The translations under genes were made by a program, and so were the position numbers. From positions 329,049-393,048 of the forward strand of contig JACKGO010000001.1 in NCBI GenBank assembly GCA_020631975.1: a DNA stretch of 64,000 nt. Direction: 5' to 3'. The notes under the pieces are model-generated. The model was not told the origin of the DNA. It made no database searches and was given only the letters and a program-made list of their open reading frames with translations. This document shows positions 1-64,000 of this stretch, one piece after another. The DNA comes from Candidatus Nomurabacteria bacterium (GTDB lineage: Bacteria; Patescibacteriota; Saccharimonadia; Saccharimonadales; CAIOMD01). Every line of letters begins with the position of its first letter. The stretch's first letter is position 1.

Positions 1-1
1 T

Positions 2-1504
2 GGTGGGCGGGATTTTGAATACCCCGGATTTGGCCAAATAAATTACGCAACAACTCCGCGTAGCCCAGGCTCTACCTTCAAACCTTACGATTATGCCGCC
101 TTGATGACGAAGTCGCAAAACTGGGGCCCAGGTAGTATTTTGTATGACTTAAAAACTAATTTTGGTGGTGGTTATAGCCCAGACGACTATGATAAAAAAC
201 AGCCAGGTGCACTATCAATGCGTCAATCATTAGGTGGTTCTAGAAATATTCCTGCTATTAAAGCCATGTACATGGCAGGCATACCATACGTACACGATAC
301 AGCAAAAAAGATGGGGCTCACCAGCGGCGTAACGGGTTGTTACACGCCGGGCGTAGAAGACTGCCAAGAGATTTTATCTACTGCGATTGGTGATGGTGGT
401 CAAGTACGCTTAGATGAACATGTTAATGCCTTTGCTACGTTTTCACGTATGGGAAACTATAAACCGATTACATATTACACAAAGGTAGAGGACAACAAAG
501 GTAAAGTTATTTATGAATGGACCGATCCAGCCGGTGAACGTGCCCTAGACGAGCAAGTAGCATATTCTATCAACAACATACTTAGCGATGGCGCAGCACG
601 ATACGTAGGGTTAGATAACAGAGTAAGAATAAATGGTGTCACAACAGCGGTAAAGACTGGAACCACAAATAACTCTGATAACGGGTGGCTCATGGGCTTT
701 AATACGAAAATTGCAGCTGGAGTATGGGTTGGTCATCACGAAAATAAAACACTAAGCGGATTTATGGAACATAAAACCGCACCTATCTGGCGTGAGTTTT
801 TTGCAAAAGCCAACAAAGACCTAGCAGGAGCTGGCGATAAATGGACGCAGCCTGCTGGCATGAAACGAGTATGTCTTAGCCCAACGACAGGCTATGCTGC
901 AAAAAGCGGTGGTAAGTGCGATATCTTTCCAAGCTGGTATAAACCACAATACCCTGACTCAACAAAGTCAGCCACGATTGATTCTATTTCTAATAAACTC
1001 GCAACCGAGTGTACACCAGAACGTGCCAAACAAGCTATCACAAGTGGTGGTATACGCGCCGAGCTGCCCACGAGTGACCCAAACTACAATAATTGGATGA
1101 ACCCAATTAAAGCACGCTACGGAGGCGCTGGTGGTGGACTTATACCAACAGATAAAGATGATATTCATACCTGCGACCCTGCTGACAAACCAACGGTTAG
1201 CTTAAGCGAAGTACAAAAAAAGCCAGACGGTAGTTACAGCGTGACCGCCACGATTAAAAAAGGTAAATACCCGTTAACGAGCGTGAGCTTTTCTATTAAC
1301 GGTACTGTGCTTGAGGGCGGGTCTTATGACATTTCAGACAGCGTGTCTATTCCTTTTGTCTTTAGACCAAGTGGGTCTGGCACACAAACAATCACAGCTA
1401 ATGTTGTAGACTCTGTATTATATGATGCTAGTGATGCGACAAGCTTTACGGTGAGTGCTGCACCGAGTGCGAGTGATGATACTCCGTCACCAGTGCTGCC
1501 TTAG
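2..1504 (+). CDS. Class A penicillin-binding protein, C-terminal part (transpeptidase domain plus Ig-like tail); 5' end lies upstream of the window
   Basis: Frame 2 is open from the window edge. It contains SPGSTFKP (SxxK active-site motif, nt 62-85) and KTGTTNN (KTG motif). Same frame as ORF-track 101..1504. Confidence 0.85.
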   Translation, partial: GGRDFEYPGFGQINYATTPRSPGSTFKPYDYAALMTKSQNWGPGSILYDLKTNFGGGYSPDDYDKKQPGALSMRQSLGGSRNIPAIKAMYMAGIPYVHDTAKKMGLTSGVTGCYTPGVEDCQEILSTAIGDGGQVRLDEHVNAFATFSRMGNYKPITYYTKVEDNKGKVIYEWTDPAGERALDEQVAYSINNILSDGAARYVGLDNRVRINGVTTAVKTGTTNNSDNGWLMGFNTKIAAGVWVGHHENKTLSGFMEHKTAPIWREFFAKANKDLAGAGDKWTQPAGMKRVCLSPTTGYAAKSGGKCDIFPSWYKPQYPDSTKSATIDSISNKLATECTPERAKQAITSGGIRAELPTSDPNYNNWMNPIKARYGGAGGGLIPTDKDDIHTCDPADKPTVSLSEVQKKPDGSYSVTATIKKGKYPLTSVSFSINGTVLEGGSYDISDSVSIPFVFRPSGSGTQTITANVVDSVLYDASDATSFTVSAAPSASDDTPSPVLP

Positions 1505-1573
1505 CACTATTAGCGTACAACTAGTGCTTGTGTAATCAATCTGAAATACACGTCATAAATGTTTTAAAAGTAG

Positions 1574-2386
1574 CTACCGTGTAGTTGTATGGCTATTGAT
1601 TATATGTGAGCGCTTCTTAGTATTATTTGTGCGCTTTTGCTGAAACGGACGTTGTTTTATATCTTTAGATGCTACTGTTTGATTCTTAGCCTTAATGGTT
1701 GGTTGAGAAACCTTTTTCGCAAATAGCATTTTTCCTGCTACGGTTTGATGCGATTTATTTATCGTTACCTGTATTGATTTACCAATGTCTTTAATTGCCC
1801 CATCAACAACGACCATAGTACCGTCGTCTAGGTAGCCGACCCCTTGATCACGGTTGGTACCAGATTGCAAAATTGTCACATGCGCAGTTTCTCCCGGCAA
1901 CGCTACTGGTCGGACAGCGTGGGCGAGCTCATTAACATTAAGCACGGTGACACCTTCTATGGTTGCTACCTGATTGAGATTGTAATCGGTGGTAAATAAC
2001 TCAGCAGATGTCAATTTGGCAAGTGCTACAAGGTTTTCATCAGTTGTTACCTTGCCCGGTTGTGTTTCGTCTATTGTGACGTCTAGCTCAGCGTCATTTT
2101 GTAATTGCTGCACGACATTCAAGCCAAAGCGAGCGCGCTCACGTTTATAGCTATCACGGCCGTCAGCCAATAATTGTAGTTCTTTAACAATAAATTGTGG
2201 AACAATGATTTTTTTAGGCATAAACCCTATTTTGGCGAGCTCAATGACCCTTCCATCTATCAGCGCACAGCTGTCCAAAATAACACTACTTGCACCACCA
2301 GTAGGTTGCGTGATTTTTTTACGTGGTTTTTTATATACTAAAACTACTATTAATAAGAGAAGTCCAATAATTATTATATCTGTCAT
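1574..2386 (-). CDS. PIN/TRAM domain-containing protein (YacL-like), N-terminal TM helix
   Basis: ILDSCALIDGR...ELQLLADGRD is PIN-like and the C-terminal region is TRAM-like. It is adjacent to radA, as yacL is in Firmicutes. Confidence 0.7.
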   Translation of the reverse strand: MTDIIIIGLLLLIVVLVYKKPRKKITQPTGGASSVILDSCALIDGRVIELAKIGFMPKKIIVPQFIVKELQLLADGRDSYKRERARFGLNVVQQLQNDAELDVTIDETQPGKVTTDENLVALAKLTSAELFTTDYNLNQVATIEGVTVLNVNELAHAVRPVALPGETAHVTILQSGTNRDQGVGYLDDGTMVVVDGAIKDIGKSIQVTINKSHQTVAGKMLFAKKVSQPTIKAKNQTVASKDIKQRPFQQKRTNNTKKRSHIINSHTTTR

Positions 2387-2388
2387 GG

Positions 2389-3756
2389 TTAGCCTTTCAT
2401 CAGCGTGTCGTTAAGGATTGTTTTTATGTTTTTTGCTTCTTTATATTGTAGACCAGAATTTGTTTGCGACTTTTGTAATCGTGGACCAATAACACTTGTG
2501 AAACCCATTTTTTGGGCCTCTTGAATGCGTTTTTCTAGCCATGGTACATGTCGCACCTCTCCACTTAAACCTACTTCGCCAAACACCACAGCATCTGTAC
2601 TTAGTTGCATGCCTTTCGCTGCTGAAGCAATCGCCATGCATATAGCCAAATCGGCAGCGTTTTCAGTTATTTTTATGCCTCCAACTATATTGATATAAAT
2701 GTCTTTGTCAGAAAGCTTCAGCTTGGTTCGGCGCTCAAGCATTGCAACAAGCAAATTAAGTCGGTTTAGATCAAACCCAGATGCTGCACGCTTAGGATAG
2801 CCGTAGCTTGTTGTATTAACGAGTGCTTGTACTTCTACTAGTATTGGCCTTGTGCCTTCTAGGGTTGCGAGCACGATAGAACCGTCACTGATTTGTCGCT
2901 CTGAAAGTAATGCTGCTGATGGATTTGTAACGACATGCAGACCCTTATCGGACATCTCTAGAATGACTGCTTCGTTTGTAGAGCCGAACCTATTTTTTAT
3001 GCCTCTTAAGACGCGAAATCCTGCATATCGGTCACCCTCTAGCTGCAATACGACATCCACTAAGTGTTCAAGAACTTTTGGGCCTGCGATAGAACCTTCT
3101 TTTGTAACGTGCCCCACCAAGATAACCGCAGTATTGGACTGTTTAGCTGCCAGCGTAATCAGTTGAGCACTGTTCGTAACTTGGCTGACTGAGCCGGGCA
3201 CACCAGTGATTTCATCTGTTGCTAATGTTTGCACTGAATCGACAATAACCACATTGTATTCACCAGAAACAATCGTAGTAGCAATGTCGTTTGCGCTGTT
3301 ACTGGTTGCTATAACTACGTTTTTATCTATTGCACTGCTAATACGCTTGCCTCTCATGGCGACTTGTTCTGCTGACTCTTCACCACTTACGTATAGAAGC
3401 GAGCTAGTCTGTGCAATTGCATACGCAAGTTGTAGTAGTAACGTGCTCTTTCCTATACCAGGTTGTCCAGCTAGCAGTGTCACGCTACCATGTACTAAAC
3501 CACCACCTAACACCTTGTCTACATCAGCCACACCAACAGGTATTCTGTCTGAATGGCTGACTGCGGTCTGCTCATTGATAGTTGTTGCTTTAAGCACGCT
3601 TCCGCTATGGACTGCTTGTTGGCCTTTTGTGCTGCCACGAACGTCTAGCACTTGCTGGATAGTGTTCCAGGCGCCACACGTAGCACACTTACCACTCCAG
3701 GATCCGTATGCTTCTCCACAATCACTGCAAACATATTTTGTCTTAGCCTTTGGCAT
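2389..3756 (-). CDS. radA: DNA repair protein RadA/Sms
   Basis: N-terminal zinc ribbon CSDCGE...CATCGAWNT, Walker A GQPGIGKST, Lon-like C-terminal domain, 455 aa. Confidence 0.95.
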   Translation of the reverse strand: MPKAKTKYVCSDCGEAYGSWSGKCATCGAWNTIQQVLDVRGSTKGQQAVHSGSVLKATTINEQTAVSHSDRIPVGVADVDKVLGGGLVHGSVTLLAGQPGIGKSTLLLQLAYAIAQTSSLLYVSGEESAEQVAMRGKRISSAIDKNVVIATSNSANDIATTIVSGEYNVVIVDSVQTLATDEITGVPGSVSQVTNSAQLITLAAKQSNTAVILVGHVTKEGSIAGPKVLEHLVDVVLQLEGDRYAGFRVLRGIKNRFGSTNEAVILEMSDKGLHVVTNPSAALLSERQISDGSIVLATLEGTRPILVEVQALVNTTSYGYPKRAASGFDLNRLNLLVAMLERRTKLKLSDKDIYINIVGGIKITENAADLAICMAIASAAKGMQLSTDAVVFGEVGLSGEVRHVPWLEKRIQEAQKMGFTSVIGPRLQKSQTNSGLQYKEAKNIKTILNDTLMKG

Positions 3757-3775
3757 AACGATTAGTGTACCATTT

Positions 3776-4756
3776 TCATTCGTAGTATTGATATTTACTA
3801 TCGATACTATTTACCAGGTCTTGTTGCCTGTCTACTGTGCTATTGTACTCTTGAACCAGTTTATTATACTCTGCGATTAACTGTTTAAGACTGCTTATTT
3901 TTTGATTATATGCCTCAACTTGTTGATTGTAGCTAGGCACCAATGCGTTATATTCTGCGAATTTTTTTTGGGAACGGTATGCTTCTAGTTGGCGTTTTGT
4001 TTCTAGTAGCGCTGCTTCATCTTCACCTATTTGAGCTTCTTGCTGCGAGATTTCTGATTTACGTAAGGCTAAATCACCATTGATGCGCTGTGTGTCACTT
4101 TTTGCTGTATCAAACACAGCTTCGTAACTTTCTGAAAGTGCTACAACTTTCTGTCTATCAGAAAAATACGTACGATAATACTGCTCTAATTGTGGGTCTA
4201 GTGAGGCAACTTCTGTGCCTAAAATAGAATGCATCTCGTTTGGTACGACGGACGGGTCTTTATCTTGGTATCCTTTTATGAGCTGCAGTATTCTTGGATT
4301 GTTGATTTTCGTAACCATAGTCGCCGTCATTTCATCTACTTGTTGGCGCTGCTTGGGGCTTAGTCTGTCGTATGCAGCATGGAGCATTTCGTGCGAAGCA
4401 GTTACCTCTTTAATGCCTGCGAGCTCCGGTTTTTGCACATTATAAATGTATATATCGGTGTCTTTATTAAAATCAAATCCTGTATAGCACCCTAGTACAA
4501 TTGTTGCTTCGCTTGATGTACAAACGCTATTAAACTCAGCCTGCTCAGTTATTTTAGGCACATGTGAGTAAAATATCTCTGCGCCCGTTTCGTTCATGCC
4601 GCTATCTTTTGCTAATTGTACGATTTCTGGGCTAGGTGTGTAAGAACGGAGTACATACGCATCAAATATTGTAAACCGGTTAAACCACACAAACACAATA
4701 GACACTACCATAGCGATAAAAACTGTTGTCCATAGCCATTTAACTGTCCGTGTCAT
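3776..4756 (-). CDS. Hypothetical membrane-anchored protein with HEMLH (HExxH) motif and long C-terminal coiled coil
   Basis: 326-aa ORF with an N-terminal TM helix, the motif TASHEMLHAAY, and a Q/E/K-rich heptad-like C-terminus. I recognise no family. Confidence 0.6.
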   Translation of the reverse strand: MTRTVKWLWTTVFIAMVVSIVFVWFNRFTIFDAYVLRSYTPSPEIVQLAKDSGMNETGAEIFYSHVPKITEQAEFNSVCTSSEATIVLGCYTGFDFNKDTDIYIYNVQKPELAGIKEVTASHEMLHAAYDRLSPKQRQQVDEMTATMVTKINNPRILQLIKGYQDKDPSVVPNEMHSILGTEVASLDPQLEQYYRTYFSDRQKVVALSESYEAVFDTAKSDTQRINGDLALRKSEISQQEAQIGEDEAALLETKRQLEAYRSQKKFAEYNALVPSYNQQVEAYNQKISSLKQLIAEYNKLVQEYNSTVDRQQDLVNSIDSKYQYYE

Positions 4757-4777
4757 CGTATATATAAGTATACCGAA

Positions 4778-7249
4778 TTATTCGTGGATTACACTAAACG
4801 TAAGTAGTTTTTTATCTGTAGTAACAGTTATTACGTCACCTGCCGTAAAAGTTCCGTCTAATATATTATCCGCCACTGGATCTTCGATTTCATCTTGAAT
4901 GGCTCTGCGCATAGGGCGTACTCCGTTGTGTACATCGTAGCCTTTTTTTAGTAGCCAGTTTTTGGCAGCTGCGCTTAAGTGTATGCCAATTTTTTGGCGC
5001 TGCAAACGTTGGGCTAATTCATTAATTTGAACATCAATAATTTTACGCACAGCTTGTTTGTTGAGCGCTTTAAAGACGATTATTTTATCTATACGATTAA
5101 TAAGCTCTGGACGCATATGCTTTTTCAGTTCTTCTTTTACTTTTTCGCTATTTTCGGCATGGAGTTCATCGACAGATTTATCATTTGCCTTGCTGGCAAA
5201 GCCAAGGTTAACCTCTTTTTGCAACAACTTAGCACCAATATTACTCGTAAGCATGATAATCGTATTCCTAAAGCTCACCTTACGACCTTTTGCATCTGTG
5301 AGTTCGCCGTCTTCAAAAATCTGCAGAAGCATATTAAATACTTCAGGGTGCGCTTTTTCTATCTCATCAAATAACACAAGGCTATACGGTTGGCGACGAA
5401 TTTTATCAGTTAACTGACCACCTTCTTCGTACCCTACATAACCAGCTGGGGCGCCAACTAAACGTGCCACTGTGTGGCGCTCACCAAATTCACTCATATC
5501 AATTTTAATCAGTGCATCTTCTTTCCCAAAAAACTCTCGTGCCAGGACACGCGCAAGCTCAGTTTTCCCTACACCTGTTGGACCCATGCACATAAATGTA
5601 CCGATTGGTCTTTTTTCACTCCCTACACCAGAACGATTTCTTCGTATAGCCCGTGCAATAGCATTAATTGCCTCTTCTTGCCCAATTACATAGCGGCCGA
5701 GGTGTGATTCTAATTTTAGAAGATTTTTCGCCTCTTGACGCATGAGTTTTGTAAGCGGAATCGACGTTGCTTGATGTACTACCCTCGCAATGTCATCACC
5801 GCTAAGTTCTAGTCGCTTATGCTTGCCCAGCTTGCTTTTTAGTTCATCAAGACGTGCCTGTGCCGCACTAATACGTTGTTTATATTTTGCGGCTTTTTCG
5901 TAATCTTCTTGCTCTACTGCATCATCACGACGAACAGTAAATAAGCGTATTTCTTTTATAAGTTGACGATATTCTTTAGGTGTTTTGCCTTTATCTACGC
6001 GCAATAATGCGGCTGCTTCATCAAGCAAATCAATTGCCTTATCCGGCATATAGCGATCACTTATGTATCTATCGGCAAAATATACCGCGTCTTCTATCGT
6101 TGCATCAGAAATACGAACACCATGGTAATCTTCGTAGTGTTTTTTAAGCCCTTTTAAGATTGCGAGCGTTTCTGTGGTAGTGGTCGGTGGTATAACGACA
6201 GGTTGAAAACGTCGTTCGAGCGCAGCATCTTTTTCTATATGTTTATGATACTCGCTCGTCGTCGTGGCGCCGATGACTTGTATTTTGGCACGCGCAAGCG
6301 CAGGTTTAAGTATATTCCCTGCATCAATAGCTCCTTCTGCCGCCCCAGCGCCAACGAGAAGGTGCATCTCATCAATAAATATAATAATTTTTCTATCTGC
6401 CATTAGCTCGTCCATAACCTTTTTTAGGCGCTCTTCAAACTCACCACGGTATTTGGTACCGGCAATCATGGCAGCTAAGTCTAATACAACAATGCGTTTT
6501 TCTAGTAAGCTGTCAGGTACCTCTTCTGCAACAATTCTTTGAGCAAGGCCTTCTACGACGGCTGTTTTACCAACCCCAGGTTCTCCAATCAAAACAGGGT
6601 TATTTTTACTCCTGCGGTTTAATATCGTGATGGTACGTTTTATAGCGTCTTCTCTACCAACAACCGGATCTAGCTTATCTTCAGCTGCGAGAGCCGTCAG
6701 GTCACTCCCAAATACATCGAGAACACTTTTACCACCTTTGCGACGTGACTTAGTTGCCGTGCGTTTGCGAGATTGGTCTGAATCAAACTGCTGCTTCTGC
6801 AAAAAGTCATCAAAAGAATTCAACAATTTATCAGTATTGATATTCATATCTCTAAGCAGTACTGTCGCACGTGAATTTTTTTGTTGCAAAATACTAAACA
6901 CAATGTGCTCGGTCCCACACATGTCTTGGCCGTAATCTTGTGCGTAATCCCAGCTCACCTTGAGTGCTAATTTAGCGGTTTCGCTGAGACCTTTCGCACC
7001 AAGATTAATGACGAGATTTTTAGGAGTTAGGTTAAGGGCTAGCTGGGCTCTCTCATAGGAAACGCCTGCTGTGGTGAGTATTTTAGAAGCTACTGAATTG
7101 TCTTGAGCCAATACTCCCAGAAGTATGTGTTCAGTGCCGACATATGCCGAACCTTGCGTACGTGCAACATGATCAGCATGTTTTAGGCTCATAAGGGCAT
7201 TATCAGTCAGGTGGTTCAGAAATTCTTGCATATCTTGTGACTCATTCAT
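4778..7249 (-). CDS. clpC: ATP-dependent Clp protease ATP-binding subunit ClpC
   Basis: 823 aa with two Clp_N repeats, two AAA+ modules (GEPGVGKT, GPTGVGKT), a short UVR-like linker (EQEDYEKAAKYKQR) and an LGF loop. Confidence 0.92.
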   Translation of the reverse strand: MNESQDMQEFLNHLTDNALMSLKHADHVARTQGSAYVGTEHILLGVLAQDNSVASKILTTAGVSYERAQLALNLTPKNLVINLGAKGLSETAKLALKVSWDYAQDYGQDMCGTEHIVFSILQQKNSRATVLLRDMNINTDKLLNSFDDFLQKQQFDSDQSRKRTATKSRRKGGKSVLDVFGSDLTALAAEDKLDPVVGREDAIKRTITILNRRSKNNPVLIGEPGVGKTAVVEGLAQRIVAEEVPDSLLEKRIVVLDLAAMIAGTKYRGEFEERLKKVMDELMADRKIIIFIDEMHLLVGAGAAEGAIDAGNILKPALARAKIQVIGATTTSEYHKHIEKDAALERRFQPVVIPPTTTTETLAILKGLKKHYEDYHGVRISDATIEDAVYFADRYISDRYMPDKAIDLLDEAAALLRVDKGKTPKEYRQLIKEIRLFTVRRDDAVEQEDYEKAAKYKQRISAAQARLDELKSKLGKHKRLELSGDDIARVVHQATSIPLTKLMRQEAKNLLKLESHLGRYVIGQEEAINAIARAIRRNRSGVGSEKRPIGTFMCMGPTGVGKTELARVLAREFFGKEDALIKIDMSEFGERHTVARLVGAPAGYVGYEEGGQLTDKIRRQPYSLVLFDEIEKAHPEVFNMLLQIFEDGELTDAKGRKVSFRNTIIMLTSNIGAKLLQKEVNLGFASKANDKSVDELHAENSEKVKEELKKHMRPELINRIDKIIVFKALNKQAVRKIIDVQINELAQRLQRQKIGIHLSAAAKNWLLKKGYDVHNGVRPMRRAIQDEIEDPVADNILDGTFTAGDVITVTTDKKLLTFSVIHE

Positions 7250-7304
7250 GACAATACCCTTATTCTTTCTCTAGATATTAATAGTGTAGCAATCATACCA
7301 TTTA

Positions 7305-7333
7305 ATTATATGAAATTAGCACTCATTAATCAA
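7305..7333 (-). promoter_or_regulatory. Sigma-70-type promoter of clpC (-35 TTGATT, 17-nt spacer, -10 TATAAT)
   Basis: On the minus strand the -10 TATAAT is at 7310..7305 and the -35 TTGATT is at 7333..7328. The -10 lies about 55 nt upstream of the clpC ATG (7249). Confidence 0.65.
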
Positions 7334-7342
7334 GAGTGCTAA
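7316..7342. promoter_or_regulatory. CIRCE operator (HrcA binding site), perfect consensus TTAGCACTC-N9-GAGTGCTAA
   Basis: TTAGCACTC is at 7316-7324, the spacer attaatcaa at 7325-7333 and GAGTGCTAA at 7334-7342. The site overlaps the -35 and spacer of the clpC promoter. Confidence 0.9.
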
Positions 7343-7376
7343 TTACAATCTCGTATACGTCTAATACAGACCTCTT

Positions 7377-8540
7377 TTATTCGCCGTGTTCTTCGATTGC
7401 CTCAAGGAGACTAGACTCTAAATCACTTTTTTTCTTGAGTTTAGGAGCGTTAGAGGCTCCGACGACAGTGTCTTTCTTTTCTGGTACTTCAGCAGCTGCT
7501 GGCTTATCTCCTACAACATCAATATCATACCCAGTGAGCCTACTGGCAAGTCGTACGTTTTGGCCACTTCTGCCAATCGCTATCGATAGTTGGTCTTCTT
7601 CTACAGTTACTTTGGCCTTTTTCGCATTTTCGTTAAGTTCAACGCTTACGACTTTGGTTGGGCTAAGAGCATTAATAATGTACTCCTTGGTATCGCTTGC
7701 AAAAACTACGATATCAATTTTTTCTTGTTCACCAATTTCACTCATAACTGCTTGTACACGCGTCCCATGACCACCAACAAAAGTTCCCACTGGGTCAACA
7801 CCTGGCAAATTACTGGCAACGGCTATTTTAGTTCGTACACCTGCTTCGCGAGCTATGCCTTTAATTTCTACAGCGCCACCTTCCATTTCAGGTACTTCGT
7901 TCCGAAACAAATGTTCAATAAATTCAGGACAACCACGGCTTACTACCAGTTGGGCACCTTTAAAACCACGCTCAACGTCTTTTAGATACACCTTCAGACG
8001 TTGGCCCGGATGGTAACGCTCTCCTTGTATTTGTTCGCTCGGTGGTAAGATTCCCTGAGCACGATTAATCTCAATTCGAACCATCCGACCCTCAATGCGA
8101 GTTACGATAGCATTTAGAACGGTGTGGATTTTGTCTTCGAATTCAGCCAATACAACTTCTCGCTCGGCTTCACGTAATCGTTGTAGTATGACTTGTTTTG
8201 CCGTTTGGGCAGCCACCCGTCCAAAGTTTTCTACCTTTTCTTCTATCTCTACCGTTTCATCAAGAGCGACATCTTTACGAATTGCCTGTGCGTCTTTGAG
8301 TGAAATTTCTAAGTGCTCATTCGTTACATTATCTACTACAGTTTTTGTAATAAATACTGTTACGGAACCATCATTGATATTAATCACAGACCGCACTTCT
8401 TGGTCTTTGTCACCAAAATCTCGGCGCCATGCAGCTGCTAATGCTTGTTCTATAGCCTCTTGTACGACATCTTCTGGTAAGTTCTTTTCTTCGGCAATTG
8501 TTCGAACTGCCATCACTAATTGTTTTGTCTCGATATCCAT
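7377..8540 (-). CDS. nusA: Transcription termination/antitermination factor NusA
   Basis: S1 and KH domains are recognisable. I prefer the ATG at 8540 (SD AAGGGAG about 11 nt upstream) over the ORF-track TTG at 8579, which lies inside a hairpin. Confidence 0.9.
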   Translation of the reverse strand: MDIETKQLVMAVRTIAEEKNLPEDVVQEAIEQALAAAWRRDFGDKDQEVRSVININDGSVTVFITKTVVDNVTNEHLEISLKDAQAIRKDVALDETVEIEEKVENFGRVAAQTAKQVILQRLREAEREVVLAEFEDKIHTVLNAIVTRIEGRMVRIEINRAQGILPPSEQIQGERYHPGQRLKVYLKDVERGFKGAQLVVSRGCPEFIEHLFRNEVPEMEGGAVEIKGIAREAGVRTKIAVASNLPGVDPVGTFVGGHGTRVQAVMSEIGEQEKIDIVVFASDTKEYIINALSPTKVVSVELNENAKKAKVTVEEDQLSIAIGRSGQNVRLASRLTGYDIDVVGDKPAAAEVPEKKDTVVGASNAPKLKKKSDLESSLLEAIEEHGE

Positions 8541-8564
8541 TTTATTTCTACTCCCTTCTTCAGT

Positions 8565-8589
8565 AAAAAATCCGACCAATATGGTCGGA
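8565..8589 (-). terminator. Intrinsic-terminator-like hairpin plus U6 in the nusA 5' leader (candidate attenuator)
   Basis: The minus strand reads TCCGACC-ATATT-GGTCGGA (7-bp stem, 5 GC pairs) followed by TTTTTT. The T-tract ends 24 nt before the nusA ATG. Confidence 0.6.
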
Positions 8590-8603
8590 ACGGTGTACTT
8601 CGT

Positions 8604-8632
8604 ATGATACCATAGAGTGGCAGCTAAAACAA
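8604..8632 (-). promoter_or_regulatory. Candidate nusA promoter (-35 TTGTTT, 17 nt, extended -10 TGgTATCAT)
   Basis: On the minus strand TATCAT is at 8609..8604, with TG at 8612..8611 and TTGTTT at 8632..8627. The predicted transcription start is only about 8 nt upstream of the leader hairpin. Confidence 0.4.
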
Positions 8633-8659
8633 CCTAATTAAAGCAAAAAGGAGAAACCC

Positions 8660-11173
8660 TTGACTGATGTAGCCCGACTATATCGTGAATTTACCCCAAC
8701 TCATTATGATGTTCATTTAACTCTAGATGCGACACTCCTAAGATTTAGTGGCACCGTTACCGTATTTGGTGATAGAAAAAAAAGTTCGCCCCATATACGG
8801 CTTCATGTGAAAGATTTGCAAATCATAGGTGTAACAGTTGATAGTACCGCCTGCGATTTTTCTATCAACGAAGACATTCTAGATATTCACATACCAAACA
8901 TTAAAAAAACAAGTATATCTGCGACAGTACATTTTAGCGGCACTATAACAAAAGCAATGCACGGTATTTACCCAGCATACACAAATGATGGTTCGGTTAT
9001 CCTCGGCACCCAGTTTGAAAGCCACCATGCACGTGAAGCGTTCCCTTGTATAGATGAACCAGAAGCTAAAGCTACGTTCGCATTACAAATAACGACACAT
9101 GAACCAATTGTGCTGAGTAATATGCCCCAGCAAACAAGTCATCAGAATACAGATGATTCAACAACCTTTATTTTTGAAACGACTCCAGTGATGAGTAGTT
9201 ACTTAGTTGCATTTGTGTGTGGTAATCTGCAGAAAGTTTCTACACAAACAGAAAACGGCACAGAAATTACAGTTTGGTCTAGTAAAGATCACGACATAGA
9301 ATCACTGGTCTTCCCACTAGAAGTAGCGGTAAAAACCACCGAGTTTTTTAATGAATATTTTGGGGTGGCATATCCGTTACCAAAATGTGATCATGTGGCG
9401 CTTCCGGATTTTAGTAGTGGCGCCATGGAAAATTGGGGTCTCATCACCTACCGTGAAATCGCCCTTATTGCTGACCCAGACACCATATCAACCTCAGCTA
9501 AAGAATATATAGCAACGGTGATTGCACATGAAATATCGCATCAGTGGTTTGGTAATCTCGTGACGATGCAGTGGTGGGATGATCTGTGGCTGAACGAAAG
9601 TTTTGCCACACTTATGGAGTACTTAGTGATAGACGCTATATACCCAGAGTGGAACGTTATGTTAAGCTTTGCTGCCCACGATGCTCTGAGCGCATTTAGA
9701 CGCGACGTATTGCCTGGTGTGCAACCAGTAGCCACACCTGTACACCACCCCGATGCAATTAGCACACTTTTTGACCCTTCTATCGTATATGCCAAGGGCG
9801 CACGATTGTTATATATGGCCTATCACGTTGTGGGCGATCGTAATTTTAAAAAAGGTCTACGAAACTATTTTAAACATCATGCCTACCAAAACACTGTTGG
9901 CGCAGACCTGTGGAATGCGCTCGGCGCTGCAAGTGGTATAGATGTTGCTTCCATTATGCACGGTTGGATTACCCAGTCAGGATTCCCGTACATAAAAATT
10001 ACACCGGTAGATGATACCACACTCAGTGTAGAACAACATCAGCTGACAACCACAATGCATACATCTGAAAAACTGTGGTCAATACCGCTATGGTCTTCAG
10101 ACAACTCAGCGCTCGATATTCTCGATACAAAACGCAAACTGGTGCATGTACAAAAACCACATACTCGGTTTAACATATACGGTGGACATTATGTGCCATA
10201 CTACACGTCTGATGCAACAAGATTGGCAATTTATGACGATGTCAAACATCATCGCATCTCACCAGATGCACGTTTATTGTTATTGCATGACCCACTACTA
10301 TTAGCCCGCTGTGGTGTTGGTTCACTTACAGATGCCTTGACTTCTCTGAGTTATTACGTAAACGAGACCGAACAGTCTGTGTGGAGTGTGATTAGTCTTG
10401 TTATCGGTGACACAAGACTCATGATAGAGGGTAACGAAACAGCAGAGTCGTCTCTAAAAAAACTTACATACCGTTTAATAGAGAAGCAGTATACTCGTTT
10501 AGGGCTCGTGTCTAAAGTAACCGATACCAATAATGACAAGAAACTTCGCAGCATTATTGCAGGCTTAGCTATATACTCAGAAGAACCTGATGTCATTAAA
10601 ACAGCAACGAAAATATTTAATGATTGCGATGATTTTGAAGCTCTACCAGTTGACACTCGATCAGCAATTCTAACAGCGGTTATTAAATCTGGTGACAAAG
10701 CGATGTTTGATTCATTCCTTACTGCCTACCCAGCAACTAAAAATGGTGATATACAACTTGATATTGCTGGTGCTCTATGTGCTACAAAAGATACCACTCG
10801 TATCAAAAAACTGATTAGCCGGCTTAAAGATCAGCAATTTGTTAGATTACAAGATCTTGATAGGTTTTTGGTATATCTTTTACGCAATCAGGCAAGCCGT
10901 GCCAGCGCATGGCAGTGGCTGGTTACCAACTGGCATTGGATTACAGAAGTATTCGCCCAAGATAAATCGTATGATAACTATCCACGTTACAGTGCTGCCG
11001 TCTTTTCTACACAAGAGTGGCTTAATACTTACGCTGAACACTTTACACCACTAGCGGATATCCCTTCATTGGCCCGTAATATAGATTTAGGCACCAAAGA
11101 TATTACTGCTAAAATAGAGTGGCGTCAGCGCGATCAAAAAGCAGTAGAGTCGTGGCTTTCTACAGCTCTATAA
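8660..11173 (+). CDS. pepN: Aminopeptidase N (M1 family metallopeptidase)
   Basis: GAMENWG exopeptidase motif and HEISHQWFGNLVT...WLNESFA zinc site. TTG start with SD AAAGGAG 6 nt upstream. Confidence 0.9.
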   Translation: MTDVARLYREFTPTHYDVHLTLDATLLRFSGTVTVFGDRKKSSPHIRLHVKDLQIIGVTVDSTACDFSINEDILDIHIPNIKKTSISATVHFSGTITKAMHGIYPAYTNDGSVILGTQFESHHAREAFPCIDEPEAKATFALQITTHEPIVLSNMPQQTSHQNTDDSTTFIFETTPVMSSYLVAFVCGNLQKVSTQTENGTEITVWSSKDHDIESLVFPLEVAVKTTEFFNEYFGVAYPLPKCDHVALPDFSSGAMENWGLITYREIALIADPDTISTSAKEYIATVIAHEISHQWFGNLVTMQWWDDLWLNESFATLMEYLVIDAIYPEWNVMLSFAAHDALSAFRRDVLPGVQPVATPVHHPDAISTLFDPSIVYAKGARLLYMAYHVVGDRNFKKGLRNYFKHHAYQNTVGADLWNALGAASGIDVASIMHGWITQSGFPYIKITPVDDTTLSVEQHQLTTTMHTSEKLWSIPLWSSDNSALDILDTKRKLVHVQKPHTRFNIYGGHYVPYYTSDATRLAIYDDVKHHRISPDARLLLLHDPLLLARCGVGSLTDALTSLSYYVNETEQSVWSVISLVIGDTRLMIEGNETAESSLKKLTYRLIEKQYTRLGLVSKVTDTNNDKKLRSIIAGLAIYSEEPDVIKTATKIFNDCDDFEALPVDTRSAILTAVIKSGDKAMFDSFLTAYPATKNGDIQLDIAGALCATKDTTRIKKLISRLKDQQFVRLQDLDRFLVYLLRNQASRASAWQWLVTNWHWITEVFAQDKSYDNYPRYSAAVFSTQEWLNTYAEHFTPLADIPSLARNIDLGTKDITAKIEWRQRDQKAVESWLSTAL

Positions 11174-11498
11174 AAGCACTGACTACGGGTGGCTGACCAG
11201 CCACCGCCATAGCGCATAACGATGCATCGTGACTCCACTTAGCCTGTGTTAACCAAAGCTCTGCTGCAAATTGCATTTGCTGCAATTTCCTAGGTGTGAT
11301 TGAGTCTATGCCATCGCCCCAAGCATCATTCCGACGATATCGTACTTCTACAAAAAATATAACGTTTGCTTTTTTAGTGATAATATCAATTTCACACCAA
11401 CGAGTTTGCCAGTTTTGATCAATTATTTGATACCCATTCTGCAGCAACCATTGTACGGCAGCCTGTTCAGCTTGGCGTCCTACTTGTGTCGTGTTCAT
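11160..11498 (-). CDS. YraN family endonuclease (UPF0102)
   Basis: 112 aa with the patterns GRQAEQAA..YL...GY and CEIDII...FVEVRYR. Its 3' end overlaps the pepN 3' end by 14 nt (convergent). Confidence 0.75.
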   Translation of the reverse strand: MNTTQVGRQAEQAAVQWLLQNGYQIIDQNWQTRWCEIDIITKKANVIFFVEVRYRRNDAWGDGIDSITPRKLQQMQFAAELWLTQAKWSHDASLCAMAVAGQPPVVSAFIEL

Positions 11499-11514
11499 CT
11501 TACTTAAAACTATA

Positions 11515-12060
11515 TCAGACGATTCTACTAGGTAGCGAAAATGAAGTTCTGTGCAAGGGTGTTATACCGTACTGTTCTATCGCTTTTCGATGCCTTAAGG
11601 TACCGTAACCTACATTGTGCCAAAAATCATACGCATCATAGATACTATCTTGAGAGCACATCCAGTTGTCTCTTATGACTTTTGCGTAAATACTCGCCGC
11701 ACTCACGGCTGGTACAGTGTTATCTGCCTTAATGCGCACCGTACTCGCTTCATAGGCTGGTAATAGCTGAATAGAACCGTCTATGACTACTTCTTCTGAT
11801 GTCGGGCTGAGCTCTGCTAAAGCGCACCCTGCAGCATAATATAACGCTGCGCTTAGCCCTATGTCATCAATTTCATCGGCTGATACCCAGCCTACACCAA
11901 TGTCACAGTTTTTTTCTATATGTACAAATAACTCTTCGCGGCGTTTTTTGCTAAGCAGCTTGGAGTCTTTAAGACCATTAATAGGCTTATTCAAACGGGC
12001 AGCACACACAACAAGAGGGCCAGCCCATGACCCTCTTCCCACTTCATCTATGCCTATCAT
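11515..12060 (-). CDS. rnhB: Ribonuclease HII
   Basis: GIDEVGRGSWAGPLVV N-terminal motif; 181 aa. Confidence 0.88.
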   Translation of the reverse strand: MIGIDEVGRGSWAGPLVVCAARLNKPINGLKDSKLLSKKRREELFVHIEKNCDIGVGWVSADEIDDIGLSAALYYAAGCALAELSPTSEEVVIDGSIQLLPAYEASTVRIKADNTVPAVSAASIYAKVIRDNWMCSQDSIYDAYDFWHNVGYGTLRHRKAIEQYGITPLHRTSFSLPSRIV

Positions 12061-12073
12061 TTATAAGTACGTA

Positions 12074-12592
12074 CTAGTCGTTAGCGCGATCTTTGGCTAC
12101 TTCTTCAAACTTCTTTGTCTCTGCTGTTGCTTCGGCGGCTTCGGCTTGTGCAGCTGCTTCGTGATCGGCTTCTGCTTCGGCATGTATTTTTGCCTCGGCA
12201 GCTTCTGCCTGTGCATCATGTATGGTATTGACCGCTCGTTTATCAAAATCTACACTTGTCAGTCTTGCAGATTTACCAGTACGAACACGCATGTAGCTTA
12301 AATAGTTACGACGTACTTTACTTCGTTTGGTGACCTCTACTTTTAAAACGTTTGGGCTGTGTATGATGAATGATTTTTCTACACCAATACCGCTCGCAAG
12401 CCTTCTTACAGTAATACTACTGGTGAGACTATTCTTACGATCAGTTCTTATGACAAGACCTTCAAATACCTGAACACGCTCTTTTGCGCCTTCTTTAATT
12501 TTTTGATGTACCTTAACACTGTCGCCGGTTCTTACGTCAACAACTTGGGGTTTTTTATACTTTGACTCAATAGCTTGTATGACACTTTGCAT
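12074..12592 (-). CDS. rplS: 50S ribosomal protein L19 with a ~55-aa Ala/Glu-rich C-terminal extension
   Basis: The L19 core (VRTGDSVKVHQKIKEG..ERVQVFEGLVI) is followed by the tail AQAEAAEAKIHAEAEADHEAAAQAEAAEATAE. Confidence 0.9.
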   Translation of the reverse strand: MQSVIQAIESKYKKPQVVDVRTGDSVKVHQKIKEGAKERVQVFEGLVIRTDRKNSLTSSITVRRLASGIGVEKSFIIHSPNVLKVEVTKRSKVRRNYLSYMRVRTGKSARLTSVDFDKRAVNTIHDAQAEAAEAKIHAEAEADHEAAAQAEAAEATAETKKFEEVAKDRAND

Positions 12593-12699
12593 GATTTATC
12601 CCAAAATTATTATTACAATCAGTGGTTTACTATAGCACATAAACCCACAATATAAAAGGCTAAAAAATACAAGATTAGATGTGTACAATAGATACAAGC

Positions 12700-13833
12700 A
12701 TGAACATATACGAAGAAGCACTCCGTGCGCATAAAAAAGCTCGTGGCAAACTCGCCATTGTATCTAAAGTACCATTAAAGTCACGGCACGATTTAAGCAT
12801 TTATTACAGCCCAGGTGTCGCTGCTGTTTCTGAAAGGTTAGCGAAGCATCCTTCAGAAACCCCACTGTATACCAATACTCATAACTCGGTCGCGGTCGTG
12901 TCAGATGGCACAAGTGTACTAGGACTTGGCAACATAGGACCCGAGGGTGCCCTGCCCGTTATGGAAGGAAAAGCTATCTTGTTTAAGCATTATGCAGGTA
13001 TCGATGCCATACCTATCGTGCTAAACACGCAAGACCCAGACGCAATTATAGAAACAGTCGTTGCCATAGCGCCAAGCTTTGGTGGTATAAATTTAGAAGA
13101 TATTGCTGCTCCACAGTGTTTTTATATAGAAGATGAACTTAAAAAGCGTCTTTCGATACCCATTATGCACGATGATCAACACGGTACTGCTGTAGTTGTG
13201 TTAGCTGGGCTCATTAATGCGACACGCTATGTTAAGAAAGACCTTAGTGCTTGTAAGGTTGTTCTTGTTGGTGCTGGAGCGGCTGGAATCGCTATTGCTA
13301 AACTGCTCACACAATACGCTCAACCAACAATTGTAGCGGTAGATAGCAAAGGAGTTATAACTACTTCTAGGTCAGACTTAACTCCAGAAAAACAGATGCT
13401 AGCACAATTATCTAAAAATGATGGATCTACTAGTTTAGAACAAGCTATTAAAGGCAGTGATATATTTATTGGCGTTTCACGCAGTGGTTTGTTAACTGAA
13501 GCTATGGTGCGTACTATGGCAGAGAATCCTATTATATTTGCACTTGCCAACCCAGAGCCAGAAATTTTACCTACTGTGGCAAAAGCCGCTGGAGCGGCTG
13601 TCGTGGCAACTGGGCGAAGCGACTACCCAAATCAAGTCAATAATGTCTTGGCATTTCCTGGCTTGTTCAGGGGAGCGTTAGACACACATAGTGCTATTAC
13701 AGATGCACATAAAATGGCGGCGGCCGAAGCATTAGCTGCACTGGTGACTCACCCTACTGCAGATGCCATTATTCCTAGCCCATTTGATCGCCATGTCGCC
13801 GATAATGTAGCGGCAGTATTTAAAAAGCGCTAG
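12700..13833 (+). CDS. NAD(P)-dependent malic enzyme (short, ~377 aa type)
   Basis: Malic-enzyme N-terminal and NAD-binding domains (VVSDGTSVLGLGNIGP, GAGAAGIA). I prefer the ATG at 12700 to the ORF-track start at 12679. Confidence 0.85.
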   Translation: MNIYEEALRAHKKARGKLAIVSKVPLKSRHDLSIYYSPGVAAVSERLAKHPSETPLYTNTHNSVAVVSDGTSVLGLGNIGPEGALPVMEGKAILFKHYAGIDAIPIVLNTQDPDAIIETVVAIAPSFGGINLEDIAAPQCFYIEDELKKRLSIPIMHDDQHGTAVVVLAGLINATRYVKKDLSACKVVLVGAGAAGIAIAKLLTQYAQPTIVAVDSKGVITTSRSDLTPEKQMLAQLSKNDGSTSLEQAIKGSDIFIGVSRSGLLTEAMVRTMAENPIIFALANPEPEILPTVAKAAGAAVVATGRSDYPNQVNNVLAFPGLFRGALDTHSAITDAHKMAAAEALAALVTHPTADAIIPSPFDRHVADNVAAVFKKR

Positions 13834-15434
13834 ACAAGTACGCGACTGATTTCTTCTATTGTAGTTTCGCCTGCAAGCGCTCGCAACACGCCCTCTTGTA
13901 GCATGGTGGTCATACCATCTTGGATAGCTACTTGCTGAATACTACGCTCTGTAATTTCTCTAATAGGCTTTTTTAGTTCAGCTTCGACTGTTGGGGTCAT
14001 GAGCAACAACTCTCTCACTGCAAATTGGCCGCTATACCCAAAAGGAGATGTAGCGCTTGGTACTGCTTTATATAGTTGCACATTGTCTAGATTTGGTTTT
14101 TCTATTCTAGTTGGTAATGTGTCAATAATTTTTTTCAACCATGCAATCGTAGACGCATCAGGTGTATATGGCTGTTTTGTTGTGTCGTCTAAGCGACGTA
14201 TGAGTCGTTGGGCCATAATTACTCGTATGGCAGAGGCAAATAGTGGGTTTTCTGAAATAGCGTCTAGCATGCGAGTAAGCGAGGCTGCAGCCGAACCAGC
14301 ATGGTAGGTAGAAAGCACTAAATGACCCGTTAAGGCCGATTGTAAAGCGGTTTTTGCTGTGTCATTATCACGAATTTCTCCAACCATAACAACATCTGGG
14401 TCGAGCCGTAGCACCGCCCGGAACTTTTCAGCAAAACCTGTTTTAACCTGCCGAGAATCAACCGGTATCTGGGTTACCCCTTTGATATTGTATTCAACTG
14501 GGTCTTCGAGTGTTATTAATTTCCGTTCAGTACTATTGAGTTCATTTAGAATGCTATACAACGTAGTAGTTTTACCTGAACCGGTTGGACCAACAATCAG
14601 TACAAGGCCATTAGGATGGCTAATTACTTCTTTGACTATATGTAGCTCGTCTGGTTGAAGGTTCAATTTATGCAATTGCATAAGGTCTGTATTTAACGTG
14701 AACAACCGCAGAACTGCGTCCATACCATGTACAGTCGGTACCGTTTCTACACGCAGGTTTACTTCTACATTAGAACCATCGGCAAGCATATAATTCTTAT
14801 TTATGTGTCCAGTTTGAGCATCTGCCGAACTGGTAGATATGTTTGCTGCTACAGCGAGACTTGATACTAATTGCCGATATTTTTCTATACTGAGCAAGGC
14901 AATTGGGTGCAACACGCCATCAACCCTAAACCGGATACGAACTTCATTTCGATCTGTCTCTAGATGTATATCAGACGCGTGAAGCTGATATGCTTGCTTT
15001 ACAACGTATGCGAGCATATCATCTGCCCGCACCGAGCCGAGTGTATGGGAAATTGTAGCTACTTGCTCAGTATTTGTAGTATTACCAATATTAATATCAT
15101 CGTAAATAACTTGTTTGGGTGGGTCGTATTTTCGTAATAAATCACGATACCCACTGTCAGAAATTAAGTAAAACTCTATTCTTTGGTCTAGATGATCTTG
15201 GCGCAGTTTTTGCAAAATAGCTTGAGGTGTCGTATTGGTAATACCAAAACGCATCGTATTCGCGTCTACATACAAGGGTACGAATTTATGTTTTTTTATG
15301 TCTTCTATACTGACTGCTTCTTTATAAATTGCAATATCTACATTTGAAGTATCAAAATATGGGACCCCAACGATATGTGCTTGGCGCTGTGCAGTCTGTT
15401 CGTCTAGACGTCTTGCTTGGTTTTCGTCTTGCAT
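13830..15434 (-). CDS. Type II/IV secretion-system ATPase (GspE/PilB family)
   Basis: Walker A GPTGSGKTTT plus Asp and His boxes. ATG at 15434 preferred (ORF-track TTG 15452). No other pilus genes are in the window. Confidence 0.85.
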   Translation of the reverse strand: MQDENQARRLDEQTAQRQAHIVGVPYFDTSNVDIAIYKEAVSIEDIKKHKFVPLYVDANTMRFGITNTTPQAILQKLRQDHLDQRIEFYLISDSGYRDLLRKYDPPKQVIYDDINIGNTTNTEQVATISHTLGSVRADDMLAYVVKQAYQLHASDIHLETDRNEVRIRFRVDGVLHPIALLSIEKYRQLVSSLAVAANISTSSADAQTGHINKNYMLADGSNVEVNLRVETVPTVHGMDAVLRLFTLNTDLMQLHKLNLQPDELHIVKEVISHPNGLVLIVGPTGSGKTTTLYSILNELNSTERKLITLEDPVEYNIKGVTQIPVDSRQVKTGFAEKFRAVLRLDPDVVMVGEIRDNDTAKTALQSALTGHLVLSTYHAGSAAASLTRMLDAISENPLFASAIRVIMAQRLIRRLDDTTKQPYTPDASTIAWLKKIIDTLPTRIEKPNLDNVQLYKAVPSATSPFGYSGQFAVRELLLMTPTVEAELKKPIREITERSIQQVAIQDGMTTMLQEGVLRALAGETTIEEISRVLV

Positions 15435-15496
15435 ACCCTTACATAGTAGCAAGCATAAGGAGTATAGGCTATATATAATTTGTTACTATAGAATAC

Positions 15497-15994
15497 ATGA
15501 TCCCTATTGCCCTTATATTGGATAATATTCGGAGTACCTACAATGTTGGGAGCATACTCCGTACAGCCGATTGCTTTGGCGTACAAGAAATCTTCTTTAG
15601 CGGCTATACTCCGTATCCTATCAGTAAGGCAGACCGGCGCATGCCTCATATAGCTAAAAAACTTCATGAGCAAATTGCAAAAACAGCACTCGGGGCTGAA
15701 TCTACACTGCCTTTTAGCGTATTTGATACGATAGCAACAGCCATCGACGCAGCCCAATCAGCCGGGTATAAGATTATTGGTATAGAACAAGATACAAACA
15801 GTATACCGTTAGATTCGTACAGCTTCACCCAGCCAAGTGCTCTTATCCTTGGGAATGAGCTTGATGGTGTTAATACATGGACGAAATCTCGCTGTGATGT
15901 CATACTAGAGATTGAGCAGTACGGTACAAAAGAATCACTTAACGTCGCAAACGCAGCCGCAATCGCACTGTATACGACACGAACAAAAACATAA
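15497..15994 (+). CDS. TrmH/SpoU-family RNA 2'-O-methyltransferase
   Basis: SpoU motifs NVGSILRTA, LILGNELDG and ESLNVANAAAIALY. Confidence 0.8.
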   Translation: MIPIALILDNIRSTYNVGSILRTADCFGVQEIFFSGYTPYPISKADRRMPHIAKKLHEQIAKTALGAESTLPFSVFDTIATAIDAAQSAGYKIIGIEQDTNSIPLDSYSFTQPSALILGNELDGVNTWTKSRCDVILEIEQYGTKESLNVANAAAIALYTTRTKT

Positions 15995-16001
15995 AATCAC
16001 C

Positions 16002-16688
16002 ATGCAATACCATTACAGCAATCATCATACGCTAGGCCACAGTTTATATACACTTGGGGCTTTTTTACTGCTTTTTGCTGTCACCTTATTTACTCCATTA
16101 AATCTACAAGCGAGCTACGCGATTGGTGCCGATACGATTATTACCCTCAGCAATCAAGCTCGTCAGCAAAATGGAGTACGTGAACTTTCAACCAATAGCC
16201 AGTTAATGAGCGCAGCGCAAGCCAAAGCAGAACACATGGTGCAGAATCAGTATTTTGCCCATTTTGCACCAGACGGGAAAACACCTTGGGATTTCTTTAA
16301 AGAAGCCGGCTATAGTTATAAAGTTGCCGGTGAAAACTTAGCGATTACAAACGAAGATGATGCAGCTGTCGTGAAGGGCTGGTTAAATAGCCCTACACAT
16401 AGGGAAAATTTATTGAGTACACAATATAATGAACTTGGTATTGGTATCGCTCGTTACGGGGATTACCAAGGTAGCAAAAATACGACCGTGGTAGTGGCTC
16501 TCTATGGTGCAGCCTTGCCCCAGCTAAGTGTTGGGGAACCGCAGCCTACCAACCCGGCTGGCACAATCGCAGTCTTACAACCTGCAATGTTTGGCACCAA
16601 GGCCTATGCTGTCATTGGTGTAGCAATATCACTCATTATTGCCGGTGCGCTCCTAGAGATACGGCACATTCGCAGACGTAACATATAA
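16002..16688 (+). CDS. CAP/SCP (YkwD-like) domain protein with N-terminal signal/TM and C-terminal TM anchor
   Basis: CAP-domain pattern (AQAKAEHM...YFAHF..DG, GENLA, GWLNSPTHRENLL). ATG at 16002 chosen; the ORF-track start 15912 lies inside trmH. Confidence 0.75.
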   Translation: MQYHYSNHHTLGHSLYTLGAFLLLFAVTLFTPLNLQASYAIGADTIITLSNQARQQNGVRELSTNSQLMSAAQAKAEHMVQNQYFAHFAPDGKTPWDFFKEAGYSYKVAGENLAITNEDDAAVVKGWLNSPTHRENLLSTQYNELGIGIARYGDYQGSKNTTVVVALYGAALPQLSVGEPQPTNPAGTIAVLQPAMFGTKAYAVIGVAISLIIAGALLEIRHIRRRNI

Positions 16689-16692
16689 CCTG

Positions 16693-19600
16693 TTAATGTA
16701 ATTTTACAGCGTCGTCGCCAACTACGTTGGCCAAGGCTTCATGGAACCCTTCACTGTACTTAATTTTCTGAGAAAGACGTATAGGACGTTTTTTATCACC
16801 CACCACCAGAACGGTTTCTGTATTACCCAGGTGTTGTTCTAGAATCACTTTGATATCTCGCAGCACATCGTCTGTATGATGAGTTTGCAAACGAATGTAA
16901 AGACGTTTTGTCTTGGGGAGGGGTGTATCTATTGGTGGACGTGACTGGGTTTTTTTAGGTTTACCAAGCGACGTTTTTACACCAGTCGGCTGATATGCTT
17001 TAGCCTCGTCCAAACTAAGTAACATAAATGTATCTGCAATTAATTTTGGCTCAGCCATAGCATTGCCTGCTTTGTCTTTACTGTTCACTCGCCCTTTAAC
17101 AAGTACAACTTTATCTTTCACTATACTTGCACTATTTGCTTCTAGTACTCGCGGAAACACAACAACTTCTATTTGATCGCCAACAATATCTTCTACTTGT
17201 ACAAAAGCCATCGCTTGTCCATTTTTGGTAGTTATTTGACGAAGATCACTAATACTGCCTCCAATAGTTGCCGTCTTACCATCATCATCTATCCGTATCG
17301 TGGCGAGTGGCACCGCTTTTTCGGTCAATATTACGTCGTATGATTCAAGCGGGTGACTAGATAAATATAGCCCAAGAAGTTCACGTTCCCATTGCAAATA
17401 TTCATGGGTCTGATACAGCCCAGTTGATACAATTTCTACCTCTGGCTTTACTTTTGCTATCTCACCAGCGCCAAACAGATCAACCTGCCCATCAAGCGCT
17501 TCTTTACTCAATTTTGATGATACCGCTACAATTGAGTCTATACTTTCTAGCAGCGCACTTCGATCACCAAACCGATCTAGTGCACCACTTTTTATGAGAC
17601 TTTCTAGCACTTTTTTATTAATTTGACGGGCATTAGTGTGTTCGAGAAAATCCGCTAATTCATTAAACTGACCGTGAGTTTCTCTTGCAACAATTATATT
17701 TTCTACTGCATTGTGCCCGACGTTTTTTATGGCATCCATGCCAAAGCGTATAGAAGGTGCTTCATCTTGCTTGTGAGGTACTACCGAAAACTCATGAAAC
17801 GATTCGTTAACATCTGGAGGCAAGACGGTAATACCCATATGTTTACATTCGGTAATTTCAATTGCCAATCGATCTATATCATCGTAATCGCTGGTCATGA
17901 GTGCCGCCATGAAAGCTGCTGGGTAGTGTGCTTTTAAATAAGCCGTCCAGTATGCAATTAGTGCGTAGCATGCGGAGTGAGATTTATTGAAAGCATAATC
18001 AGCAAATCCCATTAAATCATCCCAGAACTTTTCCATTACATCTTTGGGTACGCCGCTATGTTCAACACCACCATCTATAAACTTTTGCTGCATCTTGAGC
18101 ATAACTTCGCGTATTTTTTTGCCAATCGCTTTTCGTAACGTATCAGCTTCACCGCCACTAAAGCCACAGACTTCTTTACTAATCTGCATGACCTGCTCTT
18201 GATAAACAAGTGTGCCGTAGGTAGATGACAAAGCGTTTTCGAACTTTTTATGTGGCACGCTGACTGCTTCTTTACCGTTTTTTCGCCGGACAAACATATC
18301 TACGAGGCCTGCTTTTAAAGGTCCTGGGCGATACAAGGCGCACATGGCAATAATATCGTTAAATTCTGTGGGCTTCAGCTCTTTTAAGTATCGTTTCATA
18401 CCAGCCGATTCTAGCTGGAACACGCCGGTGGTGTCTCCTTTGCCTAGTAACTCATATGTTTTTTTGTCGTCTAACGGTAAGGTATTTATATCTATTGTTA
18501 CTCCGTAGACTTTTCTAATGATTCTTAGAGCATTTTTAATAGTCGTTAAATTAGAAAGCCCCAAAAAATCCATTTTTAGTAGGCCAAGCTCTTCAATAAT
18601 ACCCATTGGATATTGTGTAGATACAACCCCTTTCTGAGCCATTTCTAGTGGTACATAGGACACAATATCGTTTGGTGCAATCACTACACCGGCAGCGTGC
18701 ACGCCGTGGCTTCTAATGGTGCCTTCTAGGCGCACCGCCATGTCGTACACTTCTTTTGCCTGTGGGTTAGAAGTGTATTCTTTTTTTAAGTCGTTGTTTT
18801 CTTTGATTGAAGTAGCCAGTGGCAAGTGACGGCCTTGTTGTGGTGGAGGCACTAGTTTTGCCATACGGTCGGCGTCGGCATAGGGTACTTGTAAAACACG
18901 TGCTACGTCGCGGACAGCTGCCCTCGCTGCCATGCGTCCATATGTCACGATATTTGCTACTCTGTCATCACCATATTTAGCAACGCAATATTCAATTACT
19001 TCTCCGCGGCGATTATCTTGAATGTCAATATCTATATCTGGCATACTAATGCGATCAGGGTTTAAGAATCGCTCAAATAGCAAATCGTTTTTAATAGGAT
19101 CCAGATCTGTGATATGCAAGGCGTATGCAATAATTGAGCCAGCTGCCGAACCTCTGCCAGGTCCAAACATAATGCCTTGTTTTTTGCCCCAGGCGACAAA
19201 ATCCCAAATTATTAAGAAATAGCCATTAAATCCCATGGAATCAATAACATCTAGCTCATATTCGGCTCGCGAAATTACCTCTTTCGGCAGTTGATTTTTA
19301 GCTTCTTTATGGGAAGGCTTTTTGGGTGCGTATCTCTCGGCGAGACCTTTATAAACAAGCTCATGTAAATATGATTTTTCAGTGTACTTTTTTGGCACTG
19401 GGAACTGAGGAATAAGAATATTACCTAGTTCAATTTCTATATCGCAGCGTTCAGCGACTGCTTTTGTATTGGTAATAACCTCTGGATAGTCTTTCCCCCA
19501 CCTCTGAATTATTTCTGATGGTTTTTCTACGTGTAAAGGAAAATCTTTAAGTGACATCCTTTTCTCTTCGCTCACGTATGAACCTGTACCAACGCAGAGC

Positions 19601-20310
19601 AGTACTTCGTGTGCATCTTGATCTTCGTGTTTTAGGTAATGCGCGTCACAAGTTACAACGACTGGTATGTCTAGCTCTTTGGCAAGATCAAGAATTTTTG
19701 TATTAATATCCTCTTGTTCTTTGTTGGTGAGGGGATTATCAGGGTGGCCGTGGTCTTGAATTTCTAAATAATATCTATCACCAAAAGTTTTTTTATACCA
19801 CAATGCTACTTCTTTTGCCTGCTTACGTTGCCCATTTTTTAGGGCATTGGCTACTTCACCACTCATACACGCACTCAAGGCGATTACACCTTCATTATAC
19901 TTTTCTAACAAATCATGATCTATCCGAGGATGATAGTAAAAGCCTTCTAAGTTCGCAATAGTAGAAAGCCGCATTATATTTTTATACCCAGTGTTGTTCA
20001 TGGCGAGCAGCACCAAATGATATCGCTGTTTATCTTTTGCTGGGTCTTTGTCAGTGTGTTTGCGCATAGCAACGTATGTCTCTATGCCTATGATTGGTTT
20101 TATACCCTTTGCTTTGGCTTCCTTGTAAAATTCTACCGATCCACTTAAAGTGCCATGATCTGTTTTAGCTATCGCTTCCATACCCTGTTCTTTTGCAAAA
20201 TCAAGCAATGGTCCTAATTGTGTAAGACCATCTAATAAACTAAATTGCGTATGATTGTGCAAATGCACATAGTCACTAGGACGAAGCGTAGCGATAACAG
20301 CACCCCTCAC
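16693..20310 (-). CDS. dnaE: DNA polymerase III alpha subunit
   Basis: 1205 aa with an N-terminal PHP domain (VHLHNHTQFSLLDG), polymerase core and C-terminal OB fold. GTG start. Confidence 0.95.
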   Translation of the reverse strand: MRGAVIATLRPSDYVHLHNHTQFSLLDGLTQLGPLLDFAKEQGMEAIAKTDHGTLSGSVEFYKEAKAKGIKPIIGIETYVAMRKHTDKDPAKDKQRYHLVLLAMNNTGYKNIMRLSTIANLEGFYYHPRIDHDLLEKYNEGVIALSACMSGEVANALKNGQRKQAKEVALWYKKTFGDRYYLEIQDHGHPDNPLTNKEQEDINTKILDLAKELDIPVVVTCDAHYLKHEDQDAHEVLLCVGTGSYVSEEKRMSLKDFPLHVEKPSEIIQRWGKDYPEVITNTKAVAERCDIEIELGNILIPQFPVPKKYTEKSYLHELVYKGLAERYAPKKPSHKEAKNQLPKEVISRAEYELDVIDSMGFNGYFLIIWDFVAWGKKQGIMFGPGRGSAAGSIIAYALHITDLDPIKNDLLFERFLNPDRISMPDIDIDIQDNRRGEVIEYCVAKYGDDRVANIVTYGRMAARAAVRDVARVLQVPYADADRMAKLVPPPQQGRHLPLATSIKENNDLKKEYTSNPQAKEVYDMAVRLEGTIRSHGVHAAGVVIAPNDIVSYVPLEMAQKGVVSTQYPMGIIEELGLLKMDFLGLSNLTTIKNALRIIRKVYGVTIDINTLPLDDKKTYELLGKGDTTGVFQLESAGMKRYLKELKPTEFNDIIAMCALYRPGPLKAGLVDMFVRRKNGKEAVSVPHKKFENALSSTYGTLVYQEQVMQISKEVCGFSGGEADTLRKAIGKKIREVMLKMQQKFIDGGVEHSGVPKDVMEKFWDDLMGFADYAFNKSHSACYALIAYWTAYLKAHYPAAFMAALMTSDYDDIDRLAIEITECKHMGITVLPPDVNESFHEFSVVPHKQDEAPSIRFGMDAIKNVGHNAVENIIVARETHGQFNELADFLEHTNARQINKKVLESLIKSGALDRFGDRSALLESIDSIVAVSSKLSKEALDGQVDLFGAGEIAKVKPEVEIVSTGLYQTHEYLQWERELLGLYLSSHPLESYDVILTEKAVPLATIRIDDDGKTATIGGSISDLRQITTKNGQAMAFVQVEDIVGDQIEVVVFPRVLEANSASIVKDKVVLVKGRVNSKDKAGNAMAEPKLIADTFMLLSLDEAKAYQPTGVKTSLGKPKKTQSRPPIDTPLPKTKRLYIRLQTHHTDDVLRDIKVILEQHLGNTETVLVVGDKKRPIRLSQKIKYSEGFHEALANVVGDDAVKLH

Positions 20311-20340
20311 CGTTATGTAATGATTTATCTCTAATTATTA

Positions 20341-20371
20341 TAAAAGGGCCCGTGCAATATGTCACGGACCC
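20341..20371 (-). terminator. Rho-independent terminator downstream of the ytxH-like gene
   Basis: The minus strand reads GGGTCCGTG-ACATATTG-CACGGGCCC (9-bp stem with 1 mismatch) followed by TTTTAT. Confidence 0.55.
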
Positions 20372-20395
20372 TAGTAAATTACACTACAGTCTTAT

Positions 20396-20803
20396 CTAAG
20401 ATTTTTTTAAATAATCTATGAGATGTTGCTTTGCTTCGCTCGCTTCGGTGAGAGCCTTGTGCAAATCTTTATCTTGCGCTTCGCCTTGTTTAACAGCCTG
20501 CAAGACATCTTTAGCTTTCGTCTGTGCGACTTTTGCTTTCCCTACTAGTTCATGAACTTCTTTTTTACCCTTGTCAGAATAATATTTTGCTTTTTGGGTA
20601 GCTTCTTCTATTACTACATTAAGTTCATCACGGGCTGCTTGTAATCGCTTGCCAGCTTCTGCCGCGTACTTATCGGCTTTATCTTTAATATCCTTGCGTG
20701 TTTCTTTACCACTTTTAGGAGCGGTGAGTATACCCGTTACGTACCCTGCAACTGCTCCAACTACGACAGCAGTAACTACGTTTTTGCCACTTGCTTTTGC
20801 CAT
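20396..20803 (-). CDS. YtxH domain-containing protein
   Basis: N-terminal GAVAGYVTGILTAPKSGKETRKDIKDKA, then a helical K/E-rich region. Confidence 0.75.
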   Translation of the reverse strand: MAKASGKNVVTAVVVGAVAGYVTGILTAPKSGKETRKDIKDKADKYAAEAGKRLQAARDELNVVIEEATQKAKYYSDKGKKEVHELVGKAKVAQTKAKDVLQAVKQGEAQDKDLHKALTEASEAKQHLIDYLKKS

Positions 20804-20806
20804 GAC

Positions 20807-21058
20807 TTAGTCCCCTTTCGATTGCTTATATTGTGAAACGACTTTCGTAACCATAGACATGACAGCAGTAGGCAGTGCAAACTGTCTTATCTTATCAGAA
20901 AAGCTGTCTATGTTGGTTACTATAGATTCGGCATGTTCGGTAATGACATCTATGCGTTTTAATACACGCACCATCAATACCCCTACGACAATAGCTATAA
21001 TCAAAAATATTGCGAGTGTGATTGAAAGTATAATGACTAAAATTTCAAATGCATCCAT
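20807..21058 (-). CDS. DUF948-like small membrane protein
   Basis: 83 aa with one N-terminal TM helix and then a helical region. It pairs with a YtxH gene, as in Firmicutes. Confidence 0.55.
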   Translation of the reverse strand: MDAFEILVIILSITLAIFLIIAIVVGVLMVRVLKRIDVITEHAESIVTNIDSFSDKIRQFALPTAVMSMVTKVVSQYKQSKGD

Positions 21059-21077
21059 ATACTATATTTTACACACA

Positions 21078-21956
21078 TTACTTGTTAAGTCGAGCGACCA
21101 AATAATCTCTAAACTCTTTTCCAAGCGTTTTATCTGCGAGGGCGTGATCTACAATTGCCCTTAAGTAGCTGGCTTTGTCACCTGCGTCGTGATAAATACC
21201 TTCTATGAATTTACCATATACCTTACCCTGTTGGGCAAGCTCATTAATACTATCGGCAAGTACTATTTCTCCGCTGTGTCCAACGTTTTCTTGTGCTACC
21301 ACTGGCAGAATATCAGGAGTTAGTAAATAGCCACTCACTGCCGCAAATCTTGATGGTGCTGCATGTGGGCCAGGCTTTTCTACGAGCCTTTTTACTTGGG
21401 CATAGCCCTTTGATTGCTCGCCAACTATATCTGCGATACCGTATTTACTGGTATCTGCATCATTGACAGTAATAAGCGAGATGACAGACGCTCCTGTGGC
21501 TTCATATACCTTTAGCAGCTGAGTAGCTTGTGGTATTTTGCTTCTAAAAAAATCGTCGGCAAAAAACATAAAAAATGGTTCATCGTCATCAAGTAAATGG
21601 GATGCATTTAAAAGCGGCCGAGCGTTCCCTTTTGGCGTTCCCTTTTGGCGCACATAAATAAAATTTGCTAACTCTGCAATTTTTTTAATTTCGTCAGCCT
21701 GTTTAATTTTACCTTTATGGCGGAGCTCGTTTTCAAGCTCATCGCTTCTATCAAAATGGTCTTCGATCGCTCGTTTTGTACTACCTGTCACAATAATTAT
21801 ATCTGTTACACCAGATGCTACCAGCTGTTCTACGATTATTTGTATGACTGGCTTGTCTATGATGGGAAGCATTTCTTTTGGCATTGCTTTGGTTTGCGGT
21901 AAGAAACGTGTCCCCAAGCCTGCAGCCGCAATAATAGCTTTGGTTGGCTTTTTCAT
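21078..21956 (-). CDS. galU: UTP--glucose-1-phosphate uridylyltransferase
   Basis: AAGLGTRFLPQTKAMPKEMLPI nucleotidyltransferase motif; 292 aa. Confidence 0.88.
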   Translation of the reverse strand: MKKPTKAIIAAAGLGTRFLPQTKAMPKEMLPIIDKPVIQIIVEQLVASGVTDIIIVTGSTKRAIEDHFDRSDELENELRHKGKIKQADEIKKIAELANFIYVRQKGTPKGNARPLLNASHLLDDDEPFFMFFADDFFRSKIPQATQLLKVYEATGASVISLITVNDADTSKYGIADIVGEQSKGYAQVKRLVEKPGPHAAPSRFAAVSGYLLTPDILPVVAQENVGHSGEIVLADSINELAQQGKVYGKFIEGIYHDAGDKASYLRAIVDHALADKTLGKEFRDYLVARLNK

Positions 21957-21957
21957 G

Positions 21958-23421
21958 TTACTTTACTCCGAGTTGCTTTTTAATCAGCTGCTGCACAATT
22001 GCTGGGTTGGCTTTGCCAGCACTCGCTTTCATTACTTGGCCCACCAAAAAGCCTATTGCCTTAAGTTCGCCATTTCGTACATCTAGTGCAGCTTTTTGGT
22101 TCTCTGCGAGCACTCGTTCAACAACTAATACGAGCTCTCCTTCGTCAGACACTTGCAACAAATCATGTTTTTTAGCAACTTCCATAGGTTCTGTATTGGT
22201 TGTAATCATCTCTGTTAGTATGCCCTTAGCGGCACTGCTGCTCACTTTGTTGTCATTTTGCATAGAAGCCAATGCAACAAGCAGGGGTACAGCCGATTGC
22301 ACTTGTAGCCATGTCATTTTATTGTCTGCCACGAGCTTGGTTATTTCGCCGACACACCAGTGGGCAATAGTTTTCGCTGTGAGTGTATCGTGCTGCTCAA
22401 TTGTCACTCGAACAATATTGGCAATGATTGGTAATTCTATAATGGTTGAAATTTGTGTCGTATCTAAACCAAGTTCACCAAATTGTTCGCGGAGTGCAGC
22501 AGGTAGTAACGGCATAGTTTGAGCTTCATAGCTAATTGCCTCTTGGCTGACTGTAATGGGTGGAATATCAGGATCAGGAAAATACCTATAGTCATGTGCA
22601 TCTTCTTTGCTCCGCTGAGATACCGTTTGTTGTGTATCATCATCCCATCCACGTGTTTCTTGTACAATAGACTGGCCTTTTTCTAGTAAGCGTATTTGCC
22701 GTTTTATTTCGTACTCAACTGCTTTTTCTACACTCTTAAAACTATTTAAGTTTTTCGTTTCACTTCTGGTGCCTAATTTTTTTGGATCAGTGCTAACACT
22801 TACGTTCACATCAAAACGCATGTTGCCATGATATAGGTCTACATCGGAAACATCAGCGTATTTCATCAGAAGATACAATTCATGCACATACGCACGAGCT
22901 TCCTCAGCAGAATGCATATCAGGTGCCGATACAATTTCTAGTAGTGGGGTACCTGCGCGATTAAGATCTACCAGACTGTAGGTTTCGCCAGTTGGATGGC
23001 TGCTTTTACCTGCATCTTCTTCTAAGTGTGCCCGCTCGATACCTACCGTGACATACGAGCCATCTAGCATTGGCGCTTCTACCGTGCCGTCTACTACTAT
23101 AGGTCGTTCATATTGTGTAATTTGATAACCTTTTGGCAAATCTGGGTAAAAATAATGTTTTCTGTCAAAGTGACTGGTTGGCGAAATAGTAGCGCGTAGA
23201 GCTAAGCCTGCCCTAATAGACAACGGTATCACTGCTGCATTTAGTACCGGTAATGTACCCGGCATACCAATACACAAAGGGCTAATGAGTGTATTAGGCG
23301 AAGCCTCACGGGCATCGTTGTCTACACCAGCAAATAGCTTCGTCTTTGTTTTTAATTGCACATGACACTCTATCCCTATCGTAGGATAGTAGCGATTTTG
23401 TACGAGGTATTTCTTGTCCAT
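21958..23421 (-). CDS. gatB: Asp/Glu-tRNA amidotransferase subunit B
   Basis: IGIECHVQL, DLNRAGTPLLEIV and a GatB/YqeY C-terminus; 487 aa. Confidence 0.95.
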   Translation of the reverse strand: MDKKYLVQNRYYPTIGIECHVQLKTKTKLFAGVDNDAREASPNTLISPLCIGMPGTLPVLNAAVIPLSIRAGLALRATISPTSHFDRKHYFYPDLPKGYQITQYERPIVVDGTVEAPMLDGSYVTVGIERAHLEEDAGKSSHPTGETYSLVDLNRAGTPLLEIVSAPDMHSAEEARAYVHELYLLMKYADVSDVDLYHGNMRFDVNVSVSTDPKKLGTRSETKNLNSFKSVEKAVEYEIKRQIRLLEKGQSIVQETRGWDDDTQQTVSQRSKEDAHDYRYFPDPDIPPITVSQEAISYEAQTMPLLPAALREQFGELGLDTTQISTIIELPIIANIVRVTIEQHDTLTAKTIAHWCVGEITKLVADNKMTWLQVQSAVPLLVALASMQNDNKVSSSAAKGILTEMITTNTEPMEVAKKHDLLQVSDEGELVLVVERVLAENQKAALDVRNGELKAIGFLVGQVMKASAGKANPAIVQQLIKKQLGVK

Positions 23422-23422
23422 G

Positions 23423-23830
23423 TTACCAAACCCCTAAGTCTTTAAATGTCTTGTGGTATGCACTTAATGCAGACTTCACTTGCTTTTCACTCGGCTCAAA
23501 TGCGGTTTCGTGTACAATTTTGTTTCGTAACTTATGTGCTGTCCATATATCATCACGGTGCCGTAGTGCATTTTTGCCAGCTATCAGCCTTTCTGCCATT
23601 GTTTCACCTTTGTAACCCAGGCCTTTTAAAGCTTCATCTAGGAGCTTGTCGGCATGCACAATACTTAATGGCCGAGATTTAGCATCTTTACTTAAAGCAA
23701 CAATATCATTCCATTCATTAATAAAATGCGCTTTATCTATCCCCTTTGTGCTGGGTTTTGCCACCAGGTTTAAAAGCACGAGTATCACTACAGCGACGAC
23801 AATAATGCCAATAATTACACCAATGCTCAT
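23423..23830 (-). CDS. Hypothetical membrane-anchored protein with RNxxxH (HEPN-like) motif, embedded in the gatCAB operon
   Basis: 135 aa with an N-terminal TM helix and R102-N-K-I-V-H107. Its ATG overlaps the gatA stop (ATGA at 23830..23827), GGAGAA lies 7 nt upstream, and its stop is 1 nt before the gatB ATG. Confidence 0.7.
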   Translation of the reverse strand: MSIGVIIGIIVVAVVILVLLNLVAKPSTKGIDKAHFINEWNDIVALSKDAKSRPLSIVHADKLLDEALKGLGYKGETMAERLIAGKNALRHRDDIWTAHKLRNKIVHETAFEPSEKQVKSALSAYHKTFKDLGVW

Positions 23831-25254
23831 AGTAATTTCTCCGTTGCCTGGGCAATTCCGAGCAGTTGCCGATCGTGCAGTTGTGGTGCCATAAACTGAA
23901 TACCAATTGGTAATTTATTCACCTCTCCAGCCGGGATACTAATCGCCGGAATACCAACAAGGTTGGCTGCCACAGTCATAATGTCTGCTAAATACATCTG
24001 CAATGGGTCACCTACATTTTGGCCAAGCTTAAAAGCGGTAAAAGGTGCTGTTGGGCCAACCAAAAAATCTACAGATGTAAATACTTCTGCAAATTCATTA
24101 ATGAGTTTGGTGCGAACAGTTTGAGCACGTTTGTAATATGCATCGTAGTAGCCACTTGAAAGCACGTAGGTACCAATCATTATTCGCCGCTTATTTTCTG
24201 CTTCAAAACCACGCTCTCTGGCAATTTCATATGATTCTTCTAAATCCTGTGCGTCTGATGCAGCTAAACCATAGCGCTGGCCATCATAACGGCTCAAATT
24301 ACTACTCACTTCTGCCGGAACAATAATGTAATAACACGCTAGAGCAAGATCAATAGAAGGTAGTGATACCTGTTTGATCTCTGCACCAGCAGATTCTAGT
24401 TTTTTTATAGTAGCGAGTGTCGCATTTTTAATATCCGAATCTATACCGTCAGCATAAAATTCTTTAATTACACCGATCTTTTTACCCTTGAGTGAACTGT
24501 CTAGCTTAGTGTAACTTGTGGTGTCTCGCTGTATTGTTGTACCATCAAGCGGGTCACGTCCGCTCATGACGTCGAGTACCAGTGCTGCATCCTCGCTTGT
24601 TCTTGTAAGAGGACCAATGACGTCAGTAGAACTTGCCATTGCTACCACACCAAATCTAGACACCAACCCATAGGTAGGTTTTAAACCAACAATTCCACAA
24701 AAACTAGCTGGCAGACGTATAGAGCCACCTGTATCTGTACCTAGTGCAAAGGGGGCAATGTTGAGCGCAACCGCAGCACCAGAACCACCGCTAGACCCAC
24801 CGGGCACCCGGCTCGTGTCTATAGGGTTTTTGGTTGGACCAAACGCGCTGTTTTCTGTGCTAGAACCATGCGCAAATGCATCAAGGTTAGCTTTGGCAAT
24901 AACTATTGCGCCTGCGGCTTCTAGCTTTTGTATCGCTGTAGCCTGAAACGGTGCTTCAAACGGTTCTAGTATGTGGCTCGCTGCAGTCGTTGGTGTACCA
25001 AGCGTTAAAAAATTATCTTTTGCCACAAACGGTATACCCGCAAGATCGCCAACAGATTTACCTGCTTTTATGTCTGCATCTATTTGGCTGGCACGCTTCA
25101 ACGCCCGTTCTTCTGGTATAGATAAAATAGCATTGTAGTCTTTAGTAGCCTTGGCTCTTTTAATAGCCTCTGTAACAAGGCTAACAGCAGACGTTTTGCC
25201 AGACTGTACAGAAGCAACCAATTCACGTATCGGCAACCACTGATCAAACATCAT
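23827..25254 (-). CDS. gatA: Glu-tRNA(Gln) amidotransferase subunit A
   Basis: Amidase signature GGSSGGSGAAVA; 475 aa. Confidence 0.95.
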   Translation of the reverse strand: MMFDQWLPIRELVASVQSGKTSAVSLVTEAIKRAKATKDYNAILSIPEERALKRASQIDADIKAGKSVGDLAGIPFVAKDNFLTLGTPTTAASHILEPFEAPFQATAIQKLEAAGAIVIAKANLDAFAHGSSTENSAFGPTKNPIDTSRVPGGSSGGSGAAVALNIAPFALGTDTGGSIRLPASFCGIVGLKPTYGLVSRFGVVAMASSTDVIGPLTRTSEDAALVLDVMSGRDPLDGTTIQRDTTSYTKLDSSLKGKKIGVIKEFYADGIDSDIKNATLATIKKLESAGAEIKQVSLPSIDLALACYYIIVPAEVSSNLSRYDGQRYGLAASDAQDLEESYEIARERGFEAENKRRIMIGTYVLSSGYYDAYYKRAQTVRTKLINEFAEVFTSVDFLVGPTAPFTAFKLGQNVGDPLQMYLADIMTVAANLVGIPAISIPAGEVNKLPIGIQFMAPQLHDRQLLGIAQATEKLL

Positions 25255-25544
25255 CCCACCATCCTTTTTACCTTAAACCGATGGTCTTTTACCGCTGGTG
25301 CATTGGCCAGTAAAGCGTCGCTACTTACACCATAGTCTATTTCTACGTCTTTTCGCACAACATTGGTAAGACCAGTCACCTGACTGGTTGGTTCTAGCCC
25401 TGTAATATCAACATCTTGCAGGCGTTCAACATAGCCTACTATAGCCGTCAACTCTTCTTTAAATTGTGCTACCTCTTTTTTGGTTAGCTGCAGCTTACTT
25501 AGTTTTGCCAGCTTAATAATGTCTTCGTCACTAAATGTACTCAT
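25251..25544 (-). CDS. gatC: Asp/Glu-tRNA amidotransferase subunit C
   Basis: GatC-like (IIKLAKLSKLQLTKKEV). ATG at 25544 preferred over the ORF-track 25565 because a -10 box sits 7 nt upstream. 4-nt overlap with gatA. Confidence 0.85.
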   Translation of the reverse strand: MSTFSDEDIIKLAKLSKLQLTKKEVAQFKEELTAIVGYVERLQDVDITGLEPTSQVTGLTNVVRKDVEIDYGVSSDALLANAPAVKDHRFKVKRMVG

Positions 25545-25551
25545 TGTATTA

Positions 25552-25581
25552 AGTATACGCACCAACAGCTGAATGCCTCAA
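25552..25581 (-). promoter_or_regulatory. Candidate gatC promoter giving a leaderless mRNA (-35 TTGAGG, 18 nt, -10 TATACT, 7 nt to ATG)
   Basis: On the minus strand TATACT is at 25557..25552 and TTGAGG at 25581..25576. There is no SD before ATG 25544. Confidence 0.45.
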
Positions 25582-25592
25582 GGTGATTTTTG

Positions 25593-27566
25593 CTACATTT
25601 TCTTTTCTATGGCGGTAATGAGGTCACGTAAGTCGGCTGCTTTTTCAAATTCTAGGTTTTTAGCGGCGAGCTCCATCTGATTTGTAAGATCTTTTATAAT
25701 CAATGGGTATTCTTCTGCTGGGATTTTTGAGATATCTTTTTTAAGTGTTTTGGCTTCTTTTGTTTCAGATGAAAGTTCAGTGCGCATTGTTTCGGCAATG
25801 GCCTTTTGAATACCACGGGGTGTTATACCATGCTTCGTATTGTATGCTTCTTGAATACTACGGCGACGATTGGTCTCATCTATGGCACGCTTCATACTAC
25901 CTGTAATGGTATCTGCATACATAATGACCGTGCCCTCGATATGCCGCGCAGCACGCCCAATGGTTTGTATTAGGGCAGGCTCACTGCGCAAAAAACCTTC
26001 TTTATCGGCGTCTAGTATGGCAACAAGGCTTACTTCAGGTAAGTCTAAGCCTTCGCGGAGCAAATTAATACCAACAAGCACGTCATATATGCCTAAACGA
26101 AGATCACGCAAAATGTCTATACGGTCTAGCGTATCTACATCGCTATGTAGGTACTGCACTTTTACCCCTAACTCTTCTAAATATTCACTTAGGTCTTCTG
26201 CCATACGTTTTGTGAGCGTAGTTACTAGCACACGCTGATGTTTCGCAACGCGTTCTCTTACTTCTGCTAATAAATCGTCTACTTGGCCCGTTACGGGGCG
26301 TACAATAATTGTTGGGTCAAGCAAGCCTGTCGGCCGAATAACCTGCTGTACGGGCTCCGGTGAACGTGACAGTTCATATTCTGCCGGAGTAGCAGATACA
26401 TATACAACTTGCGATATATGCTGCTCAAACTCACTGAATGTCAATGGGCGATTATCTAGCGCGCTTGGTAAACGAAAGCCATAGTCTACTAACACCTCTT
26501 TGCGGGCTCGATCGCCGTTGTACATACCTCGCACCTGTGGTAGGGTCATGTGGCTTTCGTCAATCATCAATAAAAAATCGTCTGGATAGTAATCAAGAAG
26601 CGTCGCTGGTTGTTCACCAGGTTCACGGTTCGTTAAGTAGCGACTATAGTTTTCTATTCCTTTTACAAAACCAGTTTCTTCTAGCATTTCAAGGTCAAAT
26701 TTGGTGCGTTGAGCTAAGCGCTGGGCTTCTAAAAGTTGATTGTTCGCATTAAAGTACTGTAATCGTTGCTGTAATTCTGTTTGAATATTAGCGATTGCAC
26801 CTTTTAACTTTTGCTGGGGTGTTACGTAGTGTGACCCAGGATAAATAGTATATGATTCTAGCGATGCCTCTATTTCGCCTGTTAATGGGTTTATCTTGGT
26901 AATCCGGTCTACCTCGTCACCAAAAAAATCTATGCGATACGCCGATTCTTCACCTGCAGGGAACACATCAACAACATCACCACGTACTCGGAACGTACTT
27001 CTGGTAAAGGCAATATCGTTTCGGTGATATTGGATGTCTGTTAGTTGGCGCAAAAATTTATCGCGCAAGCGGCGTTCCCCAACAGCAACGCGAATAGCCA
27101 TTGTGCCGTAATCGTCTACAGACCCAATACCATAAATACAACTGACACTCGCAACAATTAAGACGTCACGGCGTGATAAAAGTGCACTGGTAGCAGCGTG
27201 ACGTAACCTATCTATTTCTTCATTAATTTGGCTATCTTTTTCTATATATGTATCACTCCGAGCAATATATGCTTCTGGTTGATAGTAGTCAAAGTAACTC
27301 ACAAAATAATGAACAGCATTATTAGGGAAAAAAACTTTGAATTCATTATACAACTGTGCAGCCAACGTCTTGTTATGAGCCAGCACTAACGTGGGTTTTT
27401 GGGTATTTTGCACGACGTTTGCCATTGTAAAGGTCTTACCAGAACCAGTAACACCGAGCAATGTCTGATGTTGCAGACCCTGTTGGATCCCTTTGGTTAG
27501 TGCAGCAATTGCCTTTGGCTGATCACCAGTCGGCTCGTATGAGGTTTGTAAATCAAAAGATGCCAT
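25593..27566 (-). CDS. uvrB: Excinuclease ABC subunit B
   Basis: [10 protein letters not shown] Walker A, helicase motifs and a C-terminal UVR domain (FEKAADLRD); 657 aa. Confidence 0.95.
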
Positions 27567-27602
27567 GTAAATACTAGTATACTACTCTTAGGATATAAAG
27601 TT

Positions 27603-28133
27603 TTACGGGTTGGGGTTTGTATATGTTACGAGCCCATCACGACACTGAGAGCTTAGCCCACGTGGAATATCAAACGCATTTACAGCATCACACGGCGGGA
27701 GGTCATTACCCGCATATATTACCGTCCATACGCCACTAATTTTAGATAGTAGCAACGTGTCTGCTCCATTGCAGTTTTTTTCTATCCGTGCAAATGAATC
27801 GTAGACAACATTGACAACCGTATACTGTAGCGTGCCAGCGAATTGCCCATTAATAATACAGCCTGTTTTGAGCTTTTTATAATCTTGTACCAAAAAATTC
27901 TGCAAATCTTGCGGAGCACTCTGATAATTAATAATTTCGTTTGGGTAGTTAGTGCCATCGCCAATGAGACGCATTTTTTCTACCATTTCTTTACTATACA
28001 ATGCGTCTGACGCTGATTCGTTAGCAGAACGCAGCGCATTGTATGCTTGGTACGCACGTACAAAAACAACACCACTCGCTAGTGTCGTAACGAATACTAT
28101 GATAACAATCGTAGCTACCCGGGGCAGCGACAT
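27603..28133 (-). CDS. Hypothetical membrane-anchored extracytoplasmic protein; the N-terminus is probably truncated by a frameshift (see finding 28134-28294)
   Basis: 176-aa ORF with a TM helix right after the ATG and 4 Cys in the C-terminal domain. 47 further in-frame sense codons lie upstream with no start codon among them. Confidence 0.65.
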   Translation of the reverse strand: MSLPRVATIVIIVFVTTLASGVVFVRAYQAYNALRSANESASDALYSKEMVEKMRLIGDGTNYPNEIINYQSAPQDLQNFLVQDYKKLKTGCIINGQFAGTLQYTVVNVVYDSFARIEKNCNGADTLLLSKISGVWTVIYAGNDLPPCDAVNAFDIPRGLSSQCRDGLVTYTNPNP

Positions 28134-28408
28134 AGATAGCAGCTGCTTGTGTTTATGGTGCCGACGTTTTATTTTTGGGCGGGGTTTTATTACTTGTTTT
28201 TTTGGTTTTACTTTATAGATACGCTCCGGCGTCTTGGTGCGCCGTTGCTGTGCTATGGTAGCGTTAGGGCTTTTTTAGTTGTAGACTTGGGCATAGTTAC
28301 CCAGCTCGTTTCGTTACCTCTTCATCACCATGCAAAAACCACTCGTTCGCAATAGCGGAAGTATCAATCTCTCAATTTCAACATCTAACTTTTCTATCAT
28401 CCTTCTAA

Positions 28409-28909
28409 CTAATGATTCTGGATCGCTATCAAAATTATGCTACTTTTGTGTGGTACTTCGAGCTTTTCTATTAAATCTGGCAATACATCTGCGGTGCCAC
28501 CTGTGCCAGTAAGAACACCGCACGGTGTACCATTTTCTATAGCGGTAGCAAACTCGTGCAAACTGCCAAATCTACCACCTATTGTGATAACTGCATCTGA
28601 TGATTGCACCATATATGTATCTCTACCTACATAGTTAAGCCCAGTAAAATTAATGAAGTCAAACATGCCTATAGGTAGTCGATATTTCATCACATGTTCC
28701 CTTAATGATGTGGCTGGTGAAAAACCTATACTAGCACCATGGGCCCTATGGGCTGCTCGTGCTGCGTAAAAAGGTAAGCCTACCGTAGCGCCTGTAGTGA
28801 TTATGTGGCCACTTTTTGCTATGGCCCGACCTACTTTTTCTGCGGCATATTTTGATTGCTCAACGGTTTTACCTGCAGCAGCACCAGAAACACAAATAGA
28901 ATACTTCAC
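28409..28909 (-). CDS. LOG/TIGR00725-like Rossmann-fold protein (putative nucleotide phosphoribohydrolase family)
   Basis: 166 aa. GGRFGSLHE resembles the LOG PGGxGTxxE motif. The GTG start overlaps the upstream stop by 1 nt (TAGTG). Confidence 0.65.
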   Translation of the reverse strand: MKYSICVSGAAAGKTVEQSKYAAEKVGRAIAKSGHIITTGATVGLPFYAARAAHRAHGASIGFSPATSLREHVMKYRLPIGMFDFINFTGLNYVGRDTYMVQSSDAVITIGGRFGSLHEFATAIENGTPCGVLTGTGGTADVLPDLIEKLEVPHKSSIILIAIQNH

Positions 28910-30168
28910 TAAAAACCCCTCCCTTTCACAGATGCATGAATGGTTTCTGGGGCAATTAAACTATTGTTTAGTTGACCCAGTACTTGCTGTTCGAGGGTTT
29001 TTTCGCCCATATAGCGCATAAATAATTCATTCCAAAGGGCTTCTCTAAAGTGAAATACTGCCCTTTTTGCGTATGGTGTGTTATTGCTATAGCTTAGGGC
29101 AATATCCATCAGGTTAAACGTGACTGGTCTACCAGCGTGCATAACACCAACATAATCTAAATCTCGCCACCAGCCTAGTTCTGGGTCTATTTGGTATAAT
29201 ATGTTTTCGGCTTTTCGCCAGTGTAAATCTTCTGGTTGAACGTGTGGTTCAAAAATTTCTGGATGATATTCGTTTTCAAGTTTACCAAAATATCGTTGAA
29301 TGACTCGCCAGTGAACAGCTTGACCCGCCATGACGGCAGCGTCACCCGGGTCGGCGATAAGCGTATTTATGACGATTTCAGCAAAGTTTGGCTTTACTTG
29401 CTGGAGTTTAAAAAATGAACTATACAAACGTATTTCGTTAATATAATGAAATAGTAGTGGCATCACGGTCATGGTAATACCAGGCATTTCAGTAGTTTTA
29501 ATAGGTAGCATTAGTATAATACCAAGCTCTTTTACATGGGTAATGTTGTGTCGTTTTTTGTGAACAAAAGGTTCAGCAATATCTGCCCAGCGATCAGCAG
29601 GCATTGGAACAATTTCTATATCACGCTCTTCAAAATCAGATGGTTTAATATCTGTATATTGTGCATCAAATGCATTAAGCCAGTCTGCACTTTCTGCAAA
29701 CCTAAGCGCACCATAAATTTCAAAAATATTTTCGTTTTTGAGCATACTATCAATGCTTCTGTAGCCAAGCTTTTTCATAATGTTAGGTGGTGGAGTTTTA
29801 CGAAGAAATTCCTTGGCAACACTCTTTTTTAGTACCCAACATTTTTTTGCTATTTTAACTTCTTCGGCTGCAGCCTTCATTTTAGGGAGTAAATCTTGAA
29901 CATCTGTTGCGTTATGGCCACCAATTTGTTTTGCTAAATGTTCATCGTCACGCTTAAACCTATGTAATAACGCAGCATAGAGCTCTTTACCTGTTGTGTC
30001 TTTGGGGTCAAGCCGCAAATCGGCTGTTTTTTGATGTATTTGCCCAATAATCTCGGCAGTTAATCGTACATCAACACCAGGTTTACCACTGGCTTGTTCG
30101 AGTTGTTGTACTGCAATAGTAAACATAGGCTCTGTAGCACCAAGTAATTGTGATATAAATCTAGACAT
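28909..30168 (-). CDS. Hypothetical protein, 419 aa, no family recognised
   Basis: Long ORF with SD GGGGGTGGG upstream of the ATG. It is sandwiched and translationally coupled between the PfkB kinase and LOG-like genes. Confidence 0.7.
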   Translation of the reverse strand: MSRFISQLLGATEPMFTIAVQQLEQASGKPGVDVRLTAEIIGQIHQKTADLRLDPKDTTGKELYAALLHRFKRDDEHLAKQIGGHNATDVQDLLPKMKAAAEEVKIAKKCWVLKKSVAKEFLRKTPPPNIMKKLGYRSIDSMLKNENIFEIYGALRFAESADWLNAFDAQYTDIKPSDFEERDIEIVPMPADRWADIAEPFVHKKRHNITHVKELGIILMLPIKTTEMPGITMTVMPLLFHYINEIRLYSSFFKLQQVKPNFAEIVINTLIADPGDAAVMAGQAVHWRVIQRYFGKLENEYHPEIFEPHVQPEDLHWRKAENILYQIDPELGWWRDLDYVGVMHAGRPVTFNLMDIALSYSNNTPYAKRAVFHFREALWNELFMRYMGEKTLEQQVLGQLNNSLIAPETIHASVKGRGF

Positions 30169-30183
30169 TACCCACCCCCATGT

Positions 30184-31170
30184 TTACATTTCTTTTACTT
30201 TTAGTGGCATCTCATGTACAACATCGTCAATATGTATTATACCTGCTTTAGCACCAATTTTACTTACAACCCGGGTAGAGTTTGCACTGGCGTAAGTCAC
30301 AGCCCATTCCAATGGTTCGCCTGCGGCTATCATCGCAGTAAATCCAGAGCTAAATGCATCACCGGCACCTGTTCTATCTACAACGGGGACGTTTTCATAC
30401 ATGCCCGCTTTGACAATGTGCCATCTATCGGCAGCCATAGCACCTTTGGGCCCATCTGTTACTACAACATAATGCACATCTTTATTCGCTGCTCTAACTA
30501 ATTCTTCTAGCGTTTCCCCTTTATATAAGCTTTGCATTTCTTGCTTATTCATAGACAAAATAGTGAGCTTAGGAATTAGTTTTTTAAGCTCTGCTTTTTG
30601 AGCGAGTTCTTTTTTGCCAGGGTTAAAAGCAATTTTTATATTATGTTGTTGTGCATATGCAAATACGGTATGTAGTACTTCAAAGTTACCATCTAAGCTT
30701 GTTAAATAGATCCATTCTGGTTTAGTGTCATGAAAATCTGCTGTTTTTATACTGTAGTGAGCGCTGGCACCCCTATAGGCTAAAATAGTCCGCTCGCCAC
30801 TTGGGGCTAATAATATACAACTAAAACCACTGCCATAGCCGTTGTTAGACAGCCCAACGAGGCTCGTGTCTACACCATCTTTGTGTAAATCATCCAGTAT
30901 CGCTCGCCCTGCAACATCATCACCTACCTTACCCAAATACATCGCGTGCAAGCCTTGGCGGGCAAATGTTACAGAGGCATTGGTTGCACCTCCGCCCGTA
31001 CTAAATATTACGCCGTCAATATCGTTTTTAGAACCGAGTTCGAACTCTTCTATCATATCGCCATCGCAGTCTTTGTGCGGTTTAAAGATTTTACCTTGCA
31101 AAAATACATCTTGCACAGCTGCTCCGACAGATAAGATTCGGGTATGTTTTCTATGTTCGTGTTTGCTCAT
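30184..31170 (-). CDS. PfkB-family carbohydrate/nucleoside kinase
   Basis: The PfkB signature DRTGAGDAFSSGF is present. The start is ambiguous (ATG 31170 or 31194). Confidence 0.8.
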   Translation of the reverse strand: MSKHEHRKHTRILSVGAAVQDVFLQGKIFKPHKDCDGDMIEEFELGSKNDIDGVIFSTGGGATNASVTFARQGLHAMYLGKVGDDVAGRAILDDLHKDGVDTSLVGLSNNGYGSGFSCILLAPSGERTILAYRGASAHYSIKTADFHDTKPEWIYLTSLDGNFEVLHTVFAYAQQHNIKIAFNPGKKELAQKAELKKLIPKLTILSMNKQEMQSLYKGETLEELVRAANKDVHYVVVTDGPKGAMAADRWHIVKAGMYENVPVVDRTGAGDAFSSGFTAMIAAGEPLEWAVTYASANSTRVVSKIGAKAGIIHIDDVVHEMPLKVKEM

Positions 31171-31276
31171 AATATACAGGGTCCAGTATACCATTTATGC
31201 TTATCGCCGCCTAGCCTGGTTGGTATATGAAACGTTTTTAATATAGGCTATAGACTGCTACAAACAAAACGAAACA

Positions 31277-32506
31277 CTAGCTATTGTTTTGCTCTTCGAA
31301 CTCAGCTGCCATCGTAGGGTTACCACGCGTGAGCTTCTTTACTGTTAACTCTTCTGCTTTATTGTTAGCAATGCGTAAATTATCTTCTGAGCGCAATAAG
31401 TTATCTTTGGTTTTTTGCAATTGAGCAATAGATTTATCGATACTATCGATGGCTGTTTTAAATTTCTCGGACGCGAGCCTATAGTTTCTGCCAAACGATT
31501 CACGAAAATCATTAAGCTGACCTTCAAAATTAGTGACATCAATGTTTTGGGCCTTAACAAGTGCTAATTCTGATTTATATGCAAGTGAATGTCGTGCAGC
31601 GTTACGCAATAAGGTAATGATGGGTATAAAAAATTGCGGCCGAATAACATACATTTTTTGGTATTTGTAAGAAACATCCACAATGCCGCTATTATACAAC
31701 TCGCTTTCGCTTTCTAGCAGCGTCACAAGCACAGCATACTCACATTTCTTTTCAGTGCGATCTTTGTCGAGTTCGCGCAGAAAATCCTCGTTTTTGTGTT
31801 TCGTGGCAGTCTCGTCACCTTCGTTCTTCATTTCGAACATTATCGAAATGATTTCAGTGCCATTTTCGTCAGAATCACGGTAGATGTAATCACCCTTGCT
31901 ACCACTTGAAACATCGTTATCTTTTTCAAAATAAGCGTTCTGGAACGCCGTTGCGCGGAGTTTATTAAATTCTGTTTCGCAGTGTTGTTCCAGCGTTTCT
32001 CCCACCATCTTAGTAGATAGTTTCGCTTTCATATCTTTATAGTAGGCAATCATTTCATCTTTGCTCTTAAGTTCGGATTCGTATTTATCTTTAAGCGAGG
32101 CTTTTAACAGCTGGGCTTCATGGTCTTTGCTTTTTAGTTGGTTTACAAGATCATCGCGCTGTTTTTCTATGGCGTGAACTGCGTCTGTTAGGGCAAGCTT
32201 TTTTTCTGTTTCAGTGTTTTCTAACTTTGCTTGCATACGGGTAATTTTCGCTTCTGCATCGGCTTTAAGTTTTGCTAGTTCGGCATCTTTTTTGGCAGAT
32301 TCTGCTATGAGAGCATTTTGTGCTTTTTGTTCTGCCAGCTTAACTGCATTTTCTTTTTCTTTTTCTAGCAGTGCTAAGCGTTCGTGTAGTTCTTTATTAA
32401 ATTCATGATTTCGGACTTGCTGCACAATATCAGCAAAACCTGCTTCATCTATGGTGAAGGCTTTTTTACAATGGGGGCAAATAATCTCATTCACTATATA
32501 CTCCAT
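31277..32506 (-). CDS. DUF2130-like protein: N-terminal zinc ribbon, long coiled coil, C-terminal nuclease-like domain
   Basis: CPHCKKAF at the N-terminus, then about 150 aa of K/E/A-rich coiled coil, then a C-terminal ...D...FEMKNE (D..ExK-like) motif. Confidence 0.7.
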
Positions 32507-32672
32507 TTCGTGTTACTCAATGTTTGCTACACAATGTCGTGGTACACAAACATTCTTCTATGTAGTATGGCATAGTTTGGGCGTGAATGTTTTATCAATG
32601 GTATCGTGTGCAACCTTTAACTTTTCTAGATAAACTGTGGCAGTGGGTACGAGTCGCATCGTCTAATCTTGC

Positions 32673-32708
32673 ACGCTATATGTAGCGTACCGACGCTACC
32701 TGTAGCGT
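32673..32708. promoter_or_regulatory. Tandem pair of 16-bp palindromes ACGCTA-N4-TAGCGT (candidate operator pair)
   Basis: ACGCTAtatgTAGCGT is at 32673-32688 and ACGCTAcctgTAGCGT at 32693-32708, with centres 20 bp apart. They lie just downstream of the fba stop (32717). Confidence 0.55.
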
Positions 32709-32716
32709 GGATGTAC

Positions 32717-33634
32717 TTAATAGTGGGCTTTGCCTATAGAATTGTAGCTCGCCAGTTTGGTTTCTACGACGGTCTGAACAGCACCATAAACTTCTGGCAT
32801 GAGTTTTACAACGGCGTATTCATCTGGATTTTCACGCAAGACCTTTTCTAAGGTGTCACGGAAGGCGCGGCGCATATCGCTGTTAACATTAATCTTCGTA
32901 ACTCCTGCCCGAACAGCTTCTTCGTAAAAATGAGCCGGCGTGCCACTGCCGCCATGTAAGCTAATGTTAGTGTTTCTTGGTAAGGCTTTTCTGATACGTT
33001 CTAGCAGAGCGATATCTAACGTTTTTGGTACCGGGTAACTGCCGTGTAAATTACCAATAGCAGCCGCATATGTGTCTATGCCAGTATCTTTTACAAACTT
33101 TTCGGCACCACGTGGTGTACTAAATGTTTTTTTAATATCAGCGTAATCAAAAGCCTCTTTGTGCACGTTACTGCTGCCACCAAAGTAATGGGGTTCGCTT
33201 TCTACAATTGCACCAGTGAAGGTTGCATAACGAACAACTTCCCTAGTAGCAATTATTATTTCATTATCTGTTGCGTTGTGATTAGCTTGGCTAACATCTA
33301 TATGAATAAATTCAAATCCGGCATCTATACCCGCTTTGGCAGTTTCTACAGATGGGCTATGATCTAGGTTAATATACATTTCTATGCCAAATTCTTGCTT
33401 GTAATTATCTACCATATCGCGCACGTTCATGAGCCCCATTGCTTCTACTTCGCCATGGCTGACCTCTACCATAAGTGGCGCTTGTAGTTTTTGAGCAGCT
33501 TTTGCAACCGCAATAAGCGTTTCTTGGTTATCTATATTAAACGCACCTACAGCAAATTTCTGGACTCGTGCATTGGCCATTGTTTCGCGTGCTTTAGTAC
33601 AGTTTTGTCTTATTTGTTGTATTGTATGTCCCAT
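32717..33634 (-). CDS. fba: Class II fructose-bisphosphate aldolase
   Basis: YAVGAFN-type N-terminus (FAVGAFNIDN) and the motifs HLDHS-like INLDHS, SLHGGSG and NVNSDMR. Confidence 0.88.
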   Translation of the reverse strand: MGHTIQQIRQNCTKARETMANARVQKFAVGAFNIDNQETLIAVAKAAQKLQAPLMVEVSHGEVEAMGLMNVRDMVDNYKQEFGIEMYINLDHSPSVETAKAGIDAGFEFIHIDVSQANHNATDNEIIIATREVVRYATFTGAIVESEPHYFGGSSNVHKEAFDYADIKKTFSTPRGAEKFVKDTGIDTYAAAIGNLHGSYPVPKTLDIALLERIRKALPRNTNISLHGGSGTPAHFYEEAVRAGVTKINVNSDMRRAFRDTLEKVLRENPDEYAVVKLMPEVYGAVQTVVETKLASYNSIGKAHY

Positions 33635-33676
33635 GTTTGCAACCTTTAGCGTTATGCTTGTTATTATACCCTATTA

Positions 33677-34555
33677 CTATGCAAATATTGCTAGTAATCC
33701 ACATACAGCGAGCGCCACAGCAGCGATTCGTTTGCCTAAATATGTACGTTCTTTTAAAAGCCAAAAAGCCAGCACAGACGTAAGAGTAATCTTTGCAGTA
33801 GAAGCGAGCACCACTGAACTCAGCATGCTTGTACTAAGCGCATAAATAAACAGTGACCCCGTAAGTGTAGTCAGTAAACCAGCTACAAGGGCGTAGCGCC
33901 AGAATCTAGCGGTGCGCTGCAGCCCGAGTTCCTGCCGGCCAAAAATACTAAATAGAATCACTGCGCCAGCTCCTTGTGCAGCCCACCCAAACATAGCATA
34001 ATCCCACACACCAATGCTGTTGATTGCCAATTTTTCAAATAGTAAGCCAATAGATAAAAGCAACGCGCTCATACATAATAAATAGAGTTTTTTGGTTAGA
34101 GTAACATTATTTTTTTTAACGTGCCGGCCATTCACACTAAGGGCTAAATATACACCAGAAAGCAATAGCAAAGCCCCAACAAATAATCCTACCGTCAGTG
34201 GCTCGTCAAGCAATAAGATACCTAAAGTGGCGGTTGTCAAAAAAATAAAAGACTGGGCAACCGCCATAGAAGAAGCGCCGATAATAGATAATAATCGGTA
34301 CGAAAAGTACCACGACATTGGTATAAACAAACCTTCGCCAATCAGGTACCAAACGACAGTGCCTGTTGGTAGCACTGGCAAAGTGCCACCAAAACGCACA
34401 ACACTAATTATAGAGCCGGCAACGGCAACAGTTAGGTATATTGTAAGAAATAAAGTAAAGGTGTGTTTACTATAGACAAGTGACACTTTTCTATACCATA
34501 ATGTCATGCTTGAACTAGCAATTATTTGTAGCACCATTACCTGTTGCCAGGTCAT
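33677..34555 (-). CDS. EamA/DMT-family transporter
   Basis: 292 aa with about 10 predicted TM helices in a duplicated EamA-like architecture. Confidence 0.7.
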   Translation of the reverse strand: MTWQQVMVLQIIASSSMTLWYRKVSLVYSKHTFTLFLTIYLTVAVAGSIISVVRFGGTLPVLPTGTVVWYLIGEGLFIPMSWYFSYRLLSIIGASSMAVAQSFIFLTTATLGILLLDEPLTVGLFVGALLLLSGVYLALSVNGRHVKKNNVTLTKKLYLLCMSALLLSIGLLFEKLAINSIGVWDYAMFGWAAQGAGAVILFSIFGRQELGLQRTARFWRYALVAGLLTTLTGSLFIYALSTSMLSSVVLASTAKITLTSVLAFWLLKERTYLGKRIAAVALAVCGLLAIFA

Positions 34556-34559
34556 AGAA

Positions 34560-35540
34560 CTATTGCTTTCCGGTTGCAGACAACAACTCGTGAGCTGTGA
34601 GCATAATATGCTTTGCTGTTAGGCCAAAGTGCTTTAAAAGTTCGTCTGGTGACCCACTTTCTCCGTACTTGTCCTTTACACCCAAACGGCGCATTGGCGT
34701 AGGGTGGTGTTCAGACAATACCTCTGCCACCGCACCGCCAAGTCCACCAGCAATTTGGGCTTCTTCTATAGTAATCACGGCACCTGTTTTTTTGGCACTT
34801 TGCAAAATAGTAACGGCGTCTAGTGGCTTAATCGTAGGTACGTGTACAACTTCGGCTGATATGCCATCTTTAAATAATGATTCTGCAGCCATCAAAGCTT
34901 GATATGTCATTGTGCCAGTACTGATAATCGTTATATCGTCGCCCGGCTCATACACATACGCTTTGCCAATTTCAAAAGGAGTCTTAGTAGTGCTTATTAC
35001 TGGTGTAGCCTCACGGGCAAGTCTTAGATAAGCTGGGCGTTTATCTTTAGCAATTGCTAAGGTAGCTTTTTCTGCTTCGATGGCGTCTGCAGGAACAATC
35101 ACAACCATGTTCGGCATCACACGCATAAGGGCAATATCTTCGAGCATTTGGTGTGTAGCACCGTCTGCTCCAGTGTACAAACCAGCATGTGAACCAACGA
35201 TTTTTACAGGTACATCGTTCAGTGCTACCGTGGTTTTAATTTGTTCCCAGTTGCGCCCTGGGCTAAAGGCTGCATAGCTACTAATAAACGGAATTTTGCC
35301 AGCAATTGCTAAGCCTGCGCCTACTGTTGCGAGGTTTTGTTCGGCGATGCCTACTTCAAAAAACCTATCGCTAAAAGCATCGCGAAACAAATGCATTTGA
35401 GTGCTTTCTGTTAAATCTGCACAAAGTGCCACTACGTTTTCATCAATTTCTGCCGCTTTAACAAGACCCGTACCAAACCCTTTACGAATCGGGGATTTTT
35501 CTATGTCTTTTTTGGTATAGTCATTTAAATATAAAATCAT
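34560..35540 (-). CDS. Transketolase, C-terminal (pyrimidine-binding) subunit
   Basis: GFGTGL..., EVGIAEQN and a C-terminal transketolase domain. The ATG at 35540 overlaps the upstream stop (ATGA). Confidence 0.9.
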   Translation of the reverse strand: MILYLNDYTKKDIEKSPIRKGFGTGLVKAAEIDENVVALCADLTESTQMHLFRDAFSDRFFEVGIAEQNLATVGAGLAIAGKIPFISSYAAFSPGRNWEQIKTTVALNDVPVKIVGSHAGLYTGADGATHQMLEDIALMRVMPNMVVIVPADAIEAEKATLAIAKDKRPAYLRLAREATPVISTTKTPFEIGKAYVYEPGDDITIISTGTMTYQALMAAESLFKDGISAEVVHVPTIKPLDAVTILQSAKKTGAVITIEEAQIAGGLGGAVAEVLSEHHPTPMRRLGVKDKYGESGSPDELLKHFGLTAKHIMLTAHELLSATGKQ

Positions 35541-35836
35541 TTTTTTACTTTCATAATTGCAAATATACTTAAATAGCCTACCGCAGACCATATAATAATA
35601 TCTGTAAGAAGCATTATTGGTTGCAAGCCTTGATTTTTTGAATGATTAGGCTCTATTAAATACGTAAATGGCAAACCATGATTATACATGGTAAGATTGC
35701 AATCAATAGTATAGTCTATATCTGTACCTGTACAATACTCTCCTTGGGTGGTGGGTGCGTACCAATATGTTAATGCAGTAATAGTTACGCCAACAATAAA
35801 AGATAGACTGATTTTTTTAGCAACATTACTACTCAT
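35537..35836 (-). CDS. Small two-TM membrane protein (100 aa) inserted between the transketolase halves
   Basis: ATG at 35836 with AGGAG 5 nt upstream. It overlaps the tktN 3' end by 8 nt and the tktC start by 4 nt, and has N- and C-terminal hydrophobic helices. Confidence 0.65.
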   Translation of the reverse strand: MSSNVAKKISLSFIVGVTITALTYWYAPTTQGEYCTGTDIDYTIDCNLTMYNHGLPFTYLIEPNHSKNQGLQPIMLLTDIIIWSAVGYLSIFAIMKVKK

Positions 35837-36689
35837 GTTCGCTCCTGATGCGGCCCTGTAGGGTACGGAGTTCTTGCAGCGCAAGCTTGGCTTGTGCGTG
35901 ATTAGGGGGCATACCATGCCAACGGAAATCGTATTCCATAAAATCTACCCCTTTACCCGGTATAGTATGGGCAATTATCATGACAGGTTTTTCTACCACT
36001 GCGCGAGCCATTGCACAGGCGTCTATAACAGCCTCTACATCGTTACCATCTATTTCAATCACATGCCAGCCAAAGGCTTCCCATTTAGCACGTAAATCTT
36101 CTAACGGCATGACTGTTTCTGTTGGGCCATCAATCTGTATATTGTTGCGATCTATAATACCAATGATATTGTGTAGTTTATGGCGCGGCGCCATCATAGC
36201 TGCTTCCCATATATTGCCTTCGTTTAGCTCACCGTCACCCATAACTACATACACCCAGCGATGATGCTGCTTATTAAGTCGTAACGCTAAGCCTATTCCG
36301 ATTGCCTGGCTAAGTCCACAGCCTAGAGGACCACTTGTAGATTCTACACCTGGTAGCTTCGTGCGTTCGGGGTGCCCCTGTAAGCGACTTCCATATTGCC
36401 GCAGTGTATGTAGCTCTTTTTTGTTAAAGTAGCCTGCTTCTGCCAAAGTAGCGTACAGCACCGGTGCACAGTGCCCATTACTTAATAGTAGATAATCTCT
36501 TTCGTCCCATTCTGGTTTTTTTGAATCATGTTTTAATATATCAAAATAAAGTGCTGTAAAAATATCAGCTAAGCCTAGCGGGCCAGCTGAATGGCCACTG
36601 CCTGCTGTTTCGAGCATCGTAATAATATCTTTTCTAATGGAATTTGCTTTTTTTTCTAAATCAGCAACCGATAGTTTTTTTGTACTCAT
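35829..36689 (-). CDS. Transketolase, N-terminal (TPP-binding) subunit
   Basis: GSGHSAGPLG, GDGELNEG and a TPP-binding fold; 286 aa. Confidence 0.9.
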   Translation of the reverse strand: MSTKKLSVADLEKKANSIRKDIITMLETAGSGHSAGPLGLADIFTALYFDILKHDSKKPEWDERDYLLLSNGHCAPVLYATLAEAGYFNKKELHTLRQYGSRLQGHPERTKLPGVESTSGPLGCGLSQAIGIGLALRLNKQHHRWVYVVMGDGELNEGNIWEAAMMAPRHKLHNIIGIIDRNNIQIDGPTETVMPLEDLRAKWEAFGWHVIEIDGNDVEAVIDACAMARAVVEKPVMIIAHTIPGKGVDFMEYDFRWHGMPPNHAQAKLALQELRTLQGRIRSEHE

Positions 36690-36736
36690 AAATATGTACC
36701 TATAATACCATAAGCGTTGCTACCACGAGAATAATA

Positions 36737-37366
36737 CTACGAAACAATATCTACAAGTTCTTTATAGCGCGATGCTGGATTATCGGCACTTTGAATGCCG
36801 CTACCAACATTAATAACGTCTATACCAGCATTTTTAATTGCTAGAACGTTCTGTGTGTTTGCACCGCCATCCCAGCCATATGTTAGGTGTCTACTATATT
36901 TTTTAGCTTCATGAACTTTTTGTAGCTGCTCCAAATCTGCATTGCCACCATGGAACCCTAGTTTACCGCCAAATATTAACAGATGCTGAACGTGTGGCAA
37001 CCACTGAGCAATACTATCAAGCGAAGTTTCGGGGAGGAGCGCTAGACCAGTTTGTATACCGTGTTCGCGCATTGCTGTAGCAAAGAGTGGAATATCGGTG
37101 TCAGATTCGGCATGAATAATAACCAGTTTAGGTTTTAGCGCCACTAATTCGCGTACGATTTCTTGTGGACGGCGATACATTACATGGATATCTAGTGCTT
37201 TATCTGATGGGAAATGCATGTCACGTAGTGTTGGCGAGCTTTTTGGTGTGAAATCACCATCCATAATGTCTATATGTAAACGTTCAGCAAAAGCGCTTAC
37301 CGCGCGCAACTGGCGATTAAAACTATGTGTATCGTAGGCTGTCACAGTTGGGCAGATAGTAATCAT
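36737..37366 (-). CDS. rpe: Ribulose-phosphate 3-epimerase
   Basis: TIM-barrel Rpe pattern (HIDIMDGDF, DIHVM); 209 aa. Confidence 0.8.
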   Translation of the reverse strand: MITICPTVTAYDTHSFNRQLRAVSAFAERLHIDIMDGDFTPKSSPTLRDMHFPSDKALDIHVMYRRPQEIVRELVALKPKLVIIHAESDTDIPLFATAMREHGIQTGLALLPETSLDSIAQWLPHVQHLLIFGGKLGFHGGNADLEQLQKVHEAKKYSRHLTYGWDGGANTQNVLAIKNAGIDVINVGSGIQSADNPASRYKELVDIVS

Positions 37367-37420
37367 ATAGGTATGGTAGCACAGACCACTGTATATATGG
37401 GGCGTTTTGCCAAAAAGACG

Positions 37421-37864
37421 CTACAGTGAATCTAGTTCTTTGTTGCGCCTAATAAAGCGCGGTGCATTCGCAAACGGTGTCGTCAGAAATTCGTCTATTA
37501 TTGCGTATACTTCTTGGGGATTGGTATCGTATAGTTCCGCAGGTATCGCGAGTACGTTCGCGTCTTCATCGTTACGAACGCCACGGGCTGCCGCGCGGCT
37601 CCAACCTAACCCTGCACGTATACCTTTAATACGATTTGCAGCCATAATCATTCCTTGACCACTACCACATAGTAAAATTGCTCGCGAATCGGTATTAGTC
37701 AGCACGCTACTTGTAGCCTTCGCTGCAAATACAGGAAAATCATCTGTAGGATCATATCTGTCATCACCACTATCGGTAGTGTCATAACCGCGTTTTTTTA
37801 GATATGTAATAATCGATTCCTTAGCGGTGAAGCCACGATGATCAGCTGCTACAAATAGCTTCAT
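37421..37864 (-). CDS. rpiB: Ribose-5-phosphate isomerase B
   Basis: RpiB/LacAB pattern (ADHRGF, LLCGSGQGM); 147 aa. Confidence 0.85.
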   Translation of the reverse strand: MKLFVAADHRGFTAKESIITYLKKRGYDTTDSGDDRYDPTDDFPVFAAKATSSVLTNTDSRAILLCGSGQGMIMAANRIKGIRAGLGWSRAAARGVRNDEDANVLAIPAELYDTNPQEVYAIIDEFLTTPFANAPRFIRRNKELDSL

Positions 37865-37869
37865 TGTAT

Positions 37870-38946
37870 TTAGCCTTCTAAGTGTGTTTCTTCGGGGCCT
37901 ACGTAGCTCGCGGCTGGCTCGTTGCTACTTTTACGTGCAACACTGCTACCGACGTCTGCTGTTAGCTCTACGAGACGGTTAGAGTACCCCCACTCGTTGT
38001 CATACCATGCTACAACTTTAAGCAGATTTCCACCAACAACGCTGGTAAGTGACAGATCTACCGTTGAGCTGTGGCTATTACCAATAAAATCAGATGATAC
38101 TAATGGCTCATTGGTTATCGCTAAAATGCCTTGGTAGTATGGTTCGCTAGCGGCTTTTTTAAAAGCATCGTTTACTGCTTCTACAGTTACCGTTTGCTTG
38201 GTGACAATAACAAAGTCAGACAAGCTGACGACAGGTGTCGGTACGCGCACACTTAACCCACCAAATACTCCAGCTATTTCTGGTAATGCTTGGCCAGCTG
38301 CAATTGATGCTCCAGTTGTAGTAGGTACAATGTTTTCGGCAGCATTGCGGGCTTCACGCAAATCTTTGGCCGGTGCATCTTGCAAACGTTGGCTTGCAGT
38401 ATAACTATGTACTGTTGTCATCATTGCTTTATCTATACCAAAGTTTTGGCTTATTACGTCCATTACTGGTGTAATGCAATTTGTCGTACAGCTTGCATTA
38501 CTTATGATGTCACTTGCACCTTCAAGCTTATCTTCGTTTACCCCTAAGACAATAGTGGTTGCGCCTTCACCTTTTGCCGGTGCACTAATCACTACTCGCT
38601 TTGCCCCAGCCTGATCTATGTGTGCGCGGGCTTTCGCAGGGTCAACAAAAAAGCCTGTACTTTCTATCACGACATCTACCTCGAGATCACCCCAAGGTAA
38701 AAGAGCGGGGTCAGTTTGCTTGTACACACGGACCGGTTTGCCATCAACAATGATATGTTCTTCATCGGACGCTACTTCGTGATGGTATGTACCATAGTTA
38801 CTATCATGTTTAAGTAGATGGGCAAGCGTTTTTGTATCTGTTAAATCATTAATTGCTACGATTTCAATATCTTTTCTTTCAAATGCTACCTTAAATGCAT
38901 TGCGCCCTATACGCCCAAAGCCATTAATTGCTACCTTTGTTACCAT
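37870..38946 (-). CDS. gap: Type I glyceraldehyde-3-phosphate dehydrogenase with ~20-aa C-terminal extension
   Basis: INGFGRIGR, SNASCTTN and WYDNEWGYS motifs. ATG at 38946 with SD AGGGAGGG; the ORF-track start 39012 is rejected. Confidence 0.92.
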   Translation of the reverse strand: MVTKVAINGFGRIGRNAFKVAFERKDIEIVAINDLTDTKTLAHLLKHDSNYGTYHHEVASDEEHIIVDGKPVRVYKQTDPALLPWGDLEVDVVIESTGFFVDPAKARAHIDQAGAKRVVISAPAKGEGATTIVLGVNEDKLEGASDIISNASCTTNCITPVMDVISQNFGIDKAMMTTVHSYTASQRLQDAPAKDLREARNAAENIVPTTTGASIAAGQALPEIAGVFGGLSVRVPTPVVSLSDFVIVTKQTVTVEAVNDAFKKAASEPYYQGILAITNEPLVSSDFIGNSHSSTVDLSLTSVVGGNLLKVVAWYDNEWGYSNRLVELTADVGSSVARKSSNEPAASYVGPEETHLEG

Positions 38947-39011
38947 GTGTCCCTCCCTGATTGTTGTACGTTTATGTTTATTGTATATGCTTATGGCATT
39001 CGCCTCAAGCA

Positions 39012-39539
39012 TTAGTTACTATATCGCTCTATACACTCTGAAATTATTGTTTTGGCTTCTGCCACGTCGCCCCAGCCAAGCACTTTGGTACTGCCAGGTT
39101 TTTTTAAATCTTTATAGTGGGTAAAGTGGTGTTCAATTTGTTGTTGCCACCGGGTGCCTAAATCTTCTAGGCTGTTAATGCTATCCCCTGTCTGACGATC
39201 ATCTGCAGGGACGCATACGATTTTGTAGTCCATTTCACCATCGTCTTCAAAATTTAATATGCCAATCACTTTTGCTTCTAGCCATATGCCCGTGGGCAGT
39301 GGTTCGTTCGTAACAACGAGGGTATCTAATTCATCGCCGTCTTCATCGAGCGTACCAGGAATAAAGCCATAGTTTACTGGTTTGGCAAAAATTGCTGGCT
39401 CTACACGGTCTAACATAAACGCGGCATGTTCACGATCCCACTCAATTTTGTGGGAACTCCCTTTCGGTATTTCAATTACAGTGTTTACGAGCGCTTTTTG
39501 CCAATCGCCTGGACTTAGTACTTTATTAAAATCAGCCAT
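39012..39539 (-). CDS. ppa: Inorganic pyrophosphatase (family I)
   Basis: IEIPKGS..K.E.D, YGFIPGTL..DGD.LD; SD AGGAG upstream. Confidence 0.9.
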   Translation of the reverse strand: MADFNKVLSPGDWQKALVNTVIEIPKGSSHKIEWDREHAAFMLDRVEPAIFAKPVNYGFIPGTLDEDGDELDTLVVTNEPLPTGIWLEAKVIGILNFEDDGEMDYKIVCVPADDRQTGDSINSLEDLGTRWQQQIEHHFTHYKDLKKPGSTKVLGWGDVAEAKTIISECIERYSN

Positions 39540-39583
39540 GTATTCTCCTAAATTATCTACCTATGTAGTATACAATAATTATT

Positions 39584-40231
39584 ATGCAAATTATTTCTCA
39601 TCGTTGCGAAACACTCAGCGCTATCCATGCTGCTGCTACGTACGATGTAGCGTATATAGAGTTTGATATCCGGTACACGAAAAATAATAAAATAGTTGTG
39701 TATCATAACGATAAAACACCATCTGGCAAAACTATTGCACATATAACCTTAAAAGCATTGCAGCGTGAAGTTGAAGATACCTGCGAGCTTGCTCCGGCCT
39801 TGGTTGCCTGCGGTAACAGGCCCGCTTTGGTAGAATCAAAGTCTAAAGGGACGATTGCTCGTTCTCTGCCCGAGCTTAAAAAAAACCATCGGGCAGCAGT
39901 AGCCAGCTTTCATGCAGATGAAATTTTAGCTGCGCGTATCAACTTGCCGTCACATAAAACATTTTTGCTGCAACGATACCATCCTTTTGGAATTATTCGC
40001 AAAGCATTGAATGTAGATGCGCACGGTATAGGGCTGAACAAAAACTGGATCTTGCTGTTCCCTTACTATTACAACCAAGCGCAAAAAAACGAACTAGCTA
40101 TCTATACCTACACTGTTAATAACCTATGGCTAGGGCGTCGTCTCCAGGCGTTATTCAAAAAATTGTTTATTTGTACTGACTATCCTCATAAGTTTACAAA
40201 AACCACCCCTGCGAGCAGCACTAAATCATGA
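39584..40231 (+). CDS. Glycerophosphodiester phosphodiesterase (GDPD)-family protein
   Basis: IISHRC...YIEFDIRYTKNNKIVVYHND matches the GDPD N-terminal pattern. Confidence 0.6.
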   Translation: MQIISHRCETLSAIHAAATYDVAYIEFDIRYTKNNKIVVYHNDKTPSGKTIAHITLKALQREVEDTCELAPALVACGNRPALVESKSKGTIARSLPELKKNHRAAVASFHADEILAARINLPSHKTFLLQRYHPFGIIRKALNVDAHGIGLNKNWILLFPYYYNQAQKNELAIYTYTVNNLWLGRRLQALFKKLFICTDYPHKFTKTTPASSTKS

Positions 40232-40614
40232 CTAAACGTTGGCGCATTATTGTTGTAATTACTATATTAGGGCTTATTATTGGCAGTACCACCGCTTACT
40301 TATTAATGAAAAAATCAGAATCTCGCCAAGATATACCGTTGCCTTCGTTGCAAAAAGAAATCACCTTGGCAGATATGCAAAACCATGCAAACGAAACAAG
40401 TTGCTGGACGTATATCGGAGGTCAAGTATTTGACGCTACAACTGTTATACGGGATTTTCCAGACTATAAAACAATTCTTTTACGCACTTGCGGTACAGAT
40501 GGTTCAGATGTGTTTGTCGTAAAAAAATACGAAACACAACAACTAACTAAAGAAACACTCACACAACTACGTCAGACACTGAACAATCACCAAATTGGTT
40601 TACTAATCCCTTAA
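40228..40614 (+). CDS. Membrane-anchored cytochrome b5-like domain protein lacking the canonical heme-ligand histidines
   Basis: N-terminal TM helix. ITLADMQNHANETSCWTYIGGQVFDAT is b5-like, but HPGG is replaced by FPDY and the second His region by GTDGSD. Confidence 0.55.
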   Translation: MTKRWRIIVVITILGLIIGSTTAYLLMKKSESRQDIPLPSLQKEITLADMQNHANETSCWTYIGGQVFDATTVIRDFPDYKTILLRTCGTDGSDVFVVKKYETQQLTKETLTQLRQTLNNHQIGLLIP

Positions 40615-40636
40615 TACCTACGGTTTTATTGCTTAG

Positions 40637-41212
40637 TTATTGTGGCAATAAGACCGCTGTTAAAATATGAATGGTACCATTAGACGCCGCGACATCTGCC
40701 GTTTTTATAAGGGCCTTGTTACCTTTCGCATCTACAAAGCTCGTTTTGCCATCACTTATTTCTATGATGATTTCTTGACCATTGACGGTTGGAAGCTTTT
40801 GACCGTTTTGCAAACTCTCTGCCGATAAATTACCTTTGACGATATGGTATTGCATTAATTTACGTAGATTGTCTTTATTTTCTGGTTTCTTAAGTGTATC
40901 TAGTAAACCCTCTGGCAGAGCTTTAAAGGCATCGTCGGTTGGCGCAAGTACTGTATACGGACCCTGCCCCTGTAACGTAGTTACCACATCGGCTTCTACG
41001 AGTAGTTCATTAAATATTTTAATCTGTTTTTGCTTTTTTAATATGCTGTCTAGGCTATCTTTTTGCTCTTGCGTGGTTGCATCGCTTTGCTGTGAATTGG
41101 TTGTAGCTGTATCATTTGCTGTTGTTTCATCTTTACCACCATATACAATGAACCATATACTTACACCAGCTATGGCGATCCCTAGTATAATAAAAAATAA
41201 TTTTTTCTTCAT
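40637..41212 (-). CDS. Fasciclin (FAS1) domain protein, membrane/secretion anchored
   Basis: YTVLAPTDDAFKALP...NGTIHILTAVLLP; N-terminal signal/TM. Confidence 0.8.
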   Translation of the reverse strand: MKKKLFFIILGIAIAGVSIWFIVYGGKDETTANDTATTNSQQSDATTQEQKDSLDSILKKQKQIKIFNELLVEADVVTTLQGQGPYTVLAPTDDAFKALPEGLLDTLKKPENKDNLRKLMQYHIVKGNLSAESLQNGQKLPTVNGQEIIIEISDGKTSFVDAKGNKALIKTADVAASNGTIHILTAVLLPQ

Positions 41213-41270
41213 GTAGACCTGCTCCTTGTATATACATTATGCCGTAAGCGGTTTACGCCTGCAACTATGC

Positions 41271-41732
41271 TTAAGATGGCATTTCTTTGTTAGACAGTGC
41301 AGTAATAACGCTATAATAACCTTGTATGGCAGCCTTATCGGTACCTGCTAGCCATGGAGCAGTCGCTTTTTTTAGTTCACCTTCAATAACGCACGCTTTT
41401 TCTAGACCATCACTCGTCATGAGTACTCGTCGTGCGCGCTTATCTTTTGGATCGTCTATGCGAATGAGCCAACCTGTATGTTCGGCTTTGTGTACTAAAT
41501 TAGTAATAACAGGCATTTCTACACCGAGCGTTTTTGCAAGCTCTGAAATTCTAATACCATCTTTACCTGCATCTATCGCCGTACCTATAATAAGCCACTC
41601 TGTAATGGTAATGGTGTACTTTTTGAGTGTACATTCCATAAAGGCACGTACTTTGCGATACGCCCGAGCTTGAGCAATAACTGTTTGGTAAGTAGTGATT
41701 TGTCTATAAGGCACTACTATATTATTTAACAT
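41271..41732 (-). CDS. MarR-family transcriptional regulator
   Basis: Winged-helix pattern (ISELAKTLGVEMPVITNLVHKAEHTGWLIRIDDPKDKRARRV). It is the last gene of the nrdH-like/trxB run. Confidence 0.8.
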   Translation of the reverse strand: MLNNIVVPYRQITTYQTVIAQARAYRKVRAFMECTLKKYTITITEWLIIGTAIDAGKDGIRISELAKTLGVEMPVITNLVHKAEHTGWLIRIDDPKDKRARRVLMTSDGLEKACVIEGELKKATAPWLAGTDKAAIQGYYSVITALSNKEMPS

Positions 41733-41771
41733 TATTAAGTAAATATTGCAACTAGTTACTGGGCTGAACGA

Positions 41772-42692
41772 TTATTTCTTAAGCGTTTCTAGGTATTCGC
41801 GAATACGCAGCGCCGCTGTTGCGCCTTCTCCGACGGCAGTAGCTATCTGCATGGTAGCCCCACTCCGTACGTCCCCTGCCGCAAATACACCAGGAAGTGA
41901 CGTTTCTAAACGGTCATTTGTCTTAACAAAACCAATCTCATCAAGCTCGATGTCTTTGCCTAAAAATTGAGTATTCGGCTTTAAGCCTACAAATACAAAT
42001 ACACCATCTGTCTGAAATGTCACTTGTTTATTTGCTTTTTTATCGGTGCCTTTAACGGCTGTTACTTTGCTGCCATCACCAATAATTTCATCTGTAGTTG
42101 TGTTCATGTGAACGGTAATCTGCTTATTTTTCTCTAGTTCGTGCAGCAGCACATCTGATGCCCTAAAGACATCGCTGCGTACCAATAGATCTATATGGCT
42201 CGCAAATTTAGTCAAAAACAGTGCTTCTTGTACGGCAGAATTACCACCGCCAACAACAATAATCTTTTTGTCGCGATAAAAAGCGCCATCACATGTTGCA
42301 CAATAATGAACACCCCGCGACAAGTACTCAGCCTCACCAGGTATACCAAGTTTTTTGTACTCGGTCCCAGTGGCTATCAAGACTGCCTTGGCGCGCCGCT
42401 CACCACTAAACGTATCGAGTACCACTACATCACCTTCTTTGCGTATGTTGCTGACCTCGTCTAGCTCTATTTTTGCACCAAAACGCTCGGCTTGTTTACG
42501 TAAATTTTCGGCTAAATCTAACCCACTTATGCCTTCTGGAAACCCCGGATAGTTGTCTATCCAGTCTGTCGTTGCGGCGAGCCCACCTATAACCGCTTTT
42601 TCTAATAATACTGTGTCAATATCTTCGCGGGTCGTGTATACAGCTGCAGTTAAAGCAGCTGGGCCGGCCCCAATCATGAGTATGTCTTGCAT
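41772..42692 (-). CDS. trxB: Thioredoxin-disulfide reductase
   Basis: GAGPAALTAA, the redox-active CATCDG motif and GGGNSAVQEA; 306 aa. Confidence 0.92.
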   Translation of the reverse strand: MQDILMIGAGPAALTAAVYTTREDIDTVLLEKAVIGGLAATTDWIDNYPGFPEGISGLDLAENLRKQAERFGAKIELDEVSNIRKEGDVVVLDTFSGERRAKAVLIATGTEYKKLGIPGEAEYLSRGVHYCATCDGAFYRDKKIIVVGGGNSAVQEALFLTKFASHIDLLVRSDVFRASDVLLHELEKNKQITVHMNTTTDEIIGDGSKVTAVKGTDKKANKQVTFQTDGVFVFVGLKPNTQFLGKDIELDEIGFVKTNDRLETSLPGVFAAGDVRSGATMQIATAVGEGATAALRIREYLETLKK

Positions 42693-42701
42693 GTGTTACC
42701 T

Positions 42702-42950
42702 CTACGCAACAGCTGGGGCTAGTTTGGCAATATTATAACCAACCACAACTTCTTGCGTGTCATCCTGTTTAGTTATTACGGTCACTGGTACCGCCATCTG
42801 ACCACTTATTGTAAACGCCTCTTGAGCTCTGTCTGGCTGTTCGTCGATATTTACTTCTGTATATGCAAGGTTTTTGCTTGCTAACCACTTTTTGACCATA
42901 ACGCAATAGGCGCAGGTAGTGGTTGTATAAATTGTAATTTCTTTTGGCAT
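42702..42950 (-). CDS. Glutaredoxin-like protein (NrdH/YruB-like), CAYC active site
   Basis: 82 aa; ITIYTTTTCAYCVMVKKWL thioredoxin-fold N-terminus. Confidence 0.75.
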   Translation of the reverse strand: MPKEITIYTTTTCAYCVMVKKWLASKNLAYTEVNIDEQPDRAQEAFTISGQMAVPVTVITKQDDTQEVVVGYNIAKLAPAVA

Positions 42951-42995
42951 AGGATCCTTTTTAAAATGCTAATTACTTTACTTTGTATAGTTAGT

Positions 42996-43024
42996 ACTAT
43001 AGCGCAGGCAAGGGGCGTTGTCAA
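42996..43024 (-). promoter_or_regulatory. Strong sigma-70-type promoter of the nrdH-like/trxB/marR operon (-35 TTGACA, 17 nt, -10 TATAGT)
   Basis: On the minus strand TTGACA is at 43024..43019 and TATAGT at 43001..42996. The SD AAAGGA precedes ATG 42950. Confidence 0.7.
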
Positions 43025-43040
43025 CGCTATATATAGCGTT
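43023..43040. promoter_or_regulatory. 18-bp perfect palindrome AACGCTA-TATA-TAGCGTT (same ACGCTA-N4-TAGCGT motif), abutting the -35 box
   Basis: Read directly from the sequence. It overlaps the -35 hexamer by 2 nt and starts at the last base of the FKBP stop codon. Confidence 0.6.
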
Positions 43041-43585
43041 TATTGGCCAACTTTTATAAGCGTAACGTCAAATACTAAGTCTGAATTTGCAGGGATGAGT
43101 GGGGATGGACTTTGTTCTCCGTATGCTTTTGCTGCCGGTATGTATAATCGGCGCTTGCCTCCCTCTTTCATGCCAGGAATTCCCTCTTGCCAGCCAACAA
43201 TCACTTGTCCGAGGCCAAATGTAGCTGGTTGACCACGATCTATGGAATTATCAAATCCAGCACCAGTTGCAGCTAGTACTCCTACATAGTCTACGGTGAC
43301 GGTATCACCTGGCTTAGCTTCTGCCCCTGTGCCAACAACAAGATCTTCTGTTTTTAGCTCTGGTACGCTCGCGACTGGTGAAAAGCCTTCAATTTGCCTT
43401 TGTTCTTGCACTTGTTGTTCCTCCTTAGATTGTTGAGTTAATTTATCTAGCTCTTCTTGGCTAATAGTCTGTGCATCGTCTTGACTAGAATTAGCATAGA
43501 TTGCATAGGCTGTTACACCAACAGTAGTCCCTACAAATAGTAGCGTAATGAGCAATATGCCGACCCTTTGGGCTGTTTCTGACAT
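43040..43585 (-). CDS. FKBP-type peptidyl-prolyl cis-trans isomerase, N-terminally membrane anchored
   Basis: FKBP_C pattern (GDTVTVDYVGVL..G..FDNS.......F.LG.VI.GW.EG..GMK.GG.R.L.IP); SD GAGGGAAGGA. Confidence 0.85.
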   Translation of the reverse strand: MSETAQRVGILLITLLFVGTTVGVTAYAIYANSSQDDAQTISQEELDKLTQQSKEEQQVQEQRQIEGFSPVASVPELKTEDLVVGTGAEAKPGDTVTVDYVGVLAATGAGFDNSIDRGQPATFGLGQVIVGWQEGIPGMKEGGKRRLYIPAAKAYGEQSPSPLIPANSDLVFDVTLIKVGQ

Positions 43586-43677
43586 AGTTTTAATGTGTCC
43601 TTCCCTCTTGTATTATCTTTTCTTATGTTTAGTATACCAATTACGCAATAGTATTTATATGGTAGTAATCACAATAC

Positions 43678-46464
43678 TTAGCCAAACAGTAGCCCAGCTG
43701 CAACCATACAAGCTACAAGAACACCCACGATAAGCAAACCTTTTTTCCGGCTAATTCTGGTACGGGTAAATTCAGCGCCAAGATAATAATAAGGGAACAC
43801 TGTAATAACCAGGAACGTGCTTGATAACAAGCCAAAAATAATCAACACTGCAAGTCCTTGCCAAAATGGGCTAAGAATAGCAAGTGGTGTGATTGCAACG
43901 ACCGCCGTAAGACTTGTCGCAATTAGTGGGCGAAAACGTTCTTGCAGGGCTTCGCTAATGGCATCTACCGCACCCTTGCCTGCCTTGCGAGCTTGGTTTG
44001 CATAGTCTGTTAGCAAAATAGTGTTTTTAATACTAAGCCCAATAAGCGCAAAGAAACCGAGCATCGCAAAGAAGCTGAATGGGTTATCTGTAAGATACAG
44101 GCTCAAGCTTATACCAAAGAAGCTGAATGGGAGTGCAAAAAAGATAAGCAGTGGCTGTAGTAGTGAGCGGAATTGCACCGCTAGTAAAATATAAATTGCA
44201 AGTAAAACAAACGGGAAGGCAATGCCTAGCGCCGCAAAACTATCTTGATTTTCTGCTTCTTGACCGAGGTCGTACTGCAACGCTTCATTGTTTAAACCAT
44301 ACGATGCTACTTTTTCAGGTGGGAATGCTTCATTTACAGCAGCCTCTGTAAGATTAAATAGTCGCGTTGTGTCGCTGCCGTCAAATTCGGCGCTAACAGG
44401 TACACGTAATGTACTATCTGCTCGGGTAAACGAACTAGGGTTGGGTGGCGAGACATTTGTTACACTTGCAGTCGTTCCATCTGGGCGCGTAACAGTGAGT
44501 GTTTCAAAAAAGGTAGCTACGTCTTGCGCCAGGGCAAGTGAAGCTTCACGGTTATCGTCCACGATAACAACTGTAAACGCCTGAGCTGGTGGGCCAGCAT
44601 CTACTTGTGCAGCCTTAGACTGGACCGTGGGTAATTGCTCGTCGAGGGCTGATTGCACTTGGCTCACGAGCTCTGGTGAACGGACATCTCTCTTAGAATA
44701 TGAGATCAGTTTTATAGAAAGCGTAGCGCTACGTTCATCGCCACTATTGTAAAGTGAGCCATATTCTAGGTTTTCGTCTAGGGTTGTATTAATGATTTGC
44801 GTTGCTTTATTGGTGTAGTCTTCTGCAGCCGTAAGGTCGGTGCCTGGTGCAAACGATAGAGTCACCTGCATATCATTAGCGTCTTTTGAAGCAGGAAAGA
44901 TATTAAACGCTACTTTTGTTGCAAAATAGCCCCCTGCTGCAATAAAGCCAAACCCAATAACAACCGCAGTGAGTCCAACTAACGTTAACCGTTTGAGTGA
45001 GTTTTTTGCCCACTGCATTGGTCTAGCTATAAACTCAGCCAGTTTATGCTCGAACCCTGCTGCAACCTCTTTAATGCCGTCTTCACCCATTGACTTTTTG
45101 TTTAAGAGCACGAATTTCGCTAGATACGGTATAAATATTAAAGATACTAACAGGCTAATAAGCAGTGCCGCAATAACTGTCGCCGGTATTGCCCGTATAA
45201 ATGTCCCTAGTATTCCACCAACGAATAACAGTGGCATAAAGCTTAACACTGCTACAAAAGTTGCGCTTAACATTGCACGGCTAATTTTACGCGTAGCCTC
45301 AGCGACTGCTTTTCTGGCACTCTTTTGCCGCCTACGCTGAGCGTCGATGGCTTCAATCATGATAATAGTGTCGTCAACAATGAGCGCTAAACTTAAGATA
45401 AGTGCAAATAGTGTTATGACATTGAGGGTGTAGCCAAGCACGTATAACAGTCCTATCACTCCAAAGATAATCACAATGAGGGCAATAACCGTTATAAAGG
45501 ATGCCCGTAATGCAATCACAAGTGCTCCCACAACCAACACGGCTACAAGTGCAATCAGTAGTTCACGCTGAAGTTCAGAAATATTATCTCTGATATCGGG
45601 TGCAAAACTGGCACTCACAACAGCACTTGTTGACGTGTCAGATTGATTGGCAACTATCTCACCTACAGCCGCATTTACTTCGTCATCAAATTGAAGCAAA
45701 TCGGCTGAATCTGTTTTAGTGACACCTACGAGTACCGATGGATACAGTGTACTTTGGTTTGCTTCTCTTTGGCTATATGCATCAAACGTCCTTTGAATGA
45801 TTTGCGATTGCCCTGTAAACGGATTGGTTGCTTGCTGGAAAGGATCTATGACGTAAGCTTTCTTAACTGTTGATAAGTTTTTTTGATTAAGTTCATCTGC
45901 AAATAGTTGGGCAGATGCAACCAACTGCTCTGTTGTTTGGTTAGCCTTACCATACACAGAAATACCAATATCCACAGGCTCTAGTTGTCTGCCGGCAGGG
46001 CTAATATACGGTGCACTTACCGTTACTTGCGCTTGCTCAGGAATTATATTCTCTGTCTTTAGTGTAGACTCTAGCTGTGCTGCGGCTTCTTGAGCATTCA
46101 CTGACTCTTCATACCGTACAAATACGTTAAAGAAGTTATCAAAGGCTTGTGATTGGACGGTTGCCACGCCTTGCTGTTTCATAGCAGCGTCAGAAATCGG
46201 TTTTGCAACAGAAGTGTCTACTTTTTCGGCATCACCAATGTAAGTACCATTAATGCTGGCGACCGGAAAATCAATACTTGGAAAGCCTTCACGTTTTAGA
46301 AGGGTAGTGTAACTTAGTACGCCAAAGGCGAAAATAAACAACAACAATGCCGCAGTAAATCGTGGCCTATCAAAAAAGAATAGGCTAAATTTTGGCAATA
46401 ATTTAGCATCATTTTTAGTAAAGGTCGTTTGCTTGACCTTTTTTGTCGTAGTTTTTTTTGCCAT
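43678..46464 (-). CDS. RND-superfamily efflux permease (AcrB-like), 928 aa
   Basis: 12-TM architecture with two large loops and an AcrB-like N-terminus (FFFDRPRFTAALLL). SD AAGGGGGAG. No adaptor or outer-membrane partner gene is adjacent. Confidence 0.8.
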   Translation of the reverse strand: MAKKTTTKKVKQTTFTKNDAKLLPKFSLFFFDRPRFTAALLLFIFAFGVLSYTTLLKREGFPSIDFPVASINGTYIGDAEKVDTSVAKPISDAAMKQQGVATVQSQAFDNFFNVFVRYEESVNAQEAAAQLESTLKTENIIPEQAQVTVSAPYISPAGRQLEPVDIGISVYGKANQTTEQLVASAQLFADELNQKNLSTVKKAYVIDPFQQATNPFTGQSQIIQRTFDAYSQREANQSTLYPSVLVGVTKTDSADLLQFDDEVNAAVGEIVANQSDTSTSAVVSASFAPDIRDNISELQRELLIALVAVLVVGALVIALRASFITVIALIVIIFGVIGLLYVLGYTLNVITLFALILSLALIVDDTIIMIEAIDAQRRRQKSARKAVAEATRKISRAMLSATFVAVLSFMPLLFVGGILGTFIRAIPATVIAALLISLLVSLIFIPYLAKFVLLNKKSMGEDGIKEVAAGFEHKLAEFIARPMQWAKNSLKRLTLVGLTAVVIGFGFIAAGGYFATKVAFNIFPASKDANDMQVTLSFAPGTDLTAAEDYTNKATQIINTTLDENLEYGSLYNSGDERSATLSIKLISYSKRDVRSPELVSQVQSALDEQLPTVQSKAAQVDAGPPAQAFTVVIVDDNREASLALAQDVATFFETLTVTRPDGTTASVTNVSPPNPSSFTRADSTLRVPVSAEFDGSDTTRLFNLTEAAVNEAFPPEKVASYGLNNEALQYDLGQEAENQDSFAALGIAFPFVLLAIYILLAVQFRSLLQPLLIFFALPFSFFGISLSLYLTDNPFSFFAMLGFFALIGLSIKNTILLTDYANQARKAGKGAVDAISEALQERFRPLIATSLTAVVAITPLAILSPFWQGLAVLIIFGLLSSTFLVITVFPYYYLGAEFTRTRISRKKGLLIVGVLVACMVAAGLLFG

Positions 46465-46497
46465 ACTCCCCCTTAATTACTTAACAATATTAACAAA

Positions 46498-48267
46498 TTA
46501 CATGGATAATTCAAAAGATTTTAATCGCTTTTTAGCGTTTTCGTCTTGGCGGTGGCTAATGGTTAATAGTTGTGCGTAAATACCATTCGTTTTACTAAGT
46601 TCTTGCGGTGTACCAATTTCGTCTACCTGCCCGTTCTTTAGCGTGATTATTAAATCAACATGGGCAATAGTCGTGAGCCGGTGAGCAATAATAATCGTCG
46701 TTCTACCTTTCATAAGTTTATCCATAGCTTGCTGTACGGCTACTTCACTCTTGCTATCTAGGCTGCTGGTTGCTTCGTCAAGTATCAGTATTGGGGCATT
46801 TTTTAAGAGTGCTCTTGCAATGGCTATGCGCTGCTTTTGACCACCGCTTAATTTTAAGCCACGTTCACCGATTTCTGTTTGGTACCCCTTTTCAAATTTA
46901 CTAATAAATTCGTGGGCATTGGCATTTTTAGCGGCTTTAATAATGTCTTCTTCTGTAGCATTTTGGTGAGCATACGCAATATTTTCTTTAATAGTGCCAC
47001 TAAATAAGGCAGGCTCCTGAAAAACTACACCAATATTTTTACGTAATGATTTTTGAGTAACACTACTTATGTCTTGGCCTGCTACTGTAATACACCCGCT
47101 CGATGGCTCGTAAAAGCGTAGTAGCAAATTTGTCAGTGTGGTCTTACCTTCGCCACTTTCGCCAACAAGGGCAACTTTTTGACCGTTTTGTATATGAAAA
47201 GAAATGTCTTTAAGCACCTGCTTATCGCCATAGCCAAAGCTCACGGAATCAAAAACAATGGTGGGTTTTTTACTGGTAAACACTTTTGCATCAGGTGCAT
47301 CTGTTATGTCTGATTGTATCGCCATAACTTCAAAGTAATCTTTACTGTCTGCAATAGCCCGTTGTGTGTTGTCTACCAAAAAACTAATTGTAAATATGGG
47401 GATCCTTATTTGCATCGCATACAATATAAGAGCGACCGCTTGGCCTGGAGTAAAAACCCCTTTAGCTCCTTGCACAAAAATAAATAAATACACCAAAAAG
47501 AAAATAATATTAAGTATCAGCCGCCGCTGGACGTCTTTGGTGTGCCAATATTTAGATTGAGGTACGTTAATTGCTACAGCTTTATCTATATACTTACTAA
47601 AAATACTAAGTTCGTACTTTTCTTGGATAAAGCTTTTAACAACTTTGATCTGCCCAACACTTTCGGCAAACCGACCGCTGGCAATATCGGCATTTAAATT
47701 TTTGTCTTTTTGGTAGTTTTGCCAGGTGTTACTGGTGCGCATTGTTAAGAATATATATATTGGGTATAACACACCTAAGAGTAATGCAACTTGCCAACTA
47801 TAATACGCTACAATGGCAAGGGCAAAAATTGTACTAAAAATAAACTGCAAAAAGTTATTACTAAGCATCTGCATAAAACTAGTAATTTGGTTTATCGAGC
47901 GATTAAGTCGATTGATGATTTTACCAGAAAGCTCCGTATCAAAGTACGTCTGTGGCAAATCTAGCAAATGCTGGTAATACCGAAAACTCAATATTTTATA
48001 TAATTTCATCGATAGCTGGTCGCCCCAGTAACCGCTGATATTATTGCCAATGGTTGCAACTACTTCGATAGCTAAAATACCCAATGCTAACATGACCATA
48101 TACTGCACATCGGCAGACGTGCCTTTTTGCATTTCGTCTATGGCCCAGCCAGAAAGCATTGGCATGGCGAGCCCAACTATACTCAGCACTACAGTGAAAA
48201 TACTAATCGCTACGTAGTAGCGCCATAGTTCTTTACTAAGGGTTATTATTCGCCAAATTGACTGCAT
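46498..48267 (-). CDS. ABC exporter, fused permease/ATPase half-transporter (MsbA-like)
   Basis: N-terminal 6-TM domain, Walker A GESGEGKTT, signature LSGGQKQR, Walker B ILILDEATS. Confidence 0.88.
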   Translation of the reverse strand: MQSIWRIITLSKELWRYYVAISIFTVVLSIVGLAMPMLSGWAIDEMQKGTSADVQYMVMLALGILAIEVVATIGNNISGYWGDQLSMKLYKILSFRYYQHLLDLPQTYFDTELSGKIINRLNRSINQITSFMQMLSNNFLQFIFSTIFALAIVAYYSWQVALLLGVLYPIYIFLTMRTSNTWQNYQKDKNLNADIASGRFAESVGQIKVVKSFIQEKYELSIFSKYIDKAVAINVPQSKYWHTKDVQRRLILNIIFFLVYLFIFVQGAKGVFTPGQAVALILYAMQIRIPIFTISFLVDNTQRAIADSKDYFEVMAIQSDITDAPDAKVFTSKKPTIVFDSVSFGYGDKQVLKDISFHIQNGQKVALVGESGEGKTTLTNLLLRFYEPSSGCITVAGQDISSVTQKSLRKNIGVVFQEPALFSGTIKENIAYAHQNATEEDIIKAAKNANAHEFISKFEKGYQTEIGERGLKLSGGQKQRIAIARALLKNAPILILDEATSSLDSKSEVAVQQAMDKLMKGRTTIIIAHRLTTIAHVDLIITLKNGQVDEIGTPQELSKTNGIYAQLLTISHRQDENAKKRLKSFELSM

Positions 48268-48308
48268 ATCTCATCATAGTATACGGCATCAATTTGCCGG
48301 CTTAAACG

Positions 48309-50093
48309 CTAATCCATAAAATCTTGTGCTTGTATTGTGTACAGTTCGGCGTAATGACCATTTTGCGCCATTAATTCCTTGTGTGTTCCCTGCTCTATTA
48401 TGTGTCCATCATCTACAACGTATATGTAGTCAGCTTTACGAACCGTCGCAAAACGATGCGACACAATGAGTACAGTGGCGCTGGCGCTTTTTTCAAAGAT
48501 ACTATTAAATATACTGCGCTCGGCTTTGGCATCTATTGCAGAGGTTGGTTCATCTAATATCAATAAATCAAACGGTTTTAACAATGTTCTAGCAATAGAT
48601 AAGCGTTGGCGTTGGCCACCAGATAAGTCTGCTCCGTCTTTGTATGATTTATCGAGCCGTGTATCGAGCTGATGTGGCAGGCTTAGAATCTTTTGTTTAA
48701 GATGCACAACATCAAGAGCTGCTAAAATATCATCTTTAGTGAGCGTCCTACCGGCCACTACTTCAAGATTTTGCTTTATGGTTAGATCATCAAACAAATA
48801 ATAATCTTGGCTAAGAACAGATGTGTGTTTATACAGGCTTTCGCGGCTCAGTTGCTTGGTTGCTATGCCATTGATTATTAGTGTTCCCTCAGTGGGTTCG
48901 TATTGTTTGGCAATAATCCGCAGTAGCGACGTCTTACCGGCACCGTTTTCACCCACAATAGCCACCTTTTGGCCTGCAGAAATGCTTAGTGTTACGTTTT
49001 TTAGAGCCTGTGTACCATTTTGATACTTCAGAGATATATCGCGTAGCTCTATTGCTATGCCACCGCCACCTATTTGAATCTTTTCGGTGCCATCTGGTGC
49101 ATCGGGGATATCCATAACATCTTTAAGGGCAGCCGTAGCAAGATATGTTTCTTGAGCCCGTGATATGTTATAGCCCAATATAAAGGTTTGCGAACTAGCT
49201 TGTTGTATGAGTCCAATCACAAATAAAAACTGGTCAAAGGCCAGTTTACCACCAGCCACAAGTAGTATTGCCCAGATTCTGGTGCCAACTTCTATAAGTG
49301 GAGAAGATATATCTTCAAATAAAGAAAAGAAGGCGTTTTTGCGGACAGCTTGCATCTCTATATCCATTTCTTTACGTAAGTGTTTTTCGCGTAGCTTTAA
49401 TATGCTGTCGCGGGCCCCCATAATACGTATCTCAAACAGTCGCAGCGGATCAGTAATATAATTAAATAATCCCCAAGATATACGCCAATGTATGGTACTT
49501 TCTTCCCACGATTTACGGCTACGTTTTGTTTGGTAATAATTACTAACCGCTAGTATTGGTATAAGGACAAAAAGTAGCACAGCTATACCCCATGCATACT
49601 GCCACACCACTACTACGGCGAGTATATACGCCGCAATGCTTGAAGCAATGTTTTGCAACGTATCGGCAGCTCCCTGCACGGTGTATAATTCCCTACTCGC
49701 CATGCTCAAAGAAGTTTGCAAATTCGGATTATCTAGTTGTTCTTGGGTAAACGAAGATACTTTACTGCTATACAGCGTGCTGACATAAATATTTACTTGC
49801 TCGGAAAACTTTCTGTCGTAGTAATAGGTAATACGCCGTATTACATCAAATAGTATTGTTACCGCTCCAAATAATAGTGCCCACACAACTGGCGTACGCA
49901 CCGTAACAGAACCGGTAGCAAGCAATGCAACCGATGCCGTTACCTGGGCCAGTAAGTAAGTTGTAATAATGCCACTAACACTGTTGGTAAGAAATGTACT
50001 AAGACTCGTAAAGGCAAAGATACGCTTGTTGGTACGCCAACTCAGGCCAACGGCCCACAAAAACGGTGATAGCACTTTCGTTATATTTTTCAT
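48309..50093 (-). CDS. ABC exporter, fused permease/ATPase half-transporter (probable heterodimer partner)
   Basis: Walker A GENGAGKTS, signature LSGGQRQR, Walker B LLILDEPTS. ATG at 50093 preferred over the ORF-track TTG at 50168. Confidence 0.85.
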   Translation of the reverse strand: MKNITKVLSPFLWAVGLSWRTNKRIFAFTSLSTFLTNSVSGIITTYLLAQVTASVALLATGSVTVRTPVVWALLFGAVTILFDVIRRITYYYDRKFSEQVNIYVSTLYSSKVSSFTQEQLDNPNLQTSLSMASRELYTVQGAADTLQNIASSIAAYILAVVVVWQYAWGIAVLLFVLIPILAVSNYYQTKRSRKSWEESTIHWRISWGLFNYITDPLRLFEIRIMGARDSILKLREKHLRKEMDIEMQAVRKNAFFSLFEDISSPLIEVGTRIWAILLVAGGKLAFDQFLFVIGLIQQASSQTFILGYNISRAQETYLATAALKDVMDIPDAPDGTEKIQIGGGGIAIELRDISLKYQNGTQALKNVTLSISAGQKVAIVGENGAGKTSLLRIIAKQYEPTEGTLIINGIATKQLSRESLYKHTSVLSQDYYLFDDLTIKQNLEVVAGRTLTKDDILAALDVVHLKQKILSLPHQLDTRLDKSYKDGADLSGGQRQRLSIARTLLKPFDLLILDEPTSAIDAKAERSIFNSIFEKSASATVLIVSHRFATVRKADYIYVVDDGHIIEQGTHKELMAQNGHYAELYTIQAQDFMD

Positions 50094-50125
50094 TGCAGTG
50101 TTTCTTATATTGTTTACACTGCAAT
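50092..50125 (-). promoter_or_regulatory. 10-bp perfect hairpin sequestering the ABC-exporter start codon
   Basis: The minus-strand RNA reads ATTGCAGTGT-(14 nt)-ACACTGCAAT, and the final AT are the first two bases of the ATG (50093..50091). An upstream ACACTG copy could pair with the 5' arm instead. Confidence 0.5.
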
Positions 50126-50278
50126 AATAGCACAGTGTAGCTAAGTGTAGCGTTGCCGCAGAGCACAAACAATTTAGTTTATGATCTATGGGAACGCAGG
50201 TGTTGTTGCATCCTGTCTTGACACATCGGGCATATACTTCATGCCTCTGAAGGTCAGTTCCCCCGGTTTTCTTTCCGG

Positions 50279-50410
50279 CTAGTGCTCGAGCGGGCAGATG
50301 TCGGGATCATGCCCGGTCGTTCCGCATCTTAAGCAGTTCAGCTTAATGCCTCCCATGCCCCGCTTCTTGCCCCCATTGCAATTGGGACAACAGCCTTTGC
50401 AGCTCGCCAT
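50279..50410 (-). CDS. Unannotated 43-aa Cys/His-rich micro-protein (MASCKGCCPNCNGGKKRGMGGIKLNCLRCGTTGHDPDICPLEH), zinc-knuckle-like
   Basis: ATG at 50410 and TAG at 50281..50279. GGAGGAGGTGA (50427..50417) ends 6 nt upstream of the ATG. The spacings CX2CCX2C and CX2CX4HX4C are both present. The ORF is below the ORF-track length cutoff. Confidence 0.5.
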   Translation of the reverse strand: MASCKGCCPNCNGGKKRGMGGIKLNCLRCGTTGHDPDICPLEH

Positions 50411-50613
50411 GTTACTTCACCTCCTCCAAGGTATAGTAGGTACGATAAGTAAGGGCTCGGTCGGGGGGTACGGGGGATGTGACCCCCGACCGAGCCTCTC
50501 TTGATAGCCTTTTCGGGCAGTCAAGAGGGAGGTGGTACGGAGGATCCTCGCTTGTGCGGGGCTTTTGCACGCGCTTTAGGCGTCCACTCCGTCCCCACTT
50601 GGTACAATAAACG
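50411..50613 (-). ncRNA. GC-rich, hairpin-dense segment between the tRNA-Pro 3' end and the micro-ORF (candidate cis-regulatory leader or small structured RNA; class unknown)
   Basis: Three consecutive stems are visible: 50537-42/50587-92, 50498-504/50521-27, and a perfect 14-bp stem 50454-67/50483-96. An anti-SD-like CACCTCC sits at 50534..50528. GC is about 50-65% by hand count. Confidence 0.4.
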
Positions 50614-50686
50614 TCGGGGTGGCAGGAATTGAACCTACGCTCCCGGCGCCCAACGCCAGAGCTCTACCAAACTGAGCTACACCCCG
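50614..50686 (-). tRNA. tRNA-Pro (anticodon UGG), CCA not encoded
   Basis: Hand-folded cloverleaf. Acceptor CGGGGTG/CACCCCG; D arm GCTC-AGTTTGGTA-GAGC; anticodon stem CTGGC/GCCGG with loop GTTGGGC (U33, UGG, G37); T arm GTAGG-TTCAATT-CCTGC; discriminator A. Confidence 0.92.
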
Positions 50687-50689
50687 TGT

Positions 50690-50770
50690 GATAGTGCCTA
50701 CGTTGGTGTGGTAGGCTATCTTTTTTACCGACTACGACAACAGCGCAATCAGCACAAAAGATAGTCTACC
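50690..50770 (-). promoter_or_regulatory. Three-arm alternative-pairing element immediately upstream of the tRNA-Pro 5' end
   Basis: In the minus-strand RNA, arm1 is GGTAGACTATCTTTT (50770..50756), arm2 is AAAAGATAGCCTACC (50724..50710) and arm3 is GTAGGCACTATC (50701..50690). Arm2 can pair with arm1 (14/15) or with arm3. Confidence 0.4.
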
Positions 50771-50871
50771 AAAAACCAGACCGATTCATACTTATTTTAG
50801 TTGCAACAACACCTGTTAATGTACTTGCCTATCATGGGCTAAATTTACAGCCTCACGGGCACAGCTATACC

Positions 50872-50900
50872 ATATTACAACGTTTCTACAATTTGGTCAA
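50872..50900 (-). promoter_or_regulatory. Strong sigma-70-type promoter downstream of pheT (-35 TTGACC, 17 nt, -10 TAATAT), ~180 nt upstream of tRNA-Pro
   Basis: On the minus strand TTGACC is at 50900..50895 and TAATAT at 50877..50872. Confidence 0.55.
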
Positions 50901-50915
50901 GCCTTATTACGCTTG

Positions 50916-53426
50916 CTATATACGTTTCGCGTTATACGCCTTGGCGACTTCTGACGTCGCTTTTTCTACTAAGCTAGTAAGTTCTTGGGTAGTCATAGTG
51001 CGCTCATGATTGCTCATACTAAGCCGGAACGTGTAGTTAATGTGACTATCTGTTTTATAACTATCTATGGCAATAAGTGAATAAATTGATTTTTCTGGAA
51101 TATGCTGGGCAATTGCTTTCTGAAGCGAAGTAGAAATCGTGGCAAAGAGCATACTACTATCTACCTGTAGGGTAATATCTTGGTTTATAGAGGGGTATTT
51201 TGGTAGCTGCACATACCGTTTAGGAGTGCCTAGCGAGTGTTGTAAAAGAGGCACAATATTCAGTTCAAAACCTGCACAATAGCTTGGGAGTTTAAGCTTT
51301 TTCATTGTTTTGGCTTGTAATTCACCTACTACACCCAATGTTTCGCCGTCATCAGTCGCAATGACTGCACTACGCGTTGCTAGGAAAGGTTGCGACATAT
51401 CATTAGCTGGCTGGTTTGGCACGTCTGTAAAAGGAGTAAATGTAGCTTTAATGCCGAGTTTTTGTAACACACCATTAAGATACTCTTTTGCATAGTAATA
51501 TGGTTCGCCTTCGTAGTTTTTACGTTTCTTTTCGTCAGCCGCAAATACAAAAGCGAGGTTTTCATGTTCTATTGGTAAACCATCTTCTGCCACATACTGC
51601 TTAGAATGGGCTTTACCTATTTCAAATAAAGCAAATTCACCATAACCAGCTTTTATGTTTAGGTGAACCTTTTCTAGCACACTTGGTAAAACGCTCAGGC
51701 GATAGTACTGCAAGCGGGGGCTTAGGGCATTACTTAGTTTGTACGCATTACTTATGTCTTGATTAGACGCTTCTATGAGATCGCTATGCACAAACGTATA
51801 GGTAAGAAGTTCATTTGCACCCATGGCTGCCAAGGTGTGCCGTAGAGTTTCTTTAAAGTGTATTGAAGTATTCTTTTTGGCAGGTTTAGCAATGCGGGTT
51901 GGCAAGGCAATAGGTAACTTTTCATAACCATAGAGCCTGCCGACTTCTTCTACAATGTCTTCTTGTAAACGAATATCCCGGCGCCAAAATGGTACATGTA
52001 TGGTAATTGCATCGCTATGAACATCTACCTTACATTCTACGTTCTCTAATAATTGTGCGATTTGCTGGGCGCTTAGTTGTGAGCCTAAGCGAGTGTTTAT
52101 AAACTCTGCAGTAGTGCTGACGGGAGCCAATGGCACTACGGTGTCATCTTTATAGTCAACTACCGAACTAGCCAGTTGACCCCCTGCAATGCTTTGGACC
52201 ATTTCTGTTGCTTTGTGTAATACTCGCAGATTTTGCAAAGGGCTTTGCCCTTTGTTAAAGCGTGTTACGGCGTCTGTGAATAAACCATATTTCATGGCTG
52301 TACGCCGTATGTTGTACATATCAAAATTAGCACATTCAAGAACGATGTTTTTGGTCGTTTTGTCTACTTCTGTTTCGCTCCCACCCATAACACCACCTAT
52401 ACCAATTGGTGTATCATCAGCGCAGATAATTACCGTAGCATCATCTTGCATCATCACATCTTTACCGTTTAATAGTGCAATTGATTCTCCCTTTTTAGAT
52501 AGGCGCGCTCTAATGACGGCTTTTTTGGTGCCACTCTTTGCAATCAGTTTATCGTAATCGTATGCGTGTAAGGGCTGCCCCGTTAAGTGCATCAACCAAT
52601 TAGTAATGTCTACAATATTATTAATTGGTCGCAAGCCCACCCTACTTAGATCGGACTGCATCTGCAAGGGGCTAGCAGCCACCTGCACGTTTTTTAAGAC
52701 TATCGCACTAAAGCGTGGCACCAGTGGTGTGTCTACTGCAACTTGTAGTGGTAGATCTGTAATATTATTGAAAGTAGGATCCTGGCTATACCACTGTGGG
52801 CTTATAAAAGCTTTCTGCTGAATACCGGCAAGTTCACGCGCAACACCAAGCACACCAAAACAATCAGGTCGGTGTGTAAACATTTTATTTTCGCAATCTA
52901 CAACATCATCATCTAAGTTATATAAGCTTACAAAAGGGGTACCAGCTGGGACGTCTTCTGTAATTACTAATATACCGTCATGATCGTCACTTAGCGCAAG
53001 CTCAGCAGGACTGGCGATCATACCATTGCTACGTAGACCACGTAGTTCACGTGCACCAAGTACAAATGGTTCTTTGTCGTCGGCGGTGCTCGGTACAATT
53101 ACCCCTGGGGGTAGCCACACGACGGTTTGGCCAGTGGCTATGTTTGGGGCTCCACACACGACCTGTATACGTCCGTCTTGGTCACGCTCGATATCTTTTA
53201 TGCTATTGCCGTCATCCACCAAGCAAACACTTAGCTTATCGGCGTTGGGGTGTTTAACGCAGCTCACCACCTTAACAACTACTACACCTTGGTATTTTTT
53301 ACCCCACTCTATAACGTCTTCTACTGCACCAAGTTGTGCACCTATTTTTTTAACGACTTCATCTGTTCCAATGCTGGTGATGTCTACGTTGCTGACTGAT
53401 TGCGCCCATTTTAAACTAACATTCAT
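50916..53426 (-). CDS. pheT: Phenylalanine--tRNA ligase beta subunit
   Basis: 836 aa with an N-terminal tRNA-binding OB domain and B3/4, B5 and FDX-ACB-like regions. 1-nt gap after pheS. Confidence 0.93.
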   Translation of the reverse strand: MNVSLKWAQSVSNVDITSIGTDEVVKKIGAQLGAVEDVIEWGKKYQGVVVVKVVSCVKHPNADKLSVCLVDDGNSIKDIERDQDGRIQVVCGAPNIATGQTVVWLPPGVIVPSTADDKEPFVLGARELRGLRSNGMIASPAELALSDDHDGILVITEDVPAGTPFVSLYNLDDDVVDCENKMFTHRPDCFGVLGVARELAGIQQKAFISPQWYSQDPTFNNITDLPLQVAVDTPLVPRFSAIVLKNVQVAASPLQMQSDLSRVGLRPINNIVDITNWLMHLTGQPLHAYDYDKLIAKSGTKKAVIRARLSKKGESIALLNGKDVMMQDDATVIICADDTPIGIGGVMGGSETEVDKTTKNIVLECANFDMYNIRRTAMKYGLFTDAVTRFNKGQSPLQNLRVLHKATEMVQSIAGGQLASSVVDYKDDTVVPLAPVSTTAEFINTRLGSQLSAQQIAQLLENVECKVDVHSDAITIHVPFWRRDIRLQEDIVEEVGRLYGYEKLPIALPTRIAKPAKKNTSIHFKETLRHTLAAMGANELLTYTFVHSDLIEASNQDISNAYKLSNALSPRLQYYRLSVLPSVLEKVHLNIKAGYGEFALFEIGKAHSKQYVAEDGLPIEHENLAFVFAADEKKRKNYEGEPYYYAKEYLNGVLQKLGIKATFTPFTDVPNQPANDMSQPFLATRSAVIATDDGETLGVVGELQAKTMKKLKLPSYCAGFELNIVPLLQHSLGTPKRYVQLPKYPSINQDITLQVDSSMLFATISTSLQKAIAQHIPEKSIYSLIAIDSYKTDSHINYTFRLSMSNHERTMTTQELTSLVEKATSEVAKAYNAKRI

Positions 53427-53427
53427 A

Positions 53428-54447
53428 TTAAAACTGCCTCAAAAAATCTAATTTACCGCTTAAAAAATGCCTGATATCTTCAACTTCATATTTCATCATA
53501 ACCAAACGTTCTACGCCCCCGCCCCATGCAAAACCCGTATATTCATTAGAGTCTATGCCCGCCATTTTAAGCACATTAGGATGTATCATACCGCAACCAA
53601 GTAATTCCAACCACATGTCTGCCTCTGTATTTCCTTTCCTTAATGTTTTTGGCCTCTCTATAGCAAACTCAAAACTAGGTTCGGTAAACGGAAAGTAAAA
53701 AGGTTGGATTTTTGCTTTTAAGTCTTGGCCATAATACTCACTCATAAATGCCCGCAATATAGCGATTAGGTTACCTACATTTATGCCTTTATCTACATAG
53801 ATGCCTTCTAGCTGATAGAATGCATGTTCATGTGTGGCGTCTAAGTCTTCGTTTCTAAATACTCTATCTGGGATTACAACAGCGATTGGTTCGCCGTTCA
53901 TTAAATTATTTTTGTATTGTATAAGCGCCCTATTTTGCATGGTGCTCGTATGTGCTGGCGCAATAAGACCTTCTGTGGTCATAAAGGTGTCGTAATCGTC
54001 GCGGGCTGGGTGGCCTTCTGGAAAATTAAGACTTTCAAACATATGGTAGTCATCATCAACTTGGCGCGATTCCATAGCAGTAAAACCCATCCGGTAAAAA
54101 ATATCTAAGATATATGTAATTTCTGACATCAAAGGATGCTCACTCCCTACACTAGAAGTAAACGTCTGTGGTCTTTTTGTGGTATTGGGTGCAAACGGCG
54201 CAGTGACGTCAATTGGTTGACGGTTGTCTTGTACTGCTTCTGTAGAAAACCACGATGTAACTTCCTTTTTTAGTGCATTTACTTCTGCGCCAAATAAAGG
54301 TTTTTGCTGACTATTTTTGTTTGGCAATTCTGCATAGAGCTGCTTAAACACAGGGCTGCGCACTATAGCTGTTTTATCACTGAGCTGGTTAAATTCTTGC
54401 TGCAATTTAGCTTTTGCAGACTGTACTTCTTGGAATGTATACGACAT
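53428..54447 (-). CDS. pheS: Phenylalanine--tRNA ligase alpha subunit
   Basis: Class II aaRS motifs (FRNEDLDATHEHAFYQLEG, GFAWGGGVERL); 339 aa. Confidence 0.95.
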   Translation of the reverse strand: MSYTFQEVQSAKAKLQQEFNQLSDKTAIVRSPVFKQLYAELPNKNSQQKPLFGAEVNALKKEVTSWFSTEAVQDNRQPIDVTAPFAPNTTKRPQTFTSSVGSEHPLMSEITYILDIFYRMGFTAMESRQVDDDYHMFESLNFPEGHPARDDYDTFMTTEGLIAPAHTSTMQNRALIQYKNNLMNGEPIAVVIPDRVFRNEDLDATHEHAFYQLEGIYVDKGINVGNLIAILRAFMSEYYGQDLKAKIQPFYFPFTEPSFEFAIERPKTLRKGNTEADMWLELLGCGMIHPNVLKMAGIDSNEYTGFAWGGGVERLVMMKYEVEDIRHFLSGKLDFLRQF

Positions 54448-54486
54448 ATGGCTTTCATTATACTACGTGTACAGATAGACATGCTA

Positions 54487-54514
54487 TTGACATTTTTAGC
54501 GAGACATATATATT
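54487..54514 (+). promoter_or_regulatory. Promoter (-35 TTGACA, 16 nt, -10 TATATT) placed 9 nt upstream of the 54524 ATG (leaderless configuration)
   Basis: TTGACA is at 54487-92 and TATATT at 54509-14. There is no SD before the ATG. Confidence 0.55.
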
Positions 54515-54523
54515 CAAATTACC

Positions 54524-54733
54524 ATGTCCAACCAAAAGCCACGTATTGGCGATCGGGTGTCTGCCAGCCATGCAGCTGGTAACGAGTTCTGCGCAAATGC
54601 CACATGTCGCACGTACGAAGGGTTCATAACAGATATTGTGCAAGATATCATAACAATATATGATGGACAGCACCATGTGCGGATAAAAAATACCGGTGCG
54701 TGGGTCTTAGAAATATACGATGAAGTAACATAA
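54524..54733 (+). CDS. Small hypothetical protein, 69 aa
   Basis: The ORF has a consensus -35 promoter directly upstream and is followed 17 nt later by yajQ. I recognise no family. Confidence 0.5.
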   Translation: MSNQKPRIGDRVSASHAAGNEFCANATCRTYEGFITDIVQDIITIYDGQHHVRIKNTGAWVLEIYDEVT

Positions 54734-54750
54734 AACGAAAGAAATGTACT

Positions 54751-55248
54751 ATGGCACTATTTAGTTTTGACCTTGAAAGTGAATACGATAAATCAGAAAT
54801 GAACAATGTCGTAGACCAAGCCCAGCGCGAGATTGCAAATAGGTATGATTTTAAAAATACCACTGCGCAGTTAAGCTGGAAAAACGATGATAAACAGGCA
54901 CTACTTATTAATGGTGATACCCAATTTCAGCTCGATGCAATTATAGAAATTATCCGTAAAAAACTTGCCCTTCGAGGTCAAAGCCAAAAATGTTTAGATG
55001 TAAGTGCTGAACCAACCACCAATAATTTGCGAATGAGTCTAACGGTGCCCTTGGTACGTGGTCTAGACCAAGCCAAAGCTAAAGCTATCACTTCACTCGT
55101 GAGAGAGCATTATCCAAAAGTAAAAACCCAGATACAGGGCGAAACAGTTCGTATTATGAGTGCAAAAAAAGATGAACTCCAAAACGTGATAACGCTATTA
55201 AAAACCCACGAATTTGATTTTCCGATTATATTTACCAATTATCGATAA
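54751..55248 (+). CDS. YajQ-family (UPF0234) nucleotide-binding protein
   Basis: SFDLESEYDKSEMNNVVDQAQREIANRYDFKNT matches the N-terminus of the YajQ family; 165 aa. Confidence 0.85.
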   Translation: MALFSFDLESEYDKSEMNNVVDQAQREIANRYDFKNTTAQLSWKNDDKQALLINGDTQFQLDAIIEIIRKKLALRGQSQKCLDVSAEPTTNNLRMSLTVPLVRGLDQAKAKAITSLVREHYPKVKTQIQGETVRIMSAKKDELQNVITLLKTHEFDFPIIFTNYR

Positions 55249-55268
55249 TAGAACTATACTAATAGTAT

Positions 55269-56579
55269 ATGAATACGTTGGCTGTCACATGCGAAGACGT
55301 TCTTAGAGCCAATGATAGGGGTACACATTCGGTGCCATCACCTGGCCTTTACCCTCATCAGTGGTTGTGGGATAGTTGTTTTGCGGCGATAGGCTGGTCA
55401 TATATTGACCCTCAACGGGCAAAACAAGAATTACTGAGTCTTATTCATGGCCAATGGCATAACGGTATGATGCCACATATGATATTTAGTGCCGATAAAC
55501 GCTATGCCCGCGATCGGAATATGTGGCGTAGCTGGGTGTCGCCAGAATCACCAAATGATGTAGCAACATCAGGCATCACTCAACCGCCAGTACTTGCAGA
55601 AGCAACCTGGCGTGTTGGCAATGCCCTACCCAACAACGAGCGAAAGCAGTTTTATACTAAAATGTACCCCGTACTCCTTGCGTATCATAGCTGGCTATAC
55701 GAAGAACGAGATCCACACAAGGAAGGCTTGACTATTCAGATCCATCCTTATGAAACAGGTCTCGATAATACCCCACCATGGGAACAACAACTACGTGAAC
55801 ACAGTCGGCCGATGTGGATTGCAGCAATAGAAAATAGTCGTCTAGAAAAATTCATTAATTTTGTGCGGCGTGATACGCGAAGCGTGCCTAAAGAACAACG
55901 TATGCGGAATATTGATGCACTCATGGCATGGGATGCTATATTACGCTTACGCCGTAAACATTATGATATAGACCTTATTCTGCACAGATCGTTATTTGCT
56001 ATAGAAGATGTAGGCTTTAATGCCATTTTCATTCGCAATAACCAAATACTAAGAGATATTGCTAAGACTATATATAGAAAACTGCCTAAAGAACTAGATG
56101 CTAACATGCAACAAAGCGAAATTGCCATAGAATCTCTGTGGGACGAAACTTACAGTATTTATTTTAGTCGTGATTTTATAACCAAAAAACTGCTTCGGCA
56201 GCCAACAATATCTAGTCTGTTGCCACTGTATAGTGGTGCTATAAGCAAAAAAAGAGCGGAAACACTTGTAAAAATATTAACCACTTCTTCTGCCTTTTGG
56301 ACGCAATTTCCGGTACCGTCTGTGCCTAAAAATAGTCGAATATTTGACGAGTGGCGGTACTGGCAAGGACCAAGTTGGCTCAATACAAACTGGCTCATCA
56401 TAGATGGCCTAGAGCGTTATGGTTTCACACAAGAATCTCAAGCGCTTGTCAGCCATACATTACAAATGGTGCGTAGCAGTGGCGTCTGGGAATACTATAA
56501 TCCAAACAACGGAGAGGGCTTAGGCAGTGCTGACTTTACCTGGACAGCAGCGCTTACGCTAGATTTATTACATAGATAA
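55269..56579 (+). CDS. (alpha/alpha)6-barrel glycoside hydrolase, GH63-like (glucosyl-/mannosylglycerate hydrolase or debranching-enzyme-like)
   Basis: YPHQWLWDSCFAAIG and later W/Y-rich motifs (GPSWLNTNWL) are typical of this fold. The assignment is by pattern memory only. Confidence 0.55.
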   Translation: MNTLAVTCEDVLRANDRGTHSVPSPGLYPHQWLWDSCFAAIGWSYIDPQRAKQELLSLIHGQWHNGMMPHMIFSADKRYARDRNMWRSWVSPESPNDVATSGITQPPVLAEATWRVGNALPNNERKQFYTKMYPVLLAYHSWLYEERDPHKEGLTIQIHPYETGLDNTPPWEQQLREHSRPMWIAAIENSRLEKFINFVRRDTRSVPKEQRMRNIDALMAWDAILRLRRKHYDIDLILHRSLFAIEDVGFNAIFIRNNQILRDIAKTIYRKLPKELDANMQQSEIAIESLWDETYSIYFSRDFITKKLLRQPTISSLLPLYSGAISKKRAETLVKILTTSSAFWTQFPVPSVPKNSRIFDEWRYWQGPSWLNTNWLIIDGLERYGFTQESQALVSHTLQMVRSSGVWEYYNPNNGEGLGSADFTWTAALTLDLLHR

Positions 56580-56599
56580 ACGCTACTAAATAGGCTAAG

Positions 56600-57670
56600 C
56601 TAGTCTTCTTTGGGCTTTTCAATAACAAGTGGTTCAACACTTGCGTCCGTGTGAGCTATTTTTATAACGTCTTTATCCATCTTTTTAAGTTCTTTATGCG
56701 CAGTGTTAAAATGATTTACGGTTGTCCCTAAACTTGTGCCAAGCTTCTGCATGTATGTTTCGTGCGTCGCAATATGTTTACCAAGCTCGCCTACCCTTTT
56801 TTGAATTTCTTTGGCTTGCTCCTCTATCTGCAAGCTCCGCAAGCCCTGCAATACTGTTTGCAAGTATGCGAGTAATGTCGTCGGGCTGACAATAATAACT
56901 TTTTTATCGATAAATGCATATTCTAGTAAATCTCTCGCAGACGTATTGGTCATACCTACCTGATTAATAAGTAGATCATAATAAATGGCTTCGCTCGGTA
57001 TAAACATAAATGCGTAATCTAGCGTGTTTTCTGCTGGCCGTATGTACTTAGCTGTTTCGTCTATCCTATTTTTTAAATCCGCTTTAAATAATTTTGCGAG
57101 TGCAACACGTTTAGTTTTATCGGTTTCTTCTACTAATCGGTTATAGTTTTCAAGGCTAAATTTACTATCAATTGCCAGAAGTCTGCCTTTATCTAGTTTA
57201 ATCACTGCATCGACTATTTCTCCGTCAGCAAATTTGTACTGTAATTGATATAGCTTACTTGGTAAAACATTTCCAAGAACCACGTCTAAATAATACTCAC
57301 CTATACCACCACGTTGTTTAGGGTTTTGGAGCACATTTTGCAGCATTTTAAGTTCATCTGCAACATCAACCACACGCTTATTCGTTTCGTCTAATTTTGT
57401 AAGTCTATTGGTGACGTCAGCAATTAGCTTTGCACTTTGGCTAAACTGCTGTTGCATAGTATCACTCATAAGCTTAGTGTTTTTGTCTAAGCGGTCGTTA
57501 ACAGTGATATTAAGACTGTCTTTAATTGCATCGAGGCGATTATTTAAGTTTTGTATCTCATTGTTGGTTATGGCAGGGGCAGCGCTACGTCTGAGCGCAT
57601 ACACTAAATACATAATGGTTGCCAACAAAACTATTGTCAGAACTATCAGAACAATGGTAATTACATCCAT
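56600..57670 (-). CDS. rmuC: DNA recombination protein RmuC
   Basis: N-terminal TM helix, a coiled coil and a C-terminal RmuC nuclease-like domain (DYAFMFIPSEAIY); 356 aa. Confidence 0.85.
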   Translation of the reverse strand: MDVITIVLIVLTIVLLATIMYLVYALRRSAAPAITNNEIQNLNNRLDAIKDSLNITVNDRLDKNTKLMSDTMQQQFSQSAKLIADVTNRLTKLDETNKRVVDVADELKMLQNVLQNPKQRGGIGEYYLDVVLGNVLPSKLYQLQYKFADGEIVDAVIKLDKGRLLAIDSKFSLENYNRLVEETDKTKRVALAKLFKADLKNRIDETAKYIRPAENTLDYAFMFIPSEAIYYDLLINQVGMTNTSARDLLEYAFIDKKVIIVSPTTLLAYLQTVLQGLRSLQIEEQAKEIQKRVGELGKHIATHETYMQKLGTSLGTTVNHFNTAHKELKKMDKDVIKIAHTDASVEPLVIEKPKED

Positions 57671-57759
57671 GTAAAACCTGCGTATAAAGTGCTGTTATCT
57701 ATTATCAATCTGTGCGCGCTTATGGTCATACCTTCTATGGTACATGCAATGCACCCATT

Positions 57760-57787
57760 AAAAAAGCCGGGATGTTTCACCCGGCTT
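57760..57787 (-). terminator. Rho-independent terminator downstream of the hdeD-like gene
   Basis: The minus strand reads AAGCCGGG-TGAAACAT-CCCGGCTT followed by TTTTTT. Confidence 0.7.
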
Positions 57788-57852
57788 TGGCGGAAGTTTA
57801 ACTTCCACTTTTAGTGTAGCGCTACAGCACGTTTATAGCAACTATACTCTAT

Positions 57853-58437
57853 TTATTTTTTACCTTTTTCTAGATGATCTTTAGCAGTAAAGCCAAGTCC
57901 AATTTGCATTGCGCCACTTACGAGGGCAAAGAAACCAATTACCCATACCCATGCCAATGTCGCTGCACTCGGATACCAAGCAACTACTAAACCAGCAAGT
58001 ACCGATAATGACCCAACAACGACATTAAGCCAGCGCGTAGCCCGATAGTCAGGATCTGCAAATGCTACGACGATTGCAACAACACCACGCACAATAAAAC
58101 TTAGCGCAATGAGTAGTACGAGTGTCATGACAGCTAAGCCAGAACCAATGTTACTTAGTAGGTAGACAGATACGCCCAAGAACAAAAGCCCAACCAATAG
58201 TGTAAGCGCGGCAGCAAAGAAGCCCGTGCTAAACTTTTTAATGCCACTGACAATATCAGCTATACCTGTAATTCCTATATACACTGCAAGTAGCAATGCT
58301 AGAACACCAATGGTAATACCCGGCCATATAATAGCCACAAAACCAAAGATGACTGATAATAGCCCTGTTAGGACTAACACCCACCACATGTTTTTCGTAT
58401 GTTCATCGAACATATACACCTCTGACTGCTTAGCCAT
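57853..58437 (-). CDS. HdeD-family (DUF308) membrane protein
   Basis: Six TM helices with the repeated DUF308 pattern (WWVLVLTGLLSVIFGFVAIIWPG). SD AAGGAGGA. Confidence 0.8.
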   Translation of the reverse strand: MAKQSEVYMFDEHTKNMWWVLVLTGLLSVIFGFVAIIWPGITIGVLALLLAVYIGITGIADIVSGIKKFSTGFFAAALTLLVGLLFLGVSVYLLSNIGSGLAVMTLVLLIALSFIVRGVVAIVVAFADPDYRATRWLNVVVGSLSVLAGLVVAWYPSAATLAWVWVIGFFALVSGAMQIGLGFTAKDHLEKGKK

Positions 58438-58486
58438 AGAGATCCTCCTTAAAGTTAGTACCTTTATACTAGCATACTTTTCATTA

Positions 58487-59599
58487 TTATGGCTTGGTTT
58501 TGTTTTTTAACACACTATCAGTTGTTGTTTCGGTAAGCTTAGATTCAATGACCTCATTCCTATTTAAGTATACAATGGCTATCTCTTGGAGCATTGCGGC
58601 AATTGGTAGCGCAACAAACGCACCAATAATTCCGCCGATGCTTGCGCCGGCTATCACCGCACCAAATGCAACAGCCGGGTGAAGTTCCATTGTATGTGCT
58701 GCTATCTTAGGTCCCAATATGTAGTTTTCTAGCTGTTGATACGCCACAATAAAGACCATCAACACAAGAGCATCTGTTGGGCTCTGTAATACCGCCACCA
58801 ATAACGGTAGTGCTGCTGCAATATACGTACCTATAATTGGTAAAAACTGGGATACAACCCCAACCCATATTGCCAGTGGTAAAGCAAATGGCACACCAAT
58901 TATAGTAAGTGCAATATAGTGTGCTACGGTTGATATTCCACCAAGAATAATCCGTGACACCATAAAGCCACCAGTTTTTTCTATGGCAATTTCCCAGGTA
59001 GTAAGCACGATTTTTTGTTGTCTTGGTGACAAGAAAGAACAAATCACCCTACGTAAATATGGTCCATCAGACACGAAATAAAACGTAAATAATAATATCG
59101 CTAGCACTTGTAACAATACATACAACAGTTGTCTTCCAAAGCCTAGCACATTGTTAGCTATGTTAGTTACATAATTCGTTACCGCCTGATCACTTAAAGA
59201 TAATTTATCTATTATGTCTGTTGATGAAATGTTCGTTCCTGCGACTGAATTAACAGTAGAAAGTAGAGAGGTAAGCCAGTCTGGTGATTGCTTTACTACC
59301 TCAGTCACTTGTTGAACGAATAGTGGTATCATCGCAGCAACTAGCACCACTGCCATACCTCCAAATGCCAGCAACACAACCGATGTTGCGATATTTCTTG
59401 ACCAGCCACGGTGAACCAGTTGGTTGACAATCGGCTCGAGTGCAAATGACAAAAATAGCGAAACAAGCAACCACGATAGTAAGTTAGATATTTGTAGCAA
59501 CACATAACCAGCAGCGATTGTAGCAACAATTGATGCGATGACAATACCAACGAGGCGCGGCGCCCAATTCGGAAGTGTGTGGCGTGATCTTCCTATCAT
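58487..59599 (-). CDS. AI-2E family transporter (PerM-like)
   Basis: 370 aa, multi-TM; the C-terminal half matches the AI-2E family pattern (LPIIGTYIAA...ENYILGPKI). Confidence 0.8.
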   Translation of the reverse strand: MIGRSRHTLPNWAPRLVGIVIASIVATIAAGYVLLQISNLLSWLLVSLFLSFALEPIVNQLVHRGWSRNIATSVVLLAFGGMAVVLVAAMIPLFVQQVTEVVKQSPDWLTSLLSTVNSVAGTNISSTDIIDKLSLSDQAVTNYVTNIANNVLGFGRQLLYVLLQVLAILLFTFYFVSDGPYLRRVICSFLSPRQQKIVLTTWEIAIEKTGGFMVSRIILGGISTVAHYIALTIIGVPFALPLAIWVGVVSQFLPIIGTYIAAALPLLVAVLQSPTDALVLMVFIVAYQQLENYILGPKIAAHTMELHPAVAFGAVIAGASIGGIIGAFVALPIAAMLQEIAIVYLNRNEVIESKLTETTTDSVLKNKTKP

Positions 59600-59614
59600 A
59601 GTTCTATAGTAACA

Positions 59615-60916
59615 CTACTGGGCTGATGGTCGATTCATTACACGAACACATACATGTACTATGTATAGCACAATGCTCGCAAAGGTAGCCCATGCGAATC
59701 CTGTAATGACTTGATTGTAATCAGGTGGAATCCGTACCCCTACAATAACAAACAATGCGATAAATAACGTCCAGCTTATTACACTGATGTACGCAGAAAA
59801 ATCTATTAACCAACGAGGCAGCGATACGGTCGGTAACAGCTTGGTGGCCAAGTGCACAATTGTTGTATCGACATACTGCCGGACGCGTTTAATCCAGGCA
59901 ATTGGCGCACTTACAATAGCAACAATAGTTATCGCAAATAACAGTGTACCGTAACTAATCGTCCTATTCTTGAGTGGTTCTGTAATTGTCGTATACACAG
60001 CTTGGGCGAGCCCTTTGTTTTCTGGATTCACACTATTGCCTAAATGCCAATTGCCCAGCGAAAGCGCAGCTATCGTTGCAAACATCATCACTAATGAGAG
60101 TACTAAAAATACGATAACTAAGCGTCGCTTTTTTACAGATAAAAGTACTGCACCGAGCAGGGTTACTAAACTAGTCGCTAAAAATACAGGGGGGGCAACA
60201 CTCAGCATATTAATGTAACTACGTGCTTGTGGAAGCCACTGAATTTCAGCGAGGGTGATTGTGCCTACCTTGGGGGGCAGTTGTCTATTAAACAGAAAAC
60301 TTAATTTATCGTCAGACGATACGTTTGCAGATATTTTCGTGTATACATCATTTACATCCACTACTCCGTCATTATTATCATTTTGAATATAGCCAACCAC
60401 AGCAGTCTGCGCTTTACCCAACGCTTCACCCCAAAGTGTATATACTTGTGGGCTACTAATAACTTTTTGAATGCGTCCTTCAGTTACTGATACCACTTGA
60501 TTAGCGAGCGGACCACTTAAAAAAGCCACTTGGTCTGGTAAGACATTTTCTAATTGTTCTTCTACATTTACGTTTTCAAACAATCTTGTTGATATTTCTT
60601 GCGTAATATTTTCTTGAACAGCCGGCTGACTAATAAGTGGCTGCATTGTTGCAACAAATGTATCAGTGTCTAGAATTGTGTTTTTTACCCAACTAGATAC
60701 ATTAAACAACATAAAACTAACAACAGACACAGTGAGTAATAACACTGTTAAAGCATTTTTATACCACTTGCGTGATTTTTTTGGCTTTTTAGATGTAATG
60801 GCAACCAACTGCTCTTTTAGAGCATCATTTTCTTGTTGTAATCTCTTTGACTCTGCCCTAAGAGATGCGATTTCTTGTGATTGTGGTGGTTTACGATTAC
60901 TTTTCTTGGTTGGCAT
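59615..60916 (-). CDS. Hypothetical integral membrane protein with N-terminal coiled coil, 433 aa
   Basis: Basic N-terminus, a heptad segment (LRAESKRLQQENDALKEQL), a large extracytoplasmic domain and then about 5 TM helices. Confidence 0.65.
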   Translation of the reverse strand: MPTKKSNRKPPQSQEIASLRAESKRLQQENDALKEQLVAITSKKPKKSRKWYKNALTVLLLTVSVVSFMLFNVSSWVKNTILDTDTFVATMQPLISQPAVQENITQEISTRLFENVNVEEQLENVLPDQVAFLSGPLANQVVSVTEGRIQKVISSPQVYTLWGEALGKAQTAVVGYIQNDNNDGVVDVNDVYTKISANVSSDDKLSFLFNRQLPPKVGTITLAEIQWLPQARSYINMLSVAPPVFLATSLVTLLGAVLLSVKKRRLVIVFLVLSLVMMFATIAALSLGNWHLGNSVNPENKGLAQAVYTTITEPLKNRTISYGTLLFAITIVAIVSAPIAWIKRVRQYVDTTIVHLATKLLPTVSLPRWLIDFSAYISVISWTLFIALFVIVGVRIPPDYNQVITGFAWATFASIVLYIVHVCVRVMNRPSAQ

Positions 60917-60955
60917 ATGGCACTACTTCTTGTAACTTAGCTATATTTAAAACAA

Positions 60956-60984
60956 ATTATACTACTTTTTTAATATTATTTCAA
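60956..60984 (-). promoter_or_regulatory. Promoter of the 433-aa membrane protein gene (-35 TTGAAA, 17 nt, -10 TATAAT)
   Basis: On the minus strand TTGAAA is at 60984..60979 and TATAAT at 60961..60956. Confidence 0.55.
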
Positions 60985-61014
60985 GTTTCTTTGCCAAAAA
61001 TGCTTATTTCTGTG

Positions 61015-61023
61015 TGGTATAGT
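61015..61023 (+). promoter_or_regulatory. Extended -10 promoter element TGgTATAGT, 7 nt upstream of ATG 61031 (leaderless configuration)
   Basis: TG is at 61015-16 and TATAGT at 61018-23. There is no SD. Confidence 0.45.
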
Positions 61024-61030
61024 TGTGCAT

Positions 61031-62110
61031 ATGAGTTCTAAAGTACAATCCTCACCCATAAATCAAAAAGTAATCATCACTGCCGTTATTATTAGCGTGA
61101 TATGCTTAATGCTATTTTTGCAAAACTATTTTATATTAATTACGCTTGCTGCAATTTTAGCCTTTTTATTTAACCCTATATATAGGTGGTTTTTAGTTAA
61201 GTTTAAGGACAGAAAAGGTAGCGCGGTGAGTATGACTGTAGTCGTAATGTTTATTACAGTTGCTATACCCGTTTCACTGCTCATCACGGTAACGGTAGCA
61301 CAGGCAATAGAGTTGGTAAATAATATACAATCTACTACTTCTACTGGTTCATTTTCTGATGCTGTAGACAATGCAGTCAATAGTTTAAACGATCAGGCTG
61401 CAAGATTACCATTTGTATCTACTAACCCTCTTAGCTCCGATAAGGTTATAAGTTGGCTGCAAGATAATGCATCGACAATTATTAATACTTCGGTAGACTT
61501 AATTAAAGGTTTCGCTGGAGGGATAGCAAACTTCTTTACCATGCTCATTATCTTTCTGTTTGTGTTTTCTTCTTTATTAAAAAACCAAAAGGAATTAATG
61601 AAGATGCTCAATGAAATTAACCCTCTAGGTGAAACACTCAATAAATTATACCTAAAAAGAATGGGAGACATGACCTCTGCAATGGTGAAAGGTCAGTTTG
61701 CCATAGCTGTAGCACAAGGTTTGTCTGGAACACTTTCTCTTTGGATAATTGGGTTTGACTACCTGGCATTTTGGTTCTTTTTATTAACGTTCCTTTCTAT
61801 CATTCCTTTAGGCGGGGGCATTATATTAATACCTTTAGGTATTGTTTTAATACTAACCGGTAATGTTTGGCAAGGGGTATTTCTCTTAGCATGGCACTTT
61901 ATCATTACGACAAATATCGATAATATAATGAGACCTAAATTTGTCCCTAAAAGTGCACGAATGGACCCGGCTCTTACAATATTATCTGTTTTTGCAGGAA
62001 TAGGTATATTTGGGTTTCTTGGTATTGTTATAGGTCCAGTTATTATGATTGTAATCTTATCAACAATTCAAATATACCTAGAATATAAGCGCAAGTATAT
62101 GAAAGCTTAA
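61031..62110 (+). CDS. AI-2E family transporter (second paralog)
   Basis: Multi-TM protein of the AI-2E family. ATG at 61031 preferred over the ORF-track GTG at 61025. Confidence 0.8.
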   Translation: MSSKVQSSPINQKVIITAVIISVICLMLFLQNYFILITLAAILAFLFNPIYRWFLVKFKDRKGSAVSMTVVVMFITVAIPVSLLITVTVAQAIELVNNIQSTTSTGSFSDAVDNAVNSLNDQAARLPFVSTNPLSSDKVISWLQDNASTIINTSVDLIKGFAGGIANFFTMLIIFLFVFSSLLKNQKELMKMLNEINPLGETLNKLYLKRMGDMTSAMVKGQFAIAVAQGLSGTLSLWIIGFDYLAFWFFLLTFLSIIPLGGGIILIPLGIVLILTGNVWQGVFLLAWHFIITTNIDNIMRPKFVPKSARMDPALTILSVFAGIGIFGFLGIVIGPVIMIVILSTIQIYLEYKRKYMKA

Positions 62111-62125
62111 GTTATATTATTTTGC

Positions 62126-62575
62126 TCAGTTAACTTTTTTATGCTGAATATAAATACTAATACCCGAAACTATTGTTAATGCTGTAAATGCCAAAAACGA
62201 TAAAAATGGTATTGTAATAAAGCCAAATATTTCAATTTCTGGCTTAGAGCAAGAAACGCCTGTGGCGGTGCAATCTAGTATATTCTTTTCTATAACACCC
62301 CATTGTAGTAATGAATGATAAAGACTAACAATAAAACCCAGGACACCAAAAGGTAGTACGTAATACATAAAGTTTTTATAATCTTTTCTAATAATTGCCA
62401 CTGTTGATATTATTGCCAGAGGGTAAATTAACAACCGTTGCCACCAACATAGATCACACGGAACAAACCCCTTAATTTCACTAAAATACAAACTGCCAAA
62501 TACACTAACCCAAGAAACGCCCCACACAAAATATGTTGCTAGTTCATTATAATTGTTTACTATTTTTTTGATCAT
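62126..62575 (-). CDS. Disulfide bond formation protein (DsbB/BdbC family)
   Basis: Four TM helices; CDLCWWQRLLIYPL and a second Cys pair (CTATGVSC). Confidence 0.8.
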   Translation of the reverse strand: MIKKIVNNYNELATYFVWGVSWVSVFGSLYFSEIKGFVPCDLCWWQRLLIYPLAIISTVAIIRKDYKNFMYYVLPFGVLGFIVSLYHSLLQWGVIEKNILDCTATGVSCSKPEIEIFGFITIPFLSFLAFTALTIVSGISIYIQHKKVN

Positions 62576-62636
62576 ATAGCTCTTATTATATACGAAAAGA
62601 CCATAATCACTATACGACTAAGATTATGCTAGTAAT

Positions 62637-62897
62637 CTATTGTAAATTGCTTAAATCGTTGTCCAGAGATGAGCCATCTAAGTCATTGTCTATATTGGTA
62701 GCATCTACCTGGCTCTCTAAGTCTGCCACATCTTTCGCGCTATTTACTGAAGTATCTACGGGTGGTTGTTGGGTGGTGCTGGTAGTTACGTCATTGGTTT
62801 TTTGTGTATTGTAGACTCGCCAACCAGCAAAACCTATTACGCCTATAAGAACTACGGCAATCATTACTATAATATGTAAAGATCCTTGTTGTTTCAT
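62637..62897 (-). CDS. Small membrane-anchored protein with acidic C-terminal tail, 86 aa
   Basis: One N-terminal TM helix followed by a T/Q/D-rich tail. It starts 2 nt after the upstream gene's stop. Confidence 0.5.
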   Translation of the reverse strand: MKQQGSLHIIVMIAVVLIGVIGFAGWRVYNTQKTNDVTTSTTQQPPVDTSVNSAKDVADLESQVDATNIDNDLDGSSLDNDLSNLQ

Positions 62898-62899
62898 AA

Positions 62900-63577
62900 T
62901 TAGTTAGCCCCTTCTGTTGCTTGTGTGTCTGTACTAGTTTCTTCGGCTAAGGCGCTTGCTTTAACGGCCACAAGATAGTTTTTTGTAGCAGTTCTATATG
63001 CTTTCAGTGCATCTTTAGCTGTATCTAAAGCTTCTTTGTAAGCTATGACGTTCTGGGTGACATCATCTATAGCGTTACAATCTATAGGCTCAGTAGAGAA
63101 AGTAGCTAATGCGTCTACGGCTTGCTGTGAGGCTGCACCGGCTTCTACAACAGTCATTTTAAGTGATGCACCATTCGTTAATTCTAAACTTCTCATTGAC
63201 ACAAAATTGTCAATTTTTTTGTTAAAATCGTTAAAAGTATTTTGATGTCTTTGGGCTGCAGTAATAGTAGATTTAAATTTATTCTGTAGTTCATTAGCTC
63301 TAGACTCACAATTTTTAACTCTTACTTCTACAGTTTTTGCTTCTTGCTTCTCTTTGGCTGCTTCTACTTGTTGTTTTGCCCGTTCTCTAGCCTCTTCTAT
63401 CTGTTTTTGATATTTTTCCTTTAATTCTTCGGCTTTTTTATTTCTCAATTCACTAATTGATTCCGCAGCGTTCTGCTCGGATTCTGCCTTGACGACAATA
63501 GGCATCGCTATTACTGATAGCGTAAGCAATAAAGCCATAAGTATTGATGTTACTGATACTTTTTTTGTCATATTCAC
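62900..63577 (-). CDS. Secreted/anchored coiled-coil protein, 225 aa
   Basis: Signal-peptide-like N-terminus (SILMALLLTLSVIAMPIVVKA) followed by E/K/A-rich helices. Confidence 0.6.
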   Translation of the reverse strand: MNMTKKVSVTSILMALLLTLSVIAMPIVVKAESEQNAAESISELRNKKAEELKEKYQKQIEEARERAKQQVEAAKEKQEAKTVEVRVKNCESRANELQNKFKSTITAAQRHQNTFNDFNKKIDNFVSMRSLELTNGASLKMTVVEAGAASQQAVDALATFSTEPIDCNAIDDVTQNVIAYKEALDTAKDALKAYRTATKNYLVAVKASALAEETSTDTQATEGAN

Positions 63578-63602
63578 ACGTTCCTTATTTAAGGTTATGC
63601 TT

Positions 63603-64000
63603 TTAGTGTACCAAATTAGTTAGTTTTTCCCATGGTAAGTTTTGCTTACCAAAGTGTCCATAGGTACTGGTTGCTTTATATATAGGTCTTCTTAAGTCCA
63701 GTTTTTCAATCACATTCTTAACAGAGCAATCTAAAAGATTATGCATCGCGTTACGTAAAGATTCTTCAGAAACGTGAGCAGTACCAAACGTATCAATTGT
63801 CTGAATAATTGGGGACTTCGCGCCAATATAATATGCTAAACACACTTCAGCCCTGTCGGCTAAGCCATTCGCAACTATGTTTTTGGCAATATATCTCGCT
63901 GCATACGCACCCGACCTATCGACTTTACTAGGATCTTTACCACTAAACGCTCCTCCGCCTACTTTTGCAGCACCACCATACGTATCTACGACTATTTTGC
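63603..64000 (-). CDS. metK: S-adenosylmethionine synthase, C-terminal part (5' end beyond the window)
   Basis: The frame is open to the window edge. It contains [36 protein letters not shown] and a C-terminal TSTYGHFG. Confidence 0.93.

Follow-up and report, generated by a model that had tools for sequence, protein, structure and literature searches.

A minus-strand stretch of about 115 nt (positions 50262-50150) is, by comparative analysis, predicted to be part of a conserved, strand-specific RNA element. It sits between a micro-ORF and an ABC1-ABC2-RND exporter operon in a Saccharibacteria-type genome. We tentatively propose, with a probability of roughly 0.45, that it acts as an intercistronic element of the terminator or attenuator type, which would gate the passage of transcripts from the micro-ORF into the downstream operon. 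The element is conserved and strand-specific, shows covariation and competing pairings, and follows the micro-ORF. Positions refer to the window, the whole 64-kb stretch of DNA that was analysed; the features are listed in Table 1.

Table 1. Features of the micro-ORF/exporter interval and neighbouring genes.
Feature	Position	Strand	Description	Basis
Micro-ORF	50279..50410	minus	43 aa, 7 Cys + 1 His; strong SD GGAGGAGGTG	Translation
P0	50263..50278	minus	Small hairpin CCGG-AAAGAAAA-CCGG, directly past stop codon	Predicted in MFE fold
P1	50262-57 / 50195-90	minus	GGGAAC / GTTCCC; 5' arm = segment A (50257..50262)	
P2	50219..50256	minus	Long hairpin; outer TGAC 50256-53 / GTCA 50222-19; inner GGCAT 50245-41 / ATGCC 50233-29	
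P3	50197..50215	minus	CAGG 50215-12 / CCTG 50200-197	
Segment B	50189..50199	minus	CTGCGTTCCCA; can pair with A (P1), P3 5' arm or C (long-hairpin base)	
Long hairpin	50150..50197	minus	Imperfect, ~21 bp; 5' arm 50197-50177, loop 50176-50171, 3' arm 50170-50150	
Two GCTACACT copies	50151-44 and 50141-34	minus	Period 10	Sequence
TGcTATTAT	50132-50124	minus	Extended -10-like motif	Read by eye
Start-codon hairpin	50092..50125	minus	Perfect 10-bp inverted repeat; ATTGCAGTGT 50125-16 / ACACTGCAAT 50101-092	
TATAAG	50109-50104	minus	Degenerate proximal -10 in loop of start-codon hairpin	
ABC1	48309..50093	minus	ABC exporter half-transporter, 594 aa, without SD	Pfam matches
ABC2	46498-48267		Next after ABC1	
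RND/AcrB-like protein	43678-46464		After ABC2	

Genomic Context and Orthologous Loci

The micro-ORF is a real gene for a small zinc-ribbon-type protein and is the upstream neighbour of the RNA element. Homologous small ORFs occupy the same position in three related loci (L042, L033 and L043), and a Pfam search with the micro-ORF product matched no family. The nearest solved structures to ABC1 were ABCB-type exporters and TM288, and its N-terminus from the ATG at 50093 was conserved in orthologs. The absence of an SD before this ATG, as originally predicted, was confirmed.

The comparison set consisted of 13 orthologous loci from Saccharibacteria metagenomes, all of one clade, and pair counts are consequently inflated by shared ancestry. 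Relatives were successfully retrieved with a full-length ABC1 profile search. Protein searches using the transmembrane half of ABC1 gave almost no matches, probably because gene callers truncated the N-terminus. A scan of a genome collection returned one true relative, with ABC genes of Prochlorococcus and Polaribacter discarded as unrelated; a metagenome DNA-pattern scan also returned one relative (L032), the other two hits being chance matches within GC-rich coding sequence.

The element started 6-40 nt past the micro-ORF stop codon in 12 of the 13 loci and adjoined an ABC/RND exporter in 11 of them. Synteny with ABC1 was strict apart from two cases: in L033 the element was intact though the next gene is convergent, leaving no co-directional downstream gene, and in L043 an additional gene was inserted ahead of ABC1. 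Loci L025-L028 kept the element, yet the micro-ORF was undetectable there. Eleven of 14 ABC1 orthologs carried a -10-like TAnnnT ending 5-13 nt before the SD-less start codon (background 0.28). The region had originally been described as the leader of the ABC exporter. It is adjacent to ABC1 in 11/13 loci, but the term is doubtful as a general label because the element tracks the micro-ORF, persists in L033 and precedes ABC1 orthologs that mostly have their own -10-like box.

These observations bear on an unlikely alternative, in which the RNA would belong constitutively to the 3' UTR of the micro-ORF mRNA and have no regulatory link to the exporter, serving as a non-canonical terminator, a 3'-end stabiliser, an sRNA source or a protein-binding site. 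The location directly past the micro-ORF stop codon, the retention beside a convergent gene in L033, the gene inserted before ABC1 in L043 and the promoter-like -10 boxes at the orthologs' own starts would all suit such an element, whereas its persistence in L025-L028 without a detectable micro-ORF, the otherwise strict ABC1 synteny and the competing pairings of segment B, which have no obvious constitutive role, speak against it.

Structure and Covariation of the RNA Element

The minimum free energy fold of 50282-50080 reproduced both the junction and the start-codon hairpin (−61.3 kcal/mol, z = −5.2). The junction alone was not significant in the window (z = −1.8, with the opposite strand similar), so it is credible only through its conservation in relatives. 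RNAalifold applied to structure-blind within-subgroup alignments recovered a three-way junction in each subgroup, and in the subgroup of the window this junction was that of the original prediction, the arms of P1, P2 and P3 all being present on the minus strand. Subgroups differed in architecture, one carrying an additional hairpin and the other P3. When the 5' domains of all subgroups were aligned together with MAFFT, blind to structure, P2 was misaligned and the junction was not recovered; pair counts for P1, P2 and P3 rest on an alignment fitted by hand (A4).

On this hand-fitted alignment, covariation appeared strong for P2, modest for P3 and weak for P1. All 13 loci had a P2 hairpin at this position despite differing sequences; it was 100% paired with compensatory change in 10 of 11 pairs, and had single-sequence z-scores of −1.8 to −4.5. 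P3 had 3-7 bp in relatives, with compensatory changes in L048. Its loop contains the invariant CAACAACAC (50208-50200), and ACAACACC was invariant throughout A4. Inspection by eye found no conserved pseudoknot partner for CAACAACAC. A possible pairing between the invariant ACACCUG and the SD of the micro-ORF (AGGUG), also read by eye, was dropped, as it spans only 5 bp and the SD is missing in three loci. The CCGG/CCGG of P0 recurred in L032 and L033 without covariation. For P1, 97.6% of cells were paired, but only 2 of 11 pairs showed compensatory change, and its register and position differed from subgroup to subgroup. The P1 duplex gave p = 0.41 in a shuffle test in the window and was not significant for most sequences; we therefore do not claim this weakly supported helix as established. 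The junction of the original prediction thus holds as a putative conserved structured RNA, through the within-subgroup folds and the hand-aligned covariation of P2, but its closing helix does not share that standing.

The best-supported helix of the element is the long hairpin at 50197-50150, which the original prediction had overlooked. In the window it folds at −20.0 kcal/mol (z = −6.1), and it was predicted by RNAalifold on a structure-blind alignment. Across 13 sequences it was 96% paired, with 9 of 16 pairs compensatory, and pairing fell to 37-48% when the partner column was shifted. A covariance model of this hairpin (R1) scored 70 bits on the sense strand and 21 bits on the antisense strand, and it gave one match per locus, on the sense strand only, including the non-seed loci L025, L033 and L043. 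The conserved U.G pairs, together with the lower antisense scores and stabilities, point to an RNA encoded on the minus strand.

The same data weigh on action at the DNA level, where the conserved block would be a promoter/operator of ABC1 with palindromic repressor sites instead of an RNA structure. We regard this as very improbable, since a DNA palindrome would have C.A mismatches where the conserved U.G pairs stand, the P2 and P4 stems vary in sequence while pairing is kept, the covariance model scores sense far above antisense, and a promoter scan found no match here. What recommends it is the resemblance, in some loci, of the long-hairpin 3' arm and the base after segment C to a weak -35/-10 pair (TTGTTT-17-TACACT in the window, by eye), along with a -10 box within about 12 nt after segment C in L046 and L025.

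In searches against Rfam 15 with the window and eight related loci, only tRNA reached the gathering score. At E values up to 10, region 49900-50700 gave only chance miRNA and sRNA matches. The original view that no riboswitch class could be assigned therefore stands, and a hammerhead or other ribozyme was rejected for lack of an Rfam match.

Competing Pairings and Possible Termination Signals

The base of the 3' arm of the long hairpin is segment C, GGCAACGC. Because both parts use strand B (CTGCGTTCCC), complete pairing in P1 or P3 excludes the base of the long hairpin, and vice versa. When the conformers were forced in the window, P1 gave −37.2 kcal/mol vs. −35.8 kcal/mol for B:C, and in 7 of 11 sequences the two energies lay within about 1-3 kcal/mol of each other. 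The conserved competitor of P1 is thus this hairpin and not the start-codon platform that had been proposed. A strand shared between the closing helix of the junction and a downstream hairpin is the arrangement looked for in a riboswitch platform.

Exporters are typical riboswitch targets. A ligand-binding riboswitch would use the P1-P2-P3 junction, with the invariant CAACAACAC and CCCAUAG, as its aptamer; a ligand would stabilise P1 and block the long hairpin as expression platform, turning the exporter operon on. This reading, central to the original prediction and in our view distinctly improbable, is favoured by invariant unpaired nucleotides within a multi-helix junction, by the overlap of P1 and P3 with the long-hairpin base in conformers nearly equal in energy, and by the adjacent ABC/RND exporter in 11/13 loci. 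It is opposed by the lack of an Rfam match even at E up to 10, by a weak P1 whose register and position change between subgroups, by subgroup differences in junction architecture (extra hairpin vs. P3), by the retention of the element in L033 without a co-directional downstream gene and by the promoter that most orthologs appear to carry at the ABC1 start.

In the window, segment C is followed by CUACACUU, with no U-tract there or in the closest relatives; only L042 and L048 have at least 5 U in a row after the hairpin. The stem contains mismatches and is rich in A+U. A canonical intrinsic terminator was ruled out, as the window has no G+C-rich stem with a direct U-tract, and a terminator scan of 49900-50950 gave no match. 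Canonical intrinsic terminators are not enriched in this genome. The invariant single-stranded motif and the multi-helix junction exceed the needs of a plain terminator, which, like the missing U-tract, counts against the terminator/attenuator reading. Leader-peptide attenuation was not indicated either: every helix begins past the stop codon, 6-40 nt away, and a terminating ribosome could reach segment A in only 3-4 loci.

Start Region of ABC1

The original prediction placed an expression platform at the start codon of ABC1. The perfect 10-bp repeat was found as described, and in RNA the hairpin extends to 12 bp and covers the whole AUG. In the window alone, it had z = −5.2 and a probability of 0.99 that the AUG is paired. 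Both GCTACACT copies were also located, the first of them taking in the final two bases of the long hairpin; TACACTG (50139-33) is indeed complementary to CAGTGTA (50121-15). The ON pairing built on this complementarity is weaker than the hairpin by 6.4 kcal/mol, and its pair probability at equilibrium is 4e-5.

None of the 13 orthologous ABC1 start regions had a hairpin over the start codon (z-scores of −1.7 to +1.8; the longest arms measured 4-6 nt), and all lacked the GCTACACT repeats; in the six orthologs searched, the stretch from the element to the ATG contained no inverted repeat of 7 nt or longer. With hairpin and repeats in 0/13 loci, the proposed expression platform fails the pre-set ortholog test. 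Both features appear, on this comparison, to be genome-specific add-ons outside the conserved device.

Taken by itself, the inverted repeat might block translation in this lineage alone, with 12 bp of hairpin covering the AUG of a gene that has no SD; it might be a repressor operator bracketing the degenerate -10 in its loop, or it might be a chance repeat. We consider this possible, though doubtful. The perfection of the repeat over 10 bp (z of about −5), the near-certain pairing of the AUG and the central position of TATAAG between the arms count in its favour. Its absence from the orthologs counts against it, as do the weakness of the proposed anti-hairpin, an arm motif (ATTGCAGTGT) with no copies in the window beyond chance, and the TGcTATTAT motif, which by eye would start transcripts inside the 5' arm. 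Four perfect inverted repeats of at least 10 nt were observed in the 64-kb window vs. about 2.6 expected, so the repeat is unusual only by its location. A simple sigma-70-like promoter scan of the 185-nt spacer in the window gave no match. The TAnnnT-before-start pattern seen in the ABC1 orthologs is common among the other genes of the window.

Comparison with Known Systems

The bmrB-bmrCD locus of Bacillus subtilis is controlled by a ribosome-mediated transcriptional attenuator and, like the present locus, has a small ORF directly upstream of an ABC exporter pair (heterodimeric in bmrCD) and mutually exclusive RNA pairings between ORF and exporter, one of them a terminator-like hairpin (PMC4191407). 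Here, however, all helices lie past the stop codon, 6-40 nt from it, the ORF codes for conserved proteins of the zinc-ribbon kind and for more than a leader peptide, no U-tract follows the hairpin, and no sequence relation was found. With transcriptional riboswitches, the element shares a closing-helix 3' strand common to a downstream hairpin, invariant unpaired nucleotides and downstream exporter genes. It differs from them in having no Rfam 15 match, in its weak P1 with register shifts between subgroups, in following a coding gene and not a promoter, and in persisting in L033 without a co-directional gene.

In bacteriocin/lantibiotic operons of the nisA-nisB type, a leaky hairpin terminator after a small structural gene sets the ratio of two messages. 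The order here is similar, with a small, variable gene for a Cys-rich peptide that is putatively highly expressed, an inverted repeat after it and transporter genes beyond. Unlike that type, the micro-ORF products show no leader peptide or sign of export, the ABC proteins have no peptidase domain, modification enzymes are absent, and the element is far more elaborate and sequence-conserved. The 12-bp hairpin of the window resembles ermC/cat-type hairpins in burying the AUG and in having an upstream segment that could pair with the 5' arm, but no leader peptide runs over these segments, the gene has no SD that could be masked, the competing pairing is much weaker, and none of these features is conserved in orthologs.

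Proposed Mechanism and Significance

As an intercistronic gate, 50262-50150 would be a two-part RNA co-transcribed with the upstream micro-ORF. The first part would be the junction, comprising P2, the P3 loop with the invariant CAACAACAC and the weak closing helix P1, and the second the imperfect hairpin of about 21 bp. We infer transcription, termination, switching and a trigger signal from these features. The long hairpin may end, pause or stabilise most transcripts from the micro-ORF promoter, and pairing of B with A or with the P3 arm would weaken it; the element would thereby set the amount of transcription continuing into the ABC1-ABC2-RND operon. Because the proximal -10 is degenerate (TATAAG) in this genome, ABC1 may depend on read-through transcripts, in which case the start-codon hairpin would further damp its translation.

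How Patescibacteria (CPR) regulate their genes has hardly been studied, and our search of the literature on Saccharibacteria turned up no natural riboswitch or regulatory RNA. A conserved, covarying RNA with competing folds, between the gene of a putatively highly expressed micro-protein and an operon for a multidrug-type exporter, is a concrete regulatory candidate in these episymbionts, and the R1 covariance model provides a means to define the family across Patescibacteria genomes. The perfect hairpin at the start codon catches the eye most and yet finds no support in the comparison, which serves as a warning. It is improbable that the element represents a new riboswitch/attenuator class confined to Saccharibacteria, sensing a small molecule or translation state and switching on the ABC/RND exporter operon. 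If true, such a Saccharibacteria-only class would be the first natural regulatory RNA described for the exporter genes of this phylum.

Gene neighborhood and start region of ABC1

On the minus strand, the locus runs from pheS and pheT through tRNA-Pro, a perfect 14-bp hairpin and the micro-ORF to a spacer, followed by ABC1, ABC2 and an AcrB/RND-like protein. Both ABC proteins are ABCB-type (type IV) exporter half-transporters, and the nearest genome to the window was a Candidatus Saccharibacteria MAG. The 14-bp hairpin probably marks where the tRNA transcription unit ends. Its counterparts at three related loci (L032, L044 and L033) had altered arms with complementarity kept.

Minus-strand features at the ABC1 locus (window positions)
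Feature	Position	Strand	Description
tRNA-Pro	50686-50613	-	upstream of micro-ORF
Perfect 14-bp hairpin	50496-50454	-	between tRNA-Pro and micro-ORF
Micro-ORF	50279-50410	-	43 aa, Cys-rich, SD GGAGGAGGTG; stop TAG 50281-50279
Long hairpin	5' arm 50197-50177, loop 50176-71, 3' arm 50170-50150	-	best-supported helix
ABC1	ATG 50093	-	594 aa
ABC2	start 48267	-	589 aa

In a search with a full-length ABC1 profile, ~20 orthologs shared 58-69% identity and one further ortholog shared 39%. Contig look-ups, plus a single locus each from a genome and a metagenome, brought the set to 14 distinct ABC1 start regions. The original prediction had described the spacer as a riboswitch-like leader comprising a junction of helices P1, P2 and P3, tandem GCTACACT repeats and a start-codon hairpin. 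All listed features were found at the coordinates given, the minimum free energy structure of 50282-50080 reproduced the junction and the start-codon hairpin (−61.3 kcal/mol, z = −5.2), and the lack of an SD before ABC1 was confirmed. Public gene calls for ABC1 (proteins P0001 and P0003) were N-terminally truncated at 464 and 352 aa, likely because of the missing SD; the N-terminus from the window's ATG was conserved across all orthologs.

The start-codon hairpin was significant by itself (12 bp including the entire AUG, z = −5.2), and the AUG of the window's start region was paired with a probability of 0.99 (z = −3.9). The window contained four perfect inverted repeats 10 nt or longer (loops 3-30 nt) vs. 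~2.6 in simulations, so this hairpin is notable for its position only. The 7-bp anti-hairpin of the proposed ON/OFF alternative was present, but it was 6.4 kcal/mol worse than the hairpin, with a pair probability of 4e-5. None of 13 orthologous start regions contained a start-codon hairpin (z −1.7 to +1.8, longest perfect arms 4-6 nt), six orthologs checked for inverted repeats of 7 nt or longer in the interval from the conserved element to the ATG had none, and the GCTACACT repeats were found at no orthologous locus. The proposed expression platform was thus missing from orthologous leaders, the very outcome that the original prediction had named as refuting it. The inverted repeat could be a block on translation particular to this lineage, an operator surrounding a decayed −10 or a product of chance, options that are inseparable here.

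A TAnnnT box ended 5-12 nt before an SD-less ATG in ~15 of 49 long ORFs of the window, suggesting widespread leaderless mRNAs in this genome. Such starts include 3756, 4756, 15452, 27566, 37366, 39012, 39584, 48267 (ABC2, box TATACT), 54447, 55269 and 59599. The pattern preceded ABC1 in 11/14 orthologs vs. a background of 0.28, which suggests that ABC1 mRNAs are leaderless or have very short leaders, with a promoter at the start of the gene. The window's ABC1 was an exception, with TATAAG located in the start-codon hairpin loop, and a simple promoter scan of its spacer found none. At two loci (L036 and L039), a three-codon mini-ORF, ATG-CCA-TGA, overlapped the ABC1 start codon (ATGCCATGA) in an 8-nt stretch at about 2496-2504.

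Conserved RNA element

A block with invariant ACAACACC was recognized by eye at 11 loci and by covariance model at 13, all from one clade. The long hairpin formed in all sequences folded (z −4.6 to −8.7; −20.0 kcal/mol and z = −6.1 in the window), and RNAalifold predicted it from a structure-blind MAFFT alignment with compensatory pairs at 7/16 positions. The covariance model, built from 10 sequences with a shortened calibration that makes its E-values rough, gave exactly one sense-strand match per locus (35-80 bits), three of them outside the seed (L025, L033 and L043); antisense matches scored only 15-35 bits. In the 13-sequence alignment, 96.1% of long-hairpin cells were paired and 9 of 16 pairs had changed on both sides, values reached by 0/500 shuffles, with slid partners pairing at 37-48%. 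At two positions, U.G pairs were conserved in 10-11 of 13 sequences, which favors an RNA on the minus strand over a DNA palindrome. Action through DNA-level control is disfavored, as these pairs and the strand asymmetry speak against it. In L025-L028, ~130 nt of structured sequence was inserted in the hairpin loop.

The predicted junction by itself was not significant (z = −1.8, other strand similar), but structure-blind alignments per subgroup gave a three-way junction, which in the window's subgroup was exactly P1/P2/P3 as predicted and in the other comprised P1 and P2 with an additional small hairpin. Aligning all subgroups together in the same blind way did not recover it. P2, a long hairpin whose place ahead of ACAACACC was fixed, differed considerably in sequence among subgroups (single-sequence z −1.8 to −4.5), and on a 5'-domain alignment fitted by hand it was 100% paired with 10/11 compensatory pairs. 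P3 (3-7 bp) closes the invariant loop, with compensatory changes in L048. P1 paired in every sequence (97.6% of cells) in a register that varied among subgroups, with compensatory change in only two pairs; most sequences did not reach significance in its duplex shuffle test (window p = 0.41; combined p ~0.015, uncorrected for relatedness). P1, P3 and the long-hairpin base share one segment (CTGCGTTCCCA, 50199-50189). Forced folds of the window gave −37.2 kcal/mol for P1 vs. −35.8 kcal/mol for the hairpin base, and the two were within ~1-3 kcal/mol in 7/11 sequences.

Rfam 15 returned only tRNA for the window at the gathering threshold and for the locus at E up to 10; with no matching family, the earlier statement that no riboswitch class could be assigned held. 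A genuine riboswitch is one rival reading of the element. No natural regulatory RNA of Saccharibacteria turned up in literature searches. ARAGORN called nearby tRNA-like sequences with internal insertions or odd anticodons (L001 3420-3545, L043 about 1040-1140 and L032 5959-6144) "tRNA-???" and tRNA-Phe(aaa), and Rfam returned nothing; these may be intron-containing or degenerate tRNAs.

Association with upstream small ORFs

At 12/13 loci, the element started 6-40 nt past the stop of a small strong-SD ORF. The products of these ORFs are small zinc-ribbon proteins of several kinds. The window-type micro-ORF, a conserved small protein (CxGCCxxCxG...CxxC...H...CP, 7 Cys and 1 His, near-perfect SD), also occurred in L042 (about 780-910), L033 (300-437) and L043 (1481-1618). 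A CxxCxGxG kind, with sub-threshold DnaJ central-domain and Anti-TRAP matches, was found in L001 and L039, and the L032 ORF was Cys-free (39 aa). The element was intact in L033, where the next gene was a convergent 606-aa ORF with its stop 3 nt from the element and ABC1 lay 1.9 kb further on. In L043, a 224-aa ORF separated the element from ABC1. Pfam had no match for these inserted ORFs (L033 572-2392, minus; L043 1804-2478, plus). L025-L028 retained the element with no recognizable micro-ORF; the ~800 nt ahead of it were highly structured and free of ORFs, and ABC1 was frameshifted into 112-aa and 512-aa ORFs (L025 2688-4539) in several independent assemblies. The conserved element was absent from the most distant ortholog locus, L049 (39% identity). 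There, the gene directly upstream of ABC1 (2240-2443) encoded ribosomal protein L33, which is also of the zinc-ribbon type.

A constitutive 3'-UTR element or sRNA is another rival reading of this arrangement. Our preferred but tentative reading is an intercistronic terminator or attenuator-like RNA that would close the micro-ORF transcription unit. Canonical hairpin-plus-U-tract terminators were not enriched in the window's genome, so termination may occur despite the absent U-tract after the long hairpin. The bmrB-bmrCD attenuator (PMC4191407) is alike in its layout of a small ORF before an ABC heterodimer and in its competing helices, although those lie inside the leader ORF, whereas the window's lie downstream of the micro-ORF stop. 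As a terminator or attenuator, the long hairpin would stop or stabilize transcripts, and pairing of the shared segment with the 5' arm of P1 or the P3 arm would counter it and modulate read-through to the exporter operon. Candidate signals are a ligand, a protein bound at CAACAACAC and, where spacing is short, a terminating ribosome.

Follow-up and report, generated by a model that had tools for sequence, protein, structure and literature searches.

Results

Organization of the locus

The locus lies on the minus strand of a 64-kb window, the whole stretch of DNA that was analyzed, from an uncultured Saccharibacteria bacterium. Read along that strand, pheS and pheT are followed by a tRNA-Pro gene, about 200 nt of GC-rich sequence, a micro-ORF, a gap of 185 nt, and then by two ABC transporter genes (ABC1 and ABC2), an RND gene and an FKBP gene; the two ABC genes and the RND gene are as described in a first-pass annotation of this DNA. 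The micro-ORF comprises 43 codons and a TAG stop (50410 to 50279; this and all features below are on the minus strand). It translates as MASCKGCCPNCNGGKKRGMGGIKLNCLRCGTTGHDPDICPLEH, part of which reads MASCKGCCPNCNGGK, and is preceded by the Shine-Dalgarno (SD) sequence GGAGGAGGTGA at 50427-50417, with 6 nt separating the SD from the ATG at 50410. This SD had been singled out as the strongest in the window. GGAGGTGA is found only once in the 64 kb, counting both strands, before this ATG. The micro-ORF is unannotated, as first described, with no gene called there in any of nine same-species contigs that cover the interval; the interval is 100% identical among same-species contigs and so provides no polymorphism signal.

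The predicted product is a basic protein of 43 residues with seven cysteines (positions 4, 7, 8, 11, 26, 29 and 39), rather than the eight counted originally, and two histidines (positions 34 and 43). Both of the reported spacings, C4-x2-C7C8-x2-C11 and C26-x2-C29-x4-H34-x4-C39, are present, and the C-terminal half also fits the fuller zinc knuckle consensus CxxCGxxGHxxxxCP. The latter (CX2CGX2GHX4CP) occurs once in the six-frame translation of the window, and was absent from 200 shuffles and from 200 random sequences of 58% GC. Codon choice is GC-rich, with a GC3 of 0.73 for the micro-ORF versus 0.37 for ABC1 and 0.36 for pheT.

Homologs of the micro-ORF were identified by tblastn at the same position in related loci L020 (E = 2e-19), L022 and L023, and a further homolog in L086 starts with TTG. 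Alignment of the five sequences revealed 12 invariant columns (M1, C4, G6, C7, C8, C11, G13, C26, C29, H34, C39 and P40). Among the homologs, pS is 0.63-0.87 (saturated) versus a pN of 0.14-0.44, dN/dS is 0.07-0.47 where calculable, and synonymous codons vary at invariant residues (TGC or TGT for Cys, GGN for Gly, CCN for Pro). The first-pass annotation had proposed that related genomes be examined for frame conservation and synonymous-biased substitution; in these genomes the frame is kept and the substitutions are biased toward synonymous changes. Taken together, these comparisons show, at the level of sequence, that the micro-ORF is a real, conserved coding gene under selective constraint, which we refer to as the Cys7His ORF.

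The micro-ORF appears to reside within a structured RNA

The micro-ORF appears to be embedded in a single transcript of approximately 0.72 kb, extending from about 50866 to 50150, with bounds placed by promoter consensus and structure. A promoter scan identified TTGACC-17 nt-TAATAT at 50872-50900 as a promoter-like site, and TTGAC(A/C)-N17-TAnnAT precedes the 5' stem-loop at the same place in every related locus that covers the site. The 5' stem-loop, SL1 (50823-50865), consists in the minimum free energy fold of the whole unit of an outer stem, GCUGUGCC/GGCAAGU, and an inner hairpin; a hairpin-in-hairpin shape was recovered in most separate folds of ten orthologous 5' ends. Block A (50802-50822), defined by motif and fold, comprises a conserved, single-stranded ACAUUAAC followed by the 5' strand of a long-range closing helix, AGGUGUUGUUGCA (50814-50802). 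Eight of the ten loci covering block A match the strict motif ACATTWACA(N)GGTGTTGT exactly, and in L086 and L087 ACTTTTAC precedes the same GGTGTTGT.

Between block A and the tRNA-like element, the fold places a long AT-rich hairpin, H1 (50709-50771), and a hairpin of unrelated sequence can be read directly at this position in every locus covering it. Beyond the tRNA-like element, folds predict three GC-rich hairpins spanning 50454-50598: H2 (50598-50532), H3 (50526-50499) and H4 (50496-50454), with a GC content for the H2-H4 region of 0.55-0.63 versus 0.42 for the window. The H4 loop contains UCCCCCG (50477-50471), and most related units likewise have hairpins with YCCCCC(C)G in the loop, L023 having four, for example. 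The interior of the unit is GC-rich although the genomes are 38-44% GC. A C+.G-C triple helix in the G5/C5/C5 hairpins was also considered and discarded, the loop geometry differing between copies.

The translation initiation region, which the frame provides, follows at 50413-50439. Here the fold ensemble has an anti-SD, CUACUAUACCUU, paired to the 3' portion of the SD, GGAGGAGGUGA (50427-50417), the paired SD bases having a p(unpaired) of 0.00-0.13 in the full-unit ensemble. Local SD pairing is found in most units whichever ORF follows, with a mean SD p(unpaired) of 0.12-0.50. At the right edge of the ORF slot lies a post-stop hairpin, CCGG-N8-CCGG, with the G-run CGGGGGA at 50265-50259 (50259-50278 overall), which was identified by fold and conservation and is kept in L022, L023, L024, L088 and L089. 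The G-run, as read from the sequence, is complementary to the UCCCCCG loops.

The 3' strand of the closing helix, block D (50198-50210, UGCAACAACACCU), is 86-92% identical to L023 and L024 and pairs with 50814-50802 in the fold, with compensatory changes in two pairs at the inner end of the helix. It is followed by a 3' hairpin, SL3 (50150-50197), which contains an internal loop between its CAUAG and UCUGCGG segments and is the probable transcript end. SL3 is supported by covariation: compensatory changes occur in 8 of 18 pairs, 90% of alignment cells are paired versus 34-48% in slid controls, and none of 500 shuffles reached the observed score. When the A-D helix and SL3 were considered together, 98% of cells were paired versus 34-50% in slid controls, seven pairs showed compensatory changes, and again none of 500 shuffles attained the observed score; in the A-D helix itself, 9 of 12 pairs are invariant and therefore silent on pairing either way. 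The alignments of the RNA parts were hand-trimmed. The closing helix is 12-13 bp long across units, and the fold of the full unit (-296 kcal/mol, z = -8.7) contains SL1, a 13-bp A-D helix and SL3. Searches with a covariance model, R1, recovered a single full-length copy in each locus. Covariation and conservation of the RNA frame are thereby demonstrated in the aligned loci. Among the families of Rfam 15 (including GOLLD, ROOL, OLE, group I and II introns, RNase P, 6S and Y RNA), searched against the window and ten related loci, only RF00005 (tRNA) reached its gathering score; at E<=10 the region otherwise gave hairpin-like microRNA noise and a 15-bit partial YrlA match on the T arm.

A probable tRNA-like element within the unit

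The tRNA-Pro(UGG) gene (50613-50686), detected by ARAGORN and Rfam (57.8 bits), falls between H1 and H2 and is probably a tRNA-Pro-derived tRNA-like element, or pseudo-tRNA. Those orthologs in which the cloverleaf persists retain C1-G72, A73 and the D and T arms, and have anticodon loops of 6 to 10 nt or with insertions. The window copy has a formally canonical UGG anticodon loop together with the formal features of a functional tRNA-Pro in ARAGORN and Rfam (a 7-nt anticodon loop with G35 and G36, C1-G72 and A73), and could be a working tRNA-Pro; its G32 and C38, read from the sequence, could pair to leave a 5-nt loop. The element would be expected to be processed by RNase P and RNase Z. Kept arms with a drifting anticodon loop are the pattern expected of a processing signal. 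A group I intron within a tRNA gene, a possibility prompted by PMC13011429, was rejected: Rfam gives no intron match, the tRNA shows no interruption and the unit is preceded by a promoter of its own.

A conserved RNA frame with a swappable coding slot

Units of 0.7-1.3 kb with the same order of modules were found in ten further species-level loci (L020-L024 and L085-L089), giving 11 units in all including the window; L089 is a partial contig. Within a Saccharibacteria clade, the RNA frame has been conserved by vertical descent. The Cys7His ORF occupies the slot in the window, L020, L022, L023 and L086, and is probably the ancestral cargo. Elsewhere the slot differs. In each of the pairs L024/L089 and L021/L085, the sequence as far as the SD and the sequence immediately past the stop align closely (~90%, by eye), and the ORFs between these near-identical flanks are unrelated. 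Three different cargos occur in the clade L023/L024/L089, whose ABC1 proteins are 79-81% identical, and two in L021/L085, with an ABC1 identity of 88%. In L087 the frame is kept with no ORF in the slot, and in the species of L024 and L062 the ORF carries a nonsense polymorphism with the frame surviving. Four of five replacement cargos contain a CxxC...CxxC-like or CxxC...CxC pair, and that of L088 has CxxC...HxxC. All slot ORFs have a GC3 of 0.51-0.83, versus 0.30-0.40 for ABC1. We take these alignments to show repeated swapping of ORFs between the SD and the post-stop hairpin, that is, cassette replacement.

A pattern scan of metagenomes gave mostly chance matches; the real ones were L025 (the window species), L031 and L062 (the L024 species) and L068 (one partial, L020-like contig). 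PheT relatives among GTDB species representatives are only about 50% identical, have no tRNA after pheT and no micro-ORF, and are thus too distant to be informative. An apparent second copy at 16828 in the window is a chance match within a 1205-aa ORF. An invertible DNA switch or MITE bounded by the inverted repeat ACAGGTGTTGT/ACAACACCTGT was also rejected: orientation does not differ between loci, conserved modules are found beyond the repeats, the evidence supports pairing in the RNA, and a recombinase gene occurs within a few kb only in L020.

The Cys7His protein and its putative zinc sites

The first annotation recognized no family for the peptide, and our protein and profile searches found none either. 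There was no homolog among 5.8 billion predicted proteins; a phmmer search of 1.84 billion representatives gave only repeat-inflated matches to multi-knuckle proteins; protein searches by alignment-based query and word index gave nothing useful; and PHROGs and NCBIfam held no family for it. In Pfam, the window peptide had no match at E<=0.01 or at E<=10, and four orthologs had none at E<=1. Searches of phage and plasmid DNA and proteins yielded nothing related to the micro-ORF or the unit, as did searches of viral contigs with the peptide and with the block A pattern, and the best match in the PDB, the RSV nucleocapsid protein, was not significant (E = 0.13). The family is absent from protein databases because gene callers skip the ORF.

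The suggestion of a zinc knuckle is not supported in its original form. CX2CX4HX4C is exact in the window peptide, but the spacing is not kept in orthologs, the His-to-Cys interval being x4 in the window and L020, x3 in L086 and x6 in L022 and L023, and the peptide does not match the Pfam zf-CCHC profile (PF00098). The alternative offered alongside it, a zinc ribbon of CxxC...CxxC type, fits better, leaving C8, C11, H34 and C39 available as a second site. C8-x2-C11 (or C4-x2-C7) and C26-x2-C29 are invariant in all five sequences, giving two conserved CxxC pairs with a short spacer of beta-hairpin length. The peptide has no match to the DnaJ CXXCXGXG finger (PF00684), for which the L021 cargo scores 20.0 bits versus a cutoff of 32.7, and no Pfam or NCBIfam match to bacterial metallothioneins (SmtA/BmtA, MymT). 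A single-sequence AlphaFold model of the peptide was poor (pLDDT 57.7). As judged from the conserved residues, the eight invariant ligands (C4, C7, C8, C11, C26, C29, H34 and C39) most likely hold two Zn(II), with a likely layout of a CxxC...CxxC ribbon and a CxxC...H...C site. Our guess at function, from composition and motifs, is that the protein would stay within the cell and, as a small zinc finger, bind protein or RNA, possibly the RNA that encodes it, and would not be an exported cargo.

Relationship to the exporter genes

The first-pass annotation suggested that the peptide could be linked to the exporter set. Adjacency to the ABC/ABC/RND genes is conserved, with the unit upstream of ABC1 in all 11 species-level loci, but the evidence favors a separate unit. 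In most loci, the ATGs of ABC1 and ABC2 are preceded at 7-15 nt by TAnnnT boxes, frequently with a TGn extension, and there is no SD; the ABC genes thus carry separate, promoter-like -10 boxes. A convergent gene of 606 aa stands between the unit and ABC1 in L023, other genes intervene in L022, and L087 has the exporter genes but lacks the ORF. In the window species, read-through from the unit into ABC1 could still occur, since a simple scan of the window detected no complete -35/-10 promoter ahead of ABC1.

Owing to the separate -10 boxes of the ABC genes, two roles that would bind the micro-ORF to the exporter are not supported. In the first, the ABC/ABC/RND proteins would export the slot products, which would be polymorphic secreted peptides of a bacteriocin-like, effector or signal type, their diversity reflecting diversifying selection. 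The constant position upstream of ABC1, the toxin-gene-like turnover between close relatives and the small, Cys-containing peptides would suit such a role; however, reading of the cargos revealed no evident signal peptide or shared double-glycine leader, and the only domains in ABC1 and ABC2 are ABC_membrane and ABC_tran, with no C39 peptidase domain and with scores for the NHLM and bacteriocin exporter models that are far below the cutoffs. Neither a radical-SAM nor a Lan enzyme is among the called genes of the locus, so that none of the hallmarks of a class II bacteriocin or RiPP precursor (C39, double-glycine leader, adjacent maturase) was found. The invariant histidine and odd number of cysteines fit metal binding better than disulfides, and this role also sits poorly with L087, L022 and L023; we consider it decidedly unlikely. 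In the second, translation of the micro-ORF would control read-through into ABC1, as for bmrB/bmrCD, or would sense cysteine, as for mycobacterial poly-Cys uORFs. The arrangement is one expected of a leader peptide, in that conserved hairpins and an ABC exporter gene come after a short ORF whose SD is strong, and the scan before ABC1 in the window agrees with it. Nevertheless, about 70 nt separate the stop from block D and about 80 nt separate it from SL3, which puts both beyond the reach of a ribosome, and SL3 has no consistent U-tract; the sequence layout thus speaks against both obligatory co-transcription and a terminator or antiterminator within ribosome reach. Conservation extends to the peptide sequence, beyond its Cys codons, while other cargos have few or no cysteines. 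Together with the ABC1 -10 box and the convergent gene in L023, this leaves the leader role only a very slight probability.

Discussion

On balance, we think it fairly likely that the micro-ORF is a real Cys7His gene that constitutes the coding cargo of a separate, strongly promoted structured RNA, and is not part of the ABC/RND operon. From 5' to 3', this RNA would consist of the 5' stem-loop, helix strand A, H1, the pseudo-tRNA and the GC-rich hairpins with C-rich loops, followed by the SD-sequestering hairpin and the ORF, the G-run hairpin, helix strand D and the 3' hairpin. The anti-SD hairpin would gate translation of the micro-ORF, and its product is predicted to bind zinc.

It had been proposed that the open frame might be a by-product of a GC-rich structured RNA, and the ORF does lie within a conserved structured RNA. 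A 43-codon open frame is not rare at 58% GC (about 0.2 per frame, by our estimate), structure is strong across the region, and gene callers never call the ORF; but start, frame, SD and 12 residues are kept across species whose synonymous sites are saturated, and the motif and SD are each unique within the window. The ORF is nonetheless coding, and an accidental frame, already contradicted by residue conservation and the substitution pattern, appears scarcely credible. A related proposal grants the coding sequence and treats it as a dispensable passenger of what is mainly a regulatory or scaffold RNA, like RNAIII, with C-rich loops that would pair with G-rich ribosome-binding sites such as the one of the RND gene next to it; the micro-ORF would itself do little. 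The frame persists without an ORF in L087 and with a nonsense-polymorphic one in the L024/L062 species, most units have UCCCCC(C)G loops and a GC-rich interior in genomes of 38-44% GC, and the RND gene and most of its orthologs use a rare G-run SD, AAGGGGGAG or GCGGGGGAG. Against this, the Cys7His ORF is not a neutral passenger, because it is under clear purifying selection in five species that span the deepest branches. Targeting of the RND SD by the C-loops was rejected, the duplex energies not being distinctive and the pairing showing no covariation (in L021 and L085, where C-loops are present, the RND SD is AGGAGGG), and is retained only as a lead; we regard a primarily RNA-based function as unlikely. 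Finally, seven cysteines and two histidines in 43 residues, neighbors that include glutaredoxin, TrxR (thioredoxin reductase) and MarR, sub-threshold CydC/CydD matches for the ABC pair and the weak, below-cutoff likeness of the L021 cargo to the DnaJ finger could point to a metallothionein-like Zn/Cu buffer or a thiol-redox switch for neighboring redox genes. Replacement cargos with only four cysteines or none, in otherwise identical contexts, and a fixed, ribbon-like ligand pattern unlike a metallothionein-type cluster leave this just a slim chance.

If the ORF is instead the coding cargo of a separate RNA, a tentative extension is that the unit represents a new class of large RNA in this Saccharibacteria lineage, in which the pseudo-tRNA-Pro frame would provide a stable expression and scaffold platform for interchangeable zinc-finger microproteins; we hold this as a possibility, at well under even odds. 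Such an RNA might form an RNA-protein particle with its own product, or act on G-run ribosome-binding sites such as that of RND. The locus provides a constrained gene that is invisible to standard annotation, and adds an orphan Cys7His family to the very small gene sets of CPR bacteria, where each kept gene likely counts. If confirmed, it would open the way to studying RNA-based regulation in epibiotic Saccharibacteria, and perhaps their conflict biology, and would be a natural example of a portable microprotein expression platform.

Several known systems resemble parts of this unit. The window peptide matches the CCHC zinc knuckle (PF00098; retroviral nucleocapsid, Air2, Lin28, CNBP) residue for residue at CxxCGxxGHxxxxCP, and multi-knuckle proteins are its sole database matches, none being significant for a single domain; unlike the 18-residue knuckle, the micro-ORF protein is a Cys7His two-site module with an additional invariant N-terminal CxxCCxxC. 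Two CxxCxG-like hairpins (CPNCNGG and CLRCG) 10-15 residues apart recall the DnaJ-type finger, as does CPECKGEG...CRKCKGNK in the L021 cargo, whose match is below the cutoff. Anti-TRAP of B. subtilis is likewise a tiny zinc protein, encoded beside an efflux gene and expressed from a structured leader that responds to tRNA, although the Rfam search conducted here found no T-box at this unit.

To our knowledge, a structured RNA with a degenerate tRNA and a coding slot swapped among relatives has not been described in bacteria. Like tmRNA, the unit is a structured RNA that combines a short reading frame with a tRNA-like module; however, its tRNA-like part is a complete internal cloverleaf rather than one formed by the RNA ends, its ORF has a canonical SD and ATG, and neither ARAGORN nor Rfam models detect a tmRNA in the window and related loci. 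The retention of acceptor, D and T arms with a drifting anticodon loop inside a longer transcript is reminiscent of MALAT1 mascRNA and of tRNA punctuation, whose examples are eukaryotic or organellar, unlike this unit, where cleavage would be predicted by analogy. Type I toxin mRNAs (hok, aapA1) share the long-range 5'-3' helix, the SD-sequestering hairpin and the small, fast-evolving ORF, but the products here lack a hydrophobic helix, being hydrophilic, basic and rich in cysteine, and no antisense RNA gene was identified at the unit. S. aureus RNAIII encodes delta-hemolysin, and its C-rich loops pair with SD regions. The unit differs from it in having a pseudo-tRNA and a strain-exchangeable ORF, and bears no sequence or Rfam relation to it; yet both are large, strongly structured RNAs whose ends are joined by long-range pairing, with an internal small ORF that has its own SD and several hairpins bearing C-rich apical loops.

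A cysteine-rich microprotein gene

On the minus strand of the window, positions 50410-50279 encode a 43-codon ORF with the translation MASCKGCCPNCNGGKKRGMGGIKLNCLRCGTTGHDPDICPLEH. Its Shine-Dalgarno (SD) sequence, GGAGGAGGTGA, lies at 50427-50417 with the ATG 6 nt further on, and the strength and position ascribed to it in the first-pass annotation were borne out: GGAGGTGA occurs a single time on the two strands of the 64 kb window, as this SD. The peptide contains two histidines and seven cysteines, rather than the eight cysteines originally counted. Its C-terminal half carries the CX2CX4HX4C spacing as described and also satisfies a longer knuckle consensus, CxxCGxxGHxxxxCP, of which the six-frame translation holds a single instance and 200 shuffles and 200 random sequences of 58% GC hold none. 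Codon choice is GC-rich, as noted before, with a GC3 of 0.73 vs 0.37 for ABC1 and 0.36 for pheT. The SD, the knuckle motif and the GC-rich codons are not due to chance. A local GC peak (0.55-0.56 vs about 0.42) also lies within the pheT coding region, at 53000-53225.

The minus-strand gene order is pheS, pheT, tRNA-Pro(UGG) (50686-50613), about 200 nt at about 60% GC, the ORF, 185 nt, and ABC1 (50093-48309), followed by ABC2, an RND permease, FKBP, glutaredoxin, TrxR and MarR. The pheT-ABC1 interval is 100% identical across nine same-species contigs, none of which has a called gene at the ORF, in agreement with its description as unannotated. PheT relatives and contigs with identical ABC2, one of which belongs to MAG GCA_020428475.1, place the lineage among uncultured Saccharibacteria (TM7, candidate phyla radiation); PheT identity to the nearest GTDB species representatives is only about 50%.

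We compared loci encoding ABC1 orthologues (58-69% identity), all of which keep the ABC-ABC-RND synteny, followed by FKBP in those loci whose compared sequence extends that far. Homologues of the micro-ORF, each with an SD, occur at the equivalent position in four species: MGKCRGCCQACNGGKKTGFAGIKLTCSRCRTTGHDPRVCPDKR in L020 (tblastn E 2e-19), MARTWCKGCCVRCDGGRKRGFVGIKLRCSACATTGHKSTCPSR in L086 (TTG start), MPWTNQRTCNGCCTRCGGKVSNWTNCDRCKGSKHDPSPGVCPLKR in L022 and MGWTNPPKCNGCCTKCKGTVSSRTNCDRCNGSKHDPAPGICPLKR in L023. Invariant residues of this Cys7His family are M1, C4, G6, C7, C8, C11, G13, C26, C29, H34, C39 and P40, and synonymous codons vary between species at the invariant Cys, Gly and Pro. 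Values of pS are 0.63-0.87, where synonymous sites are saturated, and of pN 0.14-0.44, with dN/dS of 0.07-0.47 for those pairs in which it could be calculated. Frame conservation and synonymous bias in relatives, the test put forward in the first-pass annotation, favour the proposed protein-coding gene, and on this comparative evidence the micro-ORF codes for a protein.

That the peptide belongs to no recognized family still holds, as Pfam, NCBIfam and PHROGs gave no significant match and an index of 5.8 billion proteins returned none with either the peptide or the alignment as query. A phmmer search of the peptide against 1.84 billion representatives returned five proteins: four tandem CCHC-knuckle proteins, with scores summed over 5-26 matched stretches, and a low-complexity repeat protein (P0003). 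In one of the matches, P0005 (389 aa), a segment resembling a signal peptide at the N-terminus is combined with about ten CxxCGxxGHDDDxCP knuckles in tandem; CCHC knuckles whose spacer is an acidic HDxD thus occur in a protein that appears to be bacterial and secreted. The top PDB match, RSV nucleocapsid protein, is not significant (E = 0.13). The window and L020 have x4 between His and the last Cys, L086 has x3, and L022 and L023 both have x6; because of this variability, strict zinc-knuckle membership, as first proposed, does not hold. Of the zinc-ribbon alternative, the CxxC...CxxC pattern stands as the apparent common denominator of the Cys7His ligand arrangement, from which a ribbon fold may be supposed. 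The eight invariant ligands (seven Cys and one His) suggest two tetrahedral metal sites. Both readings stay predictions because the single-sequence AlphaFold model of the peptide was unusable (pLDDT 57.7).

A conserved structured RNA surrounds the gene

Locus comparison revealed that the ORF sits within a conserved unit. On the minus strand this comprises a promoter (50900-50872, TTGACC-17-TAATAT); a 5' stem-loop identified by folding (SL1, 50865-50823); block A (about 50822-50804, ACAUUAAC-AGGUGUUGUUG); a long, AT-rich hairpin whose sequence is not conserved (H1, 50771-50709); the tRNA-Pro element, tRNA-like in relatives; GC-rich hairpins (50598-50454), with UCCCCCG in one loop (50477-50471); the initiation region (50439-50411, CUACUAUACCUU...GGAGGUGA...AUG); the 43 codons and TAG of the ORF; a post-stop hairpin and G-run (50278-50259; CCGG...CCGG, CGGGGGA); block D (about 50208-50197, CAACAACACCUG), complementary to block A; and a 3' hairpin (SL3, 50197-50150), the probable transcript end.

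Folding of the whole unit gives -296 kcal/mol (z = -8.7), and the minimum-free-energy structure includes SL1, a 13-bp A-D helix and SL3. Across nine aligned units, 98% of cells are paired, compared with 34-50% when the partners are slid, and seven pairs carry compensatory changes, among them UA to CG at the inner end of the A-D helix in L022 and L088; none of 500 shuffles reached this score. SL3 alone has compensatory changes in 8 of its 18 pairs. Searched with a covariance model of block D and SL3, each locus yields a single full-length copy, whereas the rest of the window and the distant loci L001-L009 yield none. Across the window and ten related loci, Rfam recognized only the tRNA-shaped element.

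We infer that this element is a tRNA-Pro-derived pseudo-tRNA kept for its shape. Where orthologous elements retain a cloverleaf, they have both D and T arms and, as hallmarks of tRNA-Pro, C1-G72 and A73, and seven orthologous tRNA-like elements score 42-58 bits with the Rfam tRNA model; derived elements lie at 4194-4301 in L020, 3541-3638 in L022, 2465-2539 in L023, 4139-4216 and 4251-4324 in L024, and 2474-2544 in L088. The relatives' anticodon arms are non-canonical, having loops of 6, 8 or 10 nt or long insertions, and L021 and L085 have an acceptor/T-arm minihelix only. The UGG loop of the window copy is formally canonical, yet G32 and C38 could pair, and this copy may not work as a tRNA. 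Perhaps the pseudo-tRNA serves as a processing signal for RNase P/Z.

The ORF slot is exchangeable

Two pairs of loci, L024 with L089 (a partial contig; ABC1 81% identical) and L021 with L085 (88%), align closely on both sides of the ORF, as far as the SD and from just past the stop codon (about 90%, judged by eye), with unrelated ORFs between. These pairs demonstrate an exchangeable slot with cassette turnover. The slot holds a Cys7His ORF in the window, L020, L086, L022 and L023; MAKEILCPECKGEGKKLISGMWFATCRKCKGNKIIKV in L021, weakly DnaJ-finger-like at 20 bits, below cutoff; MGLQGRKQQGLRTPTPTKCGACGMTYYKGNQVGHYPCPHCGK in L085; MAYKMTDKPTGLTNNKKVQCPDCKQWFYVRPEMVEKMGGAKHEGCKG in L088; MGKCGKCNDTGKYVTGGGWTGAHYCQCPVGKALKELEKKK in L089; a Cys-free ORF of 50 residues in L024 (4629-4781); and no ORF in L087. 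The Cys-free ORF has an internal stop in L062, a 99.8%-identical contig of the same species (5505-5654, minus strand), and may be decaying or non-functional. Because the ABC1 tree has the Cys7His cargo on its deepest branches, this cargo is probably ancestral. GC3 of all cargos is 0.51-0.83 vs 0.30-0.40 for ABC1. In most units, folding indicates that the SD is partly masked by a local hairpin formed with an upstream ACCUY element (the mean p(unpaired) of the SD is 0.12-0.50 across units, with L085 and L021 least sequestered). Given the close flanks, unrelated cargos, raised GC3 and SD hairpin, we conclude that the frame supplies promoter, 5' UTR, gated SD and 3' end, and that the cargo varies. 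It is very probable that the ORF is a genuine coding gene, set in a conserved frame of structured RNA whose slot can be swapped.

The surroundings of the unit also form an insertion hotspot (L020 1978-3922, L086 4799-5755, L022 4304-4978, L023 3072-4892). The L020 interval contains a tyrosine integrase together with an rve transposase, another rve transposase sits within the ABC-RND operon of L086, and the extra genes near the unit in L022 and L023 have no Pfam match.

Relationship to the exporter genes

Adjacency of the unit and exporter is conserved across loci, and the first-pass annotation had proposed a cofactor or cargo of the exporter. Several features argue against such a link, in cis or as cargo. 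ABC1, ABC2 and pheS lack an SD, and TAnnnT boxes, often with a TGn extension, stand 7-15 nt upstream of their ATGs; these -10-like boxes (TATACT, TATAAT, TAGACT, TACACT) lie on the minus strand at 50094-50125, 48268-48300 and 54448-54470, respectively, with equivalents in L020-L024 and L085-L089. This suggests that the three genes are on their own leaderless-type transcripts, which would be common in the lineage. SD-led genes (the micro-ORF, RND and FKBP) are a minority in the region. Between the unit and ABC1 stand a convergent 606-aa gene in L023 and an extra gene in L022; L087 keeps the exporter genes and has no ORF; no C39 peptidase domain is present in either ABC protein, and maturase genes are absent from the neighbourhood. 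The ORF stops about 70 nt short of block D and about 80 nt short of SL3, distances too great for attenuation by a translating ribosome. A simple promoter scan of the window found no full -35/-10 promoter before ABC1, so some read-through from the unit is possible.

Between SL3 and the ABC1 start lies a perfect palindrome, TACACTG-N11-CAGTGTA (50115-50139, minus strand), preceded by a direct repeat, GCTACACT...GCTACACT. With a MarR gene downstream in the cluster, it may be an operator.

Proposed mechanism and comparison with known systems

The feature holds up and is of more interest than the first-pass annotation claimed, even though the strict zinc knuckle and the exporter role found no support: a constrained Cys7His microprotein gene lies in a conserved, covarying RNA frame. 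We propose that the strong promoter would yield one transcript of about 0.72 kb, closed and stabilized by the A-D helix and terminal hairpins, with processing directed by the pseudo-tRNA and translation limited by the anti-SD hairpin. The product would be a two-zinc mini-finger, an intracellular binder of RNA or protein, possibly of its own RNA. We moderately favour this explanation as a whole, with low confidence in the specific intracellular RNA- or protein-binding role.

UCCCCC(C)G hairpin loops recur in most units, and the window loop (50471-50477) is exactly complementary to the post-stop CGGGGGA (50259-50265). An SD of a rare type, the G-run AAGGGGGAG or GCGGGGGAG, serves the RND gene (start 46464, minus strand) and most of its orthologues; the two strands of the window together hold only about 20 G5 runs. 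Pairing of the C-loop with the RND SD displayed no covariation and no distinctive duplex energy, and C-loop pairing therefore stays a lead, with a cis kissing contact with CGGGGGA or a trans target as possible candidates.

Our literature search on structured RNAs, tRNA-like elements and small Cys-rich proteins of Saccharibacteria/Patescibacteria found no description of such a unit. We rate it as a variation on a known kind, a dual-function structured RNA with a microprotein; a new class is less likely but a serious possibility. The Cys7His protein resembles a CCHC knuckle and a zinc ribbon joined, although it falls outside both zf-CCHC and DnaJ_CXXCXGXG. The RNA most closely resembles dual-function RNAs such as RNAIII, including its C-rich loops, but is not a member. 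With type I toxin mRNAs the unit has in common the fold-back and SD-masking logic, but it is not one of them and its products are not hydrophobic toxins, and like tmRNA, to which it does not belong, it joins a tRNA-like module and an ORF.

Follow-up and report, generated by a model that had tools for sequence, protein, structure and literature searches.

Organization of the locus

The 64-kb stretch of Saccharibacteria DNA analysed in this work (the window) carries on its minus strand, just after pheT, a sigma-70-type promoter identified by consensus scanning (50900-50872; TTGACC, a 17-nt spacer and TAATAT), followed by a structured module of about 720 nt (about 50865-50151) and by the transporter genes ABC1, ABC2 and RND. 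We infer that transcription starts near 50866-50864, and from the module promoter to ABC1 the minus strand showed neither a promoter-like nor a terminator-like site. The module opens with a 5' domain composed of hairpin P1 (50826-50861), in which alignment and single-sequence folds place a UGCC..GGCA stem around an inner GGCU/AGCC hairpin, the conserved and unpaired stretch GYACWUUWAC (50825-50817) and the 5' strand of a long-range helix (50816-50802; ACAGGUGUUGUUGCA). The latter pairs with a 3' strand at 50210-50197 (UGCAACAACACCUG), and the helix motif occurs in only two copies in the window, mutually inverted. Between the two strands lie a long AT-rich hairpin seen in the minimum free energy (MFE) fold (50705-50782), a tRNA-Pro(UGG)-shaped element (50613-50686), the hairpins H1, H2 and H3, a translation initiation region (50411-50453), a 43-codon micro-ORF (50279-50410) and a 3' domain (50211-50278) made up of CCGG-aaagaaaa-CCGG (50278-50263), CGGGGGA (50265-50259), GGCAU..AUGCC (50245-50229) and a linker. 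A conserved terminal hairpin (50151-50196; CGUUCCCAUAGAUCAUAAAC ... GUUUGUGCUCUGCGGCAACG) ends 57 nt before the ABC1 start codon (50093). It has no U-tract after it in the window and in most relatives, and is followed by U5-U7 in loci L028 and L032.

The 202-nt segment between the tRNA-shaped element and the micro-ORF had originally been predicted, from its hairpins, to be a functional RNA block on the minus strand matching no known RNA family. It is contained in the sole extended and strong GC-rich island of the window (approximately 50212-50731), in which GC content peaks at 64.7% (over 150 nt) against a window mean of 41.8% (sd 5.0). The three predicted hairpins, the C5 run in the H3 loop and the CACCTCC element were all present at the minus-strand positions at which they had been drawn. 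H1 (50532-50598) has an outer stem (GUGGGGACGGAG / CUCCGUACCAC) and inner hairpins, including GTGC/GCAC; its core, ACGGAG (50592-50587) paired with CTCCGT (50542-50537), is extendable to 50598-50532, and CACCUCC (50534-50528) lies inside it. In H2 (50498-50527), CUCUUGA (50527-50521) pairs with UCAAGAG (50504-50498) around an inner GCC/GGC stem, with pair probabilities of 0.97-0.99. H3 (50454-50496) has a perfect 14-bp GC stem (50496-50483 with 50467-50454; -33.9 kcal/mol when folded alone) and an apical loop (UCACAUCCCCCGUAC) that carries the C5 run (50476-50472). The folding was indeed stronger than expected by chance, the MFE of the 202-nt RNA being -87.3 kcal/mol compared with -61.25 ± 4.61 kcal/mol for 200 dinucleotide shuffles (z = -5.65), none of which folded as well. 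The plus strand of the segment folded with nearly equal strength (z = -5.49) and the strand could thus not be deduced from folding alone; it was assigned as minus because of the G-U wobbles in homologous helices.

Searches against Rfam 15 at the gathering threshold returned only tRNA, both for the whole window and for 11 related loci, in agreement with the lack of a known family noted originally. A permissive search of positions 50100-51000 (E<=10) yielded tRNA and spurious microRNA hairpin matches far under threshold, which are also the only matches of the AT-rich hairpin. No covariance-model match was obtained to riboswitches, leaders, sRNAs, RNase P, tmRNA, 6S or GOLLD/ROOL/OLE/HEARO/raiA, and ARAGORN reported no tmRNA. 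The GC island had no meaningful match in phage, plasmid and viral collections, two 20-23-nt module motifs matched viral contigs only by chance within coding sequence, and no description of the module was found in the literature. A protein-coding role of the segment was rejected, as it contains only short ORFs without homologues and its sequence is not conserved in relatives. Also rejected was a dispersed repeat (REP, MITE or GC-cluster), the 64-kb window containing no second copy of the hairpins or of their flanking elements. An intrinsic terminator acting as trailer of a tRNA gene was discarded as well: no GC stem with a U-tract, nor any other terminator-like site, was found on the minus strand of 49900-51200, and H3 is followed by CUUACUUAUCG.

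Conservation and covariation of the module

The module, recognized by its promoter, 5' element and 3' element, was found in 12 distinct loci of a single Saccharibacteria clade, with only one module per fetched locus and a length of ~0.65-1.3 kb, in each case within a GC-rich island of a genome of 36-42% GC. It persists in species whose ABC1 proteins are just 58-69% identical. Contigs of the same species were 100% identical and therefore carried no covariation information, and the nearest GTDB genomes reached by pheT synteny (PheT 47-57% identical) lacked the tRNA, ABC1 and the module, serving as a negative outgroup only. A metagenome scan with the 5' motif returned 22 matches, 16 of them by chance; one of its hits, L041, seemed plausible at first and was rejected as a coding repeat on the other strand. 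A TTGAC[AC]-17-TAnnAT promoter precedes the 5' strand of the long-range helix by 72-85 nt in 11 of the 12 modules, and each module has a counterpart of the AT-rich hairpin that differs in sequence. In L036 the P1 closing stem is replaced by UUUUUGGG/CCCAAAAA, and in the 3' domain the elements CGGGGGA..GACC and GGCA..UGCCC are common to the window, L024, L027, L023 and L051. Module centres folded with z values from -4 to -20 relative to shuffled sequences, an estimate that is rough at 16 shuffles per sequence.

The helices that delimit the module are maintained by covariation. The long-range helix, of 12-16 bp, was recovered in the MFE structure of each of the 12 full modules folded singly, and over its 12 aligned pairs 96.5% were paired, with C:G, U:A, G:U and other swaps at the variable positions. 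In the terminal hairpin, both sides changed in 8 of 12 pairs and many U-G wobbles were conserved. Taken together, the two helices had standard pairs in 96.2% of cells and both-side changes in 10 of 24 pairs, values reached by none of 500 shuffles, and slid controls paired in only 35-51% of cells. About 26 of their cells are G-U pairs that would become A-C mismatches if the opposite strand were the functional one.

The hairpins of the 202-nt segment fared unequally. Homologues of H3, which belong to a family hairpin of the form GCUCGGYCG...CGRCCGAGC, were identified in L024 (two copies), L027, L021, L026, L032 and L051, and the stem displayed compensatory and G-U changes, with both-side changes in 8 of 12 pairs that none of 500 shuffles reached. 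Homologues of H1 and H2 were sought and not detected in any relative, so that, of the stems originally drawn, H3 is conserved and the other two are lineage-specific. Relatives do have a hairpin-dense, GC-rich island at the equivalent position. The prediction of a functional minus-strand RNA was consequently borne out for a conserved structured RNA and not for a discrete element of ~200 nt running from tRNA to micro-ORF: the segment is the variable middle of a larger module, of which the tRNA-shaped element and the micro-ORF are themselves parts.

The C-rich loops are a recurrent trait. Modules contained 22 C5-7G runs against 4.6 ± 2.1 in shuffles, an enrichment that was strand-specific, and 17 of the 22 were in apical loops, with one to four such C-loop hairpins per RNA; no C5G run was present in the L019 and L028 modules. 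The original prediction had also pointed out that the C5 run of the H3 loop could pair with the G5 end of the stem, giving mutually exclusive folds. This alternative CGGGGG/CCCCCG hairpin is possible in the window and in L024, although far less stable than the full H3 stem (-12.5 vs -33.9 kcal/mol), and is absent in L027; it was rejected as the conserved feature, which is the C-run apical loop itself. Pairing of the H3 loop with the CGGGGGA located 3' of the micro-ORF was likewise rejected as a general property, that G-run being present in only 5 of 12 modules, and no conserved G-rich partner for the C-loops was found.

The tRNA-shaped element was identified by ARAGORN as tRNA-Pro (UGG) and by Rfam as tRNA (RF00005; 57.8 bits for a gathering score of 29), with canonical acceptor, D and T arms. 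Its anticodon loop reads G32-U-UGG-G-C38, and the MFE fold closes it to 3 nt by a possible G32:C38 pair; G32 is rare in real tRNAs, whose anticodon loop would be open and of 7 nt, with a pyrimidine at 32, U33 and no Watson-Crick pairing of 32 with 38. The corresponding elements of relatives scored 42-58 bits in Rfam and kept the acceptor, D and T arms, with anticodon loops of 3-6 nt, unassignable anticodons or insertions of 25-35 nt. Because the three arms persist while canonical anticodon loops are lost, the shape is that expected of a signal for processing rather than of a decoding tRNA. The order of this element and H3 differs among modules.

In 10 of 12 loci the module is immediately followed by a transporter gene (ABC1, ABC2 or MMPL), and in most relatives no promoter-like site separates the latter from the long-range helix's 3' strand. 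In L027 a convergent gene of 606 aa is interposed between ABC1 and a module that keeps all its features, and in L023 another ORF precedes the transporter gene; the position of the module as a direct leader is therefore not universal.

The micro-ORF and its initiation region

The translation initiation region consists of the pyrimidine-rich spacer CUUACUUAUCGUACCUACUAU, a mini-hairpin (ACCUU-GGAG-GAGGU, 50432-50419) and an SD of 10 nt (50427-50418; GGAGGAGGTG in DNA letters, GGAGGAGGUG in RNA letters), and both spacer and SD are conserved in relatives. The strength of this SD contrasts with the rest of the genome, where none of 37 long ORFs was preceded by GGAGG. The distal CACCTCC had been put forward as an anti-SD. 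In the partition function, however, it paired with the SD at only ~0.08 per pair, i.e. in about 8% of the modelled ensemble, and was mostly bound within H1, and relatives had no conserved counterpart, so that a switch sequestering the SD through this element, which would depend on a stable and conserved pairing, was rejected. According to the model, it is instead the neighbouring ACCUU (50432-50428) that masks the SD, which paired with positions 50433-50428 at ~0.7, and ACCUU:GAGGU-like mini-hairpins are predicted in most relatives.

The micro-ORF encodes MASCKGCCPNCNGGKKRGMGGIKLNCLRCGTTGHDPDICPLEH, with a CxxCCxxC motif followed by a CX2CX4HX4C knuckle whose spacing can be read directly at residues 26-39. 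The micro-protein had no Pfam match at E<=0.1. Its C-terminal half resembles retroviral nucleocapsid knuckles, with a weak phmmer match to that of HIV-2 (E 0.048), and a search of a 1.84-billion-protein library matched multi-knuckle proteins (best E 6e-21, 26 stretches). No homologues of the micro-ORF were retrieved from protein databases by word-index search, the exact protein has never been recorded as a called gene in public assemblies, and the homologues described here came solely from reading the DNA of related loci; this gene for a putative zinc-binding micro-protein is thus unannotated and was missed by gene callers. Among the homologues in L019, L028, L023 and L027, pN was 0.15-0.45 and pS 0.63-0.87, which indicates purifying selection on the encoded protein. 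Other modules have zinc-ribbon micro-ORFs of other types, that of L024 being unrelated to that of the window, and L053 lacks a micro-ORF altogether. The stop codon abuts the CCGG..CCGG hairpin, and the ORF ends ~70 nt ahead of the 3' strand of the long-range helix, which is the next conserved helix.

Possible roles of the module

The best explanation for the 202-nt segment is that it forms the structured 5' UTR of a small translated gene within a large leader transcript. For the module as a whole, we favour a processed, structured leader RNA ahead of an efflux-pump operon, with a probability of roughly 40%. The transcript would extend from the promoter through the 5' hairpin domain, the AT hairpin, the tRNA-shaped element, H1-H3 and the micro-ORF to the 3' domain, would be closed into one domain by the long-range helix and, past the terminal hairpin, would continue by read-through into ABC1-ABC2-RND. 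The tRNA-shaped element would be excised by RNase P and RNase Z, leaving H1-H3 as the 5'-terminal structure of the micro-ORF mRNA, where they could shield it from 5'-end-dependent decay and prevent the remaining RNA from pairing with the SD and its pyrimidine-rich spacer, the SD being only partly masked by its neighbouring ACCUU. H3, which has the C-rich loop and is the sole conserved hairpin of the three, probably serves to dock a protein or a G-rich RNA. The long-range helix would join the conserved 5' and 3' domains, and processing or transporter read-through may be decided at this junction. H1-H3 cannot serve the micro-ORF only, because L053 lacks it and L024 has an unrelated one, and a specific role of H1 or H2 is not supported since neither is conserved.

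Processing signals shaped like tRNAs are known within longer transcripts, namely the t-elements of plant mitochondria, mitochondrial tRNA punctuation and the mascRNA of MALAT1. As in t-elements and mascRNA, the module places a tRNA shape with intact acceptor and T arms, and an anticodon arm free to degenerate, next to an mRNA part of a long (inferred) transcript. It differs from them in being bacterial, in that cleavage here is a prediction, in the variable position of the element relative to the hairpins and in that the element of the window still scores as a full tRNA-Pro(UGG). The latter could be a working tRNA-Pro gene, which counts against the processed leader, as does the location of H3 in L021, L026, L032 and L051, upstream of the putative tRNA-like cut rather than at the 5' terminus of the mRNA. 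If the tRNA mimic does signal processing, it would represent the bacterial equivalent of the tRNA punctuation known from organelles. The long-range helix invites comparison with the processing stems of rRNA operons, in which long-range helices of leader and spacer are cut by RNase III. Here too a conserved 5' strand close to the promoter finds its partner in a 3' strand at a distance of 0.5-1.2 kb, and complementary flanks maintained by covariation enclose a highly structured RNA and a tRNA-shaped element. Unlike in rRNA operons, the enclosed RNA is not rRNA and includes a translated ORF, the cleavage is hypothetical, and the 12-16 bp of the helix fall short of the duplex of a classical RNase III site (about two helical turns, ~20 bp or more), a further point against the processed leader.

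The module might instead be an independent large "ornate" or dual-function RNA, acting as an RNP scaffold or trans-acting regulator and merely adjoining the transporter operon, which we consider rather unlikely. Its C-loop hairpins, H3 included, would be the active parts, pairing with G-rich SD-like targets or binding a protein, possibly the micro-protein, and the RNA would have its ends set and protected by the long-range helix and terminal hairpin. The extreme fold stability (z down to -20 in the rough estimate above), the strand-specific and mostly apical C5-7G runs, the nucleocapsid-like half of the micro-protein, the intact module of L027 despite the gene separating it from ABC1 and the U5-U7 of L028 and L032, fitting a 3' end, are all consistent with such an RNA. 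The linkage to transporters without a separate promoter in nearly all loci argues against it, together with the terminal hairpin lacking a U-tract in the window and most relatives, the restriction of the G-rich CGGGGGA to a subset of modules and the absence of C5G runs from L019 and L028. Like GOLLD, ROOL, OLE, HEARO and raiA, the module is large, GC-rich relative to its genome, extremely structured and tRNA-associated; unlike them, it contains a conserved translated micro-ORF, matches none of their covariance models and is so far confined to one Saccharibacteria clade. C-rich loops that pair with SD sequences are known from regulatory RNAs of Gram-positive bacteria, namely the UCCC loops of S. 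aureus RNAIII and the C-rich regions of RsaE/RoxS. The module shares with these the C-run apical loops, statistically enriched and strand-specific, although its loops are C5-7 followed by G, without sequence or covariance-model similarity or a conserved target, and it is five to ten times larger, precedes an operon and encodes a protein.

It is also conceivable, as a tentative proposal, that the module represents a new, Saccharibacteria lineage-specific class of closed-domain dual-function RNA of 0.65-1.3 kb, combining a tRNA mimic, poly-C-loop hairpins and a gene for a zinc-knuckle or zinc-ribbon micro-protein. RNA and micro-protein would then act as an RNP that autoregulates and gates ABC/RND/MMPL exporters, with the knuckle binding the G-rich loop at the SD, which is GGAG in the window, or with the C-loops as docking points. 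Should such an RNP form, it would add a new type to the known dual-function RNAs. To our knowledge, almost nothing is known of regulatory or structured RNAs in Saccharibacteria and other candidate-phyla-radiation (CPR) bacteria, in whose small genomes 0.7-1.3 kb of non-coding sequence would not be expected to be spared; the locus provides a well-delimited RNA candidate supported by covariation.

A sensing leader of the efflux operon, riboswitch-like and responsive to a metal or a protein, seems to us quite improbable. In this view sensing would fall to the 5' and 3' domains, linked through the long-range helix, and the 202-nt segment would be a passive expansion loop, in keeping with the location ahead of ABC/RND/MMPL exporters in 10 of 12 loci, with the concentration of conserved single strands (GYACWUUWAC, UUCCCAUAG) and helices in those two domains and with the hint of a metal link given by the zinc-binding micro-ORFs. 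On the other hand, no expression platform could be identified, as the window has no terminator and no SD that could be masked precedes the transporter start codon, no Rfam family matched, and we know of no sensors of 0.65-1.3 kb with a tRNA mimic and an ORF. A ligand pocket within the segment itself is disfavoured because its hypervariable sequence argues against one.

More doubtful still is a ribosome-dependent attenuator, in which translation of, or stalling on, the Cys-rich micro-ORF would remodel the downstream structure and set transporter read-through, H1-H3 merely tuning micro-ORF initiation, in the manner of the leader peptides known from antibiotic-inducible exporters. Compatible with this reading are the presence, ahead of exporter genes, of a short ORF whose SD is very strong, the stop codon abutting the CCGG..CCGG hairpin and the conserved SD-masking mini-hairpin. 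An attenuator would nonetheless call for an ORF overlapping a terminator/antiterminator pair and for a peptide of irrelevant sequence, and the module departs from both: no such pair was found, the ORF ends well short of the 3' strand, and the peptide is conserved as a protein (pN < pS) and, unlike stalling leader peptides, is swapped for unrelated zinc ribbons or, in L053, lost. Finally, that the segment is a functionless remnant, be it foreign GC-rich DNA, a mobile element decayed beside a tRNA gene or a tRNA 3' trailer, is highly improbable and largely refuted by conservation and covariation, since the variable pheT-to-transporter junction among Saccharibacteria, the lineage-specific H1 and H2 and the transposase and integrase genes close to the module in L019 and L028 are outweighed by a module kept in divergent species with helices held by compensatory and G-U changes, a conserved promoter, a micro-ORF under purifying selection and the lack, in the window, of a second copy, of a direct repeat of the tRNA 3' end that would mark an integration scar and of phage, plasmid or viral matches.

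Returning to the processed leader, the exporter genes behind it may matter for drug, metal or host interaction in epibiotic Saccharibacteria, and its arrangement has a parallel in the anti-TRAP (rtpA-ycbK) operon of Bacillus subtilis, which comprises a long tRNA-related leader, a gene for a 53-aa zinc-binding DnaJ-like protein and a putative efflux gene. Both follow the order of structured leader, tiny zinc-binding protein and exporter. The module leader differs in not being a T-box, according to Rfam, and in containing a tRNA mimic instead of binding a tRNA, and the micro-protein of the window differs in being of the CCHC-knuckle type and in lacking a Pfam match. The micro-proteins of L036 and L021 did match the Anti-TRAP and DnaJ CXXCXGXG models (Pfam PF15777 and PF00684), with sub-threshold scores below the Pfam cut-offs.

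Hairpins between pheT and ABC1

On the minus strand of the window, pheS and pheT (pheT ending at 50916) are followed by a sigma-70-like promoter (TTGACC-17-TAATAT, 50900-50872), a tRNA-Pro(UGG) (50686-50613), the three hairpins H1 to H3, a 43-codon Cys-rich micro-ORF (50410-50279) behind a 10-nt Shine-Dalgarno sequence (SD; GGAGGAGGTG, 50427-50418), two ABC exporter genes in which permease and ATPase are fused, ABC1 (50093-48309) and ABC2 (48267-46498), and an RND-family transporter gene (46464-43678). Between pheT and ABC1, no terminator-like site and no promoter-like site besides that at 50900-50872 was found on this strand. The hairpins of the original prediction are present exactly as drawn downstream of the tRNA: H1 pairs ACGGAG (50592-50587) with CTCCGT (50542-50537) and can be extended to 50598-50532, H2 pairs 50527-50521 with 50504-50498, and the 14 bp of H3 join 50496-50483 to 50467-50454 without a mismatch, with a C5 run in the loop (50476-50472).

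That this 202-nt segment (50411-50613) is GC-rich and dense in hairpins was confirmed by its minimum free energy (MFE) of -87.3 kcal/mol, compared with -61.25 +/- 4.61 in 200 dinucleotide shuffles (z = -5.65), none of which folded as well, and by its place inside a GC-rich island at about 50212-50731, the only extended one that the window has. The island, which also takes in the tRNA-Pro, the micro-ORF and some 70 nt past the latter, peaks at 64.7% GC in a 150-nt window against a mean of 41.8% (sd 5.0). Only four other stretches reach 56% GC in a 150-nt window (24698-24887, 53028-53226, 18815-18965 and 44526-44677); all are weaker and at least two lie within long ORFs (pheT and the RND gene). 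The complementary strand of the segment folds almost equally well (z = -5.49), so the fold energy is silent on the strand. As anticipated, no described RNA family matched the segment in Rfam scans of the window and related loci: at the gathering score the whole window returned the tRNA alone, as did 50100-51000 at E<=10, besides meaningless microRNA-precursor matches to H3 and an AT-rich hairpin. No description of the element was found in the literature.

Distribution and architecture of the module

Contigs from the same species were 100% identical over the whole 816-nt intergenic region, in which no gene caller had annotated the micro-ORF. Two of them from different assemblies (L008 and L009; ENA ERZ27264001, JGI 3300009775) end at the same base of the micro-ORF, at about 50353, and are otherwise identical to the window; this shared end could be an artefact of assembly caused by the GC-rich hairpins or a strain-level branch point of the assembly graph. 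In the GTDB collection the closest species are Saccharibacteria whose PheT is 47-57% identical; there pheT is followed by a variable stretch, ABC2 and the RND gene, and the tRNA, ABC1 and the GC-rich element were not found. The pheT-ABC2 junction is a variable hot-spot among Saccharibacteria, where 49 nt to 3.8 kb of unrelated genes are found (window against L010-L018). ABC1, whose divergent membrane domain matches Pfam ABC_membrane at no better than E 2e-4, is a paralogue specific to the clade and was seen only alongside the structured module described here, which two loci (L032 and L036) have without ABC1.

ABC1 orthologues form a compact set (58-69% identity), and each of their contigs holds 0.5-1.3 kb of seemingly empty DNA upstream of the transporter genes, with 50-65% GC in genomes of 36-42%. 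The motif ACAGGTGTTGT stands near the start of every fetched region and its complement, ACAACACCTG, 0.5-1.2 kb downstream; the window has two sites only, in inverted orientation. Scanning metagenomes for the 5' motif yielded two further distinct versions, L032, directly preceding an ABC2 orthologue, and L036, directly preceding a transporter gene of the MMPL type; a marine-sediment contig (L039) was rejected, the 20-nt pattern having been matched by chance in unrelated sequence. Twelve distinct modules were thus compared (window, L019, L021, L023, L024, L026, L027, L028, L032, L036, L051 and L053). Transporter genes lie directly behind the module in 10 of the 12 loci, and most loci have no promoter-like site between the two. 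Integrase and rve-family transposase genes occur beside or inside the operon in some relatives (L019, 1978-3922, upstream of the module; L028, 4799-5755, between ABC2 and RND).

All twelve modules share the order promoter, 5' domain, long-range helix, variable centre, 3' domain and terminal hairpin. The promoter, TTGAC[AC]-17-TAnnAT, was detected in 11 of them, 72-85 nt upstream of the 5' strand of the long-range helix. On the minus strand of the window, the 5' domain hairpin (50861-50826), closed by UGCC/GGCA and followed by a conserved single-stranded GYACWUUWAC, precedes the long-range helix (50816-50802 with 50210-50197) and the terminal hairpin (50196-50151); in L036 the closing stem of the 5' domain is swapped for UUUUUGGG/CCCAAAAA. 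The variable centre contains an AT-rich hairpin (50782-50705 in the window), a tRNA-shaped element, several GC-rich hairpins and usually a micro-ORF with its SD. In L053, whose module has no micro-ORF, the terminal-hairpin loop bears a GC-rich insertion of about 150 nt.

When the 5' and 3' parts were aligned as a composite, the 24 pairs of the long-range helix and terminal hairpin were standard in 96.2% of cells and changed on both sides in 10 cases; the observed values were attained by none of 500 column shuffles, and sliding the 3' partners by 1-3 columns lowered pairing to 35-51%. One variable long-range pair occurs as U:A, C:G or U.G and the next as G:C, C:G, U:A, A:U or G.U. Because about 26 cells are G-U wobbles that would be A-C mismatches on the opposite strand, the RNA is read on the minus strand of the window. 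The long-range helix (12-15 pairs) is also predicted in the single-sequence MFE fold of all twelve full modules (648-1338 nt), and the enclosed centres reached z values of -4 to -20, which are rough, with 16 shuffles each. The module is a conserved, promoter-headed and very highly structured minus-strand RNA domain closed by a long-range helix; judged from its sequence, it encloses a tRNA-shaped element, C-loop hairpins and a probably translated zinc-ribbon micro-ORF.

When all modules were searched by sensitive BLAST with the 202 nt as query, similarity began only at position 112 and covered H3, the spacer and the SD. H1 and H2 had no counterpart in any module and are part of the lineage-specific filling. 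H3 is the conserved hairpin of the family (GCUCGGYCG...CGRCCGAGC), found twice in L024 and also in L027, L021, L026, L032 and L051. Across modules, 86.5% of cells were paired in the 12 pairs of its outer stem, L051 being out of register, with two-sided changes in 8 pairs (one being U:A in 3, U.G in 3 and C:G in 2); no shuffle of 500 reached the observed value, and slid controls paired at 27-44%. On this comparative evidence H3 is functional; the relevant unit is the module of about 720 nt (about 50865-50151) and not the 200-nt segment. L032 has a second copy of the H3 3' arm (CGGCCGAGAC then CCGGCCGAGCAC), giving one 5' arm two alternative partners.

Elements of the variable centre

The tRNA-shaped element of the window is a formally good tRNA-Pro(UGG) (57.8 bits, C1:G72, A73), with the anticodon loop G32-U-UGG-G-C38, predicted to close to 3 nt in the MFE fold; genuine tRNAs seldom have G at position 32. 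With the Rfam tRNA model the orthologous elements reach 42-58 bits, and they keep Pro-like acceptor, D and T arms, while their anticodon regions differ among loci: a loop of 4-6 nt in L024 and of 5-6 nt in L051, a broken arm in L027, a 3-nt loop plus a 35-nt D-arm insertion in L019 and a replaced arm in L023. ARAGORN either failed on them or called two- or four-letter "anticodons". L024 has two elements in tandem (4139-4216 and 4251-4324), one called tRNA-Phe(aaa) and the other with a 6-nt anticodon loop, and in L021, L026, L032 and L051 the element directly follows H3 instead of preceding it. Selection evidently keeps the tRNA shape, as far as these sequences tell, rather than decoding.

The twelve centres contain 22 C5-7G runs, where 300 dinucleotide shuffles average 4.6 +/- 2.1 and never exceed 12, and only 6 of the reverse complement (3.7 expected); predicted apical loops hold 17 of the 22. 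The C-run of the H3 loop is one instance of this family-wide motif. Its proposed pairing with the G5 end of the 5' arm, as a fold excluding H3, is possible in the window (-12.5 kcal/mol against -33.9 for the full stem) and in L024 but impossible in L027, and is not the conserved feature.

Homologues of the window micro-protein were read from the DNA of L019 (MGKCRGCCQACNGGKKTGFAGIKLTCSRCRTTGHDPRVCPDKR), L028 (similar, and starting at a TTG codon), L023 and L027 (WTNxxxCNGCCTxCxG...CDRCxGSKHDP type). With pN of 0.15-0.45 against a saturated pS of 0.63-0.87, the micro-protein is under purifying selection, and the micro-ORF is by this measure a gene. The window protein had no Pfam or NCBIfam match; its C-terminal half has CX2CX4HX4C spacing, weakly matches retroviral nucleocapsid knuckles (E 0.048) and matched multi-knuckle proteins in a library of 1.84 billion proteins (E 6e-21). 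In other modules an SD of this type leads small zinc ribbons of unrelated sequence, with two CxxCxGxG motifs and sub-threshold DnaJ-central-domain and Anti-TRAP matches in L021, L032 and L036, and other zinc ribbons in L026 and L051. L024 keeps the SD and first three codons of the window (ATGGCGAGC) and then diverges completely into a non-Cys 50-codon ORF.

The 10-nt SD is a clear exception in this genome: with the first ATG taken as start, and hence approximately, GGAGG precedes none of 37 window ORFs of at least 200 codons and GGAG or GAGG precedes 4. Many of these ORFs have a TATAAT/TATACT-like box 8-20 nt before the ATG, which suggests leaderless or short-leader mRNAs. The distal CACCTCC (50534-50528), originally noted as complementary to the SD core, was not supported as an anti-SD: in a partition function that covered the RNA between the end of the tRNA and the first 30 nt of the micro-ORF, its pairs with the SD have probabilities of about 0.08 each, and most of its pairing is inside the extended H1. 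The directly upstream ACCUU (50432-50428) is instead the partner of the SD's 3' half (about 0.7), in a mini-hairpin, ACCUU-GGAG-GAGGU. Equivalents are predicted in most relatives (ACCUC/GAGGU in L024 and L027, CACCU/AGGUG in L028, CCCU/AGGG in L051, GCUCU/AGGAGC in L023), and the pyrimidine-rich spacer CUUCGUU..CUACnAUACCU is kept with the SD even where the following ORF differs. Pairing, recurrence and conservation together argue that the adjacent ACCUU is the real local anti-SD.

Possible roles of the module

We tentatively read the module as the 5' leader of an exporter operon combined with a processing cassette, with a probability of about 40%. RNase P and RNase Z would excise the tRNA-shaped element, which recalls organellar tRNA punctuation, plant mitochondrial t-elements and mascRNA. 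This would leave the GC hairpins of the window, L024 and L027 at the 5' end of the micro-ORF mRNA, where they could stop decay that depends on the 5' end and keep the unstructured spacer and SD insulated, and H3 with its C-rich loop could serve as a docking hairpin. Through the long-range helix the conserved 5' and 3' domains would come to lie side by side, and their junction may be a natural site of processing or read-through control. Against this reading, the helix (12-16 bp) is short for RNase III, a convergent gene separates the module from ABC1 in L027 and another ORF intervenes in L023, L053 does without the micro-ORF, and the order of tRNA-like element and H3 varies.

An independent large dual-function RNA or RNP, its C-loops acting in trans, is a possible if unlikely alternative; that the module founds a new class of large RNP-forming RNA has a similarly minor chance. 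We consider it improbable that the module is a sensing leader, with the 5'/3' core as sensor and the 202-nt segment as passive expansion. A ribosome-dependent attenuator is more doubtful still, being disfavoured by a micro-ORF that is conserved at the protein level and swapped between modules. A functionless remnant is very improbable: covariation, promoter conservation and a micro-ORF under selection all contradict it.

We class the module with structured, processed operon leaders or dual-function RNAs. Its pieces are of known kinds, resembling tRNA-like processing signals, rRNA-type processing stems, 5' stabiliser hairpins, SD-masking hairpins and C-rich-loop sRNAs; their combination, the size and the taxon are new. 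The anti-TRAP operon likewise runs from a leader through a small zinc protein to an exporter. L052 (region 2550-3001), which holds the ABC1 homologue of lowest identity (39%), has no module; a canonical tRNA with terminator and then rpmG, encoding the zinc-ribbon ribosomal protein L33, precede the ABC gene there. A tRNA, a small zinc-ribbon protein and an ABC gene thus follow one another as in the module loci, perhaps by coincidence.
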